Origin: a virus
Lineage: Duplodnaviria > Caudoviricetes
Virus record (IMG/VR): IMGVR_UViG_3300032516_000034
Span: 1-55,243 of that record
Reading direction: 5' to 3' (one strand)
DNA: 55,243 nucleotides
Part shown: in pieces, positions 1-55,243 of the stretch
Layout: each line of letters begins with the position of its first letter
How positions within the stretch are numbered: position 1 is the first letter of the stretch
Made by a program: the position numbers and the translations under genes
The notes under the pieces: model-generated
The model's input: only the letters and a program-made list of their open reading frames with translations
Database searches by the model: none
What the model was told of the DNA's origin: nothing

Positions 1-2721
1 GACGCCACCGTTGACCGTCATATCACTGCCAATGGAAAGCGTGTTGGATTGTACGGTGAGAACAACAGGGGTGGAAGCCGGAATAGATGTGAGTGTGGAA
101 TACCAGACTGCGTTTGTTGTGAAGTCAGAAGCGTCAGCATACCCGCCCATAATCCACAGTTTAGTATCGAAGAATAACGATTGATGCTCGGCTACTGCAT
201 AGCCCCAACCAGCGGCAGCAGTGGCTTGTGTCCAATTGAGACCATCGGTAGAATACCATACGTCGTTTGTAGCCGGATCATAAGTCCAACCGCCTGTTAT
301 CCATATTGCATTTGAGTCAGCAGCACACCCCAAATAGTTTCTAGGCACCCACGGAGCGGCGGCAGTAACCTCAGTCCAGCTTACGCCGTCTGACGAAGAC
401 CAGACAGAATTTGTTGGAAGTACAGCCTCACCGCCCTCGCCCCCGATCACCCACATCTTGTTAGCGAAAGTAACACATCCGAAATGCCCGTCAACTGGCC
501 AACTGGCACCAGCAGTGGCTTGTGTCCAATTAGTACCGTCTGATGAATACCATACATCGTTAGTGTTAATTCCCGAATTTCCACCCATTACCCACATCTT
601 GTTATCAAAAACTACGGCACCATGCCCTCGTCTAACAGACCACTGAGCGGCAGCCGTAGCCATTGTCCAGTTCGTGCCATCAGGCGATGACCATATATCA
701 TTGTAATGGGTCCCTGAATTGTCACCGCCCAATATCCACATCTGATTATTGAAGGTCACAGTACGGAAGTCACTACGCTTACCCCAACTTGCGTTCTCGG
801 TAGCTTGTATCCAATTCGTACCATCAGCCGAATACCAGACATCGTTGGTGAAATCTGCTATACTGTCAGAATACCCGCCCATCACCCACATCTTGTTGTT
901 GAACACGGTGCTGGCGAAATCATATCGTCCCAGCCATCCAGCACCAGCAGTAGCTTCAGTCCAATTAGCACCGCCTGACACCGATGCCAAAGTACCTTCA
1001 CCGATTGTCAGCGACGAAGAATGGGATACGAGGGAGGTAGTTGACGGATCGTAGCTCAATGCTTTCACGCCGCCCATGTAAATGCTGTTTGTGCCGAGAT
1101 ACAGGTCACGGACAGGGAAGTTTGCAGAGCCCACATCATAGGCATTTGAAGCATTAGGGATGATACTTGACGACATGTTCAGATTGCTTGCTGTGTTGGC
1201 TGTGGTAGCATACTGAGCGTTCGTAGACTGATTAGCCACAGAAGCATAATCGGCATTTGTAGAATAAGAGGCAGTACCTGCATTTGTAGAATAAGAGGCC
1301 GTTCCTGCGTTAGTGGCGTAACCAGCAGTACCTGCATTTGTAGAATAAGAGGCCGTTCCTGCGTTAGTGGCGTAACCAGCAGTACCTGCATTTGTAGAAT
1401 AAGAGGCCGTTCCTGCGTTGGTGGCATACTGAGCGTTCGTAGACTGATTAGCCACAGAAGCATAATCGGCATTTGTAGCCGTAGATGCCACAGAAGCATT
1501 TGTAGCATACCCAGCGACACTGGCATTCGTAGCAAACCCAGCCACTGAAGCATTCGTAGCAAACCCAGCCACAGAAGCATTCGTAGCAAACCCTGCGACA
1601 CTGGCATAGGCTACTGCACCGCTCGATGTGATATATCCATTCGTGGAATGATTACCCCAGCCATAGGCAGCGTTCCAGTTTGCCGCACTTTGGATTTTAG
1701 AATCAGCGATTGTACCGTTGAGAATGTTTGTGCCATTCAGATCATGGATGTAGAATCCTGAACCCCGATACCAGATCGATGTGATTGTCCCATCAACCTG
1801 CACATCACCCTGCACCCACAGGTTCGTGTAGGTTGTCCAAATGTTCGTCACATACAGATTTGTGACATAAGCAAACTGTGCATAGAGGTTGGAGACGGTC
1901 AGGGTAGAAAAACTTCCGCTACCGTTCGACACCGTGCCGCCGCCAAGGTTGATGCTCCCAGCACCCCAGTCGCTCACCGATACCGCGCCCCTATTGGTAT
2001 GATTTACCACATTCCTGAAGTAGTTGCTGTCAACACTACCGCCACCAGCCGCTGGTTGCCATGTGCCATCCGCCCGCAGGAATTTGCCAGCATCGGCGAT
2101 AGCGGCGGTGATAAGTCCAGTTGAGCCCGCACCAGCAAACAAGTTACTTGCCCCTATCGTCACATAGGTATTCGTCACGCCGCTTGACGGGGAATACAGC
2201 CATGCCGCCTGAGTAATCATTTGCGTCTTCACGCCATCGTAAAACAGGATCGGTATTTCCTTACCAGTAGAGCTGTCGATCAGTCCATGCACCTGTCCAG
2301 CCAAACTGACACCTGCGGTCAGCAGCAATCCCAACACAGCACCTGCTATCAGCTTTTTGAACCTCTGCTGGGGCTGAAGCCCCGCAGATTCCTGACAAGA
2401 ATCAACATAACTCGATTCTTCCTCGTGGGTTGTTCCAACCCCGAATAAACCAGAGATACTGTGTCCCGCAAGACACCCTGATAAATTCTTACCACAGGCC
2501 GACTTCATCTGGCTATAGCTGTTAAGAAATAGCCTGTAAAGCCGATCAAGGCGAAACGCAAAAGCGGTGGGATCACCGCTAGAGCAATCGAGTGTGTTTA
2601 TGTCTCTGTCTGTACGACAGTGAGATTTATCACACTCTGCCTGTAAGGTTTTATCCCGAGAAGGCGTTTTCTCTCGGGAACTGGCATACCTTGTCAAAGA
2701 ACGATGTCTATACGTTGTCAT
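1..2721 (-). CDS. Large fibre/adhesin-like protein with Kelch beta-propeller and ATNA repeats; runs off the left edge. The N-terminal ~121 codons come from the inserted element
   Basis: Not in the ORF track because there is no stop inside the window. Hand translation of the start, element, Kelch and edge segments gives one consistent frame from ATG 2721 (GGAG upstream) through ...QQRFKKLIAGAVLGLLLTAGVSLAGQVHGL... to ...SIGSDMTVNGGV at base 1. It shares the segment IIPNASNAYDVGSANFPVRDLYLGTNSIYMGG with ORF 25830-26993. Confidence 0.8.
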   Translation of the reverse strand, partial: MTTYRHRSLTRYASSREKTPSRDKTLQAECDKSHCRTDRDINTLDCSSGDPTAFAFRLDRLYRLFLNSYSQMKSACGKNLSGCLAGHSISGLFGVGTTHEEESSYVDSCQESAGLQPQQRFKKLIAGAVLGLLLTAGVSLAGQVHGLIDSSTGKEIPILFYDGVKTQMITQAAWLYSPSSGVTNTYVTIGASNLFAGAGSTGLITAAIADAGKFLRADGTWQPAAGGGSVDSNYFRNVVNHTNRGAVSVSDWGAGSINLGGGTVSNGSGSFSTLTVSNLYAQFAYVTNLYVTNIWTTYTNLWVQGDVQVDGTITSIWYRGSGFYIHDLNGTNILNGTIADSKIQSAANWNAAYGWGNHSTNGYITSSGAVAYASVAGFATNASVAGFATNASVAGFATNASVAGYATNASVASTATNADYASVANQSTNAQYATNAGTASYSTNAGTAGYATNAGTASYSTNAGTAGYATNAGTASYSTNAGTASYSTNADYASVANQSTNAQYATTANTASNLNMSSSIIPNASNAYDVGSANFPVRDLYLGTNSIYMGGVKALSYDPSTTSLVSHSSSLTIGEGTLASVSGGANWTEATAGAGWLGRYDFASTVFNNKMWVMGGYSDSIADFTNDVWYSADGTNWIQATENASWGKRSDFRTVTFNNQMWILGGDNSGTHYNDIWSSPDGTNWTMATAAAQWSVRRGHGAVVFDNKMWVMGGNSGINTNDVWYSSDGTNWTQATAGASWPVDGHFGCVTFANKMWVIGGEGGEAVLPTNSVWSSSDGVSWTEVTAAAPWVPRNYLGCAADSNAIWITGGWTYDPATNDVWYSTDGLNWTQATAAAGWGYAVAEHQSLFFDTKLWIMGGYADASDFTTNAVWYSTLTSIPASTPVVLTVQSNTLSIGSDMTVNGGV
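95..975 (-). repeat. About six Kelch-like repeats (beta-propeller) within the fibre-like gene
   Basis: Recurrent units F(N/D)NKMW(V/I)MGG...NDVWYSxDGTNWTxATxxAxW, with the GG...W spacing typical of Kelch blades. Confidence 0.85.
1180..1625 (-). repeat. Low-complexity tandem repeats encoding (F/Y)ATNA / YSTNAGTA units
   Basis: Near-exact DNA duplications: gcatactgagcgttcgtagactgattagccacagaagcataatcggcatttgtag at about 1208 and 1425, and tandem 54-bp units cagtacctgcatttgtagaataagaggccgttcctgcgtt.... Confidence 0.9.
2357..2445 (-). ncRNA. Putative TnpB omegaRNA (reRNA) scaffold; the guide would be the flank AAAGCTGATAGCAGG... (2356 leftwards)
   Basis: Stem GGGTTG-GAA-CAACCC versus GGCTCG-GAA-CGAGCC in the tnpB copy (compensatory changes), a conserved ACGAG linker, a second stem, and the right-end hairpin. 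GAAC in the first loop is complementary to GTTC just before the terminus. The 5' boundary is uncertain. Confidence 0.7.
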
Positions 2722-2798
2722 TTTCTTTCTCCAGAATCAACAACTGATTTCGCCTAACTGCCGGGGATAAATCCCCGCAGATTGCGGCTCACAGATTG
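2357..2798 (-). mobile_element. 442-bp non-autonomous IS200/IS605-family derivative, sister of the element at 27567-28894
   Basis: The right end (2357-2396) is 40 bp identical to 27567-27606, and 2737-2766 is 30 bp identical to 28834-28863. Both ends have subterminal hairpins. The right end terminates in TCAA with GAAT at the hairpin foot; the left end is preceded by TGAA with CAAT at the hairpin foot. Precise removal restores a reading frame. Confidence 0.92.
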
Positions 2799-2839
2799 TT
2801 CAGACGGCGGCTGCCCTTACGGGCATCCACCTTATCCAC
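2799..2839 (-). pseudogene. Original 5' end of the fibre-like gene, orphaned by the insertion
   Basis: AGGAG-6nt-GTG at 2839 encodes MDKVDARKGSRRL. Joining 2799 to 2356 gives ...CTG AA|A AAG CTG ATA, i.e. MDKVDARKGSRRLKKLIAGAVLGLLLTAGVSLA, in frame. Confidence 0.75.
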
Positions 2840-2880
2840 TCTAGTCTCCTGTTTAACTCGTTTGTTTCGAGTTGGCATCT

Positions 2881-3363
2881 CTACTCCTTACAAGCCCGCA
2901 ATACTGCGGGTAGTTGACCTTCAGCGAGCTTACGGAAAGCCTCTATGGCTTCGTCTGCTTCTTTCTTGTCAACCTCTGCCAAACGCTTTATCAGCTTTTC
3001 CATCAGGGGAAGGGCCATGTAATAAGTGAGCGGTGCGTCCTTGGGGAACTCGACTTCGTGATCGAGGGATATACGGGTGGCAACCATATCGTTCTGGGTG
3101 TGCTCTCTCTCCACCTTTATGCCAGCCGCCAGCTCCTTTTTGTCCACATCGGATTCCTGCAACCCCTTCTCGTTCGCCCTGCCGTAGCACAGGAAATCGG
3201 TAAAAAGCGTAGCCAGCTTATATGCGCAAGCCTCGGCCTTATCCACTTCGATTCCCTGCTTCTCGGCCCACGCATGAAACTTTTTGTCATCGGGGCTCGG
3301 GTTCTCTGTGAAAAATTCCGCAACCGCCTTTTCCGTATCGCTCAATCCGAAATCCAGTGCCAT
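2881..3363 (-). CDS. DUF5661-like phage protein
   Basis: Motif KKELAAGIKVEREHT...ATRISLDH...YY. The start was moved to MALDFG, which has an AAGGAG RBS. Confidence 0.7.
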   Translation of the reverse strand: MALDFGLSDTEKAVAEFFTENPSPDDKKFHAWAEKQGIEVDKAEACAYKLATLFTDFLCYGRANEKGLQESDVDKKELAAGIKVEREHTQNDMVATRISLDHEVEFPKDAPLTYYMALPLMEKLIKRLAEVDKKEADEAIEAFRKLAEGQLPAVLRACKE

Positions 3364-3374
3364 GATGTCTCCTT

Positions 3375-3740
3375 TTACGGCCACACGGTTATGCAACTCA
3401 TTCTCACCCACTGATTGTTGGCGATTGCCCAATAATAGTAGGTTCCGTCAAATGCCCACGTTCCTTGCGTTCCTGCCGAATTGGGCAGTGCTGGCACAGC
3501 CACAGGTGCCGCTGGCACCGCGCCGCCAACAGCAGGATCGGGCACGATACCTGTCAGCGTCAGGTATGCGTATGCGCTCGGCACGGGCAGCCCTGCCACA
3601 ACCTGCCCCTTGACGAAAACACTGGGTGAGCCGCTCAGAACACCAATGACTTCGCCCACCTTGATGCGGCAGAAGTCGAAGCTGTCTTCGTAGTAGATGT
3701 TCCCCAGATAGAAGGACTCATTGCAGGTATAGAGATTCAT
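3375..3740 (-). CDS. Hypothetical, probable virion protein
   Basis: AAGGAG RBS. The C-terminal GTQGTWAFDGTYYYWAIANNQWVR resembles a motif common in phage fibre/structural proteins. Confidence 0.65.
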   Translation of the reverse strand: MNLYTCNESFYLGNIYYEDSFDFCRIKVGEVIGVLSGSPSVFVKGQVVAGLPVPSAYAYLTLTGIVPDPAVGGAVPAAPVAVPALPNSAGTQGTWAFDGTYYYWAIANNQWVRMSCITVWP

Positions 3741-3752
3741 TATGGCTCCTTT

Positions 3753-4091
3753 CTACGATTCTGTCGCCCAGTCGTAACCAGCCGTGCGCTCTTTGCGTCC
3801 ATCGTTGATCTGTGTGGTATTGAGCGGATCGGCAGGCACGGACACAAGTGTCTGATCGCTAACGCTGTTTCTGCCCAGCTTGATAATCCGCACCCTCGTC
3901 ATATCCAACGGGCCGTGTGTTGCCTCGGCAAACACTGGTGTCCCGACGGGAATTTTTCGTTCCAACGGCCAGTTCATATCGTTCGGCAGGCTTGTCGCCT
4001 TTCCCGGCGTAAACATGGTTCGTCCCACTTGCGCGAACTGCTCATGACTAATATCCTTGATCGTATACTCGACTCGTTCATTTGCTGCCAT
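3753..4091 (-). CDS. Hypothetical protein
   Basis: 112-aa ORF with AGGAG RBS, packed in the operon. Confidence 0.7.
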   Translation of the reverse strand: MAANERVEYTIKDISHEQFAQVGRTMFTPGKATSLPNDMNWPLERKIPVGTPVFAEATHGPLDMTRVRIIKLGRNSVSDQTLVSVPADPLNTTQINDGRKERTAGYDWATES

Positions 4092-4106
4092 CGTCGTTCT
4101 CCTGTG

Positions 4107-4400
4107 TTAAGTTCCGAAAACCTGCATCACCTTCAGTATGTCCGCCATATATGGCTTGATGGCCGTGTCCACCAAATCCTTGGCAGCATCCAGTGCGGCA
4201 CGCTGCGGCACGCTATCTGCCTTCACCTTGGGCAGATTCTCATCAATAATCTGTAACGCCGCGAGCATGGAAATCAACGCCTGATCGACATTGCCTAAAG
4301 CATCGTCGTCATCGGGCGCAACAGCCGTCGGCTCGTTCGGCACAATCTCGTCCTGAGCAACAATATTCTCTGCCATTTTGGCTATCCTTTCCTTGTCCAT
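4107..4400 (-). CDS. Hypothetical protein (possible head protein)
   Basis: 97-aa helical ORF tightly packed in the late operon. Confidence 0.7.
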   Translation of the reverse strand: MDKERIAKMAENIVAQDEIVPNEPTAVAPDDDDALGNVDQALISMLAALQIIDENLPKVKADSVPQRAALDAAKDLVDTAIKPYMADILKVMQVFGT

Positions 4401-4403
4401 GTC

Positions 4404-4769
4404 CTACGCTCCTATCGCCTGCCTAAATGTCGGCGGCATTCGGGAAAGCAACGATCTAGCAACAGAAATATTGGCCACCTTGGTTGCCAAATGGCCGTGC
4501 GTCAGCCTCGTCACTATCGCCGATATGCGGGTGTCATTGTCGTTTTTCTTGTCTGTATCCTTATCCGTATCCATATCCCGTTCCTCGTTTGGCCTATCCT
4601 TCGTTCTGAATGGCTTTCTGTCTTCGTCCCTCGGCGGCTTTTGAAACGGCTCCCGATCTCTGATTCCCTTAGACTTGCCGCCCGTATCTTGGATCAAATC
4701 CTTGTCCTTCCGTTCTGTTTGATTCCCACGGGACGCCATGATCGCTTTAGCTATGGATTCCATCAGCAT
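4404..4769 (-). CDS. Hypothetical highly charged protein
   Basis: 121-aa ORF abutting its neighbours, with a K/D/R-rich core. Confidence 0.7.
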   Translation of the reverse strand: MLMESIAKAIMASRGNQTERKDKDLIQDTGGKSKGIRDREPFQKPPRDEDRKPFRTKDRPNEERDMDTDKDTDKKNDNDTRISAIVTRLTHGHLATKVANISVARSLLSRMPPTFRQAIGA

Positions 4770-6254
4770 CTACCGAAGCTCCCTTACCACCAGATTGAAC
4801 TTCCTACCGAGCTGTTGTTGCAACGCTTTGAGCGCGGTGGGGGCCGACCCCTTTGGAATCCTGCCCAGAACCTGTGTCACGGGGGCTTCTCTCCGCTTTT
4901 TCATCTCCTGCTCCTGATTGTATGTCATCGGCGGAGTCAGTCGCTTGGTGCCAGTAATCTGGAAATGGCCATCTTCATACATATCGCCCTGATCGTCACG
5001 GTAGTCAAACCAGACATTCCGATTGATTTCGTTAATGACATCCACATTGAACGGCTGCCAGCCTTCGACTTCGACATTGAACGCTTCAACCGTATAGGAG
5101 TGGCCTGCGGTTTTGGCGGATGCCAGTTCCAAATGGCGGCGGGAAGTCAAGATGAGATTCTTGACATTCACTTTCATCGGCGCGTCCCCATTATCCCACT
5201 GGACTTCCGCCAGAGTCATACCACCCATCGGACGAACAGACTTGACGACGCCTTTCCAGTGTCCCATCTCTCCAAACTCGCCAATACTCCTGAGAAAGTT
5301 ACGAGAGTACATCACACTATCGCCAACTGAAATGTCGATACCTGCAATCGTCGTTGAATATCTGTGAAGTAGTCTTTCACTACGGGGAATTAGATCAAGA
5401 TTCCTCACATCCACTTCTCTCGTCTCTCCGCTATTCCATGCCACTTCCGCCACTGTTCTGCTGCCCACTTGTCTGACTGATTTGACAAGTCCAGTCCAAT
5501 TCTTAACGCTCATCGGATCGCTAATCATTCTCAGATAACTCTGAGAGTATTTCACCAGCTTGCCAACCTGAATCTCGGAATCAGCTACCCTAATAGCGAT
5601 CTCAAACTCGCGTGTCGCGCCGCGTCTGCCGCGCCTGCGCGTAGGCGGCTTCGCCTGCACGAGAAGGTTCACCATCTCCATCATGCTCTGGATCAGGCCC
5701 ATCACGTCCTTCGGGGCCACCTGCCCGTCCTGCTTGATGGTCTTCACTTCGCTCACCAGATCGTTGACTATGGACTCGATTTCGCCCTTCTTGTCTTCGT
5801 CCACTTCGACAGGCTCGCCAGTCGGCTCTTCGCCATCGGGCTCTGCCTCTGGTTCAGCATTTTCGGGCTCAGTGGAGTCGGGCTCGACTTCTTCTACCTC
5901 CTCGGTATCGTCATCGCCTTCCTCATTGGCATCATCCTCGTCCCCTTCGTCTCCCTCGTCCTCAAAAATATCCTCGTCTTCTTTGTCGCCCTTGTCGTCT
6001 TCCTCTCCAGCAGGCTCCTCTGCGTCGCCTGTGGGCTTCGCTTCCTCGGGAGGCTGCTCTGCATCAGGCTTCCCCTCTTCCTCCTGCGGAGCGGCCTCTG
6101 GAGCCTCTTCCTTGTCGTCTGGATCGGCCTTGTCTTTCATCTTGGTTTTGACTTTCTCGACGACCTCTTTCTTCTCGTCTTCGGAAAGTTCGGCAAACCT
6201 GCGAAAAACGCTCCTTGTTGCCACTGCCGCGATAATTAGTCTTTGAATTCTCAT
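4770..6254 (-). CDS. Hypothetical acidic protein with two SH3/KOW-like repeats (possible internal head protein)
   Basis: Start MRIQRL with GAAGGAG RBS. Long E/D tract, followed by a duplicated domain VGxxVxYSxxxLRxI...WxGxVKSVR..G..TxAEVxW...V.V.NL.L. Confidence 0.75.
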   Translation of the reverse strand: MRIQRLIIAAVATRSVFRRFAELSEDEKKEVVEKVKTKMKDKADPDDKEEAPEAAPQEEEGKPDAEQPPEEAKPTGDAEEPAGEEDDKGDKEDEDIFEDEGDEGDEDDANEEGDDDTEEVEEVEPDSTEPENAEPEAEPDGEEPTGEPVEVDEDKKGEIESIVNDLVSEVKTIKQDGQVAPKDVMGLIQSMMEMVNLLVQAKPPTRRRGRRGATREFEIAIRVADSEIQVGKLVKYSQSYLRMISDPMSVKNWTGLVKSVRQVGSRTVAEVAWNSGETREVDVRNLDLIPRSERLLHRYSTTIAGIDISVGDSVMYSRNFLRSIGEFGEMGHWKGVVKSVRPMGGMTLAEVQWDNGDAPMKVNVKNLILTSRRHLELASAKTAGHSYTVEAFNVEVEGWQPFNVDVINEINRNVWFDYRDDQGDMYEDGHFQITGTKRLTPPMTYNQEQEMKKRREAPVTQVLGRIPKGSAPTALKALQQQLGRKFNLVVRELR

Positions 6255-6295
6255 TCTCGGTCTCCTTCTAAAGAAATATGCCTTTACTTTAGGAC

Positions 6296-6315
6296 AAAAT
6301 ATCAAAAAATTGTGA
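6296..6315 (-). promoter_or_regulatory. Motif L, TCACAATTTTTTGATATTTT (putative late promoter), copy 1
   Basis: 20-bp intergenic motif found 4 times, each upstream of a structural/packaging operon. Confidence 0.75.
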
Positions 6316-6328
6316 ATGGATAGGGAAC

Positions 6329-8578
6329 CTACCGCACAAACCGAAGAATGCTACTTGCAATATGGACTTCGCGTTCCAACCGTGCCGCTATCCGTCGGGC
6401 GATTCTCGCCACCCTTGACTCCAAATATGCCCGTTCCGATTCCAGCAACGGGAACTGGGCTAGAGCCTTGTTTAGCTCGTCGGGACTGTCCTTCTTCTCT
6501 TTGAATAGGCTTTCAACGCTACCCCATTCATCGTCATTGAACTTGCCACGAGATTTCTTCAACACGCCGAAGGCATCGTCAACGCTCCTCTCGGCCACAT
6601 CGGGTGGCGGGAGCATCCGCTTGCGGGCGTCTTGCAGCTCAGTACGGGCGGTTTTTTGTACAAATTCCTGCATGGCGTCAGTAGTAGCGGTATTCGTCGG
6701 CTCGTCGTCAAAACCCTCAATATCCAACTGGAATACTTCCTTGCCCTTGGACGAGAATACGGTCTTGCCCGTCTTCCCCTGTACTGGCGCACCACCCATA
6801 TCCTTGACAAACTTGGCAAACTGGCGGCCCGCCACTGCATCACCAAACAACGAGTCTACCGTTTGACCCTCGGGGGAATACGCCATATCCACGTCCATGA
6901 CCTTGTGGCTCGCATCAAATTTGCAACCCTTTATTCGACCGCTGAATCGACTCAGGATGTCCACCGTAGTCGAATACTTGTCCTCGTTCATCTCGGAGAC
7001 CTGACGGTGCATCGACTCTTTGTCCGAGTCATCAAAATCCTCGCTGTCAACCACCTTGTGAAGCTGCTGCTTTATAGAATCCAGAAGCTTTGCATCCTTC
7101 GGGTTGGCCTCCGCAGCCAGTCGCATCCTGCACGCGAGATTCATGGCCTTTGGAGAGCGGATGAACAAGTCCTGCACCTTATCCCGTCCAAAAAGTGCAA
7201 TATTGTCCGAAAGCCGAACGGATGACGCCAACGGATCAGCTTCCCAGTCTATGTCTGTTGAGTCATGTGTGCCGATAATATGAGCGATTTTCTCCGCGTT
7301 GTCTTTTCCGAAAATCTTTGAATATCTGTCCATTTCATCGCGAGCCAGTGTTTCTGACTGGGCCTTATGTGCGCCACCCTTGCTGATATCTGTTGCGGCA
7401 ACACCCACCGTATATCCAGCGTCATGGTTTGCCATGATTGTAGCAGCCATCAGCTTGTCCCTGCCTGTAACCTTAATGCCGCTCTTTTGCAGTTCGCCGA
7501 GCATTTGCGTTGAGTTCTGGGTATTGGATACCAGATGCCGCAGGCCATGATCGCCCAGCGAACGGCCCCTTGATTCGATTTCTTGATGCACCATGCGCTT
7601 GATGTCATCCTGCACATATTCGTCCAAGTCGGCCTGACTGACTCCCGAAAGGGAGCCATCTTTGATTCCTTCTTCAATACTCGACGCCACTGTGTCCACA
7701 TAGCTTTCAGCCATCGGACGGGAAATCGAAGACATAGACTTGGAATATTTCTTGATGATGTTGCGCCCGTTCCCTCTTAGGGATTTCGAGAAGTCGGATA
7801 TGTTATCCTTCGTCACCTCGTCCTTGCTGTCATCCTTGGCAACCTGCACCGATTCGTCTTCATACCGAGCGAGATTGTTATCCATGTTCTTTTTGTAGGT
7901 GGATGAATCAACTTTGTTGTAGTCGTTGAAACCCTTATGGGCAGCTTTGCCGCTTGCCATCGCGTCTAATACTTTTTGTTTCTCTTCGGGCTCCAGTTCG
8001 CCGTATTTCTTCTCAGAGCCATCTGGAAAACGCACGGTAACTCCGAACGTAAGCTGGTTCTTGTGGATCGTGTGGGTGTTCCATTCCTTTGCCTCGGCTT
8101 CTCCAACCTGTTGAACCAGCTTCTCTCCCACGCTTATCTGCGGGGCCTGTTTCTCCTTGCGCGGAGCTGGCCTCTGCTCTGGTTTTTCCTGCGGCTTCTG
8201 AGTCGGCTTCTCTTCGGGCTTCTTTTGCTTGGGCTCCACGCCTTCGGGCTCTTTCTCTGGTTGTGCTCTTGGCGGGCTCGGATCGTCTTCCTTCGTGGGC
8301 GTCTTCTGTGTCTCTTCGACTTTGTGTAGGGATTTATCGGCGTCAGGATGTTCCTTGAGATACTTCTTCATTGCGTCCTGAGTGGGCCAGACTTTTCCTT
8401 TGAGCATTCTTGCTACTATCCGTGCCTCACGCTGTTCTCCAGAATCTTCGTCAAAAAGCATGACGGTGCCTTCACCGATAGATTCAGAAGGATACACATC
8501 GTCTTCACTCTGTGCGTTACCGCCTAGAGCGTCCAGCGCAGCCTGCGCAATTTCTTCGATCTGCGCATCTGACAGCAT
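6329..8578 (-). CDS. HD-domain phosphohydrolase-containing protein, immediately downstream of portal
   Basis: Ordered motifs DHGLRH...ANHDAGY...GAH...GTHD...VRLSDN. Probable start MLSDAQ at 8578, just after the portal stop. Confidence 0.7.
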   Translation of the reverse strand: MLSDAQIEEIAQAALDALGGNAQSEDDVYPSESIGEGTVMLFDEDSGEQREARIVARMLKGKVWPTQDAMKKYLKEHPDADKSLHKVEETQKTPTKEDDPSPPRAQPEKEPEGVEPKQKKPEEKPTQKPQEKPEQRPAPRKEKQAPQISVGEKLVQQVGEAEAKEWNTHTIHKNQLTFGVTVRFPDGSEKKYGELEPEEKQKVLDAMASGKAAHKGFNDYNKVDSSTYKKNMDNNLARYEDESVQVAKDDSKDEVTKDNISDFSKSLRGNGRNIIKKYSKSMSSISRPMAESYVDTVASSIEEGIKDGSLSGVSQADLDEYVQDDIKRMVHQEIESRGRSLGDHGLRHLVSNTQNSTQMLGELQKSGIKVTGRDKLMAATIMANHDAGYTVGVAATDISKGGAHKAQSETLARDEMDRYSKIFGKDNAEKIAHIIGTHDSTDIDWEADPLASSVRLSDNIALFGRDKVQDLFIRSPKAMNLACRMRLAAEANPKDAKLLDSIKQQLHKVVDSEDFDDSDKESMHRQVSEMNEDKYSTTVDILSRFSGRIKGCKFDASHKVMDVDMAYSPEGQTVDSLFGDAVAGRQFAKFVKDMGGAPVQGKTGKTVFSSKGKEVFQLDIEGFDDEPTNTATTDAMQEFVQKTARTELQDARKRMLPPPDVAERSVDDAFGVLKKSRGKFNDDEWGSVESLFKEKKDSPDELNKALAQFPLLESERAYLESRVARIARRIAARLEREVHIASSILRFVR

Positions 8579-8585
8579 TCCCGAT

Positions 8586-11500
8586 CTATTCCTTACTCTC
8601 AAGTTCGGACACCTTTTCCACGATCTGCTCCACATCGTTCTCGTCCGCTTCAGGCGGTAGGCTCTCTGCTATTGCCTCGGCGAGCTGGTCTGTCTTGCCC
8701 TTGGGCTCGCCATCAGCCTCCTCTGCTTTATCGCCAACGGGTGGAACAGGGGAGCCCTCTGATTCGCCCGTCGGGGCAGTGCCCGGTTCGCCTTCCAAAT
8801 CTGTAAAACCCTGCTGAAAGCCACCGCCCCCGCCACCCATGCCGCCAGCCTGATCTTGTTGTTGCGGTTTCATCTTGACGCCCAGATACCGAGCCACGCG
8901 CTCGACGATGTCAGTCGCATCGACGAGCTTGCGGCCAACTTCCGCGTTGACTTCTTCCGACATACGGTTAGATGTGGCATCCTTCACCGTGAACAACTGA
9001 TTCCGCAACTTGTTATTGATTTCGTCCACGTTCAAATTGAACAGCTCGTACAGTATGTCAACAGGCAAGCTGCCCTTCTGATACAACTGGAATAGCGAAT
9101 CAAACACTTCCGCATTATCCCTGATCGTTAGACGGTTGAATCCAACCTGCGGGTAGATGTATTTCCTGATACCGTTCTTGCCCTCTTCATACCAACCGTG
9201 CGCCTCGCAAATAGGGATGAACAGTTTCTTCTCGATGAAGTTTTTGAGAATCTCTCTGCTCATCAGGAACATGGTATTCAGAATTTCAACCGTTACCTTG
9301 CCACCCGTGAATGTTCCCTCTCCCGTAAGAAGCTCGCGAGTCACACCAAGAGCGGCAAACACCTGATTCTCAATCCGCTCATACTCGCGGTCAAGATCAA
9401 TCAACCTGTCGGTTGTGCCAATCTGCTCCCAGTTGATTTCATAGTTGGTGATGACGGAATACTCGGGATCGAGATACGACAAATCAACCTGTGTTCTGAG
9501 AGCATCCACCTCTTCGGGCATAAGTCCGGGAGCCGAAATCAAATTCTTCGGCGTCATGTTGCGGCTCGCCAGCGAGAGCTGACAGTATTTGTAATGCTCT
9601 TTCTGAAGCATCGGCACCAACACGCGCTCCAATACAGATACGCCCAAGTCCATATACGGACTTCGACGACGAGCAAAATGATGCACAAAACTGCCCGTTG
9701 TCGGATCGGTGTCCATAACAATACAGCCCTCGGTGCGCACCATTTCAACCAGCTCCTGTGGCAGATTCTCCAGAATTTTCTGTTCCAGATCGGCCCGTGC
9801 GCAAGTATTGCCTTCCATCGCCGATGTAGCCGACATCCCAGCAACAATTGTCGCGCCATCTCGGATCATCTTAACGAGCCGCTCGGGGCGATATTCGACA
9901 CGCTTGTTGTCGCTGAACGGATACTGGAATATGTAAACCTCTTCGGGAGGAAGCATAACAGCGCGGCTCCACATCTTCTTTTCGTCGGACCATTCGAGAA
10001 AAACGTAACAGTTGTGTGTGCGAATTTCGTTTGTGCAATATGTGTGCTCCCCGTCTACCTCAAAATTGTAAACATACCCATCGTGGTATTTTCTTCCGAT
10101 GTTGTTCACCTTAAAATAGAATTTACCATCTTTGATTTCGTATGTGAATGTACGATGTTCGCTCGAAGAACCATCAATTTCAATTTCTTTTACACACCCC
10201 TCGGTTAAAGCGCGAATATGATCGGGTTCTGAAACTTTAAGATAGTATATTTCCGAATTGGCTGTTCCGCCCCGTGGCATCTCTATGTCACGCTGTTTTG
10301 ACTTGCCAAAGCAGAACGGAATTCCGCATCTTATTCCCAACTGGAATAGTTGGTGCATTAGCGAATCATTTGTATTTGTAATTCCTGCCACGGCCTCTCT
10401 ATCAGTTTTGGATATGAATCCATCGCTATCAATCATACCTCGCAGCAACCATATTTGCTTACTGGGGGGAAGTTCCATTACCCACTTGGGAATTCGCTTG
10501 CTCTTACAGTCGTATCCAAAATGGTGTGCCCACCACGAACAAAAGATCGGATCATTCACCAGAACATGGAACAGATCATCATTGCATATTCCCCCAATCC
10601 CCTTTTCAAATCCATCGCAGCCGAATACAGACTCCATTACGGAACACAACCTATTAACCTGTGGCGTATCTCTAGCAATACAAATATCAAATGTGGAATA
10701 CTGATAAGATGTTGGCCTCTTATTGTTCCAAATCCATCCATCACCCATCCAATATCCCAGCAAATACATGAATTCGTCATCCACGCAAACAGATACCATG
10801 TCACTATCAAATGTTTTGTTGAATACTCGACCATAAAAATCAGGAGCGTTCTTTTTCTCAGAAACGGGGAACCAACGGATTGAACTGCCGTGATGGCCCC
10901 CGCGTCCTCTTTCTGTGCGGATGACCCCCCTCTTTCTGAGTGAATACGCAACATTCCTCATTCTTACAATATTGTCAGTGCCGAGAATCTTTGAAACGCT
11001 CTCGCATGTCATATCCACCGGTTCGACTAAAGAAGACATCCACGCAATAAGCTTATCTTTTATTTCATTGGTGGTATCAGAACCACCAGTTGGGGTTTTA
11101 TGAGATACGAATACCTGAATTCCATTATTAAGATTCTTGACCTCAACAGAATCATACCTATTAGACAAGATACCTAAGATTTCGGAACGAATATCATATT
11201 CTTCAATATCCTTAACCTCTGTCGAAAATGCGATTCCTATGTAATCATCGTTCCTTATTTCTTTGGCGGGAACCATTTTTTCTTGCCCGTTTCTCAGTAT
11301 GAAAACAGGATGTTCCGATGTCGGTGTGAATTCAATAGCTGGAAGTCTTGCGATATCCAAGTCAATGAGCCATTCCGAAACATGCCTGCGAGAAATAGCA
11401 TTAACTCGGCCATACTGTCCAGATGCAGTTAAAACCCTGTCATTCTCTCGTATCTGACAAATAGGCATCATTCCTTGTTCTGTGTGGACCAGATGGCCTG

Positions 11501-13304
11501 CGGGGAAGCAATTTCCGATCATATTATATTCCCACAGAATATCTTGGCACAGATCAAATGCGTTGATCGCGTCCAACTGATAAGTGAAGAATTCCTGTAT
11601 TTCCTTCTGTAATGCCCTTTTGGCCTTCGGCATCTTTGGCATATTAAGCGTTATCTTGCTCATCGGCAGATCGGTGAGAAGCTCAAGAGCACGACCAATA
11701 TAAGCATCACTTCGACAATTATGCGTAACCATTCCATTACACATGTACGACTTTTCGTCGCCCTCGGCATCCAGTTCAAGATTGTAAACGATATCGTCTT
11801 TTTCCATGTACGATATTTTGTCTATCTTGAATGCTGCATATCCGTTGATAAAAAATGCACAATGCTTGTCACCGTCTGAACCAGAATCAGACCACTTAGT
11901 AGACCCAGTGATTAAAGAATCGGCACTCCAAGAAGGTATTGTTATGTGCCATATTGGATTGTCGCTCCACTTATCATTCTTTCTTTCATACTTAGCAATA
12001 CGACACATCACCCCTGCTGAAATGGCAAGCAATTGAACTTGCGATGCTAAATCATTTGATGCTGTCGCTATTAGGAGTTTGCCCTTATTGCTTCCATTAA
12101 GATACTGATGCCCGTCGCCTTCAGCATATGCGAGCAAAAAGGATTTCTTTGCCTCTATAGTTGAGTCAAGCAAATCCTTGGATAGTTTTTTCTCTGCACT
12201 GTATGAACCAACATGTAAATGACAAAATTCACCCACATTCCTACCACTCACAAGTATCTCAATGTGGTTTTCTCTCCTGCGAACAATGCTCCCGTTCACA
12301 CCGAATACAGATGACGATAGTTCAAGAATTTTCTTACCAACACTGTTTTCTTCGTCCTTGTGCAATGTAAAGGAAACACCAATAGGAACCTTTGTCTTTT
12401 CTTGATGCCATTTCCATCCATTAACCTTAACATCTCCATCATCACTTGTGGTATTAACACACCTCATACCCCAAACAATAGAGCCTTCGGATGCGTAATA
12501 TCCAAGAAATGAGGTTTGCTCACAAGTCATCTGGCTGAATTTTACAGGCTTATATGGAGCCATTAAAACATAATCACCAACTTCTATTCTGTCAGCATTT
12601 ACCCATTCAGGTGAAAAATCCATCTGATCTCTGTAATGACCCTCATCCTTTTTTACCTGTGATTTTTTCAATATGTAAAAAGGATGTTCGTGTGTCACCA
12701 ATGCGGTATTTTGCAAACACCATGCACTAATCTCCACTGCCTTGGAGTCCTTACATTGTCTCTCGATTTTTTCAGCGACACGACGAACACTACCTACACC
12801 CGTTATCACCTCATCACCAACCTGAACATCTTTAATGGATTTCAATGTTCCATCGGACATTAGAACCTGTCCTAAGTGGTTATCATCCAAGTAGTAGCAA
12901 AAATACCTGTACCAGCTATATTTTTCAGCAAGCGTTACTGGCCAATACAGCAAGCCACCGTTCTGCTGATTCATCATCAAAAAATATGTCGGCACATCGT
13001 ATGCACCCGTGCGGTCGCCAAGGCCGAATGCGTAGGAACTTCGGTAGGTATCCAGCTTATAGCCCGACGAATACGGTGCGCTCATGTGAACAAAGTCGAT
13101 CATCATGCCTGCTTGCCGTTCGCGTCCGCCGCCTTCGCCAAAACCGCCAGCTCCCGTTGCTATCCTCTTCGCTATTCTGGCCTTCACTGGATCATACTTG
13201 CCCACGATTGCCCTTGGACGCTTCATACCCGCCACAACATCGGTGGACACAGCATCCTGCGTTGAAGCGACTATCGGATTTCTCACTATTTTTTGCTTTG
13301 CCAT
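8586..13304 (-). CDS. Portal protein containing two inteins (about 678 aa after splicing)
   Basis: Lies downstream of terminase. The exteins have portal-like segments (YIGRALELLTDLPMSK, YNMIGNCY, HFARRRSPYMDLGVSVLER, ALGVTRELLTGEG) and an acidic Gly/Pro tail. Confidence 0.8.
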   Translation of the reverse strand: MAKQKIVRNPIVASTQDAVSTDVVAGMKRPRAIVGKYDPVKARIAKRIATGAGGFGEGGGRERQAGMMIDFVHMSAPYSSGYKLDTYRSSYAFGLGDRTGAYDVPTYFLMMNQQNGGLLYWPVTLAEKYSWYRYFCYYLDDNHLGQVLMSDGTLKSIKDVQVGDEVITGVGSVRRVAEKIERQCKDSKAVEISAWCLQNTALVTHEHPFYILKKSQVKKDEGHYRDQMDFSPEWVNADRIEVGDYVLMAPYKPVKFSQMTCEQTSFLGYYASEGSIVWGMRCVNTTSDDGDVKVNGWKWHQEKTKVPIGVSFTLHKDEENSVGKKILELSSSVFGVNGSIVRRRENHIEILVSGRNVGEFCHLHVGSYSAEKKLSKDLLDSTIEAKKSFLLAYAEGDGHQYLNGSNKGKLLIATASNDLASQVQLLAISAGVMCRIAKYERKNDKWSDNPIWHITIPSWSADSLITGSTKWSDSGSDGDKHCAFFINGYAAFKIDKISYMEKDDIVYNLELDAEGDEKSYMCNGMVTHNCRSDAYIGRALELLTDLPMSKITLNMPKMPKAKRALQKEIQEFFTYQLDAINAFDLCQDILWEYNMIGNCFPAGHLVHTEQGMMPICQIRENDRVLTASGQYGRVNAISRRHVSEWLIDLDIARLPAIEFTPTSEHPVFILRNGQEKMVPAKEIRNDDYIGIAFSTEVKDIEEYDIRSEILGILSNRYDSVEVKNLNNGIQVFVSHKTPTGGSDTTNEIKDKLIAWMSSLVEPVDMTCESVSKILGTDNIVRMRNVAYSLRKRGVIRTERGRGGHHGSSIRWFPVSEKKNAPDFYGRVFNKTFDSDMVSVCVDDEFMYLLGYWMGDGWIWNNKRPTSYQYSTFDICIARDTPQVNRLCSVMESVFGCDGFEKGIGGICNDDLFHVLVNDPIFCSWWAHHFGYDCKSKRIPKWVMELPPSKQIWLLRGMIDSDGFISKTDREAVAGITNTNDSLMHQLFQLGIRCGIPFCFGKSKQRDIEMPRGGTANSEIYYLKVSEPDHIRALTEGCVKEIEIDGSSSEHRTFTYEIKDGKFYFKVNNIGRKYHDGYVYNFEVDGEHTYCTNEIRTHNCYVFLEWSDEKKMWSRAVMLPPEEVYIFQYPFSDNKRVEYRPERLVKMIRDGATIVAGMSATSAMEGNTCARADLEQKILENLPQELVEMVRTEGCIVMDTDPTTGSFVHHFARRRSPYMDLGVSVLERVLVPMLQKEHYKYCQLSLASRNMTPKNLISAPGLMPEEVDALRTQVDLSYLDPEYSVITNYEINWEQIGTTDRLIDLDREYERIENQVFAALGVTRELLTGEGTFTGGKVTVEILNTMFLMSREILKNFIEKKLFIPICEAHGWYEEGKNGIRKYIYPQVGFNRLTIRDNAEVFDSLFQLYQKGSLPVDILYELFNLNVDEINNKLRNQLFTVKDATSNRMSEEVNAEVGRKLVDATDIVERVARYLGVKMKPQQQDQAGGMGGGGGGFQQGFTDLEGEPGTAPTGESEGSPVPPVGDKAEEADGEPKGKTDQLAEAIAESLPPEADENDVEQIVEKVSELESKE
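10011..11510 (-). mobile_element. Portal intein 2 (500 aa) with LAGLIDADG endonuclease
   Basis: IGN|CFPAGHLVHT...PTSEHPVF...YLLGYWMGDG...LLRGMIDSDG...VYNFEVDGEHTYCTNEIRTHN|C. Confidence 0.92.
11718..12899 (-). mobile_element. Portal intein 1 (394 aa) with LAGLIDADG endonuclease
   Basis: YRYF|CYYLDD...VLMSDG...VTHEHPFY...FLGYYASEG...FLLAYAEGDG...VYNLEL...YMCNGMVTHN|C. Confidence 0.9.
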
Positions 13305-13305
13305 A

Positions 13306-13872
13306 TCACATCCTCGAAATTCTGTTATCTGTCAATCCGCGCTCCACAGCCGCCAGCAAACTGCGAACTCTGACCACTTTTCTTCTGCTGAACATGTCTG
13401 TGCCTAGTATGGCTTCGTTTTCTCCCAGCACCTGCCATGCTTTCCTTATATTCACCAGCACGCAATCCAACGACTGATTCACTTCCTTAGCCGCCCTGTG
13501 TCTGGCATTATCCCTGTCATCCTGAGCCACCTTTTCATGCTGGCGAGTCTGCGCCTCGGAAATCTTCTTGGCCTTCTTTATCTTCTGGTCAACTTCCGCA
13601 GGTTGCGTCTGTATCTCCGAGCTATTTGCCGCCTGTTCTGCTTCGTATGCCACCTTGGCTAATTCCAAGGCCCGCAATAGGGGATGACCCGGTGGCAATC
13701 CTGTCAAATCTCCCCCAAGTAGTGCCTTTTGTTTCTCTACTTCCGCCTTGAGAGGATGCCCATCTGGCAATGTCGTCTCAAGCTTCTTGGCTGCTTCCCG
13801 TGCCAATGATTCTTCGGCGGCCCTTACTCTGCCAAGCAGATTGCCTTTTACCACCTTCTTGTTGTCAGTCAT
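13306..13872 (-). CDS. Hypothetical helical protein upstream of portal
   Basis: 188 aa with AAGGAG RBS; the motif LPxGHPL occurs twice. Confidence 0.75.
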   Translation of the reverse strand: MTDNKKVVKGNLLGRVRAAEESLAREAAKKLETTLPDGHPLKAEVEKQKALLGGDLTGLPPGHPLLRALELAKVAYEAEQAANSSEIQTQPAEVDQKIKKAKKISEAQTRQHEKVAQDDRDNARHRAAKEVNQSLDCVLVNIRKAWQVLGENEAILGTDMFSRRKVVRVRSLLAAVERGLTDNRISRM

Positions 13873-13947
13873 CTCGTTCTCCTTATTTCATATTTTCGGC
13901 AACAATGCCGCACCTTGAAGCAGATTGTCATCGTTCACTATGAGTGC

Positions 13948-13967
13948 AAAATATCAAAAAATTGTGA
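13948..13967 (-). promoter_or_regulatory. Motif L copy 2 (upstream of the portal operon)
   Basis: Exact TCACAATTTTTTGATATTTT. Confidence 0.75.
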
Positions 13968-13974
13968 GCTTGGG

Positions 13975-16900
13975 TTATATTCCCGTTGTTAACCGCCGTG
14001 CCAGCATCCCCGGTATACTCACACCGCTCTGGGTGCGCCGCCTGAAGCCATCCAGCCCACGGGGATGCTCTCCATGCTTTTTCAGTTTATTCAGCCGATA
14101 TGTAGCTGCTGTTTCCTGCCGTGGCATACCATCAGGCGTAAACATTCTTGCCGAAACACCCATAGAACCTCCAGCCCCCGTCGCAACAGCATAGGGCCGT
14201 TCGCTCTGATTCTTATGGCACAACCAGACCGCTCTTATCACAGCCTCACAGATATCATCGTGCGCCCCACGTCGATTCGGTGCCCGCACATCAATTTTAT
14301 TCTTCGCTTTTTTCTCGGCCTCCAGCGTAAGAAGTTCTGGAATAAGAACAGGGTGATTCGGAAATTCAAGCAGTTTCTCAGAATAGAGCGTTTTGGCAAG
14401 CTGATAAACATCGCTGTTCAGCGTGTCAGTGAACTGCTCCATCTCAAACTGTTTCAGACGTTGCGACTTCAGAATCTCAGCGAGCGCATAGCCATTATGT
14501 TGATCGAAAATCCCCGCCTTGATTCCGAACCACTGACATAACTCCTTTATCTCTTCAACTATTTCTGCAATGGAAAGCAGTTCTCTCGTCGCGTATTTCC
14601 TGCATCCCGTGTACAAGCCATTTTCAAATTCCCACACATCGGACGACGCCGAAAACCAGACATTCGCATAATCAACCACTATTCTTTGGTTTTGCTTGTT
14701 TTTGTGTACGATACCGATTGCGGTGCCGTCATTTTTGAATCCCAAGTCTATGCCCATGTAATACGAAACATCGTATATGCCGCGAAGCTTTATCGGCTCC
14801 TGAGTGACACACTTTCGGAACTCGGTTTCGTCATCAATCCATGCGGTGATGGTGTCGGAGAACTCGCCGCCGTATTCACACATGAAACCAACCCTGTCTC
14901 TGCGACGGGCCGCAGCCAAGATTTCCGTCGGGATTGTCGGGTTCATCATAGCTGAATACATTTTGAACATCAGCGTGAAATCTTTTTCTTGGAAAGACTG
15001 CTGGAACCTCTCGTAAAACGCACCATACTTCGCGTAAGGCGACGATATGCAGACAACCTTTCCATCACGCCTGAATGAAGCGATTGACGGCGTAAGAGCC
15101 TTATATACTTCCGAACCGCTGAACCTGCCGTTGTTGTCTATGAAATGGGCCATCTCATCCATGATTACTACGATGGCATTTCTTCCGCGCAAGCTGTTGG
15201 ATGCGCATCCACCAGCCATCAGTGTAATATTCGCTTTCGGTTTACCGTAGAGTTTCAGATCGGCATCCGACTGCAAATCGAAATATGTCATTGTGGAATG
15301 TAAACACCGTTCCTTTATGAACGGACACTGCCTAGCCATGTTGTGAATCATGTCGAAAAGGCCACCAGCCTGATCGTCTGCTGGGGCAACATTCATAATG
15401 TAAATCGGAGTATTGGCAGGAAAGCCGTAATACTTCGACGGATCGCCCCGCTTGAGCAGTTTATACAGCTCGTAGTTGGAAATGAATGAAGCCTCTGACG
15501 AATTGTGAGAAAGAATGTCTCCGCCAATAATATGAGTACCAGATACGCATAAATCAACCGTTTTTCTCAGTCCGACAGGGCTCACTGATTCTACTTTGTC
15601 CCATCGAACATCAGATGTCGCCATATCCATCAAGAACTTATCCCCGGTATTGATTCCGTATTGCAGAACCTTTCTCCTACTTGGGGAATACTGCATATGC
15701 AGTCTTTCATTGTTCCCTACACCGTGTTTTCCCATAACATCGGCACATGACAACCCGCCGTCAGTCATTGCCGCCCTAACACGATTCCAAATCCCCCTTG
15801 GAGCAGAATCAAATTCGCTCTTGGATTCCACTCGCAATCTCGCCATATTCACGACCTTAGATACGGCATCTTCTTTTGCGAAGATTCCTATCTCTTTCGC
15901 AAATATCTCAATACTGTCCCTCATTACGATGTCCAAGCCCCAAGAATCAAACACCTTTCCTTTGCACTTTGTTTTTCTGAAACGAACAACAGAGTGGACG
16001 CCGAATTTCAACAAGAGATGTCGAACACCATCAATCATCTTCTTTGATGACGAAGCGTAGCCTATAGATGACTTGGGCACTCCCTTGTGCCCCTCCTGTA
16101 CTCGGCCCGCAACGGTAGCCCACCCATCGCAAGCAAAAAGCCTAGACAGAAAGATTGCGGTCTCTTCCTTAGACGCTTTGAATATACAATCTGGTACTTC
16201 CTTATCTATGGATTTTTTCCCAATACACCCCGCGCCTCTTAGCCACTCCATAACAGCATTTTTTTGACTCCCATCTTGCTTGAATCTACCCGATGCCTTT
16301 AACACATTGTAACCATAATGAAATGAGGTCTTTCCTAGAGGTTTAACCTTGCACATCGGAAATTCTTGTTGAATCAAATGAGTAAAGTCTGCAAGTTTAG
16401 TCGGACAAGCGATTGTCATAGTCGGACGTTCTGTCGTGCCGCCATCACCTTGAAAATAGCCCAGTAATGCCGCCCTGCCCAGACCAATGCCCCCTCTCCC
16501 AAAGAGGCCAACATTATTTGAGATAGCTACCCTGTCTCCCTTTTTCAATTCAGAAAGACTCACAAAACTAGGTTTTTCTTCCCCATCCTTCCACACAAGA
16601 TATGGATGGTTTCCCGATGATATTTCAAATAACCCCCTCTTCGTCTCTAATTCAAAACATCCAACATCTCCATTGTCCCATATTTCAAAATCATGCGTAA
16701 CTTTGCTTTTCAGGGTTTCAGGATCATAGGTTAATATTCCGATATTAGCACAACGATGTTTTCTTTCAAGCAGGTCGCCAAATGTTATAGAGCCCTCCGT
16801 TGTAGCGATACGATCTTCCATAGCCCGACATTTCCCGCCACGCCTGCCAATAGGCATTACCAGCTCTTGAAATATTTTTCCTTCTGTCGTATCGGTATTA

Positions 16901-17166
16901 CATCTTCCTTCTTCATACAAAAATTTCAGGAAGGATTTTTCGGTGAAGGTATAGAGTATCTTTTCATTGATGACATCTGGAACTTTGATGTCCTGCTTTG
17001 TGTCGTCAAGAGGCAGGCCGTAAAACGCCTTGAGTGAAAAACGCTGGACTGGGAACAGCTTGATGTTTAGGCCCCACGGAGCTTCCACGAACGATACAAT
17101 GTCAACAATCTCCGTATTGCCCGAAATGAACTCTTTCGCTATTTCGGCAATGAGGTTATTCGGCAT
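13975..17166 (-). CDS. terL: Terminase large subunit with intein (about 620 aa after splicing)
   Basis: Walker A GRRGGK|S split by the intein, Walker B VVIMDE, coupling motif ISSP, RNase H-like MGIDLG and HDD. Confidence 0.92.
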   Translation of the reverse strand: MPNNLIAEIAKEFISGNTEIVDIVSFVEAPWGLNIKLFPVQRFSLKAFYGLPLDDTKQDIKVPDVINEKILYTFTEKSFLKFLYEEGRCNTDTTEGKIFQELVMPIGRRGGKCRAMEDRIATTEGSITFGDLLERKHRCANIGILTYDPETLKSKVTHDFEIWDNGDVGCFELETKRGLFEISSGNHPYLVWKDGEEKPSFVSLSELKKGDRVAISNNVGLFGRGGIGLGRAALLGYFQGDGGTTERPTMTIACPTKLADFTHLIQQEFPMCKVKPLGKTSFHYGYNVLKASGRFKQDGSQKNAVMEWLRGAGCIGKKSIDKEVPDCIFKASKEETAIFLSRLFACDGWATVAGRVQEGHKGVPKSSIGYASSSKKMIDGVRHLLLKFGVHSVVRFRKTKCKGKVFDSWGLDIVMRDSIEIFAKEIGIFAKEDAVSKVVNMARLRVESKSEFDSAPRGIWNRVRAAMTDGGLSCADVMGKHGVGNNERLHMQYSPSRRKVLQYGINTGDKFLMDMATSDVRWDKVESVSPVGLRKTVDLCVSGTHIIGGDILSHNSSEASFISNYELYKLLKRGDPSKYYGFPANTPIYIMNVAPADDQAGGLFDMIHNMARQCPFIKERCLHSTMTYFDLQSDADLKLYGKPKANITLMAGGCASNSLRGRNAIVVIMDEMAHFIDNNGRFSGSEVYKALTPSIASFRRDGKVVCISSPYAKYGAFYERFQQSFQEKDFTLMFKMYSAMMNPTIPTEILAAARRRDRVGFMCEYGGEFSDTITAWIDDETEFRKCVTQEPIKLRGIYDVSYYMGIDLGFKNDGTAIGIVHKNKQNQRIVVDYANVWFSASSDVWEFENGLYTGCRKYATRELLSIAEIVEEIKELCQWFGIKAGIFDQHNGYALAEILKSQRLKQFEMEQFTDTLNSDVYQLAKTLYSEKLLEFPNHPVLIPELLTLEAEKKAKNKIDVRAPNRRGAHDDICEAVIRAVWLCHKNQSERPYAVATGAGGSMGVSARMFTPDGMPRQETAATYRLNKLKKHGEHPRGLDGFRRRTQSGVSIPGMLARRLTTGI
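15502..16830 (-). mobile_element. Terminase intein (443 aa) with LAGLIDADG endonuclease, inserted in the P-loop
   Basis: GGK|CRAMEDRIATT...SGNHPY...LLGYFQGDG...FLSRLFACDG...TVDLCVSGTH...ILSHN|S. Confidence 0.92.
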
Positions 17167-17170
17167 CCTA

Positions 17171-17758
17171 TCACGCTCCCGGCTTCTGCTGGAATTTCAT
17201 TTCCTCGTATGTATCGCGAAGTTCCTTCTTCCAGTTTTCCGTGACTTCCCCGTATGTTGAGAAAAACAAATCTGAGATTTCCGTACCGACATTCATGCGG
17301 TTGAATGTCTCCTTCGCCTTGTTGAAGAAAAAGCGAAAGATGATGCTCATCGCTGGGGAGTCAACATCAAGGCCGCTGATTCGCTCCAGCTCCATGCGGG
17401 TTTGTATAGCCTTGATTGCCTTTTCCAGAACCTCCGCACGCTTGAACGAGATGACAGATGAATCCCGCAAATCGCCGTTGTGCGCACTTACCAATTCGTT
17501 GCCAAGCAGGTGATCGGTTTCTTTGACAACCTCTTCGATCAGGGTGATAACAAGACTTGATGAGTCATCCTTGTTTGTTTTACGGATACGATCAATGATG
17601 CTTGCCGCGCCTTTGTGGTATTCTTGGATCAGACTGTCGCGATACTCGATCACATTCATGGGTAATGCTGAACCGTTTGGCGGCCTCACAATCGGTTTAG
17701 AATTAGCTCCCGCGTCGGTATCCGCTTTTTCAAAGTCATCGTCGGCCATTTGAAACAC
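17171..17758 (-). CDS. Hypothetical, candidate terminase small subunit
   Basis: 195-aa helical protein directly upstream of terL. The function is inferred from position only. Confidence 0.5.
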   Translation of the reverse strand: MFQMADDDFEKADTDAGANSKPIVRPPNGSALPMNVIEYRDSLIQEYHKGAASIIDRIRKTNKDDSSSLVITLIEEVVKETDHLLGNELVSAHNGDLRDSSVISFKRAEVLEKAIKAIQTRMELERISGLDVDSPAMSIIFRFFFNKAKETFNRMNVGTEISDLFFSTYGEVTENWKKELRDTYEEMKFQQKPGA

Positions 17759-17805
17759 TCCTATATTTTCACCGCGTCATAGCGCGGCGTATCCAGCACA
17801 AACAA

Positions 17806-18915
17806 CTAAACAGGCATCTCTTCCTGCACCATGCTTATGCCGAGGGGTGCGGGCGGAGCGGCATCAACAAGTATATCTTCCATAAGATCATCAAACTCTG
17901 CTTGTGGTGCCGCCTCGGCCACTGGCTCGTTCAGCATAGGCGGATTATCGAGCACATTCTGTCCCATTTCCACATCAGGAGTCGGCGAAAGCGGAGCGGA
18001 TATGTCAACGGGAGTGTCTCCCATTCCCATCGAAATACCGTATGCCTTTACTTTGCCTGCATACCGACTGGACTCGGCAGATTCCTTACGGTGGTTCAGC
18101 CAACGAAACGCGGCGCGGATGGCTTCGAGATTACTTGAATATTTGTTGTTTTTGCGGTCGTCCCATATCTGCTTATACTGGCCCTCGGGAAGCCCGCTCA
18201 TGTTCATCATATCAATCATGGTCGTGTCCATGTCCGATGGATCGAGGTCGCCACGGGCCGCCAGTATTGGCATCATTGTCGAGCGGCAGTGGGATGCCAT
18301 TGTCGGAACATGCTTTTCATCTGTCGAAGCGAAGAATGCGTCCACGGAGCCGCCGATTGTTTCCGCTTTTACGGCCATTCGCTGGCCCAAGGAAGCGATA
18401 GAATGGGGTTCCCCGCACTGACACCCTATTACATACTTCAGGAAGTATTTATAGGGGCTGTGGGAAGCCGCCTTGAGTGCGTCCCTGCACGACTCATAAC
18501 CTCTTCCGTCTACCGCGATACAGCCAACAACACCCTCCAGTGCCAATTGCTTCCGCAAGCCGTCCTTGGCTGCCCTGAGCGTCTTGGATGCAAACTTGCC
18601 CTTCAGGGCCGCCACGAGTGCCCTGCCCATGACGCCACGATTCATAGCATCCCGTGCGAAAACGATAACGGCACTCGCATCCCCAATAGCATCATCGGGC
18701 AGATTACGCTGCACGATACCAGCAGGCTGATTCAGATCAATATCAGGAGTTGTCGCGCCGCCCCATTCGACTTCCAGTTCTGGCTTGATGTTATTGTGCT
18801 TCTTCATTCCCTCTGCAACGGGCTCGAAAGTCGGAGCACCCGGCTTCAGCATTCCATCTTTGTACCACGAATGATCTATGATCGACGCCTCTTTGAGCAT
18901 ATCCGTCAAGTCCAT
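17806..18915 (-). CDS. Hypothetical protein
   Basis: 369-aa ORF with AAGGAG RBS. Confidence 0.75.
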   Translation of the reverse strand: MDLTDMLKEASIIDHSWYKDGMLKPGAPTFEPVAEGMKKHNNIKPELEVEWGGATTPDIDLNQPAGIVQRNLPDDAIGDASAVIVFARDAMNRGVMGRALVAALKGKFASKTLRAAKDGLRKQLALEGVVGCIAVDGRGYESCRDALKAASHSPYKYFLKYVIGCQCGEPHSIASLGQRMAVKAETIGGSVDAFFASTDEKHVPTMASHCRSTMMPILAARGDLDPSDMDTTMIDMMNMSGLPEGQYKQIWDDRKNNKYSSNLEAIRAAFRWLNHRKESAESSRYAGKVKAYGISMGMGDTPVDISAPLSPTPDVEMGQNVLDNPPMLNEPVAEAAPQAEFDDLMEDILVDAAPPAPLGISMVQEEMPV

Positions 18916-18927
18916 ATCCGTTCTCCT

Positions 18928-19188
18928 TTAATCTTCCGACATCGCCTGTTTTACTTCGTCTTCCGTTAGTATGTCATTCGAGAAAACAGGCTCAATCGTT
19001 TTCTTATCGTCGCTCACTTTCCAAAGGCACTTGGTAGTCTTGTGTATCAGCAGGTCATTACCTGCGGCCACGAACATCATCCGAGCCTGCTTGTTGTTGG
19101 GCATCCGCGAAACAAATCGCTTGTTCCCGTCCAAAGATGCGTCAATTCCTATCGAGCTGTGCCAGTTGAAATCTTCGAGTATTCCCAT
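18928..19188 (-). CDS. Hypothetical protein
   Basis: Start MGILED with GAGG RBS, downstream of motif L. Confidence 0.7.
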   Translation of the reverse strand: MGILEDFNWHSSIGIDASLDGNKRFVSRMPNNKQARMMFVAAGNDLLIHKTTKCLWKVSDDKKTIEPVFSNDILTEDEVKQAMSED

Positions 19189-19232
19189 ATTCAAGCCTCT
19201 CTTTTGACAGAATCCTGCTACACCATGAGTCC

Positions 19233-19252
19233 AAAATATCAAAAAATTATGA
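19233..19252 (-). promoter_or_regulatory. Motif L copy 3 (upstream of the terminase operon)
   Basis: TCATAATTTTTTGATATTTT, one mismatch. Confidence 0.72.
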
Positions 19253-19278
19253 AAAAGGTGAAGAGAATCATGAATGTG

Positions 19279-19875
19279 CTAGAGGATCGGGATGGTAGGC
19301 TTGTAGAGACGCTTCTTGCAGGTTCGACGAATGATGTTGAGATTCGCACGGATGACAACAAAAATCTCATAGGGTTCCCACATCGCATAATCCTCCATCT
19401 TGCGCAAACAGCGGTTATACACATATCGCACCTTTACCTGAGAAATCTTGATTATCTTGGCCGTAAGAGTGAAACTGCTCGTATAAAACATCAGAGTCAG
19501 GATTCCCAACTCTTGCTCGGTAAAGTGTGCGAATCTGGGATGGGTAGATAGCTTCTCTTTTTCTGCCGTAACGAAGTTAACGAAGATGTCGAATACGGAA
19601 TGCAGATAGGAAATGAATTTGAGACGCCTCCGAATGCGCCGCACATCATAGCTCAGAGCCGACTGGCCCCGATTCAAAATCCGCTGAACATCCTTTTGCT
19701 TCTTCCGCGAAACAAAGAAAAGGAACAGGATGTCTTTATCCCTCTCATTCAGAAATCTGAAAAGCGGCCTTAGCCGACGAGCCTGCTCCGCTGAAAAATA
19801 CTGCGAGTCGGTGCCCTCAGCCAGTCTCTTCTTCGCCATCTCTTCTCGGTTCTTGCCGATGTAGCTTGCCTGCAT
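19279..19875 (-). CDS. Protein with two sigma70 region-4-like HTH domains
   Basis: LNERDKDILFLFF...QKDVQRILNRGQSALSYDVRRIRRRL and FTEQELGILTLMF...TAKIIKISQVKVRYVYNRCLRKM. No obvious region 2. Confidence 0.7.
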   Translation of the reverse strand: MQASYIGKNREEMAKKRLAEGTDSQYFSAEQARRLRPLFRFLNERDKDILFLFFVSRKKQKDVQRILNRGQSALSYDVRRIRRRLKFISYLHSVFDIFVNFVTAEKEKLSTHPRFAHFTEQELGILTLMFYTSSFTLTAKIIKISQVKVRYVYNRCLRKMEDYAMWEPYEIFVVIRANLNIIRRTCKKRLYKPTIPIL

Positions 19876-20386
19876 TCGTCGTTCCTTTGAGTATGTTGCC
19901 TACCTTCTGCAAATTGTTTTCATGTAACGACGCTAGTATCTTGCGAGTACACAAACGGAACAGCGTGCTGTATCTGTTACGGGGAGATTTTTTGAGAACA
20001 ATGCCGAAAAGATTTTTCAAGTGACCATTCTTAACCCGCACAATATCTCCCTTGCCGAGCACAGATGAGTCCTCGGCCTTGACGGAGCGCGTGAACTTGT
20101 TCACCTCTTCTGGGGAAATCCAGCTTGGACGATCAACAGATGGAACGACCTTGAGATAAGCCGATTCGCGTTTCAAACTCGATATGTGGCTTTCGTAGTT
20201 AGAGCATAACACAAAGATAAAATACTCGCCCGAACTCCACATCACATCATTGCAAACAAATCTAACTTCTCTCAGGTCTTTGCCGAAAATATCCCGTAAT
20301 TTTCTCTCAACGGCATCCCTGTTCCCGTGATAAAGCGAGACGCCGACTGAGATACACAGCCACACATCTGACATTCTTTTTCTCAA
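19817..20386 (-). CDS. NusG-like transcription factor (NGN-like plus KOW)
   Basis: N-terminal W...GEYFIFV...PSWISPEEV pattern followed by KOW LGKGDIVRVKNGHLKNLFGIV. Confidence 0.7.
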   Translation of the reverse strand: MRKRMSDVWLCISVGVSLYHGNRDAVERKLRDIFGKDLREVRFVCNDVMWSSGEYFIFVLCSNYESHISSLKRESAYLKVVPSVDRPSWISPEEVNKFTRSVKAEDSSVLGKGDIVRVKNGHLKNLFGIVLKKSPRNRYSTLFRLCTRKILASLHENNLQKVGNILKGTTNAGKLHRQEPRRDGEEETG

Positions 20387-20397
20387 AGTTCATATGT

Positions 20398-20847
20398 TTA
20401 CCACCACCGAAAATAAATCAATCGTATGACAGATTTGAAAACAGACGCAACAGAAGACCAAAACCGCTCGGCCCTGCCGTGCGCTCCTCGTACATCCTGC
20501 AAGCACCAGATAAGCACTGCGAGCTTAGGATATTCATGTCCGCACCTTGCGGGGGAAGCCAGTATCTCCGCAAAATCCCGCTCGATAAATTCATCAGTGT
20601 TCTTGCAGTGATACGCTTGGCAGTGACATGCGGTATCGTCTTCATTACACACGAACACACGCGCTCGGAGTGCGCCGAGAACAATGGGATTCTGGCAGAA
20701 TCCGACATTGCCGTTATCCTTGACACGCAGGCGTGTATTGTAGAGACAATTACGCGGTGTCTGGGATAGGAACAGTTTCTTCCGCTCCTTCAGCTTCACA
20801 TCGCGAAGCTCGTAAAATTTCTCAAGGATTTCCTGTTTGTCTCGCAT
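20398..20847 (-). CDS. Hypothetical Cys-rich protein
   Basis: 149 aa; overlaps the upstream gene. Confidence 0.65.
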   Translation of the reverse strand: MRDKQEILEKFYELRDVKLKERKKLFLSQTPRNCLYNTRLRVKDNGNVGFCQNPIVLGALRARVFVCNEDDTACHCQAYHCKNTDEFIERDFAEILASPARCGHEYPKLAVLIWCLQDVRGAHGRAERFWSSVASVFKSVIRLIYFRWW

Positions 20848-21514
20848 CTCTGATCGGCTCCACTTTTATCAAGTCTTCCATGAATTTATCGAACTCGGCT
20901 TTGCCGCAGAATAGTTCCCTCGCTCTCTGCATGTCTATTCCCTCGTCTCTGCATTCCTGATCGGTAGGCGTGCGCCCGAGCTTTCTCCTAAGCTTCAGGT
21001 ATTCATCCATCGTCAATTTCAGGGAATATCGTCTGGCGCACACAAACAGATTGCTCCATTTGCCGTAATTGGTTCTAACTCGTCTTTCCGAGGGAACAAT
21101 ATCTGGTTGAAACTCATGCGCTCTCTGCCATGCCTCTTTTGTCCACAGATCGAACTGAACCACGCACTTGATTAGATAGGATGCTATGTCCTCTGGCTCA
21201 ATTGAGGGTTGTTTCCCGAAAGCCTTCTCGCAGGCCACAGACCATTGCCCGAAAGCCTCTCTGTAATCGCAAAAACGCGGTTCTCCCGGCGCACTGTTCT
21301 TTTGAAGTTGCCGCACGGAATGAAAACCTTTTTCTTTCAGGTATACGATCAGCTCTTCGGGTGTGAATTTCCCATGAATATATCGCTTGCGACGCTTTGG
21401 ACGACAAAGCTGAATCTGCCTTCTTTGCTTGGCAGGCATACGCAAAATCTCGTCCAGCTTCCACCGACGGCTTTTTCCCCTTCTTTCGCCAGAAAGTATC
21501 GGTAGTTCCTGCAT
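20822..21514 (-). CDS. Homing-endonuclease-associated-repeat protein without a nuclease domain
   Basis: Repeats TPEELIVYLK...YREAFGQWSVA, PSERRVRTNYGKWSNL and LRRKLGRTPT. Confidence 0.65.
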   Translation of the reverse strand: MQELPILSGERRGKSRRWKLDEILRMPAKQRRQIQLCRPKRRKRYIHGKFTPEELIVYLKEKGFHSVRQLQKNSAPGEPRFCDYREAFGQWSVACEKAFGKQPSIEPEDIASYLIKCVVQFDLWTKEAWQRAHEFQPDIVPSERRVRTNYGKWSNLFVCARRYSLKLTMDEYLKLRRKLGRTPTDQECRDEGIDMQRARELFCGKAEFDKFMEDLIKVEPIRDARQTGNP

Positions 21515-22092
21515 CAGACTGCCGCCTTGGCGGACTTGGAACCCACCGAAGCAATGGCACTTTTCGTTATCGGCACCCGCGCAACCTTACCATCTGTTTT
21601 TGCCTTGGCGTCTGGTATCGCAACAATACCGCCCGGCATATCCTTCTTCATCTCGTCGGCGGTGCGCTCCATCGGATCGGAAGCCGCAGGATTCTCCATC
21701 CAGTTGGGGACTCCGCCCGCAGCGGCATACTCCCGCATATACATCACAATTTCGGGCTTCACGATTTTGCTGTAATACTTCGAGTTCGCATCGAACCCAC
21801 CGTCTGGAACCGCGCACATCGTGCGGAACACGGCAAGGTTCTTCTTTTTCTGATCGAGTTTCTTCCAAGCCGCGTCGAAAGACTCGACGATGTAGGGCTT
21901 ACCCACGAAGACTTCGGCAGGATATGAGATGGACTTAATCTTGATCGGCTGTTTGGCCTTTTTCTTCTTCGTTACGATGAATGCCATCTTGTTGGAGTCG
22001 AATCCTTCAAACATGGCCGGGAACCGCTCCAGAATCCGTTCCATGATGTCCTTGATTTCACCGTCTGAGTGGTAGTCTATGTATCTTGGCAT
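21514..22092 (-). CDS. Phage metallopeptidase-like protein lacking HExxH
   Basis: Family-like segments WKKLDQKKKNLAVF and KIVKPEIVMY.RE; RTMCA occupies the expected HELxH position. Confidence 0.55.
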   Translation of the reverse strand: MPRYIDYHSDGEIKDIMERILERFPAMFEGFDSNKMAFIVTKKKKAKQPIKIKSISYPAEVFVGKPYIVESFDAAWKKLDQKKKNLAVFRTMCAVPDGGFDANSKYYSKIVKPEIVMYMREYAAAGGVPNWMENPAASDPMERTADEMKKDMPGGIVAIPDAKAKTDGKVARVPITKSAIASVGSKSAKAAV

Positions 22093-22110
22093 ATTAGTCC
22101 TTTCTAGTTG

Positions 22111-22482
22111 TTATTTCCCGTCTAACTTCTTCAGCAGTTCCAGAGCTTCGGGGTCTGTGACTTCTGGCTCCTTGGCGTAAGGCAGATCAATGACAACACT
22201 TTCATCGGCCTTCATGCGAATCTGCATATTGGCCAGTATCGCATGATACGGCGTAGGGCCGTCGAGATGGCATACCACCTTTGCATTTATGGCCACATGA
22301 TTGGGGTCATCGGGCTTCACCTGTTCGTGCCACAGCTTCCTGATTCTACCAGTGATGCGGTTGGCCCAATCTTGGATTGTTTCGGTTGTCGGGCTGTCTT
22401 CGACTTCAAGGATCGAATCGTATTCCTCGCCGACGTGATTATTGATGTGCTTCGATACGCATACAAACAGGCTCTTTGCCAT
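22111..22482 (-). CDS. Hypothetical protein
   Basis: Start MAKSLF with AAGGGTG RBS. Confidence 0.7.
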   Translation of the reverse strand: MAKSLFVCVSKHINNHVGEEYDSILEVEDSPTTETIQDWANRITGRIRKLWHEQVKPDDPNHVAINAKVVCHLDGPTPYHAILANMQIRMKADESVVIDLPYAKEPEVTDPEALELLKKLDGK

Positions 22483-22577
22483 AATGTCACCCTTTCTATA
22501 TTTTCGGCCATTAAGCCGATTCACTTGGATCAATACATTCCCAAAAAAACAACCCATCGTCAACCGCATTTGAGTTC

Positions 22578-23843
22578 CTACACCGCCACGGCTTTACCAT
22601 CATCTATTTTAATATGCTTGCCCCATTTAACGGGCCACTCGCTTTTCTCAAGCTCTGTCGTCAGCACCCAGAGAGTCGGTATCCTATACCGCTTCTCGAT
22701 CTTCGGTGCATAAAAGTCTGTAAAGTAGACCACAGCATCATGCTTCCCTTCAACTTCTTTCAGCGCGGGCTCCAGTTCGGTGCCGCCTCGGCCATGCACT
22801 TTGCCAGTGAATTTGCCTTTGAACGGATATGTTGCGCACACCCGACAATCCGCTTCATACACTGTAATCTTTGCTCCGTTCTTCCATATCCATCGAATTT
22901 CGTTGAAGAATATTTTGAGCATCTGATCGCTGATACTGCCGCTCGTGTCCACCGCCACGGCCAGATTCAGCACATCTTCTTTGCGTGTGCCGGGCCTCGT
23001 GGCGAACCGCTTGCTGATGCGCTTCACCGTGTAATCCAGATTACTCTCAGCGCACGAAGCGCAGAACATCCTAAGCACCTTGCCCCACGGGACAATGGCT
23101 CTTTCCTTCTTGAGCAAATTTTCAATCTGATCGATGATTTCGCCGGGAATGTTGCCGTAATTCTTCCCGCACAAATCCTGCGCCTTCCGCACGATGTCCT
23201 TGGCGAACTCCTTCGCCACCAGATCATCCTTCAGGTCTTCCCATTTGGAGTGCCCCGACATCACATTTGACAGAACGCCTCCGATGCCAAGTTTGCCCTC
23301 GGCGCACTGCTTTTTGTATTCGGGATTATCCTGTAAGTGCGCGTAATACCACATCGCCGATTTATTCAACGGCAGGCCATAGTTCTCAGGATGAACATAC
23401 TCACCCGGCAGGGTATTCTTTGGGATCAGAGAATTAACGACACAGTCCTCCGCCACGCTACCCCGAGTCCTGTCAGCAAAGTGTAGAAACAAATGGCCAA
23501 AAATTATGTGACAGATTTCGTGCTCAATTACGGCGAGCATCTGCGCCCAGCCCTTTTCCCTGTCACCAGCACTGGCCAGAATGTCCGTAAAGAAGTCCAC
23601 ATTGAAATACATCTTGATAAATCGCTCTCCCGCAATTCTGCCCACTCCCGCCGTCTTGCAGCTATCTTCGGACGAAACGTAGACCTTCTGGAGTTGCTGG
23701 ACGATATGTCCGTAAAACTCCTTGTGACGGGCAAGATGGACAATGCCCTTTATCAGTTCTTTTTCGATCTTGGCCCTGACTGCGACAGCGACCTTCGGAT
23801 TGCTACGCATGTCGGCGACTTGTGTTGATGACGAGTCCACCAT
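22578..23843 (-). CDS. DUF2201-type metallopeptidase plus VWA domain protein
   Basis: HEICHxxFGH zincin motif, MIDAS DTSGS, GRGGT and YFTD. Confidence 0.88.
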   Translation of the reverse strand: MVDSSSTQVADMRSNPKVAVAVRAKIEKELIKGIVHLARHKEFYGHIVQQLQKVYVSSEDSCKTAGVGRIAGERFIKMYFNVDFFTDILASAGDREKGWAQMLAVIEHEICHIIFGHLFLHFADRTRGSVAEDCVVNSLIPKNTLPGEYVHPENYGLPLNKSAMWYYAHLQDNPEYKKQCAEGKLGIGGVLSNVMSGHSKWEDLKDDLVAKEFAKDIVRKAQDLCGKNYGNIPGEIIDQIENLLKKERAIVPWGKVLRMFCASCAESNLDYTVKRISKRFATRPGTRKEDVLNLAVAVDTSGSISDQMLKIFFNEIRWIWKNGAKITVYEADCRVCATYPFKGKFTGKVHGRGGTELEPALKEVEGKHDAVVYFTDFYAPKIEKRYRIPTLWVLTTELEKSEWPVKWGKHIKIDDGKAVAV

Positions 23844-24138
23844 CCTGCACCAGCCTTTCTTCTCTTAACCGTGCATCTATAACGCCTCGTATCCGCTCGT
23901 CCGTGTCCAGCAATAGCATGAGCGTTGCCTTATCGAACGAAATCTTCTCGGCAAAGTATAGTCGCTTGCCGACGGGGAGATTGTCATCCTTGAACATCTC
24001 ATAGGCTTCATCAGGCTTGAGTCCCATATTCCAGAGCACTTCGGCAAAATCCGACGCCATGCGGGCTTCGGGGCCAGTGAACTTGTTGCCCCTGACATTT
24101 TGCCAGTCTATTGTAACCGCTCTCTCTTCTATCTTCAC
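23803..24138 (-). CDS. Hypothetical protein
   Basis: 111 aa; GTG start 6 nt after a CGTATAGT motif, possibly leaderless. Confidence 0.65.
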   Translation of the reverse strand: MKIEERAVTIDWQNVRGNKFTGPEARMASDFAEVLWNMGLKPDEAYEMFKDDNLPVGKRLYFAEKISFDKATLMLLLDTDERIRGVIDARLREERLVQDGGLVINTSRRHA

Positions 24139-24144
24139 ACCACT

Positions 24145-24152
24145 ACTATACG
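24145..24152 (-). promoter_or_regulatory. Motif M, CGTATA(A/G)T (-10-like); other copies at 30173, 37813, 38708, 44181 and 47291
   Basis: Six copies, all on the minus strand at gene junctions. Confidence 0.5.
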
Positions 24153-24219
24153 CAAGAGAGGGGGAAAGTTGACAAGAAAAACGAAAAAAGATTGAGCGGC
24201 TGGATTTCTACTAAATCTG

Positions 24220-24555
24220 TTAATGAGCCTGATTCTTCAGGCATCCTTTAATGGCGTCTTTGATTTCGATCATTATCACCATTATCTGACGCTGTGTTTC
24301 GATATTCGTGTTGATTGCGGCTGTGGATGCCTCGATTATCTTGCCCAGTTTCTCGCTATGGGCTTCGGCTGATTTCTCCTTGTCTCTATACAACCTGACA
24401 AGAGCCAGCACCGACACCACGGCCACAACCCCCAAAATCGCGGATGTTCCCATTGCGCTCAGGTCTCTGCCTGTTGTCATTGGATCAATCTGCGCACAGA
24501 CAGCCAAACCTGTCGTTGAACCAACAGCCATTATTTTCGTTGCAATCTCAATCAT
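24220..24555 (-). CDS. Holin-like membrane protein
   Basis: Transmembrane segment AILGVVAVVSVLALVRLY followed by a coiled-coil tail; last gene of a late operon. Confidence 0.5.
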   Translation of the reverse strand: MIEIATKIMAVGSTTGLAVCAQIDPMTTGRDLSAMGTSAILGVVAVVSVLALVRLYRDKEKSAEAHSEKLGKIIEASTAAINTNIETQRQIMVIMIEIKDAIKGCLKNQAH

Positions 24556-24576
24556 CTTTGTCTCCGCATCTTTATC

Positions 24577-25818
24577 CTAAGCCTCTGCAATGCGTACATC
24601 CCAATGACGAGTATCTCTCAGTTCTATATAGTTATCTAGGTTCACCGGCGGAGAATTTGAGCCACCATCCAGATAACAGATTTTGCCTGAATAACCTGTA
24701 GATATAGCAGAAGACAATATAGCATCAACCGTAGTCTGGTTTAATGCACAATTTGAGAAATCCCACTTGTCCATAGGATAGATTGCGTCTATACCACTTA
24801 CAGTAACCAGCGAAGCGCACGTACTACAGTTGAGAGTCTGGAACGAAACAAAACTTCCTCCGAACCCACTGAAGTTTACAGAAGCCAAACTCGTGTTTGA
24901 CAAGTCTAAAGTAATAAGGTTGGAGAAAGTTCCTCCCACAACCGTAAAGGATGTGAGGGGACTCCCATGTGCCTTAACCTGTTTCAAAGCATTCAAATCA
25001 GTAATAGCCAGCGAAGTCAGTGCGGTATGTTGCATCCATAGATACTGAAGCCCCGTACATCCGCTGATATTCATTGAAGACAGTAATGTGCAACTACTCA
25101 TGTCATCACCAACATTAAGTGTTGTTATGTGGGTGCATCCAGAGACATTGAGAGTTTGTAGAGCGGTTTTACTCGTCAGATTCAAAGTACCCATGCCGTC
25201 GCCATTAAAAGCTGTACATCCAGACAAATTCAACGTCTGCACTGTCGTCAGCCCTGACAACCCGGTGATAGTTGTCAGTGAGGTGCATCCTGTTGCATTC
25301 AGTGATGTCAATGCCGTGCATCCAGTGATGTTCAAGGTCATCAAATTTGTGCATCCACTCACGTTTAGAGTCTGCATTATCGTACAGCCACTAAGGTCAA
25401 GAGTTATTAACTCCGTATGGCCTGACAAATCTACATTAACCGCACAATAACTTCCTGAATTCACAGTTACAGTCCAACCACGACCGACCAAGATCGCCTT
25501 GTTAGCAAGTCCTGCGGCATCAGGTATCGCATTAGTGCCGCCAGACAAATTTAGCGTACCAGACGATAACCCGTTAGCCACAAATGTTGCCAGTATGTTA
25601 TCCACAGACTCTAATGCCAACGCACACCCCGACGCATTCAAAACTGTCAGAGTATTCTTGCCCGCGTTAACCAGATTCAATGCCTGTAGATTAGCCAGCC
25701 CACTGACATTCAATGACGTGATGTGACAATCAGTAAACACAACCCCGGTAGCGTTTATATGTTCGGACAAATCCACTATGCCCGACTTGCCTATCACATG
25801 TATGGTTTTATCTGCCAT
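24577..25818 (-). CDS. Leucine-rich-repeat protein
   Basis: Many LxxLNxSGCTxL repeats, with a duplicated cap VDxIL...G...LxGGxNxxP. Confidence 0.88.
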   Translation of the reverse strand: MADKTIHVIGKSGIVDLSEHINATGVVFTDCHITSLNVSGLANLQALNLVNAGKNTLTVLNASGCALALESVDNILATFVANGLSSGTLNLSGGTNAIPDAAGLANKAILVGRGWTVTVNSGSYCAVNVDLSGHTELITLDLSGCTIMQTLNVSGCTNLMTLNITGCTALTSLNATGCTSLTTITGLSGLTTVQTLNLSGCTAFNGDGMGTLNLTSKTALQTLNVSGCTHITTLNVGDDMSSCTLLSSMNISGCTGLQYLWMQHTALTSLAITDLNALKQVKAHGSPLTSFTVVGGTFSNLITLDLSNTSLASVNFSGFGGSFVSFQTLNCSTCASLVTVSGIDAIYPMDKWDFSNCALNQTTVDAILSSAISTGYSGKICYLDGGSNSPPVNLDNYIELRDTRHWDVRIAEA

Positions 25819-25829
25819 AGCCGATTTCC

Positions 25830-26993
25830 TTAATCAGTCGTGGAAGTCCAAGTTCCGTGGGCACCTGTTATTACCCAGTTGGTTCCATTCGCCAACTGTA
25901 AGGTGACTGTCGCATAGTATTCATTCGTGACACTATCATAGATTGTCGCACCAGCCCCGCTATCAGCAATCACATCAGCATCAGCCGCCTTGATAGTCAA
26001 ACGGTTCGTCCCATTCTTGACAAATGTGTACCATGTCCCTATGTCACTGAACGCCACGCTCGGTAGGTAGTTTGTCAAACTGACTGTCGGCTGCATTACG
26101 AATGTCTTGGCAACATCACCGACAAGCACATTGATATTGGTTGTTGAAACCACTACCGTCCACTTGCCCGGAGAACTAGAACCACCGCCCGATTGATTAG
26201 TGGGATTCCACACACTTCCAGCGGCGTTCCACGCAATCACCTGCCCGTTCGTAGGCGTACCCGTGACAGTCACGCTAACCGCACCCGATGTGCTGGCTAT
26301 TGGCACATTCGCAACAAGGGAAGTTGTCGCAGGGTTATATGACAGAACCTTTGTCCCACCCATCCACACAGAATTCGTATCGAGGTACAAATCACGGAAT
26401 GGCAATGCGGCAGTGCCCAAGTCAACTGTATTGGAACCTGCCGGGATTACTGAACCAGTGTTGGTTAGTGTACAACCACTAAAGTCAACCCAATGACCAG
26501 CCGAAAATGTCAGGTTTGTGTTGATATGCAACCCAAGCCAGTCATTGTAAAATACCGGCTGAACCAAATCATAAAGCGATGAATGATACCCGAGGATTCT
26601 GAAAATGCCATCACCCCAATAAGCTATCTGATAGTTACCACCAGCAGAAGCCACTCCCGCGCTATTGGTAAGTTGCTGATTGCCCATATTCACACTAGCG
26701 TTAGGCGCACCAAAATCGCTGAGCGGCACGGCAGTTTTATTTGTCAAGCCCGCCGCATTGACAGTAGCACTTCCGACAAGATTTGAAGCAATGCCCGCCA
26801 CACCAGCGTACTGAGCATTCGACACACTACCTCCAACTGTCGCAAGGTCATTCGATAGTACAATTTTCGGCTCAAGGAACTTGTATGTCTTGCTGTCATA
26901 CATCACCGTTTTGCCCCAGTTCGTCTGAGCAAACCCGGAACCGCAGGCAAGAATACCAGCCATAATCGCAATCAACATTTTCTTCATTATCAT
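25830..26993 (-). CDS. Fibre-like protein with N-terminal signal peptide
   Basis: MKKMLIAIMAGILACGSGFA|QT. T/N/G-rich; fibre motifs DLGTAALPFRDLYL and PTNGQVIAWNAAGSVWNP. Confidence 0.75.
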   Translation of the reverse strand: MIMKKMLIAIMAGILACGSGFAQTNWGKTVMYDSKTYKFLEPKIVLSNDLATVGGSVSNAQYAGVAGIASNLVGSATVNAAGLTNKTAVPLSDFGAPNASVNMGNQQLTNSAGVASAGGNYQIAYWGDGIFRILGYHSSLYDLVQPVFYNDWLGLHINTNLTFSAGHWVDFSGCTLTNTGSVIPAGSNTVDLGTAALPFRDLYLDTNSVWMGGTKVLSYNPATTSLVANVPIASTSGAVSVTVTGTPTNGQVIAWNAAGSVWNPTNQSGGGSSSPGKWTVVVSTTNINVLVGDVAKTFVMQPTVSLTNYLPSVAFSDIGTWYTFVKNGTNRLTIKAADADVIADSGAGATIYDSVTNEYYATVTLQLANGTNWVITGAHGTWTSTTD

Positions 26994-27009
26994 TTCTCCT
27001 TCTCAATCC

Positions 27010-27438
27010 TTAGAAAATCACCCCATCTTGGTCAATTTCGAGGGTCACATTGCCCACTGGCCCACTCGCTCTAAATGTGTGCCATCTATTCGTATCAAGA
27101 TTGAAAAGATAGGGTATGCCCGCGTGTACTTTGAGTTTACTGTTGTCTGGCAATCCGTCACTCGTGCCGCTGACATTGCCATACTGGTCTTCATCCTTGC
27201 TATCAAGAAGGGAGAAAAGGGTTTGGGCTGGGGGCTCTATGGCATAGAACCATGTCACTTCCTTCGGAGAATCGTATACGAATCCGTCTGTCAGGATTCC
27301 CCAGTAGTTATCGCTCTGAGGCGCATCCTGCAAAACCAGCCTTGTGGCGTTTTCATACCGTGCCAGTAATGCCCCGACAGGTATGTACTTCAGTAATGCC
27401 GTACAGTAGAACCGCTGATCGCATCTATAGATTTTCAC
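27010..27438 (-). CDS. Hypothetical protein
   Basis: GGAGG RBS, first gene after motif L copy 4. Confidence 0.7.
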   Translation of the reverse strand: MKIYRCDQRFYCTALLKYIPVGALLARYENATRLVLQDAPQSDNYWGILTDGFVYDSPKEVTWFYAIEPPAQTLFSLLDSKDEDQYGNVSGTSDGLPDNSKLKVHAGIPYLFNLDTNRWHTFRASGPVGNVTLEIDQDGVIF

Positions 27439-27481
27439 ATTTTTCCTCCAATGACGAAGATTTATCTTCTCGCCATAGGGG

Positions 27482-27501
27482 AAAATATCAAAAAATTGTG
27501 A
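27482..27501 (-). promoter_or_regulatory. Motif L copy 4 (upstream of the fibre/LRR/holin operon)
   Basis: Exact TCACAATTTTTTGATATTTT. Confidence 0.75.
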
Positions 27502-27566
27502 AAAGGCTCACGGGATACTACTATGTGTCACGCGCCCTTGTGTTCACATCCTTCGGTAGTGCTCTT

Positions 27567-27668
27567 TTGAACCTCTGCTGGGGCTGAAGCCCCGCAGATT
27601 CCTGACGGGTATTTGACATATCACGCGACATGCCGTATTTCCCTCTCGTGGCTCGTTCCGAGCCAGAC
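27567..27668 (-). ncRNA. Putative omegaRNA overlapping the tnpB 3' end; guide AAGAGCACTACCGAAGG...
   Basis: GGCTCG-GAA-CGAGCC stem, second stem and right-end hairpin; covaries with the 442-bp copy. The 5' boundary is uncertain. Confidence 0.7.
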
Positions 27669-28676
27669 ACTGAGCACTACCTTGGCAGAGTTTATATCCC
27701 TGTCATGGACTGCGCCACACGCAGAACATACCCAGTGTCTTACCGCAAGCCCGTGAAGGCCCGTCGGGCCAGTTAAGGCCCAACAGCATCCACAGGTCAT
27801 GGTGGTATTTCGTGAACAAACTGGTTCAAGCTTCCTACCGCCTGTACGGCATTTGTAGTTTAGCTTCCGTAGTAAATCAGCCAATGCTGCCTCAGTGATG
27901 GATTTGCCGAATAACTTGGCCATTGCCTTGAAGTTGTCATCACTGAAGTAGATGGTTTTGTAGTTTTCAACAAGCCAGCGGGAAATCTTGTGATTGCGGT
28001 CACTGCGTCTATTGTGCTGTTTTTCAAGCAATCGTGCGGTGAGCTTTTTATCGTGCGCTCGCTGGGCTTGCGCAAGGCGCGTTGCGCCCTTCCGCAGCTC
28101 ACGGGGATTTTCTATTTTTGTGCCGTCAGAAAGAGTCAAGAGCGTGGAAAAACCGGGGTCGATACCAATAGCGGCTTCGGTTTGCTTTACTGGAAACTTA
28201 TGCTCAGTGTCCAGCCAAAGGCAGAGATACCAGCCAGAAGCCCGCCTTACAATACGAGCACATTTGATTTTGGCTTCGGGGATGGCTTGTTTGTGAAAAC
28301 GAAGTGTGCCGAGGCAGGGGATGGAAATACGATTGTCCTTCGGTGGTTTCATTGGATCGGGGAACGGTATTGAGTTCAGCTTGTTACGCTTGCCTTTCAA
28401 GCGTGGCTTCTTGGCCTGCTTTCTGAAGCATCGTTGCCATGCAAGGTATGCCTGTGTCAGTGTGCCTTGCAGCGTGTGACTCGGTATTTCCATGCGATTA
28501 CTGTGTTCGGCAAGAAGATTTTGGAAATCCTTCTGTGAGAAGTAGATTTTGTTGGCAGCGTTGCGCTCGATCTTTTTGATGGCCCAATTGTAAACACCTG
28601 TCAAGTTCCATAACCACTGATTCAGCTTGGCTTCCTGCGCCTTGGCAAGCTTCAGTTTTAAGGTGCGAACGATCAT
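27621..28676 (-). CDS. tnpB: TnpB with atypical RuvC-II (Glu replaced by Ser)
   Basis: RuvC-I GIDPG; IYFSDDN in place of IxxEDLN; zinc finger CGCC...CSAC; RuvC-III HDRDINSA. Confidence 0.93.
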   Translation of the reverse strand: MIVRTLKLKLAKAQEAKLNQWLWNLTGVYNWAIKKIERNAANKIYFSQKDFQNLLAEHSNRMEIPSHTLQGTLTQAYLAWQRCFRKQAKKPRLKGKRNKLNSIPFPDPMKPPKDNRISIPCLGTLRFHKQAIPEAKIKCARIVRRASGWYLCLWLDTEHKFPVKQTEAAIGIDPGFSTLLTLSDGTKIENPRELRKGATRLAQAQRAHDKKLTARLLEKQHNRRSDRNHKISRWLVENYKTIYFSDDNFKAMAKLFGKSITEAALADLLRKLNYKCRTGGRKLEPVCSRNTTMTCGCCWALTGPTGLHGLAVRHWVCSACGAVHDRDINSAKVVLSVWLGTSHEREIRHVA

Positions 28677-28801
28677 TTTACTTTCCGTGGCCTATCCCAG
28701 TAGGGGCTTTTACATTTGGGACAAATCCTGATTTCACTCTGGCGTGGAATCCAGTGATGTCCACACCGCTCGCAACCGACTTTCTTGATTTCAATTTTCA
28801 T
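28673..28801 (-). CDS. 42-aa zinc-ribbon protein coupled to tnpB
   Basis: MKIEIKKVGCERCGHHWIPRQSEIRICPKCKSPYWDRPRKVK; ATGA overlap with tnpB. Below the ORF-track length cutoff. Confidence 0.8.
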   Translation of the reverse strand: MKIEIKKVGCERCGHHWIPRQSEIRICPKCKSPYWDRPRKVK

Positions 28802-28837
28802 ACCTATAAACATACCTCATCGGTATAGGTGTGTCAA
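28802..28837 (-). promoter_or_regulatory. Sigma70-like promoter of the tnpB element with an overlapping inverted repeat
   Basis: TTGACA-17nt-TATGTT, 7 nt before the ATG (leaderless-like). ACCTATA-N15-TATAGGT brackets the -10. Confidence 0.65.
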
Positions 28838-28895
28838 CAACTGATTTCGCCTAACTGCCGGGGTTAAAACCCCGCAAATTGCGGCTCAGGGCTGT

Positions 28896-29249
28896 TCATA
28901 GCTCCATCTCCTGCTGCCGCTGCTCGCACTTGTGCGCCGCCTTGCAGTCTGGATAGTTGCTGCATCCCAGAAACTCGCTGCCTGTTGCCTTGTTCTTTCT
29001 CCTCACTAATCTGCCATAGCAACCCGGCACCCTGCAAGTCTCGCCCTCCTTGGGCGGGGCCTCTGGCAAACGAGGTTCTTCTTCCGAGCCATCGCCTTCG
29101 GGGATCGGATTACCTGCCCGCAGGAATGCCAGAATTATGCGGGCGCACGTTCCATCGGCGAACGAGCCATCCTTGTATTCGATCTCATTGTGCCTGCGAG
29201 AAGTCGAGAACCCACAGTCCCTGAGAAACTTCTTGTCATCGTCGTTCAC
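28896..29249 (-). CDS. Protein with a C-terminal topoisomerase C4 zinc finger
   Basis: CRVPGCYGRLVRRKNKATGSEFLGCSNYPDC. Its TGA stop forms part of the TGAA target site. Confidence 0.75.
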   Translation of the reverse strand: MNDDDKKFLRDCGFSTSRRHNEIEYKDGSFADGTCARIILAFLRAGNPIPEGDGSEEEPRLPEAPPKEGETCRVPGCYGRLVRRKNKATGSEFLGCSNYPDCKAAHKCEQRQQEMEL

Positions 29250-29680
29250 CGCCTCTCCTCCACGGGGTCTAAGTCACAGATATGATTTGCCTTGCCGTCC
29301 GCAAATCCCGCGCTCGTCTTGAAAGCATGCGGGTGCATTATCCAGTAGTCCTCCGCCTCAACGAAAATATACTGCCCCACAAACGGAACCAGATTGTCAT
29401 GCCTGAACTTGTCGCTGGCGAAGCGCACCACACCATTCTTGCGGACAATCCGCCTGCCCATGCTCACCACGCCGTCGGGAGCCCGCCTATCAGCCCACTC
29501 CGCACGGAATGCAGAACAGCCCCTGAGCCCTATCTCGTTCACAAGAACCCCGATGTTTGTCCTGTCAAGCAGCTTTGCCTTCGCACGATCACTGCTCCAA
29601 GAAAGAGTCCAGTGGTCGGTCTCCCATTTGTAGTCCTCCAGCCACTTTCTCGCACTCGTGTTCTTGATGTGATATTTCAC
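29246..29680 (-). CDS. Hypothetical protein
   Basis: 144 aa; GTGA overlap with the next gene. Confidence 0.65.
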   Translation of the reverse strand: MKYHIKNTSARKWLEDYKWETDHWTLSWSSDRAKAKLLDRTNIGVLVNEIGLRGCSAFRAEWADRRAPDGVVSMGRRIVRKNGVVRFASDKFRHDNLVPFVGQYIFVEAEDYWIMHPHAFKTSAGFADGKANHICDLDPVEERR

Positions 29681-29707
29681 CTTTATGCCGCTTTCTCCTT
29701 CGTGCCC

Positions 29708-30151
29708 TCAACCCATATCAATGCCAAGTATTTCCGCGAGTGAATTCAGATCAATCCTACTGTGGCCTGCGATTTCCTTATAGACTGCCTGCTCTATGTC
29801 TTCGATCAAATTTTTCACCTGACTGGTACTGCGACTGTCGGCCCGCGTGTTGGACAACACCCACCTGACATACTCTTTCCGCCTGTTTTCCAGCCATTCA
29901 AAAATCTTCTGTTCGTCTACGCCAGTTGCGATACCGTTGTTGATTCCATCAGCAATTGATTTCCACTCTCTCTGGGCGGTTTCGACAAAAATGAAATTCG
30001 CGAAGTTCCACTCGGCCCAGTATTTGAAACTCTTTCCTTTTTCCTCGGAAATATCTCTCTTCTTCTTGGCCTCGGAATAAGAATCCTCGTAAATCTTGAG
30101 ACACTTGTTCACCCGCTCCTGCACTTCTTTCAGTCTTTCGCTGTATTTCAC
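29708..30151 (-). CDS. Hypothetical protein
   Basis: Probable GTG start (VKYSERL) after AGGAG. Confidence 0.65.
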   Translation of the reverse strand: MKYSERLKEVQERVNKCLKIYEDSYSEAKKKRDISEEKGKSFKYWAEWNFANFIFVETAQREWKSIADGINNGIATGVDEQKIFEWLENRRKEYVRWVLSNTRADSRSTSQVKNLIEDIEQAVYKEIAGHSRIDLNSLAEILGIDMG

Positions 30152-30173
30152 AACACTTCTCCTATGTATCTCA

Positions 30174-30482
30174 TTATACGCAAACCGTTCCGTTGTACGA
30201 CAAACGCTTGAATACCACACTGCAACCATCCTTGCGGGGTTTGAACGCAGGCGAACGCGGTGTGTCAGCATCGGCACAGTTGACATACTGCCCGTTTTCG
30301 CCGCAGTTCGGTCGCCAGTCGCAATGGGCACAGAAATTGGCTACTTGGGATATGTTGATGTCGGCCTTGGAAACGGCACGGTATCCCGTCGGAGCCTCAG
30401 TTGGATCGACCTTCCGCTCTTTCGGCGGAATGTATGACAGAGAAGCCCTGCCACCTTCTTTCTTTTCCTGTGTCATTTTCAT
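30174..30482 (-). CDS. Hypothetical Cys-containing protein
   Basis: Start MKMTQE downstream of motif E; contains CAHC and RKDGCSVVFK. Confidence 0.6.
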   Translation of the reverse strand: MKMTQEKKEGGRASLSYIPPKERKVDPTEAPTGYRAVSKADINISQVANFCAHCDWRPNCGENGQYVNCADADTPRSPAFKPRKDGCSVVFKRLSYNGTVCV

Positions 30483-30503
30483 CGTTCCCTTCGTTACAAC
30501 ACT

Positions 30504-30530
30504 ACATTGCAACAGGAGCGTAAAAATCCA
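30504..30530 (-). promoter_or_regulatory. Motif E, TGGATT-N13-TGCAATGT, copy 1
   Basis: Bipartite motif with an invariant 13-nt spacer; 7 copies. Confidence 0.8.
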
Positions 30531-30611
30531 AAGAAAAAGGAAGTTTTTCGGATAGCCAACAGGCAGAGCACTTTCCTGTCAGCCTTTGTCTGGGCGGATT
30601 TCTGCCTTACT

Positions 30612-31571
30612 CTACCAGCCGCACCACGCGCCTTGGCACTCGGGCATTGCCAGTGCGGCCTGCCCCTGTGCTTTGGCTGCTGCACCCTCGGAATTCCAAT
30701 TGTATTCACCTGCGATAACGGCCTTTGCGCCCGCATCGAGGTATGTCTTGAGAACCTTGACCACTTCGTCGGGCGTGTGCGCGTCCCCGTCCTTGGGGTG
30801 CCACGGCATCTGCACACTGATGGCATCAACTTCGCACTTGGCAAACCTTGTCTCCGTGGCATGCACGCAAATCTTGACGGTCGGCATGTGTTTGCGAATG
30901 AATCCAGCTATCCGATTGACTTCAGCAGGTTCGACAAACTTCTCCGCTTCCAGATGGGTACAAATCCACGTCACGTTGCCATGATCGACGAAGAAGAGTT
31001 TCATGTCCTTGATGAACTGCTCGGCCCACGATGGGCTCGTGAATGGCCCGCCGCGATTCTCTGAACAGAACAGGATCGGAATCTGGCTGATGCCACGGGA
31101 ACTGCACATTGCGCCAAACATCTTTCTGTCATTGTCTGAGTAGTACATCCACGCGAGAAATTCTTTTTTTGCACCGGGAATCTCTCCACCCCAGCCGCTC
31201 CCCCACGGATTGATGTAACTATTGACGCTGTTGCCATCATCGTTGCACACGATCATCGGCAGACAGTTTGCCCCAACACTTTTCAGGTAGTCAGCAACAT
31301 AGAGCCGCTGTTTGTCCATTGCAGTACGGTCGGCATCATTAGCCATGCACAGTGTTGAGGTGCGTCCTGCGTTGTTCGTGTACTTGCTGCCTTCCTGCCC
31401 CTTCATGAGAAAATCAGTGAGAAGCTTGCCGCTCGGCGACGGGCCGGGGGGTGTTGGGCCGGGAGGTGTTGGGCCGGGAGGTGTTGGCTCGACTTTGCAT
31501 TCAAACCAACCGGGAACCGCCTTCGCCAGCCACTTATAGAGATTCTTGCTGCAATCTACCTTGATTTTCAT
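30612..31571 (-). CDS. Hypothetical protein with PTPPG linker repeats; possible glycoside-hydrolase-like barrel
   Basis: PTPPG three times. HLEAE and AGEY could be GH-A-type glutamates (weak). Confidence 0.6.
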   Translation of the reverse strand: MKIKVDCSKNLYKWLAKAVPGWFECKVEPTPPGPTPPGPTPPGPSPSGKLLTDFLMKGQEGSKYTNNAGRTSTLCMANDADRTAMDKQRLYVADYLKSVGANCLPMIVCNDDGNSVNSYINPWGSGWGGEIPGAKKEFLAWMYYSDNDRKMFGAMCSSRGISQIPILFCSENRGGPFTSPSWAEQFIKDMKLFFVDHGNVTWICTHLEAEKFVEPAEVNRIAGFIRKHMPTVKICVHATETRFAKCEVDAISVQMPWHPKDGDAHTPDEVVKVLKTYLDAGAKAVIAGEYNWNSEGAAAKAQGQAALAMPECQGAWCGW

Positions 31572-31642
31572 GCCGCATTCCTTTCTGGTTAGAACTCAAT
31601 GCACGGAATCCTATCCTATCTGGAACGCATGCGCCACAAAAA

Positions 31643-32209
31643 TCACGCCCTGCGGTAGAAGATGTGCCTGCCGATGACAGCGACCCTAACCATACCCTTT
31701 GCCCACAAGGGCTTGATTGTGGACTTGTGGTAATGACTCGAATTGACGGTCGGCTTGAACTGGCCGCTGATGAGTTCCTTGGCGAGCCCCATACATTCGT
31801 CGAATACCTGCCGCTCCTTCGGCGCGAGCCTGTCTTCCTGAAGATAAAGCAGCTTTTCACCGTCCTTGCCGTTCCAGCAAGAGAACTGGCGGCTCTTCCA
31901 GCACTCGTCCGCCATGCTGTAAGGCTTACCATCGGCTCGGCTCCAGATAACCGACGCCACAGCCCGCCTCCCCGCCTGCGACTCGCCACGGGCCTCGGCA
32001 AACAGCGTCAGGGCGATTATACGGGCATCGTCATTGAGCTGGGCCTGCAACTCGGCATCACTGAAATCTTCGGACGCTGCGAGAAATGGATCGGGCTGCT
32101 CTGGCTTCTCGCGGAGCTGGTGGCAGCAAATAGCTGTTGCGGCCATTGCCGAACAGATCGCGAGCAGCAACATTGAATATGATAGTTTTCTTCCCATGAT
32201 GCAGAACAT
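31643..32209 (-). CDS. SleB-like cell wall hydrolase (Hydrolase_2) with N-terminal hydrophobic segment
   Basis: TLFAEARGES..GRRAVASVI..R, QFSCWN and IGRHIFY. Confidence 0.9.
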   Translation of the reverse strand: MFCIMGRKLSYSMLLLAICSAMAATAICCHQLREKPEQPDPFLAASEDFSDAELQAQLNDDARIIALTLFAEARGESQAGRRAVASVIWSRADGKPYSMADECWKSRQFSCWNGKDGEKLLYLQEDRLAPKERQVFDECMGLAKELISGQFKPTVNSSHYHKSTIKPLWAKGMVRVAVIGRHIFYRRA

Positions 32210-32223
32210 CTCCTTCCAGCACT

Positions 32224-32250
32224 ACATTGCACTGGAAGAAGAGGAATCCA
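32224..32250 (-). promoter_or_regulatory. Motif E copy 2
   Basis: TGGATT-N13-TGCAATGT. Confidence 0.75.
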
Positions 32251-32256
32251 AGAAAA

Positions 32257-32997
32257 TTACACTATTTTAAGTTCCCCCAACGATGTGAGACAGCCGTCTG
32301 GAGTCTTCTGGAGGCAGGACTCTATCTTATCCCCACGCTGAAAAACCGAATAACTCTGCGATGTATACATACAAAGAAAAGCATCTACCACATCGTTCTC
32401 GTCAATATAGTATCTGACGATAGTAGAAGCATGAGCCGCAAACCACAAATCGTGACCAATTGTCGGCGATTCGCACCCCGAGATGTCGTAGCCGCCAGCA
32501 CTTGATTGAATATCTGTTACTCTTTTCTTGATTAGCTGTCCCGACAACCATGTCCCAAATGCAAGGAAAATACGCTTCTTCAATGCGCGAGCAATACCTA
32601 TCTCGACAAGTGTTCCAAATGCGTCATAGTTTTCAATATAAGCAAAAAACAGAGTAGACTTTCTGATTTGTCTTTCCGAGTTATTCAAAACATATTGTCT
32701 CTCTGTTTTATCAAGGTCTGTCGATGTTACCGACCCACATCCAGATGCTACGCCATGTGTGCTCGGGCCATGTGAACACCCATGATCGCAGTCAAAGAAG
32801 AACGGCCCAGTATAATCAAAAAATACGGAAGAATGTAACGTGTCAACTACGAACGCATCTCGCAAAATATCTTCCGTCATTTCTTTTCTGGAAGACCTTT
32901 CATTTTGACCGCAAAGCCCGGCGTTATCCCCAACAAAATGTCGTCTCCAATCATTCTTGTCAATCTTCCCCGCCAAGTAAACTATCTCTTTCCTCAT
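32257..32997 (-). CDS. Nucleoside 2-deoxyribosyltransferase-like protein
   Basis: VYLAG, YTGPF and FGTLVEIGIARAL. Confidence 0.7.
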   Translation of the reverse strand: MRKEIVYLAGKIDKNDWRRHFVGDNAGLCGQNERSSRKEMTEDILRDAFVVDTLHSSVFFDYTGPFFFDCDHGCSHGPSTHGVASGCGSVTSTDLDKTERQYVLNNSERQIRKSTLFFAYIENYDAFGTLVEIGIARALKKRIFLAFGTWLSGQLIKKRVTDIQSSAGGYDISGCESPTIGHDLWFAAHASTIVRYYIDENDVVDAFLCMYTSQSYSVFQRGDKIESCLQKTPDGCLTSLGELKIV

Positions 32998-34553
32998 CGT
33001 GTTTCACCGTTGGTACAGTTATCACATGCTCCACACTTCCCCGAAAAAGAAGTGTCGCCGAAGTAATCACAAATAGAAGCGACACGGCAGTCGCCACTCT
33101 GATAAAATGAGACAACGGCATCCACCTTGTCTATTTTCTCCTGTCTTATTTTATCCAACCCCGAACAGTCAAGGTTGCTGCCTCCCGTCAGCGAGACCCG
33201 ATACTTACCCCTTTCTAATTTTCTAACAAGACCTTTCTTCTTGAGAAAAGAGATACATCCTCCCACGTTGACGCAATCCGCCGCCATCCCCATGTCTTTT
33301 TGTATCATGTTTACAGTGGCGGTTTCATCATTCGGTTTGGCATTTCTAAGGGCCACTGAGCGGAGCCATGCCCAAAAATCCTGAACATCTTGCCCTCTTG
33401 GACTAACAACATCAATTAATATCATCTGTGTGCCGTAGTCTTGTCTGTAATCCCACAAAGTCAAGCACAGTGATTCGTTCCCGTCCCGCCCTGCGCGACC
33501 TATCTCCTGATACCAGTCTTCAATACTGCTTGATAATCCTGAATGGATAACGAATCGCACATCGGGCCTATCAATCCCCATTCCAAAAGCACTGGTTGCT
33601 ACAATAATACCGCCATTGTCCATCCATTTATTCTGAACGGTCTTCCTGTCTCCCGGTTTCATCCCCGCGTGATAAAATGTCGAATCAATTCCTCTTTCCT
33701 GAAGGTAGGTGCATATACTCACGGCCATATTGCGAGTAGGTGAGTATATGATTCCGGTGTTATGTCCCGCCTTCTGAAAATCCTCCACAATTTCTCTCAT
33801 TGCTTCAGTTCTTGATATTCCAAAGCCAGACATCACGGCAAGTCGAAGATTGGGACGGTATACCCCTTTGACGAATCTCTTCGCCCCTGCGATACCCAAG
33901 CTGGCGCAAATATCATCCTGTACTCTTTTTGTAGCAGTCGCGGTAAGAGCGACAACGCGCTCTGGCTTCATATTGAGAATAGCTTTTGCAAGCCTCGAAT
34001 AAGATGGCCTAAAGTCGTGACCCCATCTGCTAATACAGTGCGCCTCATCTACAGCCAAAAGACTCACTCTGACGCCATAAATGCTTGTGTTGAACTCCCC
34101 ATTATCAAATCTCTCTGGAGCAACATAGAGAACTTTTACGGCTCCGCTGATTATTTGTAACATTGCCTCTCTTTCTTCTTTTGCCGTAAGAGAAGAATTG
34201 ATGAGAAGAGCCTTGACTCCAATATGCTGAAGTTTATCCACCTGATCTTTCATCAAAGCAATAAGAGGGCTGACAACAACTGCCATCCCATCAACAACGA
34301 GTGCGGGTACTTGGTATAAAAGGCTTTTGCCATACCCTGTCGGAAAAACAACAAGAACTCCATCTCGACCATTGATGACTTCGTTGATTATTTCTTCTTG
34401 ATCGGGCCTAAAACCTGTATGACCGAATACGGATAACGCCTCCGCTGTTGTCAATTTCGGCTCGGTTGATCGCGGGAGCACAGTAGAAGAGCCTAAAGAT
34501 GCCCTCTCCTTCATTCTCCTAATTTTATCAATCATGTTTGTCATGGTTGCCAT
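32994..34553 (-). CDS. recQ: RecQ family ATP-dependent DNA helicase
   Basis: PTGYGKS, VDEAHCISRWGHDFRP, ALTATA, FGMGID, QEIGRAGRDG and the C-terminal CR...CGACDNC. Confidence 0.95.
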   Translation of the reverse strand: MATMTNMIDKIRRMKERASLGSSTVLPRSTEPKLTTAEALSVFGHTGFRPDQEEIINEVINGRDGVLVVFPTGYGKSLLYQVPALVVDGMAVVVSPLIALMKDQVDKLQHIGVKALLINSSLTAKEEREAMLQIISGAVKVLYVAPERFDNGEFNTSIYGVRVSLLAVDEAHCISRWGHDFRPSYSRLAKAILNMKPERVVALTATATKRVQDDICASLGIAGAKRFVKGVYRPNLRLAVMSGFGISRTEAMREIVEDFQKAGHNTGIIYSPTRNMAVSICTYLQERGIDSTFYHAGMKPGDRKTVQNKWMDNGGIIVATSAFGMGIDRPDVRFVIHSGLSSSIEDWYQEIGRAGRDGNESLCLTLWDYRQDYGTQMILIDVVSPRGQDVQDFWAWLRSVALRNAKPNDETATVNMIQKDMGMAADCVNVGGCISFLKKKGLVRKLERGKYRVSLTGGSNLDCSGLDKIRQEKIDKVDAVVSFYQSGDCRVASICDYFGDTSFSGKCGACDNCTNGETR

Positions 34554-34561
34554 CTGAGCCC

Positions 34562-35857
34562 CTACACGATTTCCATGATGAGCTTCTTCAGCCGCTCGTT
34601 GTACATAATCCACTGCTGCACGCGCCCTGCGTTATTCGCATCCCGCACGCGGGCTATGCGCATACAGAGATTGTGCCGCATGTCCTCGGGAATTTCGTCG
34701 ATGCACAGGAAGTCCTGAAAGTTCTTGATTGTCTTCTTGTCGGGCACGATGTCAGGCTGCACAATGTGCGCAAAGAGTCTGTCGCAGATGACGCCCAGCA
34801 CATCCACGCGCTTCTCGACGCCACCCATTAGCTTCTTGATGTGCTTCAGCATGCCTTCCTTGTCTCGGCCTTCAAGTATCTGCTCGGGCTCGATAATCAT
34901 TTCGACATCGCGCTCCATGAACACCATGAGCGTTGAAACCGTCTGATCGTCCAGTAGGGAACTGGCCATCATCTTGAATCGAATCTGGTTTTCCTTGGTG
35001 GACAAATCGGGTATGCGCTTCACGCACCTTCCCACTTCCGAAAGAGTGCGTGGATTCGTGCGCTCGGGGCCGATCATCATCTCGGGATATCTCAGCACAA
35101 AGCTGATGAGCCGCGAATCCAGCTTTTGTGATGCAGCCCACACACTCCACTCCTTCGCATCCGTCCTGAGTGTGATACTGCGTATGCGCGTGAGAATAGC
35201 AGAGTCGATGGATGTAACGAGATAGTCCTGCTCGTCGGGGTTGCCAGTGAGCACAATATTGCAGCCCTCGGGCAGCTTCCAGCTCACCATGCCGTAGTTC
35301 TGCAAAAGCTGCATGATACCCTTGATGATTCGGACGGACGCTCTATTCCAGTCGTCCAGCAGCAGGATCGACGGGCCGGGTTCGGTGGGAACCCAGTCAG
35401 GCGGCGCATACATCGTGCGGATGCCAGCCCTGTGCTCCATCTGCCAGCCGTCGGAGATATAGCCCTGAACTACCTCCTCTGGAATCCAGCGTTCCACTGG
35501 GCCTTTGCCGTTCTGCTTGCTCATCAGGATATGCCGAGCGGGCATGCCGTGCAGGTCTCCCATTTCCTCAAACTGGGCAATCGGCACATCGTAGACCTTG
35601 TAGCCGTCATATTGCTTGCCGCGCCATGTCACGGGATGCTTGCAGTGCTGCTTTACGATTGATGTCTTACCCGCTCCCGCGTGCGACCAGATGCAGGTTG
35701 CGAACCGCTCGTCGCTGCCGCTCGCCTCAACATCGGCATTGGCGTCAAATGCGTCTTGCAGGAAGTCGATGAGCTGCGAATACAGCACCTTCTCCCCGTA
35801 GCACCCTTGGAAGGAAAATTCCTTCTCGTTTACAGCAGTGTCTTCTTTCTTGGCCAT
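34562..35857 (-). CDS. MoxR-like AAA+ ATPase (type usually partnered with DUF2201-VWA)
   Basis: SHAGAGKTS, LLLDDWNRA, VLTGNP, DSAILTR and NPRT. Confidence 0.85.
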   Translation of the reverse strand: MAKKEDTAVNEKEFSFQGCYGEKVLYSQLIDFLQDAFDANADVEASGSDERFATCIWSHAGAGKTSIVKQHCKHPVTWRGKQYDGYKVYDVPIAQFEEMGDLHGMPARHILMSKQNGKGPVERWIPEEVVQGYISDGWQMEHRAGIRTMYAPPDWVPTEPGPSILLLDDWNRASVRIIKGIMQLLQNYGMVSWKLPEGCNIVLTGNPDEQDYLVTSIDSAILTRIRSITLRTDAKEWSVWAASQKLDSRLISFVLRYPEMMIGPERTNPRTLSEVGRCVKRIPDLSTKENQIRFKMMASSLLDDQTVSTLMVFMERDVEMIIEPEQILEGRDKEGMLKHIKKLMGGVEKRVDVLGVICDRLFAHIVQPDIVPDKKTIKNFQDFLCIDEIPEDMRHNLCMRIARVRDANNAGRVQQWIMYNERLKKLIMEIV

Positions 35858-35860
35858 AGG

Positions 35861-36397
35861 TTACTTGTCCTTCTCATACTTAACCCTGAATGTGACATTC
35901 TTCGATGTGCATTCCCTGAGTGCCGCACGGGCCTGAAGGACATTCGGAGACACACCAATGTTATCCGACATATCCCGATACGCTTCGGGATTCACGGAAT
36001 AAGTTTCACTCACCAGCGCGGAAATTCCAGCCTTCTTCAATATTTCCGCAGCCTTGTCAATCTCGGCCAGCGGCACGGCAAGGCTGCGATCACACTTCAC
36101 AACATCGGCCAGCAAGCCAGCCGAAATCGCAATTTGCGCACCAGCATAGCTCGGCGACGATGCCCTTATTTCGTAGCTTTCCATAGCGGTGACAACAGCG
36201 ATTGACTTATTGCCCGCCAGACGAACGCTGATTTCACCTTCGTCCATCTCGTCTTCCACATAGCTGGCTATCTTCGCCTTGAACTTCTTGTCTTTTTCGG
36301 TGAGGGCGTCGATTTCCGATTTAATCTTCGCACCTTCATCCACAATCTCGGCTATATCAGCCTTTGCCGTGATGATTCTCAATTGCTTCGTTGTCAT
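35861..36397 (-). CDS. Hypothetical protein
   Basis: Probable start MTTKQL; the upstream extension in the track overlaps tnpB. Confidence 0.7.
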   Translation of the reverse strand: MTTKQLRIITAKADIAEIVDEGAKIKSEIDALTEKDKKFKAKIASYVEDEMDEGEISVRLAGNKSIAVVTAMESYEIRASSPSYAGAQIAISAGLLADVVKCDRSLAVPLAEIDKAAEILKKAGISALVSETYSVNPEAYRDMSDNIGVSPNVLQARAALRECTSKNVTFRVKYEKDK

Positions 36398-36467
36398 AGT
36401 TTGTTTACCTTTCCGCATTTGTTCGCAAAAGCTGGTTTCCGACTTGGTCTTCGCTGCTACCTTTCCA

Positions 36468-37622
36468 CTATGCAAATGCGAACATTGGCACAGATTTAGT
36501 TCCTGCTTCATCCAGCGATACCGTGCTGTCCACAGGCTTAACTTCCCGACTAGCCATCGGTAGTTGTTTTCGTAAGTTAATTGCGGCATTGATGTCCCTA
36601 TCAATTGTTAAACCGCAGTTTTCGCAGTGATATACCCTGTCAAACAATTTCAAATCCTGTTTGATATTGCCACAGCCACTACAGGTTTTGCTCGACGGGT
36701 AAAACCTATCGGCAGTATGTAGTTCAGTGCCATACCATACGGATTTGTACTCGAACTGTCGTCTTGCTTCACCAAAACTGGCGTCCATCAAGTGTCTGGC
36801 CAGTTTGTGGTTTTTTACCATATTTTCCACAGCAAGGTCTTCAATACAGATGGCTTGGCTTTCGCGCACCAGCATTGTCGTGGCCTTGTGTAGAAAATCG
36901 TTTCGTTGACAAGAAATTCGGTAATGCAGTTTGGACAAGCGAAGCTTGGCTTTTTCTCGATTTTTGGAGCCTTTGACTTTTTTGGATAACTGCCGTGATT
37001 TGGATTGCAGTCGTTTCAGGTTTTTAGCCAGTGATTTCGGGCCTTGAAACTGTCGGCCATCGGAAATAGTCATTGTGTTTTTGATTCCCAAGTCAACACC
37101 GAGTTGTTTGTCGCCAGTCTTTGGCTTCAGGATCGGCTTCGCATCAACACAGACGGATAAGAACCATTTGTTCGCAGTTCTTGATACGGTGCCCGACATG
37201 ATTTTGCCTTGGAAGCGCAGTGGCTCTCTCAGGCGTATCCAGCCGATAACTGGCAATCGTACTTTTTTACCTTCGATATGAAATTTTTCATTGGCTATCT
37301 GAAACGAATCATGGATACCCTTCTTGTGAAATATTGGATGCTTAGAAACACCTTTGAAAAAAGCCGTGAAAGCTCTGCCAAGATTAAGGAATGGTAAGGC
37401 ATGGGCGTCACGATGGATCAACTCAAGCCACGGGAATTGCTGGTATTTGATGGCATTAAATTGCTTTCTTAGTTTGTAGGCTGTCGGCTTTTCACCGGCT
37501 TCGTATTGGCGATTCCATTCAGAAAGAGCCCAGTTGTAAACGAACCGAGCGGTGCCGCAGGCTTGTTTGAAATACGCAACCTGCGATTTACTTGGCCTTA
37601 GCTCTATTTTGTGGGCTATCAT
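36468..37622 (-). CDS. tnpB: RNA-guided endonuclease TnpB with intact D-E-D triad
   Basis: GVDLG, ICIEDL, CSGC...CENC, DRDINAA, and the N-terminal HTH. Confidence 0.95.
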   Translation of the reverse strand: MIAHKIELRPSKSQVAYFKQACGTARFVYNWALSEWNRQYEAGEKPTAYKLRKQFNAIKYQQFPWLELIHRDAHALPFLNLGRAFTAFFKGVSKHPIFHKKGIHDSFQIANEKFHIEGKKVRLPVIGWIRLREPLRFQGKIMSGTVSRTANKWFLSVCVDAKPILKPKTGDKQLGVDLGIKNTMTISDGRQFQGPKSLAKNLKRLQSKSRQLSKKVKGSKNREKAKLRLSKLHYRISCQRNDFLHKATTMLVRESQAICIEDLAVENMVKNHKLARHLMDASFGEARRQFEYKSVWYGTELHTADRFYPSSKTCSGCGNIKQDLKLFDRVYHCENCGLTIDRDINAAINLRKQLPMASREVKPVDSTVSLDEAGTKSVPMFAFA

Positions 37623-37750
37623 TTCTTGCGTCTCAGTTTATTCAGTCGCTCCATGTGTTCCCTGCGTCTTTGACGCTCTTCCTTGGTAAGAGTTTTCGGA
37701 ATGCCTTTTCCAAGTCTACCAAGCTCTTGAGCTGCTTTATTCAATGTCAT
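37619..37750 (-). CDS. 43-aa basic helical protein coupled to tnpB
   Basis: MTLNKAAQELGRLGKGIPKTLTKEERQRRREHMERLNKLRRKK; ATGA overlap with tnpB. Confidence 0.75.
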   Translation of the reverse strand: MTLNKAAQELGRLGKGIPKTLTKEERQRRREHMERLNKLRRKK

Positions 37751-37756
37751 AAAATG

Positions 37757-37785
37757 AATATCTCACACAAAGCGTTTTCTGTCAA
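37757..37785 (-). promoter_or_regulatory. Sigma70-like promoter of the second tnpB element
   Basis: TTGACA-17nt-GATATT with a TG extension, 6 nt before the ATG. Confidence 0.55.
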
Positions 37786-37828
37786 CAACTGTTTTCTCTT
37801 TTCCACGCCCACACTATACGATTCTCTG

Positions 37829-38470
37829 CTAGAAAACTTCCACCGAAGATACACCGTCACTTTCTGTCACCTCATATGTCCGCTCTGCAAAATCCCTGAG
37901 CCGCTCATGGTGAGAACACATGATAATCTGCATACCGAGCTTGTCCGTCAGAAGCCGCAGGAATTTTCCAACCAGTTCGATGCGCTCCAAATCCATGTGC
38001 TTCCAGCACTCATCCAAGACGCATACCCTGTCCGTCTGCTTGGAACCCAGCAGCACCATTAGCCGCAACGGAACGGAAATCGTATCCGACATGCCGCCAC
38101 CGAAGCCAACCATGTCTCGCCGCACTTCACCCTCTGCTATATCGCGCACCATCTCGATTTCCAGACAGGATCGGTTGTTCTTCACCGAGTAAGACAGTTC
38201 GACTCGGTAGCTCTTGCCGTAGATCAACTGAACAGCTTCGGAAATGACGGACTCGATTTTTCCCTTCATGGTTCCCCTGCGTTGGTCAGCGAAACTCATA
38301 ATGAACCCAAGAGCCTCTTGCGCTATCGACAACTCTCCAGCAAGACGAATTATCTTTGATTCGCACTCAGCTATCTGTCTTCCTAGTAGATCGTTTTCGA
38401 TCTGCTTCTTGTGAAGAATGTCATTTCTTCTCTGACATTCTTGCTTTATATCCTCGAATTCTGAAATCAT
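37829..38470 (-). CDS. Rad50/SbcC-like ABC ATPase, C-terminal half only
   Basis: Coiled coil, signature FGGG, Walker B CVLDE and H-loop CSH; no Walker A. Confidence 0.8.
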   Translation of the reverse strand: MISEFEDIKQECQRRNDILHKKQIENDLLGRQIAECESKIIRLAGELSIAQEALGFIMSFADQRRGTMKGKIESVISEAVQLIYGKSYRVELSYSVKNNRSCLEIEMVRDIAEGEVRRDMVGFGGGMSDTISVPLRLMVLLGSKQTDRVCVLDECWKHMDLERIELVGKFLRLLTDKLGMQIIMCSHHERLRDFAERTYEVTESDGVSSVEVF

Positions 38471-38672
38471 TACCCATCATCCTTTCCGAGTGAGCCTGAC
38501 AAAAACAGAGAGGGCAGCCCGAACTTCTCGCCCTACTTCTTTCTTTAACAGCAGTCTGCCATTCGTGTCCTTTCTCGCAAAGCCACCAAACTTTTTTCGC
38601 ACTCGCCCGACCGATCTGATCGGGAGTTAAATTCCCATTTTTCATGGATTGAATAATATACTCATATCTCAC
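38421..38672 (-). CDS. Zinc-ribbon domain protein
   Basis: LTPDQI...SAKKVWWLCEKGHEW...R...GCPLC. Confidence 0.75.
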   Translation of the reverse strand: MRYEYIIQSMKNGNLTPDQIGRASAKKVWWLCEKGHEWQTAVKERSRARSSGCPLCFCQAHSERMMGNDFRIRGYKARMSEKK

Positions 38673-38721
38673 TCCTTCTCTGTTTGTGTTATTCTGCCTT
38701 TCATCACACTATACGCCGCAG

Positions 38722-38961
38722 CTACACGATCCTGTTCTGATATCTTTGCAGACACTTCTGGCACCGAGTAATATTCTGTCCACCCCACCCAACACTGAAC
38801 GGGAACTTTGTGCTTCCAGTCCTGATCGTTCTGCCGCATAAAACCCTGAAATCCCAGTTGTCCTTCGAGATTCGTATATGCACGACATTGCTGTCATGCG
38901 CCCTTGTGTTTAAGATTCCTTCTTCGTGGAACAGAATTGTTTTCCAATCGTCCTTTTTCAT
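38722..38961 (-). CDS. Hypothetical protein
   Basis: 79 aa with an H...LCG...CQKC pattern. Confidence 0.55.
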   Translation of the reverse strand: MKKDDWKTILFHEEGILNTRAHDSNVVHIRISKDNWDFRVLCGRTIRTGSTKFPFSVGWGGQNITRCQKCLQRYQNRIV

Positions 38962-39172
38962 CCTTCTTCTCCTTCTGCCCGCACTGGGCGATCAGCTCGC
39001 CAATCGCCGCGTCGATGTCCTTCCCGTGGCCTTTGTTTTCTTCCAGCATGGACAGGAAGAACCTGCTGAACACATAATCCGTCAGAATGTTGTCCTTGTT
39101 GCAGGACGGATACCCGAACTCTTGCAGGTTCTTCACCCCTGCCGCAATCAGCTTGTCGCGTATTTCGTTCAT
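38894..39172 (-). CDS. Hypothetical protein
   Basis: Probable start MNEIRD (ATGA overlap, AAGGAG RBS). Confidence 0.6.
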   Translation of the reverse strand: MNEIRDKLIAAGVKNLQEFGYPSCNKDNILTDYVFSRFFLSMLEENKGHGKDIDAAIGELIAQCGQKEKKDEKGRLENNSVPRRRNLKHKGA

Positions 39173-39426
39173 GACTTCTCCTTCCACGCCCTGCATCCAT
39201 TCAGGCAAAATGAACACGGCCTATCCCGGTCAACACAACTGCGACACGCCTTTGCGAGAAACACGTCAATGCCGTCGTCCGGGTCATCCACAAGTTCCTG
39301 AAGCCGCCGTGGCGAAAACGAGTCAATGCCTAGAATATGCTCGCCCCACCTTTTGATTTCATCTTTCGTGTGGGTGCCGCTCGGACGGGCACAGCGATAA
39401 ATTTCCATCAGCTCTGGCATTATCAT
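39169..39426 (-). CDS. Hypothetical Cys-rich protein
   Basis: 85 aa with ATGA overlaps on both sides. Confidence 0.6.
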   Translation of the reverse strand: MIMPELMEIYRCARPSGTHTKDEIKRWGEHILGIDSFSPRRLQELVDDPDDGIDVFLAKACRSCVDRDRPCSFCLNGCRAWKEKS

Positions 39427-39821
39427 CGTAACTTCGCCTCCTGTGCTTCTGGCGGGACATCAATGCGATAGTATGTCATGCCCTTGCATTCGATGCCGCG
39501 AATCTCACAGCTTTTCCTGAATGCCCATTGCTTGTCCGATTCCATTAACACTTCCCACACCAGAAGTCCAAAGCAGCAGGCGGCCATTTCTTCATTGAAG
39601 CCACACGCCTTTTCGCAGATCGGCATAAAAACCGTGCCCGCCCAATCGTTGCCGGGAATATGACTGGAAGTGAAGACCTGCTTGCCCTCGACATACCGCT
39701 CGATTGCCGAACGCATAGCCGCTATCTCGTCTGCGGAGAGCTTGCTCATCCATACCCGATAGTCTTTCCCGTGCGGAATAGACTTCATCTTCGTCACCGC
39801 TGAGTCAATTGCGTAAATCAT
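39423..39821 (-). CDS. Hypothetical protein
   Basis: Probable start MIYAID with AAGGAG RBS. Confidence 0.7.
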   Translation of the reverse strand: MIYAIDSAVTKMKSIPHGKDYRVWMSKLSADEIAAMRSAIERYVEGKQVFTSSHIPGNDWAGTVFMPICEKACGFNEEMAACCFGLLVWEVLMESDKQWAFRKSCEIRGIECKGMTYYRIDVPPEAQEAKLR

Positions 39822-40012
39822 AGTTTCTCCTTCCATCTCCACTGCTCTTCCGTGCCGTCAGGATGCACAATCACAAATCCTTCATGCTGATACTGGTGGT
39901 TATGGCACCACCGCCGAGCGGTCTTCCTGCTGGCAAACTTGCCATCGAAGAACACCTTCTTCGACTTGGGGTGCGTGCCGCGCCAGTACACTTTGTATAC
40001 TTCGCCGATCAT
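39818..40012 (-). CDS. Hypothetical protein
   Basis: 64 aa, packed in the operon. Confidence 0.55.
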   Translation of the reverse strand: MIGEVYKVYWRGTHPKSKKVFFDGKFASRKTARRWCHNHQYQHEGFVIVHPDGTEEQWRWKEKL

Positions 40013-40014
40013 GC

Positions 40015-40287
40015 TTATTCCTGTCTTAAAATCTGCCTGACTCTTTTTATTTCAGTCAAAGCACGAGACAGTTTCACATCGTCGTTGAACAACATCTTGT
40101 GAGCAAGATCGGCGCATTTCTCGGCGTTCTCGAACAATAAAACCATCCTGCCATCAGGTGAGCGGACATTCGTTACAGGCCTCATTTCGTTACAAAGAAG
40201 CCAGATGATCGTCGGGAAATCCGATGTCGTATACACCTTGCCGTATTCCGGCACTTCCTTTATTCCACATATAGCTTCTTTCGCCAT
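40015..40287 (-). CDS. Hypothetical protein (DUF5659-like)
   Basis: YTTSDFPTIIWLLC...RMVLLFE; start MAKEAI. Confidence 0.55.
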   Translation of the reverse strand: MAKEAICGIKEVPEYGKVYTTSDFPTIIWLLCNEMRPVTNVRSPDGRMVLLFENAEKCADLAHKMLFNDDVKLSRALTEIKRVRQILRQE

Positions 40288-40538
40288 TATCGTTTTCCCT
40301 TCCACATCTTTATTTCGCCGACGACCGCCCGCCTGAGTGTCGGGTAGTAGTGATATACCGTTGACCCATGAGTGAACATTTCGCAATCCGACTTGGTATC
40401 CACGTCAGCAGCTTTGGCATACGAGATGCCATATCCCGCCCTTCTGACATAGATGTTATACACGGCCAGATTCTTTCTGCCCACGATGAGCCGTAGCTCC
40501 CACAGCAACGCGGATGTGTCTCTGCCTTTCGTTTTCAT
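40287..40538 (-). CDS. Hypothetical protein
   Basis: 83 aa with a TAATG overlap. Confidence 0.6.
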   Translation of the reverse strand: MKTKGRDTSALLWELRLIVGRKNLAVYNIYVRRAGYGISYAKAADVDTKSDCEMFTHGSTVYHYYPTLRRAVVGEIKMWKGKR

Positions 40539-40539
40539 T

Positions 40540-40782
40540 TCAGCATTTCCTTGAACTTGTGTCTCCCATTATCTCTTCGGGAGTCTCCAGCACATGGAAC
40601 TGCTGCTTGTTCTTGAGTGTTACCTTTGTAAAAGCGGGAAACTCCATCCCTTCGAGTCCCCGAGTAAACAGCGTCGGCTCTCTTCCTGCCAAGACTTCCT
40701 TGGGATGTCGAGTCATAGAAATAACATCCTTTGGGTCGAACCAAACCACCTGTTTTGTTGTGTTGGAATGAAACTTCTTCAC
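40540..40782 (-). CDS. Hypothetical protein (FlbD-like tail)
   Basis: TKVTLKN...FHVLETPEEI; GTGA overlap with the ligase stop. Confidence 0.55.
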   Translation of the reverse strand: MKKFHSNTTKQVVWFDPKDVISMTRHPKEVLAGREPTLFTRGLEGMEFPAFTKVTLKNKQQFHVLETPEEIMGDTSSRKC

Positions 40783-42716
40783 CCGATCATCTCCTTGAAC
40801 TGTTGCTCGTTCAGTATCGTGATGCCCAGCTTCTTCGCCTTGTCCAGTTTGCTCCCCGCGTCTTCGCCGACAATCAGATAGCCCAGATTCTTGCTGACTC
40901 CCGAAGCCACGCTGCCCCCATTATCGGCGATGAGCTTCTCGAAAACCTTCCTCGGCTCCGACAGCGTGCCAGTAATCAAGAATGTCTTCCCCGCCAGCTT
41001 ACCCGTAGCTTCCTGCACATCCAGCACATCTATCACCTGAGTCAGCCGCTCGATCATCGGCCCCATTGTCTTCAAGCCGCCGATAATCTTCGCAGCCGTC
41101 ACATCGGCAATACCGTCAATCGCCATCAGTTCCTGCGCGGCACTGAAAACATCCGCAAGATGAATCACAGCCTTCAGCTTCTTGAAGTTGTTCGCCACAT
41201 CCCGTGATGTTGTCGTCCCGAGGCCATCAATGCCGAGCGCATCGAGAAACACCGCGAGCGGTATCTTGTTCTTTTCCAGTATGGCCGTCAGCACATTCTC
41301 TGCCGCTTGCTGTCCGCCCGTGACTTCCTTAATCTGATCGAGCGTCAAATCATACAGATCGGGGACATCCTTGATGAAGCCCGCGCCGCACAGCCCCGAG
41401 ATAGTGCCAATGCCGACATCCATAATGTCCAGCGTCTTGACATAGTGCAATACCCTGCGTTCAAGTTGCGCGGGACAGATCGGATTGCGGCACCACAGGT
41501 TGACCTTCTTTTCGTCATCCTTGTCGTAATCTGTCAGTTCGCCACAAGACGGACATGGAACATATGTCAGTATTGTCGGGCCTTTCCTGTTCGTGCGATC
41601 AACGGTTTGGATAATCTGCGGAATAATTTCACCCGCCTTGCAAATCAATACATCGTCCCCTGCGGCAACATCCAGTATCCGCACATTGGCCGCATTGTGA
41701 AGAGTGATGTTGCTCAGAGTGCTACCTGAAACCAGCGTGGGTTCAATACGAGCCATCGGCGTAAGCCTGCCCGTCCTGCCCACCTGCCAGTCAATCTGGA
41801 GAACCGTGGCCGTCTTCTGCTCAGGGCGGAACTTATAGGCCAGCTTACCACGGGGCCTTTTGCCATTCCAGCCCGCCTCATCCTGATCGGCAATCGAGTT
41901 CAGCGCGAGCACAAGTCCATCAATCTCGTAATCCAGCTTGAGTCGCCGAACTTCCCATGCGTTGGCCAGCGATTGAAAATCTTTCGGGAATACAGCCTGC
42001 GCTTCCACGAGATCAAAACCAGTGAGATTCGTCGTCATCCACGCCCGCTTGTCTTTCTCTGCTTCAAACTGACGAGAAAACAGAATCACATCGTAGACAA
42101 ACAGGCTCAATCCACGGGATGCCGTAACTGCCGCGTCTTTGGCCATCAACGAGCCAGATGCCGCATTGCGCGGATTGGCGAATTCCACGGCCCCAGTCTC
42201 CCGAAGCAAATTGAATGCGGATTTCGACATGTAAATTTCACCGCGAACCTCAATCTCGGGATACGACGCCAATGTTGCGACATACTTCGGAATGCTGCTG
42301 ATCGCCCGTATGTTATCGGACAGGTCTTGGCCGACAAGGCCATCCCCGCGAGAAGCTGCTTCTACGAACTTGCCGTTGCGGTAGACAAGCCTCACACTGA
42401 GCCCATCTATCTTCGGGGTGACAATAAAACCGTCGCTCTTTGCCGCATGGCTGTTATACCACTTGTCAATTCCCGTAAGAGTAGTTTCCTTGTCGAGCGA
42501 ACCCATGATTTGCGAGTGCTTCACCTTGCGCCCATAGGACGGCACCGCGCCGACTTCCTGCAACACTGGATTCGTCGGATCGAGATTCTTCAGCTCGTCA
42601 ACCAGCGAGTCGTATTCGGCGTCGGTAATCTCTGGCTTGCTCTGGTTGAAATACAAATCGGCATGATATCGGATCAAGCCTTCTAGTTCCTGCACTCTCT
42701 CTTCTTTTTTTGTCAT
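40779..42716 (-). CDS. ligA: NAD-dependent DNA ligase
   Basis: ITDAEYD, KIDG, EVRGE, NPRNAASG, QVGRTG, zinc finger, HhH repeats and BRCT (GSKLDKAKKLG). Confidence 0.97.
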   Translation of the reverse strand: MTKKEERVQELEGLIRYHADLYFNQSKPEITDAEYDSLVDELKNLDPTNPVLQEVGAVPSYGRKVKHSQIMGSLDKETTLTGIDKWYNSHAAKSDGFIVTPKIDGLSVRLVYRNGKFVEAASRGDGLVGQDLSDNIRAISSIPKYVATLASYPEIEVRGEIYMSKSAFNLLRETGAVEFANPRNAASGSLMAKDAAVTASRGLSLFVYDVILFSRQFEAEKDKRAWMTTNLTGFDLVEAQAVFPKDFQSLANAWEVRRLKLDYEIDGLVLALNSIADQDEAGWNGKRPRGKLAYKFRPEQKTATVLQIDWQVGRTGRLTPMARIEPTLVSGSTLSNITLHNAANVRILDVAAGDDVLICKAGEIIPQIIQTVDRTNRKGPTILTYVPCPSCGELTDYDKDDEKKVNLWCRNPICPAQLERRVLHYVKTLDIMDVGIGTISGLCGAGFIKDVPDLYDLTLDQIKEVTGGQQAAENVLTAILEKNKIPLAVFLDALGIDGLGTTTSRDVANNFKKLKAVIHLADVFSAAQELMAIDGIADVTAAKIIGGLKTMGPMIERLTQVIDVLDVQEATGKLAGKTFLITGTLSEPRKVFEKLIADNGGSVASGVSKNLGYLIVGEDAGSKLDKAKKLGITILNEQQFKEMIG

Positions 42717-42949
42717 TTCTTATTTCCTTTGGTAATGACTTTTATCCATCCCTCGGTTTGCCTGTCAGCCTTGAACGCTCTTTTTACCCTCGTCGGCTTT
42801 GACACTGGTTTGTTTAGATCGCCGTAAACCTCCAGAAGCACTCTCTTCAGTTTCGCTATAATTGGTTGCATTCTCGGCTGGCTGATAGCCATCACTCTTG
42901 TCACGGCTATCATAAGCCTCAGCAATTCGCCGAATTCCTTCTTCGTCAT
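42713..42949 (-). CDS. Hypothetical protein
   Basis: 78 aa with ATGA overlaps. Confidence 0.6.
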   Translation of the reverse strand: MTKKEFGELLRLMIAVTRVMAISQPRMQPIIAKLKRVLLEVYGDLNKPVSKPTRVKRAFKADRQTEGWIKVITKGNKK

Positions 42950-43155
42950 TTCGTCTTCCCCTGTTTCGGCTTCAGAACATCATACGTCTTGCGAAGCACC
43001 TGCTCCAGTTTCTCCTGAGCTTTGTCACTGAAATGTTTTGAATACTCGCCGTTGTCGGCTGATTCCGAACCGTAATTATCGCCACAACTGTCACACAAAT
43101 CTTTGGAGGCTATATACAGCTCTCGGAGCAATTTCTCTATTTCTTTCTTCGTCAT
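42946..43155 (-). CDS. Hypothetical protein
   Basis: 69 aa with an ATGA overlap. Confidence 0.6.
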   Translation of the reverse strand: MTKKEIEKLLRELYIASKDLCDSCGDNYGSESADNGEYSKHFSDKAQEKLEQVLRKTYDVLKPKQGKTK

Positions 43156-43181
43156 CGTCTCAGCCTTTCTTCAAAGCCCTA

Positions 43182-43218
43182 GCGGGGCCGCTGGAGTTTA
43201 TCTCGCAGTCGGCCCCGC
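43182..43218 (-). other. Strong intergenic hairpin without a U-tract
   Basis: GCGGGGCCG...CGGCCCCGC with further internal pairing. Confidence 0.5.
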
Positions 43219-43234
43219 CACCCTTTGTCCACCC

Positions 43235-44071
43235 TTACGCTGCCTGCCGAAGCTGGCTGATTTTCTCAGCAACCTGCTTCACGGCATTCTCGATCTTATC
43301 GGCGACGCCCTCATACTTCGCCTCTTCGCCGAGCAAACCCTTATACGCCTCCATCAGTTCCTTGAGCCCCTCCAACTCGCTCTCCTTGTCCTTCGCCGCA
43401 TTTACGCGCTTCCCTATTTTGCCCACTGCCGCCAGCGTCTCCTCGATGCGCTGGTTGATTTCGTCTTCAACGGACTCCCATACATTCTGCCGCTCCTGCA
43501 CACCGTTGATGACTCCCTCGACGTAAATCTTGGCACCCGTCCCAAGTTCCCTGAGCACATTACGCACAGCCTGCACCTTTTCGACATATTTCTCGGGGAT
43601 GAAGTAGATGCCGCCAGAAGGCCGCTTGGCCACACCGTAGCACTGGGCCACGACTTTCAGCAAGAAGGCCCGAACATCGCTATCGTTGATTTTGCCTTCG
43701 TAGGCCGCAACCGCTTCCAACACCTTATCGGCCAGATCGCCCTCGGCAGAAACCCTGCCGCTCGCCTTGTCCAACTTGACGAGTGTGTGCTGGCGATAGC
43801 TGACGCGCTCGGAATCATCCTGATTGAAATCGAGGATGCCGTATGACACCTCATCAGCATTTTCCCGAGCCTTCTCGGTAATCTTCTTGTCATCCCGAAC
43901 GCGCCTGTTGGCGAAACTGTCAGCAGCCCTGCGCACCACCTCGCGTCGTGTTGGCAACGGGATCGCCGATTTGTCGAAGCCGTTCGCCACGAGAACCGCT
44001 TGCGCCAATTTGCCGTCAACTACCAGAGCTGGCACCGTCCACCACACATTAGAACCGAAACTTCCACTCAT
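43235..44071 (-). CDS. Hypothetical protein (DUF6744/DUF3150-like)
   Basis: GSNVWWT, RPSGGIYFIP and a coiled-coil C-terminus; start MSGSF with AAGGAG. Confidence 0.7.
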   Translation of the reverse strand: MSGSFGSNVWWTVPALVVDGKLAQAVLVANGFDKSAIPLPTRREVVRRAADSFANRRVRDDKKITEKARENADEVSYGILDFNQDDSERVSYRQHTLVKLDKASGRVSAEGDLADKVLEAVAAYEGKINDSDVRAFLLKVVAQCYGVAKRPSGGIYFIPEKYVEKVQAVRNVLRELGTGAKIYVEGVINGVQERQNVWESVEDEINQRIEETLAAVGKIGKRVNAAKDKESELEGLKELMEAYKGLLGEEAKYEGVADKIENAVKQVAEKISQLRQAA

Positions 44072-44120
44072 GATTTTCTCCTTTGCGGCCTTGCCGCGTT
44101 TGTTTGTGCTGTTCATATAC

Positions 44121-44147
44121 ACATTGCAGAACAAACGCGGAAATCCA
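44121..44147 (-). promoter_or_regulatory. Motif E copy 3
   Basis: TGGATT-N13-TGCAATGT. Confidence 0.78.
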
Positions 44148-44228
44148 GAGAAATTGAAACTTTTTCAATCAACCAAAAACATTATACGTAGGAAGGCTTG
44201 AAGTCGTTGAGAAAAAAGACAGGATGGA

Positions 44229-44657
44229 TCAGGATGCCACTGCGGCCTCAGCGGCTGGTTGCACATCGAACCGCAATAGCTTGACGCGAGAAGGCATTGT
44301 GTTGTGGATGATGTTGTCAATCGTCTCGCCCCGATAAGCCGCTTCACGCAGGTAAGAATAAAGCTCGTTATCCTGCATATCGTCATTAGCATGTCGCCCA
44401 TAAACGAAAACAACCGCGTTGCCTATTTTCGCAATCGCGGTTGGTTCCTTGAAGCGGAACGTCCGTCCATTGACGGTTAGTTCCACCATACTTGAGAATA
44501 TGTCCCGGCACACTCTCTGAGCGATTCCTGTGCATTGGCGCGAGTTTCGGGATGGGGTGTTGAAGGTGATTTGCTTGCCTATCAGATGATATACCGCGTA
44601 ACGATCATGTCTCAAATCTGGTTCAGATAGCTCTTGCGCACAATTCTCGGCGACCAT
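44229..44657 (-). CDS. Hypothetical protein
   Basis: 142 aa with GGAGG RBS. Confidence 0.7.
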   Translation of the reverse strand: MVAENCAQELSEPDLRHDRYAVYHLIGKQITFNTPSRNSRQCTGIAQRVCRDIFSSMVELTVNGRTFRFKEPTAIAKIGNAVVFVYGRHANDDMQDNELYSYLREAAYRGETIDNIIHNTMPSRVKLLRFDVQPAAEAAVAS

Positions 44658-44721
44658 AGATAATCCTCCATATTTAAGAAAATCGGCTTTATCCTACGAC
44701 AAAGTAGAATATCTGACAAGC

Positions 44722-44756
44722 AAAAAGAAAAAGGCGGGAAAGTTGCGCTTCCCGCC
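44722..44756 (-). terminator. Rho-independent terminator
   Basis: GGCGGGAA-gcgcaact-TTCCCGCC followed by TTTTTCTTTTT, downstream of the CobS-like gene. Confidence 0.8.
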
Positions 44757-44790
44757 GAGCACCTTGGAGGGCAAATCCTCGGTGTTGAAA

Positions 44791-45987
44791 TTACAAGTAA
44801 TCCACATTGTCTTCAGTAAACTGTTGCAAAATATCCTTGCCGATGATCGCCACACACTGCTCGTTGTAAATCGGCTTCTCCTCGGGCAGCAACTGTTCAA
44901 ACGCCGTGTAGAATATCGCCTTGCCCAGATCGCGAAACACGCGATACATGTTGGCGATGTCCACAAGCCGTTTGGTGCTGAACGGGCTCGACAGCTTGCC
45001 GCTCTTGATGTGGCCCCGAATGGCATCACGGAACTTGAGCACCTGATTGACAACCTTGTCATCGCCAATCTTTTCCATCAGGATGTGCCGCTCGACATTC
45101 CTGTCATATCCCATGCGGAAGCAAACCGCGATACGGTTCAGCAAGGAAATATCAAGCGCATCCATCTGCGCGGTATACACAGTAGATTCGGAACTTGTTG
45201 CACCGCGCCCGACAGTGTTACCAGCGAGAATGATTCTGAACTTGCTGTGACTACGCACGATTCTGCCGCCATCTTCGGCGATTACCAGCGTGCGGCGGGG
45301 GTCATCGGATTCCAATAACCTGTTGATTCCGATGGCCACATGCGCAGGCATTGCAGCAGCTTCATCGATGAAAAGAACACCAGCCTCGCCCACTTCGTTC
45401 CCATCAGCATCGAGCCCTTCAACCATCGCCTGTTCGACAAGACCTTTCACGAACACAATCTTGTTCTGCTTTGTGGCATCGTCAATCGTAATGGATTTCT
45501 CGCCGAAGAAAGCTTCAGAACCCATGTCACCACGGCAGTTGATCTGGTAAAGCTTCCTGCCAACCTTTTGGGTGATATGATGGACTAATACGGTCTTGCC
45601 GCATTGTGTCGGCCCCGTCAACCACATCACATGACTGGCTTCGTCGAGAATCACATCGATTAAATCCTTGGCGACCTTCGGCGGCACATATGAGTGCTGT
45701 GTGCGTTTCGGTTGCGGCACTGCGGTTGGTTCAACTTCTTGTTTGGCCTTCGGCTTTGGTGCGGATTGAACACTGCCAATCCGCGAAATGATGATTGTGT
45801 TGCTACCTTTAGGATAGCTGATCGCAATCTTGGCTTTGGCCATCTCGAACCGAACTTCGGCCCGCCCAATAATCGGCACAATGTCGGCGATCATTGGATC
45901 ATTGATTGATACAGTGAGTTGGCCGCTGCCGCCCAGTATTTTTTCAATCTTCTCAACGACTTGTTGTATTTCAGCTTTGGTACTCAT
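44791..45987 (-). CDS. CobS/CbbQ-like MoxR AAA+ ATPase
   Basis: GPTQCGKT, LFIDE, AGNTVGRG, LDISLLNR and FSTKRL. Confidence 0.88.
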   Translation of the reverse strand: MSTKAEIQQVVEKIEKILGGSGQLTVSINDPMIADIVPIIGRAEVRFEMAKAKIAISYPKGSNTIIISRIGSVQSAPKPKAKQEVEPTAVPQPKRTQHSYVPPKVAKDLIDVILDEASHVMWLTGPTQCGKTVLVHHITQKVGRKLYQINCRGDMGSEAFFGEKSITIDDATKQNKIVFVKGLVEQAMVEGLDADGNEVGEAGVLFIDEAAAMPAHVAIGINRLLESDDPRRTLVIAEDGGRIVRSHSKFRIILAGNTVGRGATSSESTVYTAQMDALDISLLNRIAVCFRMGYDRNVERHILMEKIGDDKVVNQVLKFRDAIRGHIKSGKLSSPFSTKRLVDIANMYRVFRDLGKAIFYTAFEQLLPEEKPIYNEQCVAIIGKDILQQFTEDNVDYL

Positions 45988-46007
45988 ATGATTTGCCCTC
46001 CACAACA

Positions 46008-46034
46008 ACATTGCAACAGGAAGGCAGAAATCCA
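46008..46034 (-). promoter_or_regulatory. Motif E copy 4
   Basis: TGGATT-N13-TGCAATGT. Confidence 0.8.
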
Positions 46035-46053
46035 GAGATAATGCAGGTTTTTG

Positions 46054-46704
46054 TCAGCCCATCTTGAAGCGCGCTGATGAGTATTCATTCTTTTTCCCAG
46101 TGTTGTCTTCGATCAACCACATCCCGTCACATCGGCTCAAGAAGTAGTGCTTACCCCGTGTAAGCCTCGGCTCACCAGTGTCGTCAATACAAGTAACGAA
46201 CGGCATCGTTAGAATTCCACCATCGGCAACCGCGAATTTGAACTCGGTTAGAGAACGCTGGACGCCATCAGGATCGACCGCGATCCACAGGGCCTCATCT
46301 ACCCGCAACACTTCCTTCCAGTCGCCTGTAACACCCTCCATGACGCATAGGCCGGGAAATACATTTGTCCTGTCTAGCAGCACGAAATAACTGGCATCAC
46401 GGAATGTCCATCCCGCAGGTAAAAGAAACACCCTCTTCGTGAAAGAGTCTATCGTGGTATCTTCGATCAGTGTTACATCGCCGATCCCAAATTCATTAAA
46501 TTGCTTCACAACGACAGCATACACTTGCGGCAGAAATTCCCATTTGTTTTCGTCTCTGTTGACTTGATGTTTGCATCCCGTATCATCGGTAACAGCGAAA
46601 GTGCTGGTATCCAGAATGTCGGCAGAATCCATCGCTGGCGAGCCAAGATAAATCTTGCCTTGCGTCAGCTTCGGATCGTTGCCTTTGTATACCGCGAAAA
46701 TCAT
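46054..46704 (-). CDS. Hypothetical protein with repeated small SH3-like units
   Basis: LTQGKIY...VTDDTG and LTRGKHY...IEDNTG...RF. Confidence 0.65.
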   Translation of the reverse strand: MIFAVYKGNDPKLTQGKIYLGSPAMDSADILDTSTFAVTDDTGCKHQVNRDENKWEFLPQVYAVVVKQFNEFGIGDVTLIEDTTIDSFTKRVFLLPAGWTFRDASYFVLLDRTNVFPGLCVMEGVTGDWKEVLRVDEALWIAVDPDGVQRSLTEFKFAVADGGILTMPFVTCIDDTGEPRLTRGKHYFLSRCDGMWLIEDNTGKKNEYSSARFKMG

Positions 46705-46714
46705 TTCGTCACCT

Positions 46715-47284
46715 TTAATCAGAAGAGAAACGATTCTTCATATACTCCTGCTTCTGAGCGAAACGATCATACACATACAGCATGTCGGAATTCTTATGCG
46801 GCTCGCAAAGGTATTCAATACCCTCATCGAATTTGTCTTCGATGCCGGTGTTGTCCACGCAGACCGCAACATCGCCGAACGCCTTTTGCTTCTTCGCAGA
46901 CTTACTCATGTTGTCCAGCAACTTTTCCGTTTCTTCCTGCGGTGTCGGTTTCTTTTGCACCGGGGCTGGATCATTGGCTTCCAGCTCCATCGATTCACGA
47001 ACACACGGATCGTTCCGCGTGACACTGCCACGATAAGCTGCCGAATCAATATCCACATAGCCCTTGGCCATCTTCTCGGCAAACAGATTGTCCTGAGCAT
47101 TCTTTGCCATGAACGCATCGCGTGTCGTCAGTTTAACCATACTGGAAAGCGTGCGGCCATTTCGGCCCCACTTGCCCAGTACGGTATATGTGCCATCGGC
47201 ATTGGCGCGAATGCACGCCATGTATATCTTGTCGCTCGTGCCTTCTTCGTAATGCGCAACTAGATTCATCTTCATTTTCTTCAT
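46715..47284 (-). CDS. WGR-domain protein
   Basis: EGTSDKIY...KWGRNG...EKMAKGY. Confidence 0.8.
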   Translation of the reverse strand: MKKMKMNLVAHYEEGTSDKIYMACIRANADGTYTVLGKWGRNGRTLSSMVKLTTRDAFMAKNAQDNLFAEKMAKGYVDIDSAAYRGSVTRNDPCVRESMELEANDPAPVQKKPTPQEETEKLLDNMSKSAKKQKAFGDVAVCVDNTGIEDKFDEGIEYLCEPHKNSDMLYVYDRFAQKQEYMKNRFSSD

Positions 47285-47291
47285 CCCTTCA

Positions 47292-49487
47292 TTATACGCT
47301 TATCCTGCCCGCAGTTATCACACTGACAATCTTTTTCACAAACTCACCGCCCATTTCGGAAACATCGTTCAGATACAGGAAATACTTTTCCCCGTAAAAC
47401 TGAGCAGGTTCATTCGTTTCGAGTCCTATCCCGTAGACCTCGATTCCATTCTTGCGGCACCGCTCGCAAACCCGCTTCAGGTTGGCCCCCATAACATCGT
47501 CATTGTATTGCCCCGCACATGGCTCGCCGTCGCTCAAGCTGAATACAACCCTGCGGCTTTCATTGCGGCCTGCCAGACGCATCGCGGCATACTCCACGAC
47601 TTCACCGTCAACATTGTGCTTCTTTGCCCTCATCTGCATAAGCCGCGATTTCACAACATCCCAGTGTTCATCAAATGCCTTGTAATGATTATACACAATC
47701 GGGTTCGTGCGATTCATTCCGTCCATCGGCGGTATCCTGCTATCGTCCTGCCCGAACTGGGTAGTTGTTCCAGTAATTTCAAACGGAACGCCAACTTTGG
47801 ACAGCGATTCCCCTATCGCTATGGCCAGCAGCCGAACATCGTGAATCTCACCGTTCATGGAGCCCGACTCATCAATAACTATTTCAACAGCGGTGGAAAT
47901 CTCTTCGCCGTCTTTCTGCCGCGAGAAAACTTCCTTGGACAGAGACTTGGCGATTGCTACGAACCGTTTCTTATCAATCTTGCCGTGACGCTGATAGGGC
48001 TCCTTGCGGCATCGAGTGATCGCCCGCAGGGCCTGCTCGAAAGCGCGGGTAAGAGAAGCCACATTCACCGAAATCTGTGCCCGCTCTGCTTCAAAACCCG
48101 GCCTGTCATAATCCGATACGGGCGGCACATTGTGAATATCACCATCACGATTCGCCAAGTAAGACAAATCCTCGGGAGTCAGCTTTTCAAATTCCTTTTT
48201 CAACTCTTCATCCAGAGCATCCTTTTTGCTCAGGCCGTCAGTCTCATCTTCCAGTTTGGTATCCGCCTGTTTCTCGGCAAGCTCGTCGGCTTCCTTGTCT
48301 TCTTCTGCTGGCGATTCCTCATCCTCGTTTTTCTGTTCATCCTTGTCGGCCTTGTCTTCAGCTTTTTCACTTTCGCCCTTGCCGCCGCCCTTTTCTTCAC
48401 CTTTGGATTCTTGTTCATCGCCAGCATCACCAGAATCATCGTCATCGGCATCACCGTTTTCAGATTCTTCTTCGTCGTCGTCTTTATCGTCCGAACCGTC
48501 CGCGCTATTCTCGGATTCCTTCTTGTCGGAATCATCGGCGTCAGGCTCGTCGGCCTTGCTCTCTTTGCCCTCAGACTCTTCATTCTCAGACTCATCTTTG
48601 CTATCGGAATCTTTTTCATCATCCTTGTCGGCCTTGTCTTCAGAATCTTCTTCGTCGGAGCCGCTCTTGCTCTCGGTTTCCTTTTCCTCGGTTTCATCGT
48701 CAAGATCGCCGCTGCCACTGGACTGATTTTCATCGGAATCTTCTTCGCCAGATTCCTGCTCTTCATTCTCGCCAGAGCCGCCCGACTGATTCTCATCGCT
48801 CTCTTTTTCTTCGGGCTTCTGCTCCTTATCCTGCTTAGGCTGGGACTTCGGTTGCGGCTTGTTCTCTTCGTTGAACTTCTTGTTCTCTTCTTTCAGCAAC
48901 TCGTAAACCTTCTTGGCAATTTCCAAGCTGTCCTTCGCGCTTTTCGCAAAACGAATCTGAGAAAACTCATTGTATGCCGCCTTGAAGTAAACATCGGCCT
49001 TCGGAGTCAGCTTCCATAAAGGACGAGTGCCTTCAACCATCATAGCCATCGCACAAAGAGCTTCCCAGAGCGGCTGGCCTTGCCCTGCGATAATCTGCCC
49101 AGCGATGCGCTTGTTATAGTATTCAGTCGCCCAGCGGAACACGGGGCCGCAACCCTCGTGATCGGTGGCGACCCTTCGTTCCATTCTGCGATCTTCCAAA
49201 GCGTTAAATATTTCAAACTTGGCACCCTTTGGATATTCAGATTTGTCGAGACGAGTTTCGGCGATGTGTCCGCCTTCGTGGTAGATCGCATGACGCAGGA
49301 GATTGAGAGCTTCCTGAGTAATTCCAGACGCGCAGGCCATTCTCGGAATTCGGATCACACCCGCGAAAATATCGGCATCAACCGCAGTGGAATTATGATA
49401 GACAATCTTAATGTTGCGGTTCTTGGACAGCCACGCAGCAACAACCTTCATGGCTTCTTCGACTTGATTTTCTGTAGCGTAATACAT
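47292..49487 (-). CDS. CobT-like VWA protein with N-terminal HExxH domain and long acidic linker
   Basis: HEGGH, FNALEDRRME, a D/E/S/K tract of about 200 aa, DESGS and LSDGEP. Confidence 0.88.
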   Translation of the reverse strand: MYYATENQVEEAMKVVAAWLSKNRNIKIVYHNSTAVDADIFAGVIRIPRMACASGITQEALNLLRHAIYHEGGHIAETRLDKSEYPKGAKFEIFNALEDRRMERRVATDHEGCGPVFRWATEYYNKRIAGQIIAGQGQPLWEALCAMAMMVEGTRPLWKLTPKADVYFKAAYNEFSQIRFAKSAKDSLEIAKKVYELLKEENKKFNEENKPQPKSQPKQDKEQKPEEKESDENQSGGSGENEEQESGEEDSDENQSSGSGDLDDETEEKETESKSGSDEEDSEDKADKDDEKDSDSKDESENEESEGKESKADEPDADDSDKKESENSADGSDDKDDDEEESENGDADDDDSGDAGDEQESKGEEKGGGKGESEKAEDKADKDEQKNEDEESPAEEDKEADELAEKQADTKLEDETDGLSKKDALDEELKKEFEKLTPEDLSYLANRDGDIHNVPPVSDYDRPGFEAERAQISVNVASLTRAFEQALRAITRCRKEPYQRHGKIDKKRFVAIAKSLSKEVFSRQKDGEEISTAVEIVIDESGSMNGEIHDVRLLAIAIGESLSKVGVPFEITGTTTQFGQDDSRIPPMDGMNRTNPIVYNHYKAFDEHWDVVKSRLMQMRAKKHNVDGEVVEYAAMRLAGRNESRRVVFSLSDGEPCAGQYNDDVMGANLKRVCERCRKNGIEVYGIGLETNEPAQFYGEKYFLYLNDVSEMGGEFVKKIVSVITAGRISV

Positions 49488-49504
49488 CTTTGCCCTCCAC
49501 TGAT

Positions 49505-49531
49505 ACATTGCAATAGGAAGGCGAAAATCCA
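49505..49531 (-). promoter_or_regulatory. Motif E copy 5
   Basis: TGGATT-N13-TGCAATGT. Confidence 0.8.
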
Positions 49532-49534
49532 GAG

Positions 49535-51193
49535 TTATTGAATCTCTTTTTCAGTTTGCTTGAAAAAAGAAAGTTTTTTCAGCATCTCGGCGTCCACGGG
49601 CTTTTTCGATTTGCTTGCAACAACCAAGGCCAGCTTCAGCAAGTTCTTGATGTCCCTGCCAGACAGTTTCGGCAGAACAGTGAGTATTCGATCTATCTCG
49701 CCAGCGGGTATCTTAACCCCGTTCTGATCGGACAGGATACTCCACAGTGTTTTCTGCTCGCTGGGAGATGGCGACTGATACCGAAGCCTTGCTGTCAGCC
49801 GACTGACGATGGCGTCATCAACAACACAACCGCGATTGGTTGTGAAAAACAACACTCCCCTGTAATATTCCAGCACCCGAAGGAATACGCCCACGATGGC
49901 ATTCTGAATAATGTTGTCGCCGCGCTCGTGTACATAAACGTCAGACTCGTCTATTAACAGGATTGCGCCCCAGCGTTCGGCGCGTTCCAAAACTTTTTGA
50001 AGCTCTTTTTCTATCGCATCGACATCCAATCCGAGCTGGCTTGACTGCACGCGATAGAGCGGACGCTGCATGACTTCCGAATAAACCTCTGCGGTGAGCG
50101 TTTTACCCGTGCCGGGTGGGCCTTCCAATAATACAATCGTGCCGCCTTCCTTGCCGCTCACAATATCCCGAAACTTATCTCGGCTGTGCTCGATGATTGT
50201 CTCGATGAACTCCTTGACCTCCTGCGGCAGCACGAGTTTATTTCCCACGGTAGTATCATACTGATACCGCTCGACATTGTTGATATGCGCCCTGTAATGC
50301 GCATGCTCATCCAGATCGAAAAGATCGAGAATGGGATGAATCGGAAGTTCCCATAACTTCTCTTCGTTCTTGTCCCAAAATTCGCAGTATGCAATCGAAG
50401 AAATGTCTTTTTCGCTCTGCTGTGGATCGACAACCATTTTGGCATCACGGCCTGCTTGGCCAACAGTGCGAAAGCCACGACGGCTCCATCCCTCTACCAG
50501 TTCTGCTTTCCCGCGCACATTAAGCTGAAGTCCGTCTTCTTCACAGATTTTCTTGAACTTCTCCACTTCGCCCTGAAGAGACTTTATCCGCTCGGGTGTT
50601 TCCAGATACATACCTTTCTTGGCAAGCAACTCGGACATCTTCATATTCTTGTCGAAATCATTAGGACGGATACATGAATCAATGCACCCCTTTTCGCCAT
50701 TGGTGATATTCAAAGCCCTGAGACTCAAAGAAACATTCTGAAGGGAATACGCACCCGGCGGGTGATATTCGATACTGCTAACAAACCACGGAACCAGATT
50801 CCCATCTTCTGTCTGGCTGAAAATCCATTTGCGTTCCGACTTGCCAACATACGCCTTCAGCGCGGCAACCAGATTCTCAAAACGATTTACTGTCGCACCA
50901 TCGGGATTTCGCCGTATCTCTACCCATTGAGCCAGCACCTTGGATGACATGGCTGCGCTACGGTCGCCAGCGGCAGCCTTCTTCGCGAGAAGCTCCTGAA
51001 GCTTGCTCACAGTATCGCCGTCCCATTCCGACACATCCACCTTGGCTTTACCGCGTCCAATGGAATGCTGGTATCGCCAGCCGAACATTTCGCCGTCTTC
51101 CATTTCCTTCTTGCCCACAAGTTTCTTCAGCAGCTCCATGTCGGCTTCGTCGATGATTACCTTATATCCTGATTCTCCTTCTCCCCTTCTCAT
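49535..51193 (-). CDS. AAA+ ATPase (classic clade)
   Basis: GPPGTGKT, LLIDE, FLRVLEYY, TTNR and LSGRDIKN. Confidence 0.9.
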   Translation of the reverse strand: MRRGEGESGYKVIIDEADMELLKKLVGKKEMEDGEMFGWRYQHSIGRGKAKVDVSEWDGDTVSKLQELLAKKAAAGDRSAAMSSKVLAQWVEIRRNPDGATVNRFENLVAALKAYVGKSERKWIFSQTEDGNLVPWFVSSIEYHPPGAYSLQNVSLSLRALNITNGEKGCIDSCIRPNDFDKNMKMSELLAKKGMYLETPERIKSLQGEVEKFKKICEEDGLQLNVRGKAELVEGWSRRGFRTVGQAGRDAKMVVDPQQSEKDISSIAYCEFWDKNEEKLWELPIHPILDLFDLDEHAHYRAHINNVERYQYDTTVGNKLVLPQEVKEFIETIIEHSRDKFRDIVSGKEGGTIVLLEGPPGTGKTLTAEVYSEVMQRPLYRVQSSQLGLDVDAIEKELQKVLERAERWGAILLIDESDVYVHERGDNIIQNAIVGVFLRVLEYYRGVLFFTTNRGCVVDDAIVSRLTARLRYQSPSPSEQKTLWSILSDQNGVKIPAGEIDRILTVLPKLSGRDIKNLLKLALVVASKSKKPVDAEMLKKLSFFKQTEKEIQ

Positions 51194-51357
51194 AGTTTCA
51201 CCAATACGCTTCCTTTGACAAAAATCCAGCCGAGACGCTTATACATTTTCTGAATCTCGCTATCCCTGCGCTTGTATGCTACGACATCAACAGGATTATT
51301 CCTTTTATCAACTACCACCCAACAGGATAGTGAATACATCTGATGCTTCCTTGCCAT
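51190..51357 (-). CDS. 55-aa hypothetical protein
   Basis: MARKHQMYSLSCWVVVDKR...; AAGGAG RBS and ATGA overlap with the AAA gene. Below the ORF-track cutoff. Confidence 0.6.
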   Translation of the reverse strand: MARKHQMYSLSCWVVVDKRNNPVDVVAYKRRDSEIQKMYKRLGWIFVKGSVLVKL

Positions 51358-51377
51358 TACAATTCTCCTTTGAGACT

Positions 51378-51404
51378 ACATTGCAACAGGAAGACGAAAA
51401 TCCA
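51378..51404 (-). promoter_or_regulatory. Motif E copy 6
   Basis: TGGATT-N13-TGCAATGT. Confidence 0.8.
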
Positions 51405-51421
51405 GAGATAATGTAGGTTTT

Positions 51422-51808
51422 TCACAACGGAGCTTCTTCAGTGATGATAACCGCGCCATCAGCGAGTATCCGTGCGGCCTGTGCAACGCCGTTCGCCGTA
51501 ACAGGAACAATCGGGGGAAAACCGCTATTTGTCATAGACGCGCTGATAACATTACAAACCCACTCCACCTCCGCCTCGAAGCAACGGCTTCGCCAGTATT
51601 CATTCAGCCGCTCGTCACGAGCCTCGGCAGTGCGCCTCTGTGCCTTCGTAAGCAACTCAAAAAGCGCGGCAGGGTCTTTGCCTCGGCAAGCTTCAAAGCC
51701 TTCTACGGAGCCGTCCAGACGCTCTTTTTCCTCTGGCTTGTTGTAGTCCGCTTTGGCGGCTGCAATACCGTCATCAATCACTCGTTTTAGAAATCCGTAG
51801 TAGTCCAT
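51422..51808 (-). CDS. Hypothetical protein
   Basis: 128 aa, packed in the operon. Confidence 0.7.
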   Translation of the reverse strand: MDYYGFLKRVIDDGIAAAKADYNKPEEKERLDGSVEGFEACRGKDPAALFELLTKAQRRTAEARDERLNEYWRSRCFEAEVEWVCNVISASMTNSGFPPIVPVTANGVAQAARILADGAVIITEEAPL

Positions 51809-51811
51809 GCC

Positions 51812-52330
51812 TCACGCCCTCCGCGTTGCAGCGAAACACCAACAGTAGTCGCCAACATTGTCCCACTCCCGAACAACACTCATTGCCGCCATCCTGCTCC
51901 ACACGCGCTCCTTGAATGTTGCCAGTGAGTAGTCGGCCTCCTTATGGGCCTGATTGATCGTTCCCATCTGTCCATGCGCCCTATTATACACCAGATACTT
52001 CTGCTGATCGGGAGCACACAGAAGCAAAATGCCGCCTATCCTGAGCACCCGCGTCCATTCGTAAAGCAATACCACCTGATCGTTATACGAGAAGTCTTCG
52101 ATTAAATGAGAAGAGTAGGCGTAATCCAGAGTCTCATTCTTGAACGGTAAACTGCGGGCGTCACCATGCAGGTGTTGCGGATGATTTCCGACTGGGCCAT
52201 ACGAATGAGGCAAATCGAAACAAATAGCATTGGGAACAATCGGATCGCCGCCGTAGCCTATGTCGATTCCATCACCGAGGCAATACGGCGCGAGAATACT
52301 CCGAACCTTGGCTGTTTCACTACCACTCAT
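51812..52330 (-). CDS. Class I SAM-dependent methyltransferase
   Basis: GIDIGYGG, GDARSLPF, LDYAYSSHLIED and WTRVLRIGG. Confidence 0.85.
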   Translation of the reverse strand: MSGSETAKVRSILAPYCLGDGIDIGYGGDPIVPNAICFDLPHSYGPVGNHPQHLHGDARSLPFKNETLDYAYSSHLIEDFSYNDQVVLLYEWTRVLRIGGILLLCAPDQQKYLVYNRAHGQMGTINQAHKEADYSLATFKERVWSRMAAMSVVREWDNVGDYCWCFAATRRA

Positions 52331-52533
52331 TTTGTCTCCTTGTTGTGACTCTTGAATTTTTCGCAATTGCAATGTTCGTGACGGCAGGCCGTGTTGTCAC
52401 ACCGCGCCCAAGGCAAATCCTGATTATGACTTCTGCGAATATGCCCGCACTGGCATCTGTCTCGACCAGGATCGTGTAAGAATCCACCAAGCCGAACAGA
52501 AAGCTTTGAAGCGTTGCCCTTCGTTATGCTCAT
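52327..52533 (-). CDS. Small Cys/His-rich protein
   Basis: CQCGH...H...C...CNCEKF with ATGA overlaps. Confidence 0.6.
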   Translation of the reverse strand: MSITKGNASKLSVRLGGFLHDPGRDRCQCGHIRRSHNQDLPWARCDNTACRHEHCNCEKFKSHNKETK

Positions 52534-52772
52534 TTGGCTCCAATCAGCTTGCGAATTATGTCCATATCCTGCGGCCTCGACTCCATAATGTTCAGTGTCA
52601 TAGAACCGCCACCGCCAGTAGCATACCCCGAAATCACAATGAACGCCCCGGCAGACACAACCTTCATGCCCATCTTGGCAGCAACATCCTTATGAGATAG
52701 CCTGCCGTCAAACACGACAGGGATTTCTTCCCCTGCATTATTAAGCAGGATCAGGTATTTTGTCGGCTTCAT
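52530..52772 (-). CDS. Hypothetical protein
   Basis: PVVF...HKDVA...VVSAG...SMTL...SRPQD. Confidence 0.65.
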   Translation of the reverse strand: MKPTKYLILLNNAGEEIPVVFDGRLSHKDVAAKMGMKVVSAGAFIVISGYATGGGGSMTLNIMESRPQDMDIIRKLIGAK

Positions 52773-53032
52773 GGCTTCTTATCTTCCTCTATTTTTACCC
52801 AGCCTTCGCCAAGCCTGAATGCTCCAGTGCTTTCATCCTTCACTGGCAAATCTTTAACTTTCATTTCAACCTTGTCGCCCACTATGTTCAGGTATCTTGC
52901 CCGTTGCAGTTTGCCTTCAGTGCCGATATAGTTGTCAAAACGAGCGAGCCCGTCCACTGGATCGGCGAACAGTTGCACGGCAATCACACCGTCGGCTTCT
53001 TCCATCAGGAGCACACCGAGATTGTCTCTCAT
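52769..53032 (-). CDS. Hypothetical protein
   Basis: Probable start MRDNLG (TAATG overlap). Confidence 0.6.
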   Translation of the reverse strand: MRDNLGVLLMEEADGVIAVQLFADPVDGLARFDNYIGTEGKLQRARYLNIVGDKVEMKVKDLPVKDESTGAFRLGEGWVKIEEDKKP

Positions 53033-53976
53033 TAAAAATTCCTTCCTATGCCGAGTGTGATACTTCCATAGCTCTCTATCACTTCTTGTTCCCTGAACTC
53101 CCGTGATCGCCATATAACCTGATACGATAAGTCGAAATCCGTCCCTGAACCCAAGATGTTGCCCACTGAAAAGGCAAATCCTGCCTTTGCGTCCAACACC
53201 GCAGGCATCAAATCCTGCGACGGGCCATTCTGAAACAGACTGCCGCCGAGCATGATATTTTGCAGAACCGCCTTGCCTGTGGCTCCCGTGAACAGATACG
53301 CCGACAATTCATTTGCATTCCTGTCAATCGTCGGCGTGATAGGTTGTGCCCGATAGTCGTCAGGCACGCGCCAGCCTGCCCTGCCGATAATGCCGCCCTC
53401 GGCAAATACAAATGCGTTGCCAACCGAGTATCCGTACACTTTTGAAACATCTGAACACCAGCCACTGCGCAAGCCAACCTCATACATATTGGCAATGTGC
53501 TCCTCGGTGTAATTCAGCACTATTTCGTTTGGAATCTGATTCGTCCAGCCCATCGGTTTGCGGCCACCGATAACTCGATGAAACCATGTTTGTATGTTGT
53601 CGGATTGCGACCATTCTCCTACCACACCAGCAAGTAATTCTCGCGTGATAAACTCGCCCTTCGTCCACTCCCACTGCGCATAGGAAACAGCGGTAAGGCC
53701 AGCCCACGGCCTGTCATCGGGTTGTGGTGCCGCGTTCGTGATGTCTCGCGGCGTGTAGAATACATTGCGAACGCCGTATGCGCTTCTCGTGCTGGTTCCG
53801 TTCATTGCCACGGGATCGGAAAGGTAACGCAGTTCCATGCCCTGTGTGTAGAAGTAATCAGACTCAGGCAACCCGAAGAAATCGTTCTCTTCCCTGAGTT
53901 GGAAATCACTTGCCAGAAGCGGTATAAGAGCCAGAAGTAGAAGCATGATCGCCAGTCCTATTCTGCTAGATCGCAT
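53032..53976 (-). CDS. lpxR: LpxR-family lipid A 3'-O-deacylase (outer-membrane beta-barrel)
   Basis: Signal peptide, END...SD.FYTQG, FYTPRDI...PDDRPWAG, QTWFH...GWTNQI, and a terminal Phe beta-signal. Confidence 0.85.
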   Translation of the reverse strand: MRSSRIGLAIMLLLLALIPLLASDFQLREENDFFGLPESDYFYTQGMELRYLSDPVAMNGTSTRSAYGVRNVFYTPRDITNAAPQPDDRPWAGLTAVSYAQWEWTKGEFITRELLAGVVGEWSQSDNIQTWFHRVIGGRKPMGWTNQIPNEIVLNYTEEHIANMYEVGLRSGWCSDVSKVYGYSVGNAFVFAEGGIIGRAGWRVPDDYRAQPITPTIDRNANELSAYLFTGATGKAVLQNIMLGGSLFQNGPSQDLMPAVLDAKAGFAFSVGNILGSGTDFDLSYQVIWRSREFREQEVIESYGSITLGIGRNF

Positions 53977-54181
53977 CCCTGCCGCCCTCCACCTGAGCGA
54001 TATGAATATCGACTCCTTTCTTTTTTGCCCAGTCTATTATCGCGTCAAACGACAATCCCGACTCAACCCAAAAGACGGTGGCATTCTTTGCCTTCGCAAA
54101 GTCGATGCCTTCCGATAACAATGCCTTTACCTTCTGGGCGTTCCGCCCGTCACCGCAATAGAATGTGTATATATTCTTCAC
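53966..54181 (-). CDS. Hypothetical protein
   Basis: Probable GTG start overlapping the upstream stop. Confidence 0.55.
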   Translation of the reverse strand: MKNIYTFYCGDGRNAQKVKALLSEGIDFAKAKNATVFWVESGLSFDAIIDWAKKKGVDIHIAQVEGGRDAI

Positions 54182-54735
54182 CGTTCCACCGTCACCCTTC
54201 CTTCTTTGAGCCGCCGCTCGTAATAATTGAACTTTTTCTGCCAGACCTTCTGCTTTGTCTTCGCCAGCTTGGCCTTCCTTTCCCACTCCTGTATTCTACG
54301 AACACAGTGCTTCATTTCGGCAAGAATCTTTTCATCCTTGGCTGGCTCGGGCTTGACTTCGGAAGCTTCAAACCCAAGCGGCATGGCGTCAGCCCATGCC
54401 CATTCCTGCTGCCAGCCTGAGCCCCAGCCATAATGTTTGTCGCTGGCCGATGTGTTGGCATTCTGATTCGCGGCAAACGCCCAAGCAATATTCTTGGCCA
54501 GCACTTTCTTGTCAGGCAGTATGCCCTCGACAACCCTGAGAACCGTAGCCCACTTGTTGTAATACGCGAATACACGGGACATGGTATCTTCGCGATAGTT
54601 GCTGTGCCTGCCATACTTCACCGTGATACAGACGCGCTGCCTGTCTGCGGCGGAAAGCTGCTCAATCTCGGCGACCCTGAGTATGATGGCCCGTAAATGC
54701 TGGCTGTTCAAATTTGTTCTGTTTGCCAATTTCAT
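54178..54735 (-). CDS. Hypothetical protein
   Basis: Start MKLANR with GGAGG, downstream of motif E. Confidence 0.7.
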   Translation of the reverse strand: MKLANRTNLNSQHLRAIILRVAEIEQLSAADRQRVCITVKYGRHSNYREDTMSRVFAYYNKWATVLRVVEGILPDKKVLAKNIAWAFAANQNANTSASDKHYGWGSGWQQEWAWADAMPLGFEASEVKPEPAKDEKILAEMKHCVRRIQEWERKAKLAKTKQKVWQKKFNYYERRLKEGRVTVER

Positions 54736-54753
54736 AGTGGTTCCTCCACTACT

Positions 54754-54780
54754 ACATTGCACGAGAAGCCGAGAAATCCA
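54754..54780 (-). promoter_or_regulatory. Motif E copy 7
   Basis: TGGATT-N13-TGCAATGT. Confidence 0.8.
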
Positions 54781-54792
54781 GAGTTATTCTGG

Positions 54793-55243
54793 CTATTTCT
54801 TCGATTCGATCTTCTTGAACAGCTTTTTCACTCGCGACATCAGGCTCCGCTTCTTGGGCTTCTGTTCGGAAGGCGGCAGAACATCAACCACCTTTTCGAC
54901 AACAGGCTCCTCGGACTTTGGTAAACCTTCGGGCAAAGGCTTGGCAATTTTCTCAATGACCCGCTCCACAGCAGGACTCAGCAGTTCCGCTGGGATACCC
55001 GTAGCCTTGATTATATTCTTCTCTGCGTCTTTCATCCACTGCAAGTTGGGTAACGACAGTGTTTGAATCTCGGGCTCAACAACTTCATCTGGCGGCTGGA
55101 TCGGCGACGGCATTACAACAGCGGCAGGCGTTTCATTGATCTTGGCGTCAATCTCAGCCAGATCGTCTTCCATCGTCAGCTTCTCTACGACAACCTTTTC
55201 CCATCCGCAACCCTTGCAGTAGCGTGTGCGCTTGCCGTGCTTG
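54793..55243 (-). CDS. Hypothetical Pro/Glu-rich protein, probably starting beyond the right edge
   Basis: The frame stays open upstream of 55173 (...RTRYCKGCGWEKVVVEKLTMEDD). Confidence 0.55.
   Translation of the reverse strand, partial: KHGKRTRYCKGCGWEKVVVEKLTMEDDLAEIDAKINETPAAVVMPSPIQPPDEVVEPEIQTLSLPNLQWMKDAEKNIIKATGIPAELLSPAVERVIEKIAKPLPEGLPKSEEPVVEKVVDVLPPSEQKPKKRSLMSRVKKLFKKIESKK

Follow-up and report, generated by a model that had tools for sequence, protein, structure and literature searches.

The 442-nt insert that splits a Kelch-repeat gene in the phage DNA analysed here (IMG/VR record IMGVR_UViG_3300032516_000034, positions 1 to 55,243; the window) is confirmed as a non-autonomous, PATE-like element of the IS200/IS605 type that contains no protein gene. 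It has a start signal of its own and a 121-codon stop-free leader in phase with the interrupted gene. We consider it fairly probable that the insert is an internally deleted and diverged derivative of the tnpB/omegaRNA-element family represented by a full-length partner 25 kb away, and that the open leader is a relic of this descent and not a device. An adaptive reading of its leader is without comparative support.

The element spans positions 2357 to 2798 on the minus strand, as do all features given below, and comprises a left end, a relic ORF, an omegaRNA-like 3' part, and a right end. It follows a TGAA (2799 to 2802), which is the target and left cleavage site and the presumed TAM, and which is kept in the left flank without target duplication; its own last four nucleotides are TCAA (2360 to 2357). 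The left end (2784 to 2758) consists of the guide CAAT (2784 to 2781) before an imperfect hairpin with one bulged G (2780 to 2758), a unit that sits 18 nt from the cleavage point. The right end (2391 to 2357) consists of the guide GAAT (2391 to 2388), a hairpin with a bulged A (2387 to 2365), and the cleavage site TCAA. DNA folding gave -10.5 kcal/mol for the left end and -10.7 kcal/mol for the right end (z-score of -3.31). As is typical of IS200/IS605 elements, the subterminal hairpins at both ends are in direct, not inverted, orientation; their pattern occurs four times in the window, versus 0.00 times expected. The coordinates, the hairpins, and the TGAA/TCAA code all agree with the HUH-type IS200/IS605 mini-element proposed in the first-pass annotation. 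No match to the Y1 transposase TnpA (PF01797) was found in the record, which is an estimated 26% complete.

These ends closely resemble those of IS608 from Helicobacter pylori, for which PMC3201880 and PMC5934647 give the guide/site pairs AAAG/TTAC and GAAT/TCAA with spacings of 19 and 10 nt. Both elements have imperfect subterminal hairpins with a bulged base and lack target duplication, the right-end GAAT...TCAA is identical to the corresponding pair of IS608, and the left guide lies 4 nt 5' of the hairpin foot and pairs with the target (PMC3201880, PMC5934647). The phage element differs in using TGAA with the guide CAAT instead of TTAC with AAAG, in its spacings of 18 and 8 nt, and in that no tnpA is seen (PMC3201880, PMC5934647). 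The difference in the left code is itself consistent with the IS608 rule described in PMC5934647 and PMC3201880. Both guide/cleavage pairs, CAAT/TGAA and GAAT/TCAA, are Watson-Crick at the three IS608 positions, with CAAT pairing with the T, G, and A of TGAA, and the G-to-C change in the guide is mirrored by a C-to-G change in the site.

The partner element, missed by the first-pass annotation, is 1328 nt long (27567 to 28894) and lies directly after the stop codon of an ORF at 28896 to 29249. It has near-identical ends, with a left-end hairpin at 28877 to 28855 and a right-end hairpin at 27597 to 27575, and its target, TGAA at 28898 to 28895, matches that of the mini-element. The left ends are 95% identical over 55 nt and the right ends 100% identical over 40 nt. 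At both copies, TGAA precedes the insert, TCAA closes it, and there is no flanking duplication, as in other IS200/IS605 elements. A 42-aa zinc-ribbon ORF (28801 to 28673) in the partner overlaps the start of tnpB (28676 to 27621) in an ATGA. The encoded TnpB has RuvC and zinc-finger (TNB) regions, with matches to PF07282 (E = 6e-14), PF01385 (E = 3.2e-11), and phrog_506 (E = 1.1e-70). It lacks the canonical RuvC-II Glu, which makes any homing step uncertain. All three elements and nearly all genes are on one strand.

The coexistence of the two elements is reminiscent of the Geobacillus ISGst family of Meers et al., in which PATE-like non-autonomous elements occur alongside tnpB elements, and TnpB homing is described in the same source (PMC10055086). 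The phage element shares with PATEs the absence of a protein gene, the ends architecture of a tnpB-bearing partner in the same genome, a TAM-type target kept at the left flank, and, presumably, the need for TnpA in trans (PMC10055086). It differs in residing in a phage and inside a coding region, in having an interior that cannot be derived from the resident partner by plain deletion, the two matching at their ends only, and in retaining an open relic frame of 121 codons that has a start of its own (PMC10055086).

Descent from a tnpB element is indicated by the 3' part of the insert. An omegaRNA-like structured region (2357 to 2580) contains, upstream of the right-end hairpin, two stems preserved by compensatory changes relative to family members: in an alignment of 6 sequences, 10 of the 36 pairs have changes on both sides. 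Fold z-scores for the 3' region were -4.17 in the mini-element and -5.34 in the full-length partner; no Rfam family matched it at E <= 1 over positions 1 to 6000. In the encoded frame, SACG...GTTHEE of the mini-element aligns with SACG...GTSHERE. These sequence comparisons support the view that the 3' part is an omegaRNA-like relic of a tnpB 3' end. Of the two TnpB-like remnants named in the first-pass annotation, GTTHE, which aligns to GTSHE of the full copy, stands; DRDIN (2608 to 2594) is not the RuvC-III homologue. By the DNA alignments, the tnpB RuvC-III codons correspond to a degenerate SGCLA after SACG, and DRDIN lies approximately 130 nt further upstream, its homology being uncertain. 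If an alignment of SGCLA with DRDIN were right, it would imply a large divergence without a stop, unexpected in free decay, and this would count against the relic view.

The distance from the left tip to the leader ATG is 78 nt, and the first ORF of the full copy begins at 95 nt. Full-length relatives have their stop 17 to 54 nt before the right end; in one of these relatives (L009), tnpB terminates as ...EESAGL-stop within the right-end hairpin loop, its phase being that of ...QESAGLQ in the mini-element. Since the tnpB frame of the family can thus run into the right-end hairpin, a C for T in the loop (CTTCAG versus CTTTAG) would let the frame exit the element. Inspection of the last 40 nt of the mini-element found all three frames free of stops. 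Within the omegaRNA-like region, a 7-bp hairpin followed by TTTGCGTTTC (2563 to 2580) is terminator-like and possibly forms the 5' stem of the omegaRNA. Its existence bears out the first-pass annotation; such structures do not exceed chance, with one found versus 1.8 +/- 1.7 expected in shuffled sequences. Neither terminator nor promoter scans rose above shuffles.

The element-borne start consists of GGAG (2732 to 2729), a 7-nt spacer, and ATG (2721 to 2719), together occupying 2719 to 2732. From it, the stop-free leader (2721 to 2357) crosses the omegaRNA-like region and the right-end hairpin and continues in the phase of the gene, as previously reported, giving a chimeric ORF of 907 aa that runs past the window edge. 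The first in-frame stop upstream of this ATG is TGA at 2739 to 2737, and the three sense frames of the element contain 5, 12, and 1 stops. The chance of 121 open codons was 0.001 in 200,000 mononucleotide shuffles, and that of the first 73 codons being open was 0.017. In this phage, GGAG-N5-9-ATG is a signal strongly linked to gene starts: the coding strand carries 39 sites and the opposite strand 3, and an ORF of 80 codons or more starts at 23 of the 39. In the predicted RNA fold at the element start, the Shine-Dalgarno sequence falls within a loop, and a 7-bp stem takes up the UG of the AUG. Some translation of the chimeric ORF is probable; there were no RNA runs holding the stretch among the 22 listed runs.

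The leader peptide as such had no relatives among 1.84 billion proteins, no Pfam match below E = 0.06, and a best BLASTP E-value of only 0.61 against 7 TnpBs of the family. Its first 73 codons accordingly resemble no TnpB in either the BLASTP or the protein database comparison. That they are open (P of approximately 0.017) and yet unlike TnpB points either to a recent deletion or to something holding the frame open, and it counts against the relic view.

The severed native 5' end of the gene (2789 to 2878) encodes a basic n-region and has two candidate starts: GTG at 2839, with AGGAG and a 6-nt spacer, and an in-frame ATG at 2878, absent from the first-pass annotation, with AAGGAG and a 5-nt spacer, this ATG following the upstream gene's stop by 2 nt. 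When the element is present, the native frame ends at TGA 2791 to 2789 inside the left end, leaving a stump of 29 or 16 aa. The element length is of the form 3n+1 (442 mod 3 = 1), and the native start is uncoupled, as had been claimed. Removal of 2357 to 2798 gives ...ARKGSRRL, a junction Lys codon, and KLIAGAVLGLLLTAGVSLA/GQ. Read from the sequence, this rebuilt N-terminus has a putative n-region, h-region, and SLA-type c-region, as in a predicted signal peptide; the coherent N-terminus envisaged on precise removal is recovered. The insertion point coincides exactly with the boundary between the basic n-region and the hydrophobic core.

The body of the gene (1 to 2356), which runs off the window, encodes the h-region, the SLA/GQ site, an orphan N-domain, 9-aa ATNA-type repeats (1203 to 1607), and a Kelch beta-propeller. 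The genes for the terminase and the portal protein are upstream of it. The gene had been described as a fibre gene, likely coding for a receptor-binding protein, a designation that the searches did not support: no fibre or receptor-binding protein family was found in Pfam, PHROG, or PDB. Pfam recognised Kelch only, all 8 PDB matches were Kelch proteins, and the PHROG match is a family of unknown function. A protein search returned 19 matches, each covering 8 to 31% of the query and all in the repeat part. Two of the 6 homologues read begin with similar signal peptides. Virion fibres do not usually carry a signal peptide.

Contigs from sequencing runs argue that the insert is genuine. At least 0.90 of the words of the stretch are held by 12 of the 22 listed runs. 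In run X13, one without a possible-source flag, individual contigs span the two junctions (2165 to 2535 and 2625 to 2892), extending 94 to 192 nt on each side with at most one difference; in this check, only the parts with contig cover were interpreted. The insert is real and dominant in these runs. The joint expected of the empty form was absent from the contigs of all 4 runs searched, contigs being prone to drop rare variants. In searches for an empty site or an uninterrupted orthologue, the 30-nt upstream flank had no matches in metagenome contigs, the N-terminal part of the gene and its upstream neighbour used as queries retrieved no related loci, and INPHARED phages gave no match. The insertion genotype alone is seen in many samples, which, if the gene is important, argues for continued expression and counts against the relic view.

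Other copies of the mini-element were not found. Exact interior words of 23 to 28 nt had no matches in viral or metagenome contigs. The hairpin pattern recovered 10 viral loci, all right ends of related tnpB elements and none matching the mini-element interior, and one bacterial contig, from a "Candidatus Hydrogenedentes" MAG with a full tnpB. Five related virus records scanned whole with up to 2 mismatches had only 1 or 2 right-end hairpins each, one of them a lone intergenic hairpin. The searches turned up neither a parent element nor, within the window, a TnpA, and both absences count against the relic view.

In the explanation that we favour, the element would have landed 3' of TGAA by single-strand "peel-and-paste" transposition, with Y1 TnpA supplied in trans, at the 5' end of a phage gene whose product is a repeat-rich Kelch-propeller protein with a signal peptide. 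The leader ATG would occupy the position at which a full element starts its first ORF, and the 3' part of the leader would be the old tnpB frame overlapping the omegaRNA. The sense orientation is predicted by the strand-specific mechanism of the family, so that only a 1-in-3 phase match is left to chance or to selection on the phage. The chimeric product would be a pre-protein with a 121-aa cytoplasmic extension before an intact h-region and cleavage site. Its translation would compete with omegaRNA folding and with TnpB binding and processing, and TnpB, by guided re-cutting of empty TGAA+AAAGCTG... sites, could hold the insert at fixation.

A possible but rather unlikely alternative is that the insertion survives at the level of the phage because the element-borne start, of a kind typical for this phage, yields a pre-protein that is still targeted. 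The n-region is the only part of the signal peptide that is hit; the h-region and c-region and the 785 downstream codons are intact, an Arg encoded by the right end and the junction Lys would hold positive charge before the h-region, and cleavage by signal peptidase at SLA/GQ would leave the mature protein unchanged. The signal peptides of 2 of 6 homologues suggest that export fits the protein family, and the insertion form is the dominant, possibly the only, genotype across runs. However, the intact ORF may merely reflect a recent insertion, and the omegaRNA structure, the terminator-like hairpin, and the site of TnpB action all lie within the leader, TnpB being described as processing and binding its own transcript (PMC10690162).

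More doubtful still is the reading in which the relic start and stop-free frame of the tnpB-derived element form a built-in translational bypass that makes the insertion silent at the protein level. It depends on the position in the n-region of a cleavable signal peptide, where export of the chimeric pre-protein would still take place and trimming would yield the native mature protein.

The proposal of the first-pass annotation that translational fusion lets the element contain the damage it causes, its RBS, ATG, and open frame having been kept to buffer intragenic insertions in place of IStron splicing, now appears highly improbable. The rarity of a 121-codon open frame in shuffles (P of approximately 0.001) and a right end open in all three frames would fit it, as would the in-frame fusions documented for MITEs and RPEs (PMC10969869, PMC5896051). 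However, only one copy is known, the leader is conserved nowhere (no relatives in 1.84e9 proteins), full-length relatives stop before the right end, no more than one phase in three could be functional, translating the omegaRNA region is at odds with its guide role, and the frame is explained by tnpB descent. Rickettsia palindromic elements and Coxiella QMITEs are likewise small mobile DNAs in ORFs whose own frame is read in the host protein; as described in PMC10969869 and PMC5896051, these are multi-copy families with conserved peptides that add an internal segment and leave the frame unbroken, whereas the present element, with no further copies, no protein relatives, and a length of 3n+1, breaks the native frame and replaces the start. 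Keyword searches of the open-access literature found no IS605-type mini-element that gives a start codon to a split gene.

An excision switch, in which precise TnpA-mediated excision and re-insertion would toggle between the native and an extended or disabled N-terminus, had also been suggested and is equally improbable. Precise excision is established for the family (PMC3201880) and would exactly restore the frame, but no joined form was seen in the contigs of 4 runs, no Y1 transposase is present in the window, and TnpB homing of the kind described in PMC10055086 would, if active, erase empty sites; the first two negatives carry little weight, since rare variants are lost from contigs and the completeness of the record is 26%. 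A repeat-induced assembly chimera, suggested by element ends that are repeated in the community and at which Logan contigs break, can be practically dismissed given the independent X13 contigs across both junctions and boundaries that fit the TGAA/TCAA rule and whose joint is in frame.

IStrons, in which a group I intron is combined with an IS605 or IS607 element, are also tnpB/omegaRNA transposons in genes, and there, too, restoring expression competes with omegaRNA function; in the phage element, which has no intron, any rescue would act at the level of translation, not of RNA (PMC10690162). Identity as an IStron is not supported: Rfam at E <= 1 over positions 1 to 6000 gave two chance-level matches only and no intron family.

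The two elements form a natural pair in one phage genome, with common ends and a common target motif: a tnpB element placed harmlessly one base after a stop codon and a gene-less relative within a coding region. The pair raises the questions of whether an IS605-type insert can be tolerated in a gene without an intron, whether translation through the omegaRNA disturbs guide biogenesis, and whether the n-region of a signal peptide readily accepts insertions. Should the chimeric ORF go unused, this would be an ordinary insertional disruption by a selfish element fixed in a phage population. If the bypass were true, it would be a third way for IS605-type elements to exist in coding DNA, besides IStron splicing and intergenic targeting, and would clash directly with the role of the omegaRNA carried by that transcript.

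The insert is a 442-nt (3n+1) mini-element on the minus strand (2798..2357), where it splits the 5' part of a phage gene (1..2356, minus strand). Read on this strand, the sequence runs ...CGT CTG AA / CAATCTGTGAGCCGCAAT-hairpin ... hairpin-AGGTTCAA / AAAGCTG..., with two similar imperfect hairpins in direct orientation near the ends; a pattern covering these hairpins occurs 4 times in the window versus 0.00 expected (100 shuffles). The gene has two candidate native starts in a single frame, GTG 2839 and ATG 2878, each preceded by an SD sequence, the latter two bases past the stop of the upstream gene. The basic peptide encoded from the native start now terminates at TGA 2791-2789, within the insert, and the gene resumes 3' of the insert as KLIAGAVLGLLLTAGVSLA/GQ.... 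Exact excision of 2357-2798 fuses both pieces in frame via a Lys codon, and the rebuilt N-terminus is a predicted signal peptide with its n-region, h-region, and c-region. Inside the insert, GGAG (2732-2729) is followed after a 7-nt spacer by ATG 2721, from which a 121-codon frame runs stop-free to the end of the insert in phase with the gene, yielding a chimeric ORF of 907 aa with an open 3' end; the nearest in-frame stop upstream of this ATG is TGA 2739-2737. The remaining sense frames contain 5 and 12 stops, and the 121-codon frame stays open in 0.1% of 200,000 mononucleotide shuffles. The boundaries and frame checks thus bear out the first-pass annotation of an insert that disconnects the native start and brings its own start and in-phase open frame.

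Nearly all long ORFs of the window are carried by the minus strand, on which the split gene is the last, exiting the window at base 1. In Pfam and PDB searches, a Kelch propeller is the sole recognized feature of its product, and its PHROGs family is of unknown function; protein relatives match the repeat part only, and two of the six relatives read start with signal peptides. The predicted signal peptide suits a secreted or surface protein better than the virion fiber suggested at first. The same gene contains, at 1203-1607, near-perfect 54-nt tandem repeats (99% matches, 2.9 copies) that sit within a longer array of 27-nt period coding for 9-aa ATNA-type units; this stretch may be a recently expanded or contraction-prone fiber segment. 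Elsewhere on the minus strand, the portal (8589-13304) and large terminase (13978-17166) ORFs are unusually long, with the respective matches found only at positions 1110-1386 of 1572 aa and 518-993 of 1063 aa, and big N-terminal parts are left without explanation in both; the portal ORF also shows a weak match to an anaerobic ribonucleotide reductase family at 598-703. These ORFs could be fusions, inteins, or mis-joined ORFs. The 421-aa protein at 22581-23843 (minus strand) bears the PHROGs label HNH endonuclease (phrog_1314, 1.8e-54), whereas Pfam gives DUF2201 VWA-like and metallopeptidase-like domains instead, and the PHROGs label looks unreliable.

Searching the record with the insert revealed a second element, whose left end (28888-28834) is 95% identical and whose right end (27606-27567) is 100% identical to that of the insert. 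This full copy (27567-28894, minus strand; 1328 nt) carries a 42-aa zinc-ribbon ORF and a 351-aa gene identified as tnpB because of its Pfam domains, both past the cut-offs (OrfB_IS605, 3.2e-11; Cas12f1-like TNB, 6e-14), and its match to phrog_506 “transposase” (1.1e-70). The full copy, too, lies directly 3' of TGAA, the TGA of which serves as stop codon for the gene upstream, and terminates in TCAA. Immediately 5' of the hairpin foot, the two left ends share the tetranucleotide CAAT and the two right ends GAAT. In IS608, CL TTAC is found with GL AAAG and CR TCAA with GR GAAT, the guide pairing with the cleavage site, and the left and right sites lie 19 nt 5' and 10 nt 3' of the hairpin, respectively (PMC5934647, PMC3201880). 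In this register, CAAT is complementary to T, G, and A of TGAA, and GAAT to T, C, and A of TCAA; where the two window guides differ (G/C), their sites differ correspondingly (C/G). The spacings in the window elements differ slightly from those of IS608, at 18 nt (17 nt in the full copy) and 8 nt. Judged from its sequence, the insert has the end features that define the IS200/IS605 family, and these set its boundaries without recourse to the reading frame.

No Y1 transposase domain was found in the record (a linear IMG/VR virus record of 55,243 bases, with a completeness estimate of 26%). With its IS200/IS605 ends, the insert is thus a non-autonomous, PATE-like member of the family. PATE-like elements are known to occur alongside tnpB elements with the same ends (PMC10055086). 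A second, unrelated tnpB, at 36468-37622 (minus strand), is canonical (384 aa, IEDL and DRDINAA present, PF07282 at 82 bits); the ends of its element are unrelated to those of the insert and the full copy, which makes three IS605-type elements on a 55-kb fragment. Each of the two tnpB genes of the window follows a small ORF that shares the overlap ATGA between its own stop codon and the start codon of tnpB: in the full copy, a 42-aa zinc ribbon with two CxxC motifs and weak Pfam zinc-ribbon matches only (28673-28801, minus strand) and, ahead of the canonical tnpB, a 43-aa basic peptide (about 37619-37750, minus strand). These small ORFs may encode accessory regulators and can be likened to the Arc proteins described for IS605 elements (bioRxiv 10.64898/2026.09.24.754181).

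At the DNA level, the insert matches the full copy at the ends only. In an alignment of the insert, the 3' end of the full copy, and 4 related viral loci, homology extends over the last ~120 to 200 nt; two stems 5' of the right-end hairpin are conserved by compensatory exchanges across these 6 sequences, with 10 of 36 predicted pairs changed on both sides, and the 3' 264 nt fold much more stably than shuffles, with z-scores of -4.17 (insert) and -5.34 (full copy). The omegaRNA scaffolds of tnpB elements occupy such a 3' region. The insert's SACGKNLSGCLAG...GVGTTHEEE aligns in frame with SACGAVHDRDINS...LGTSHERE of the full copy, which identifies the open frame as that of the ancestral tnpB, with a degenerate catalytic DRD. 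Of the TnpB remnants initially pointed out in the leader, GTTHE finds its counterpart in this alignment (GTSHE), but DRDIN does not align with the catalytic site: it lies ~130 nt further upstream and may be a second relic or chance. The leader gave nothing significant against 7 TnpBs of the family (best BLASTP E-value, 0.61) and no relatives at E ≤ 0.001 among 1.84 billion protein representatives.

The tnpB of the full copy stops 54 nt short of the right tip. A tnpB-type frame ends near the right end in 5 of 10 related loci, and 4 of these 5 stop 44 to 45 nt before it; in L009, a related locus, tnpB ends with ...KEESAGL-stop, its TAG being in the hairpin loop and its phase identical to that of the insert's ...QESAGLQ. 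Both window elements have CTTCAG, not CTTTAG, in the right-end loop, and the last 40 nt contain no stop in any sense frame. At the other side, the ATG of the insert is 78 nt from the left tip, just beyond the conserved left end, and the first ORF of the full copy begins 95 nt from its left tip. The simplest history would be that a related element, with a tnpB extending into the right end, underwent an internal deletion that preserved the frame. The ancestry of the first 73 leader codons is not recognizable, and their frame would be open with a probability of ~0.017 if they were random. Provided that the alignment at the DRD site is right, the relic seems too diverged to have stayed stop-free by luck. 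On these comparisons, the origin of the leader is best explained as a tnpB relic.

The chimeric ORF is plausibly translated from ATG 2721. In this phage, the pattern GGAG-N5-9-ATG is strongly associated with gene starts: the coding strand has 39 sites, 23 of which open ORFs of at least 80 codons, whereas the opposite strand has 3; the chimeric ORF starts with GGAG-N7-ATG. In addition, the h-region and cleavage site of the gene are intact, the right end supplies an Arg and then the junction Lys just ahead of the h-region, and contigs show no form other than the insert-bearing one. On the other hand, a 7-bp stem in the RNA fold buries part of the start codon, and the leader does contain the internal terminator-like hairpin with a T-run noted earlier, although such hairpins are no commoner there than by chance. 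In IStrons, TnpB binds its own transcript, processes it to omegaRNA, and blocks competing uses of the RNA (PMC10690162); the same conflict would hit ribosomes crossing the scaffold. As for the samples, at least 0.90 of the sampled words occur in 12 of the 22 sediment runs listed, and 10 of these 12 may be sources; in X13, a run with no possible-source flag, single contigs span both junctions (2165-2535 and 2625-2892).

The orientation of insertion in the IS200/IS605 family is tied to replication direction, and all three elements lie on the strand that carries nearly every gene. Sense orientation is expected from the family's strand-specific mechanism, so that only a 1-in-3 phase match remains, for which chance or selection acting on the phage is the best explanation. 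The suggestion that the element itself evolved a translational bypass is unsupported, since the insert is single-copy and its leader is conserved nowhere: interior words of the insert had no other occurrence in IMG/VR or metagenome contigs, the hairpin pattern retrieved 10 viral loci and 1 bacterial contig that are all right ends of full-length relatives, and no second element was found in 5 related virus records. In the sediment runs, loose ends of contigs show the same element ends in several other contexts, with different interiors. The proposed excision switch is not supported either, as no contig joined across the insert (an empty site) in any of the 4 runs (4/4) and the record lacks a Y1 domain.

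In L017, a related virus record, a right-end-type hairpin of the insert's family stands alone between two genes (about 1500-1522), with no tnpB near; the adjoining 488-aa Gly-rich protein also starts with a signal-peptide-like N-terminus. The sole family-hairpin match in a search of 185,579 species (one genome per species) is L016, a contig of a “Ca. Hydrogenedentes” MAG, which carries a full tnpB element with a 3' end nearly identical to those of viral loci L004 and L008. This match is a weak pointer to the possible host range of the hairpin family.

In the IS605 family, the donor joint left empty (TAM plus flank) is cleaved by TnpB with omegaRNA, and recombination restores the element (PMC10055086). 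Here, the empty site would consist of TGAA followed by the h-region codons of the gene; once the site is occupied, TCAA takes the corresponding position, differing from TGAA by one base. Re-cutting of empty sites by TnpB could fix even a costly insert in the phage. The partner TnpB (27621-28676, minus strand) and its closest relatives (L006, L011, and L013) have IGIDPG at RuvC-I, are without the canonical RuvC-II Glu (IYFSDDNF or IAFS[SK]DNI versus the canonical I-x-I-E-D-L), and keep DRD(I/V)N, with a Glu 9 to 10 residues before the first CxxC. Fanzor-like “Ealt” TnpBs, in which DPG goes with a Glu placed six residues ahead of the zinc finger, are described as exceedingly rare, and pro-Fanzors as confined to cyanobacteria (Yoon et al., PMC10711439). 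Because the Glu spacing in the partner TnpB and its three relatives does not fit the “Ealt” pattern, these four TnpBs may be inactive as nucleases or rely on a different acidic residue.

The insert is a genuine, clearly delimited PATE-like IS200/IS605 insertion within a predicted signal-peptide coding region, and the phage, which bears both this insert and its partner tnpB element, is a convenient test case.

Follow-up and report, generated by a model that had tools for sequence, protein, structure and literature searches.

A 442-bp gene-less IS200/IS605-type element with an omegaRNA-like module in a sediment phage

Introduction

Meers et al. (2023, bioRxiv 10.1101/2023.03.14.532601) noted palindrome-associated transposable elements (PATEs) of the IS200/IS605 family in Geobacillus stearothermophilus. 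In the accessible part of that preprint, PATEs are said to 'often encode omegaRNAs', which need a TnpB from another element in trans. The flank directly after the right end of the element is the guide in the established layout of TnpB omegaRNAs, as the accessible portions of Meers et al. (2023) and of PMC10097598 describe it. Some TnpB branches with a rearranged RuvC-II motif are virus-specific, and the TldRs, which are TnpB-like nuclease-dead repressors, are immobilised, according to the sections available of Altae-Tran et al. (2023, PMC10691335). It is also known that an omegaRNA supplied in trans works experimentally, and homing against co-infecting phages was discussed in a 2026 review.

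The DNA analysed here, referred to as the window, is a stretch of 55,243 nucleotides from a virus record of the Caudoviricetes (IMGVR_UViG_3300032516_000034). An initial annotation had proposed that a protein-less element at its start keeps a covarying omegaRNA, which could guide a TnpB encoded 25 kb away. Overall, this interpretation was partly supported.

Results

Boundaries and insertion site of the small element

The stretch 2357-2798 on the minus strand of this sediment phage is a 442-bp IS200/IS605-type element, which interrupts a gene encoding Kelch repeats. The following features were located:

2357..2798, minus strand: gene-less IS200/IS605-type (PATE-like) element of 442 bp, both ends in common with 27567-28894
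27567..28894, minus strand: full-length partner element with the same boundaries as the small element
2799..2802, minus strand: TGAA transposon-adjacent motif (TAM) beside the left end, from the left-end comparison
2757..2783, minus strand: left-end subterminal hairpin CTGC-GGGGATTTATCCCC-GGCAG, presumed TnpA recognition hairpin in DNA (partial covariance-model match, 23.3 bits)
2803..2839, minus strand: start of the Kelch gene, comprising the first 12 codons and base 1 of codon 13, with GTG at 2839 and AGGAG upstream (sequence reading)
1..2356, minus strand: interrupted body of the Kelch-repeat gene, running off the window (Pfam Kelch_1, 5.7e-25)

Boundaries were read from the alignment and from the TGAA and TCAA motifs. 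TGAA (2802-2799) lies on the left-end side and the terminus ...GGTTCAA is situated at 2357; the coordinates given by the initial annotation for both elements proved exact. Within the window, the small and full elements showed 95% identity over 55 nt at the left end (E 1.8e-19) and 100% over 42 nt at the right end (E 1.7e-16). Likeness inside the window is confined to these two ends, in agreement with the earlier remark that the interior is not a simple deletion of the full element. TGAA, already suggested as the adjacent motif, was found 7-9 nt upstream of a conserved GAGCCGCAAT box in all five left ends examined (the small and full elements and the relatives L060, L046 and L063; L numbers denote loci of relatives). 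The right-end terminus is TCAA in 14 of 16 aligned rows, with TCAG and TCAT in the other two.

Both ends of the small element carry subterminal imperfect palindromes on the same (minus) strand, at 2757-2783 and 2365-2387, without terminal inverted repeats. The insertion is flanked by TGAA and closed by the right-end tetranucleotide without target duplication, and the flanks of the small and full elements are unrelated. These are the properties of IS200/IS605 elements. The outer stem of the left-end hairpin covaries among relatives (CTGC/GCAG, CTAC/GTAG, CCAC/GTGG). The A:T/T:A flip reported earlier between the left-end hairpins of the two copies is indeed present, but it belongs to the DNA hairpin read by the transposase and not to the omegaRNA.

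The element is inserted 3' of TGAA, 13 codons into the Kelch-repeat gene and in its signal-peptide codons. A signal-peptide-like stretch begins directly past the right end, the TGAA motif at 2799-2802 holds what remains of codon 13 together with two bases of codon 14, and the start codons at 2803-2839 are in phase with the gene body only after removal of the 442 bp. All genes of the window share one direction.

The full-length element and its TnpB

The full element and a second TnpB gene gave the following features:

27621-28676, minus strand: tnpB of the full element, 351 aa (Pfam OrfB_IS605 and Cas12f1-like_TNB)
28673-28801, minus strand: small Zn-ribbon ORF of the full element
27567-27728, minus strand: omegaRNA of the full element (135.6 bits with model R1, described below)
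28837-28809, minus strand: promoter-like TTGACA-17-TATGTT of the full element, from a consensus scan whose sites are no commoner than in shuffled sequence
36468-37622: second TnpB, unrelated to the first (25% identical)

The product of 27621-28676 showed the OrfB_IS605/RuvC and TNB zinc-finger domains (PF01385 at 3.2e-11, PF07282 at 6e-14) and matched ISDra2 TnpB in the PDB (E 6e-17). The RuvC aspartates of GIDPG and DRDIN (Asp173 and Asp325) are present. At the position of the RuvC-II glutamate a serine, Ser245, is found (YFSDDN versus IEDL), which leaves the canonical D-E-D triad incomplete, so DNA cleavage by this protein is not assured. This serine occurs in all 13 clade relatives that cover the position (12 aligned, plus the L066 fragment taken from the listing), and a conserved aspartate (Asp247) stands two residues past it. 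The initial annotation had treated this protein as the TnpB of the window; the second, unrelated one corrects that view, and no R1-type RNA was found beside it.

The clade of the first TnpB is present in many cellular phyla. No Y1_Tnp was detected in the window, which represents about 26% of the phage genome by the completeness estimate of the record. In cellular genomes a Y1 tnpA adjoined the clade tnpB in five of five cases in G001 and in the single case in G003, while G004 had a fragment and G002 and G005 had none adjacent.

Structure and covariation of the omegaRNA-like module

A covariance model (R1) was built from 14 TnpB-linked relatives only, with the small element left out. Over the 55 kb, it recognised the small element, the full copy and two left-end hairpins, and nothing else better than E 0.1. 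Among TnpB-linked loci, 15 from phages or metagenomes scored 85.7-171 bits, and 21 of 24 from cellular genomes scored 57-108 bits. The score of the small module is thus inside the range of genuine TnpB-linked omegaRNAs (57-171 bits) and beyond chance. Its parts are as follows:

2357..2480, minus strand: omegaRNA-like module matched by R1 (83.6 bits, E 2.7e-20)
2461..2476, minus strand: stem 0, GTGTC-TTGCGG-GACAC, an upstream hairpin with 4 of 4 model pairs formed
2424..2443, minus strand: stem 1, C-GGGGTTG-GAA-CAACCC-A-CG, with 8 of 8 pairs formed
2397..2420, minus strand: stem 2, AAGAATCGA-GTTATG-TTGATTCTT, a variable helix with 7 of 7 outer pairs formed and the inner part shortened
2365..2387, minus strand: right-end hairpin, CTGC-GGGGCTTCAGCCCC-A-GCAG, with all 10 pairs formed and no difference from the full copy
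2357..2363, minus strand: right-end terminus GGTTCAA, in which GTTC is the 3' half of the pseudoknot (pair 80/166) and TCAA the end motif
2337..2356, minus strand: flank with the candidate guide AAAGCTGATAGC..., in the signal-peptide codons of the Kelch gene and unique in the window

The match spans model positions 1-153, with 6 nt in place of 29 positions. The retained core (stem 1, pseudoknot, stem 2 and right-end hairpin) measures 87 nt, to which stem 0 is added upstream. Lost from the small element are tnpB and a 29-position sub-domain (stem 0b, 10 pairs), which overlaps RuvC-III codons in intact copies. Neither Pfam nor a TnpB profile revealed a tnpB upstream of the module, whose 5' part consequently overlaps no tnpB 3' end; this makes the small element a PATE-type copy. 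The right-end hairpin would have a double role, as TnpA hairpin and as guide-proximal stem of the omegaRNA. Because the right-end boundary is also the end of the module, the guide would come from the flank, as had been proposed. The guides quoted for the two elements are true right-end flanks, each 17-mer occurring once in the window with zero mismatches.

A model-fitted alignment allowed 34 of the 46 model pairs to be compared between the small copy and the full one. Of these, 22 were the same; one partner had changed in 4 and both partners in 8, and no pair was broken. The remaining 12 are gaps in the small element, 10 of them in the one deleted sub-domain. In total the small element forms 34 of its 36 retained pairs. 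In stem 0, two of the four pairs differ from the full copy in both partners, and all four covary in the family. Stem 1, in which GGGTTG-GAA-CAACCC stands against GGCTCG-GAA-CGAGCC of the full copy, carries the 5' half of the pseudoknot in its loop, and five of its eight pairs are changed on both sides in the family. The sequence of stem 2 is nearer to the L046/L054 lineage than to the full copy; its remodelling removes the C-terminal codons and the stop codon of TnpB and keeps every outer pair. This stem is wholly absent from L005, which scores 85.7 bits with R1; as L005 has a tnpB, natural functional copies tolerate the loss of a sub-domain.

Across the family (MAFFT alignment), both partners vary in 24 of 46 pairs, a level that none of 500 shuffles attained; the covariation score was 0.375, and slid partners gave 0.07-0.10. 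Of the near-invariant columns of the family, the small element keeps 37 of 39 in the core and 7 of 21 in the upstream, coding-overlapping part. The pseudoknot pairs 78/168, 79/167 and 80/166 are paired in 95.8% and covary across the family; at 80/166, 11 of the 16 rows have G:C and the other 5 have A:U. Reading by eye gave the types GAAG/CTTC, GATC/GATC and GATA/TATC in cellular relatives, and exceptions are the GTG loops of L054, L056, L121 and L122 with one mismatch each. Both copies in the window have the GAAC/GTTC type, and all variable positions of the last 42 nt are common to them. The small copy thus has a covariation-supported structure that ends at the right-end boundary. The stems, the pseudoknot and the compensatory changes described in the initial annotation were all recovered, as was the covariation among homologs whose absence it had named as refuting. 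The compensatory changes may predate the loss of tnpB, so covariation alone is no proof of function after that loss.

A second, independent gene-less copy was found in a sister family (L064, compared with L059). It keeps the left end, the promoter-like box and about 175 nt of its omegaRNA, with compensatory changes.

Interior of the small element

The region between the module and the left-end hairpin forms one further feature:

2481..2756, minus strand: interior of the small element, containing a terminator-like hairpin at 2563-2580 and the first part of an open frame of 122 codons (ATG 2721)

This interior gave no blastn match in the fetched loci, and Pfam recognised no family in the small element. 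The best candidates for a TnpB remnant, with BLASTP at E 0.05 and a profile at E 0.078 over six frames, were not significant. A 14-nt identity to the DRDIN-coding stretch of L068 was seen by eye around 2612-2625; the R1 search gave no second omegaRNA module there.

The open frame from ATG 2721, with GGAG 8 nt upstream, runs stop-free for 122 codons in phase with the Kelch body. Of 5000 dinucleotide shuffles, only 15 were open in this phase; the two remaining frames contain 4 and 11 stops. Its product had no homologue among 1.84 billion representatives, and faint C..C..DRDIN and GTTHE motifs are in the same frame. The description of the element as protein-less accordingly stands insofar as no gene of a recognisable family is inside (Pfam, TnpB profile, 1.84 billion representatives), but it overlooks that this frame runs through it.

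In consensus scans, whose sites are no commoner than in shuffled sequence, the promoter-like site of the full copy appeared mutated in the small element (TTGATT, without the -10 hexamer), and the terminator-like hairpin (2580-2563) was placed just upstream of the omegaRNA-like module.

Searches for relatives and element-free alleles

Rfam searches of the whole window at gathering score and of both elements at E up to 1 yielded no relevant family. The sole match, to an lncRNA at E 0.054, was judged spurious. The small element had no blastn match in the phage record collection, an exact 36-nt right-end pattern had none in viral_contigs, and a looser 26-position pattern had none in genome_contigs. 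No element-free allele of either insertion site was found in viral_contigs or in the contigs of four sediment runs. In viral_contigs, the 20-nt flanks of both elements gave no matches, and relatives of the N-terminal 300 aa of the Kelch protein were too distant, none covering the N-terminus. The contigs of the four sediment runs, a type of assembly that drops rare variants, contained only the occupied site and no joint across the element; no excision was seen in them.

Discussion

The stretch 2357-2798 is very probably a PATE-like family member that carries an omegaRNA module. The best explanation overall is a gene-less, PATE-like derivative, from the same IS200/IS605 sub-family as the full element, whose RNA is used in trans, and we regard this complete reading as evenly balanced. 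Use of its RNA in trans by a TnpB is plausible from the sequence, and for a present-day function together with the TnpB of 27621-28676 in particular our confidence falls a little short of even. In its favour are the pseudoknot type and the variable right-end positions common to both copies, and the precedents of L064, of omegaRNA supply in trans and of the PATEs already described. Against it weigh the serine at the RuvC-II position, the failure to find an element-free allele in the sequences searched and the absence of a Y1 transposase from the window.

The small element keeps both DNA hairpins that a Y1 TnpA transposase would read. The mechanism that we infer as most likely has four steps. 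The module would be transcribed by read-through, which is proposed because all genes of the window run in one direction. The TnpB from 27621-28676 would then be supplied in trans, to trim and bind the small module. The complex may be directed to TGAA plus some 16-20 nt of the uninterrupted Kelch allele. Such an allele would exist only after excision or in an element-free co-infecting relative, and the mini-element would in this way be retained or copied by homing.

The strongest rival is an inert relic, a decaying deletion derivative without present RNA function; we consider this possible, if rather doubtful. On this view, either a fairly recent loss or DNA-level constraints would account for the intact look of the right-end-proximal helices, and the compensatory changes would go back to a time when the ancestor still encoded its own TnpB. 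Covariation between two lineages indeed gives no date for the loss. The shortened stem 2 is consistent with decay. So are the missing stem 0b with its 10 pairs, the lost promoter-like site and the upstream terminator-like hairpin (the latter two from scans that find no more sites than in shuffles), three observations that also speak against a function in trans. The same copy at the same site was the only form in the contigs of the four sediment runs. In the five clade-bearing cellular genomes, where 150 first-look candidates were scored per genome, all nine R1 matches were TnpB-linked and no extra gene-less copy appeared. Against a relic stands the contrast between the core, with no comparable pair broken and nearly all near-invariant columns kept, and the adjoining former coding part, which keeps a third of its columns, the rest of the interior being unrecognisable. 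IS608-type TnpA needs roughly 40-50 nt of the right end; stems 0, 1 and 2 are situated about 40-120 nt from it, beyond this requirement. Stem 2 was remodelled with its outer pairs intact when the C-terminal codons and stop of TnpB disappeared, and the parallel gene-less copy L064 keeps its omegaRNA.

It is improbable that the module is functional but serves a different TnpB, encoded in the host or in the roughly 74% of the phage genome outside the window. As only about 26% of that genome is in hand, another TnpB could be the real partner, and the stem 2 sequence close to L046/L054 and the spread of the clade over many cellular phyla would fit. However, the small element agrees fully with the resident full element in its last 42 nt and in its pseudoknot type, and the second TnpB of the window is only distantly similar and lacks an R1-type RNA. 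Co-option by the Kelch gene, with the element supplying a new 5' end or N-terminal extension instead of a guide, is suggested by the long frame from ATG 2721 that reads through the right end in the required phase, but it is hardly likely, for the 122 residues have neither homologue nor Pfam family, the signal peptide would be buried about 120 residues inside the protein, and the frame may be a leftover of the tnpB frame, in which the DRDIN and GTTHE motifs also lie.

For the preferred reading, a gene-less derivative whose RNA is used in trans, a further extension can be conceived, which we think unlikely. In a large phage, gene-less, guide-only mini-transposons would be scattered as a set of several guides for a single RuvC-II-rearranged TnpB. 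Every insertion would be a gene drive in its own right, or an exclusion marker, directed at co-infecting relatives that lack the element, and the surviving insertions would be those that leave the interrupted gene translatable through the element. Such survival would explain the improbable in-phase open frame.

If use in trans is true, this phage would provide a natural viral case in which guides encoded at separate loci program one TnpB, a step in the direction of an array-like arrangement. A selfish element would then have a way to persist on two hairpins and about 90-125 nt of RNA-coding sequence. The locus also provides a compact omegaRNA family, supported by covariation, with TAM TGAA and a core of 87-103 nt. 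Rfam does not contain this family, whose TnpB partner is small (351 aa) and has a non-canonical catalytic site. The principle was already proposed for bacterial PATEs; the gain is therefore a well-documented phage example and not a new concept.

Comparison with known systems

Like the PATEs in the accessible text of Meers et al., the small element is short and gene-less and carries the left- and right-end hairpins of a resident IS family. It differs from the PATEs described there in being part of a phage genome and interrupting a coding sequence, in an interior that is no clean deletion of the resident full copy, and in an omegaRNA set apart from that of the full copy by eight compensated pairs and one deleted sub-domain.

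Compared with the omegaRNA of ISDra2, as the available portions of Nakagawa et al. (2023, PMC10097598) present it, the scaffold likewise stops at the right-end boundary and takes its guide from the flank. In both, positions -5 to -3 form a pseudoknot with the loop region of the core stem nearest the 5' end, a variable stem is dispensable, and a guide-proximal tetraloop hairpin stands about 20 nt from the guide. The part deleted from the small element corresponds to the 5' coding-overlapping region that is dispensable in ISDra2 (-231 to -117). Unlike ISDra2, the family studied here has the TAM TGAA instead of TTGAT and a core of about 87-103 nt instead of 116 nt; no sequence similarity to ISDra2 and no match to an Rfam family were found.

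Among the closest known systems are IS605-type autonomous elements in metagenome-assembled genomes of Acidobacteriota and others (L107, L110-L115), whose TnpB is 51-73% identical and whose omegaRNA is recognised by R1 and has the GAAC/GTTC pseudoknot. A Y1 tnpA immediately precedes tnpB in the cellular elements of G001 (five of five) and G003 (one of one); in the phage copies this place is empty or taken by a small Zn-ribbon ORF. The partner TnpB shares the lack of a canonical RuvC-II glutamate with the TldR and RuvC-II-rearranged clades, as far as these are described in the available sections of Altae-Tran et al. (2023, PMC10691335). Unlike the TldRs of that account, it has the RuvC-I aspartate and RuvC-III DRDxN intact, and the elements keep their transposon ends and occupy many sites, where TldRs are immobilised.

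The small and full elements

The small element (2357-2798, minus strand, 442 bp) had been described in the initial annotation as protein-less, with an interior that is not a simple deletion of the full TnpB element (27567-28894, minus strand). No protein is recognisable in it. Sequence comparison showed the two elements to be alike only in their terminal parts, namely the leftmost 55 nt (95% identity, E 1.8e-19) and the rightmost 42 nt (100% identity, E 1.7e-16), and about 2481-2756 was without blastn match in any fetched locus. A Pfam search of the small element returned no families, and a TnpB-family profile over its six frames reached an E value of only 0.078 at best. The coding features of the full element and of a second TnpB locus are the following:

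27621-28676, minus strand: TnpB of the full element, 351 aa; Pfam OrfB_IS605 (3.2e-11) and Cas12f1-like_TNB (6e-14)
28673-28801, minus strand: Zn-ribbon ORF, ~42 aa, between left end and tnpB of the full element
36468-37622, minus strand: second TnpB, 384 aa, unrelated to the first; HTH_OrfB_IS605, OrfB_IS605 and TNB domains
37625-37750, minus strand: small basic ORF, 42 aa, preceding the second TnpB

The Zn-ribbon ORF (C-x-R-C-G-H-x-W ... C-P-K-C-x-S-P-Y/W-W; Pfam matches all under curated cut-offs) occupies the slot of tnpA in autonomous relatives, and similar ORFs were seen in two fetched loci, near 120-260 in L006 and near 7740-7860 in L060. A small ORF similar to that at 37625-37750 lies upstream of tnpB in locus L004.

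An open frame of 122 codons (2357-2721, minus strand; ATG at 2721, GGAG 8 nt upstream) spans the small element and exits its right end in phase with the body of the Kelch gene. No homologues of its product were found among 1.84 billion representatives, and only 15 of 5000 dinucleotide shuffles of the element were stop-free in the Kelch phase. The frame may be a leftover of the tnpB reading frame or may be the outcome of selection for a translatable insertion. A consensus scan also placed a terminator-like hairpin (AGCGGTG-ATCC-CACCGCT, then a T-run) at 2580-2563 on the minus strand. Just upstream of it (about 2606-2656, minus strand) lies a faint C..C..DRDIN motif, 14 nt of which are identical to DRDIN-coding sequence in locus L068; this region may be a second, decayed module, at a non-significant E of about 0.1.

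Covariance of the RNA module

Patterns derived from the right end retrieved 19 viral and 19 metagenome stretches and gave no matches in cellular genomes. Read by eye, 7 of the 19 viral stretches carried a TnpB-linked module of the small element's family, as did 15 of the metagenome stretches. Of the other four, L059 and L064 belong to a sister family, L065 has an isolated right-end piece and L073 is unrelated. A protein-based scan of cellular genomes added 24 TnpB-clade loci from many phyla (51-73% identity) and one locus at 26%.

Covariation among homologues, named as a check in the initial annotation, was found in an alignment (A5) of 14 distinct TnpB-linked 3' ends from which the small element was left out. 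RNAalifold predicted 29 pairs, 13 with compensatory changes. For a 46-pair structure written by hand from per-sequence folds, paired cells amounted to 87.0% (75.6% in shuffles), two-sided changes occurred at 24 pairs, a level reached in 0 of 500 shuffles, and the covariation score was 0.375 as against 0.07-0.10 with partners slid by 1-3 columns. The covariance model R1 (153 positions, 43 pairs), likewise built without the small element, recovered the full copy with 135.6 bits and the small element with 83.6 bits (E 2.7e-20, 2357-2480). Nothing better than E 0.1 appeared in the rest of the 55-kb window except two left-end hairpins, and no R1-type RNA was found next to the second TnpB. Since TnpB-linked phage and metagenome copies scored 85.7-171 bits and cellular copies 57-108 bits (21 of 24 loci), the small element lies inside the range of TnpB-linked copies (57-171 bits). 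Its membership in the family, intact core structure and termini in common with the resident full element were demonstrated.

Helices were compared in a second alignment (A7), which was fitted to the model, so that its pair counts lean towards it. The small copy forms 4/4 pairs of stem 0, 8/8 of stem 1, 7/7 of outer stem 2, 2/4 of inner stem 2, 10/10 of the right-end hairpin and 3/3 of the pseudoknot, the potential for which had been said to be retained; stem 0b (10 pairs) is deleted, with 6 nt in place of 29 model positions. Every stem listed earlier was found where it had been placed. Relative to the full copy, 22 pairs are unchanged, 4 differ by a one-sided and 8 by a two-sided change and none is lost, which bears out the proposed conservation by compensatory changes, although these may predate the loss of tnpB. 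The small copy keeps 37 of the 39 near-invariant columns of the family in the part from stem 1 through the right end, but only 7 of 21 upstream of stem 1, where intact copies encode TnpB C..CG...DRDxNAA. Stem 2 is of variable length among family members, and L005, which still has tnpB, lacks it. The pseudoknot joins the stem-1 loop to nucleotides -6 to -3 upstream of the guide. Its central pair is G:C in 11 and A:U in 5 of the 16 rows of A7, cellular relatives read by eye have GAAG/CTTC, GATC/GATC and GATA/TATC, and the four GTG-loop rows have one mismatch each.

Transposon family and related elements

TGAA stands 7-9 nt before a conserved GAGCCGCAAT box in all five left ends examined, and 14 of 16 rows finish in TCAA at the right end. 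No Y1 transposase was found within the window (~26% of the genome). Among five cellular genomes with the TnpB clade, Y1 tnpA lies directly upstream of tnpB in G001 (5/5 copies) and G003 (1/1), G004 has only a fragment, and none is adjacent in G002 and G005. The TGAA, the TCAA finish and the Y1 tnpA beside cellular tnpB place the family in IS200/IS605; judged by sequence, the full phage copy is a TnpB-only and the small copy a PATE-like member.

In contigs of four sediment runs (X13-X16), the small element was present at the same site with both junctions bridged. Many loose contig ends stopped exactly at left- or right-end boundaries, and the termini (2352-2396 and 2737-2791) were attached to numerous distinct flanks and interiors, with at least 31 loose ends. 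The same termini therefore occur in other sequence contexts, and many related elements coexist in those samples.

The sister family provides a parallel case. L064 (about 285-556, plus strand) is a gene-less, L059-type copy of ~290 bp (L059 on the minus strand), in which a left end with a promoter-like box is joined to the last 175 nt of an L059-type TnpB element; over these 175 nt the two are 86% identical, with helix changes compensated. The right end of this family finishes in GAGGATGTCAA. The solitary 39-nt right-end terminus in L065 (1127-1165, minus strand) directly follows TGAACGACAA. Neither a left end nor tnpB lies close to it, and it may represent either a remnant or a minimal element.

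Insertion sites and phage context

The small element interrupts a gene 13 codons in, the body of which (1-2356) carries Kelch repeats. Upstream of TGAA, the last codons specify basic residues, and immediately beyond the right end a hydrophobic segment resembling a signal peptide is encoded. Only with the 442 bp removed do these two parts share a reading frame. The candidate guide flank is unique in the window. At the occupied site it is preceded by TCAA, not TGAA, which is the usual way such systems spare their own copy. No empty site, nor a joint across the small element, was found in the contigs of the four sediment runs, from which rare variants are dropped, or in viral_contigs with Kelch N-terminal relatives and the 20-nt flanks of both elements. 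The TGAA of the full element (28895-28898) overlaps the TGA stop of the upstream Zn_ribbon_Top1 gene (28896-29249), which makes this insertion intergenic by one base.

The window encodes a terminase large subunit, portal protein, endolysin, helicase and NAD-dependent ligase, all long ORFs being on the minus strand; with an estimated completeness of ~26%, it represents a fragment of a large phage. The region was present in 20 sediment-metagenome runs, 13 with at least half of the sampled words. The terminase (13975-17166, minus strand, 1063 aa) and portal protein (8586-13304, minus strand, 1572 aa) are oversized and match LAGLIDADG_3 and intein/Hint domains, so that each gene probably contains an intein with a homing endonuclease. 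If true, these would be more homing-type selfish elements within the same phage.

Proposed function and comparison with known systems

The observation on the small element was confirmed, and its interpretation as a trans-acting guide for the TnpB of 27621-28676 is reasonable but unproven. The module would be transcribed by read-through, its RNA loaded onto this TnpB, and the loaded protein directed at the uninterrupted Kelch allele. One reservation is that the promoter-like TTGACA-17-TATGTT, which the full copy has behind its left end, finds no counterpart in the small copy in a consensus scan, and that the small copy has the terminator-like hairpin at 2580-2563; promoter and terminator scans gave about as many sites as in shuffles.

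At residue 245 this TnpB has Ser at the canonical RuvC-II Glu position (F/Y-S-x-D-N), as do all 13 clade relatives covering it (12 of them aligned and one, the fragment L066, read outside the alignment). The Asp two residues later is conserved, and the RuvC-I Asp and RuvC-III DRDxN are intact. The second TnpB, 25% identical to the first, has the canonical Glu. Conserved RuvC-II rearrangements of this kind, some in virus-specific branches, are regarded as compatible with activity (PMC10691335).

In the ISDra2 TnpB structure (PMC10097598), the pseudoknot lies at -5 to -3, stacked on stem 1. There, a 116-nt omegaRNA core is sufficient, the 5' part (-231 to -117) dispensable and part of stem 3 removable. 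By analogy with ISDra2, which belongs to another family, the small element would keep the whole omegaRNA core (87 nt, 2357-2443), and its missing portion would fall within the dispensable part.

The trans-guide idea is anticipated in the literature. An omegaRNA from a separate mini-element was accepted by TnpB in experiments (bioRxiv 10.1101/2023.11.20.567912), PATEs often encode omegaRNAs needing TnpB in trans according to Meers et al. (bioRxiv 10.1101/2023.03.14.532601), and a 2026 review names co-infecting phages among the targets of non-restorative transposon homing (PMC13565253). The small element is a well-documented new phage example of an already described element type.
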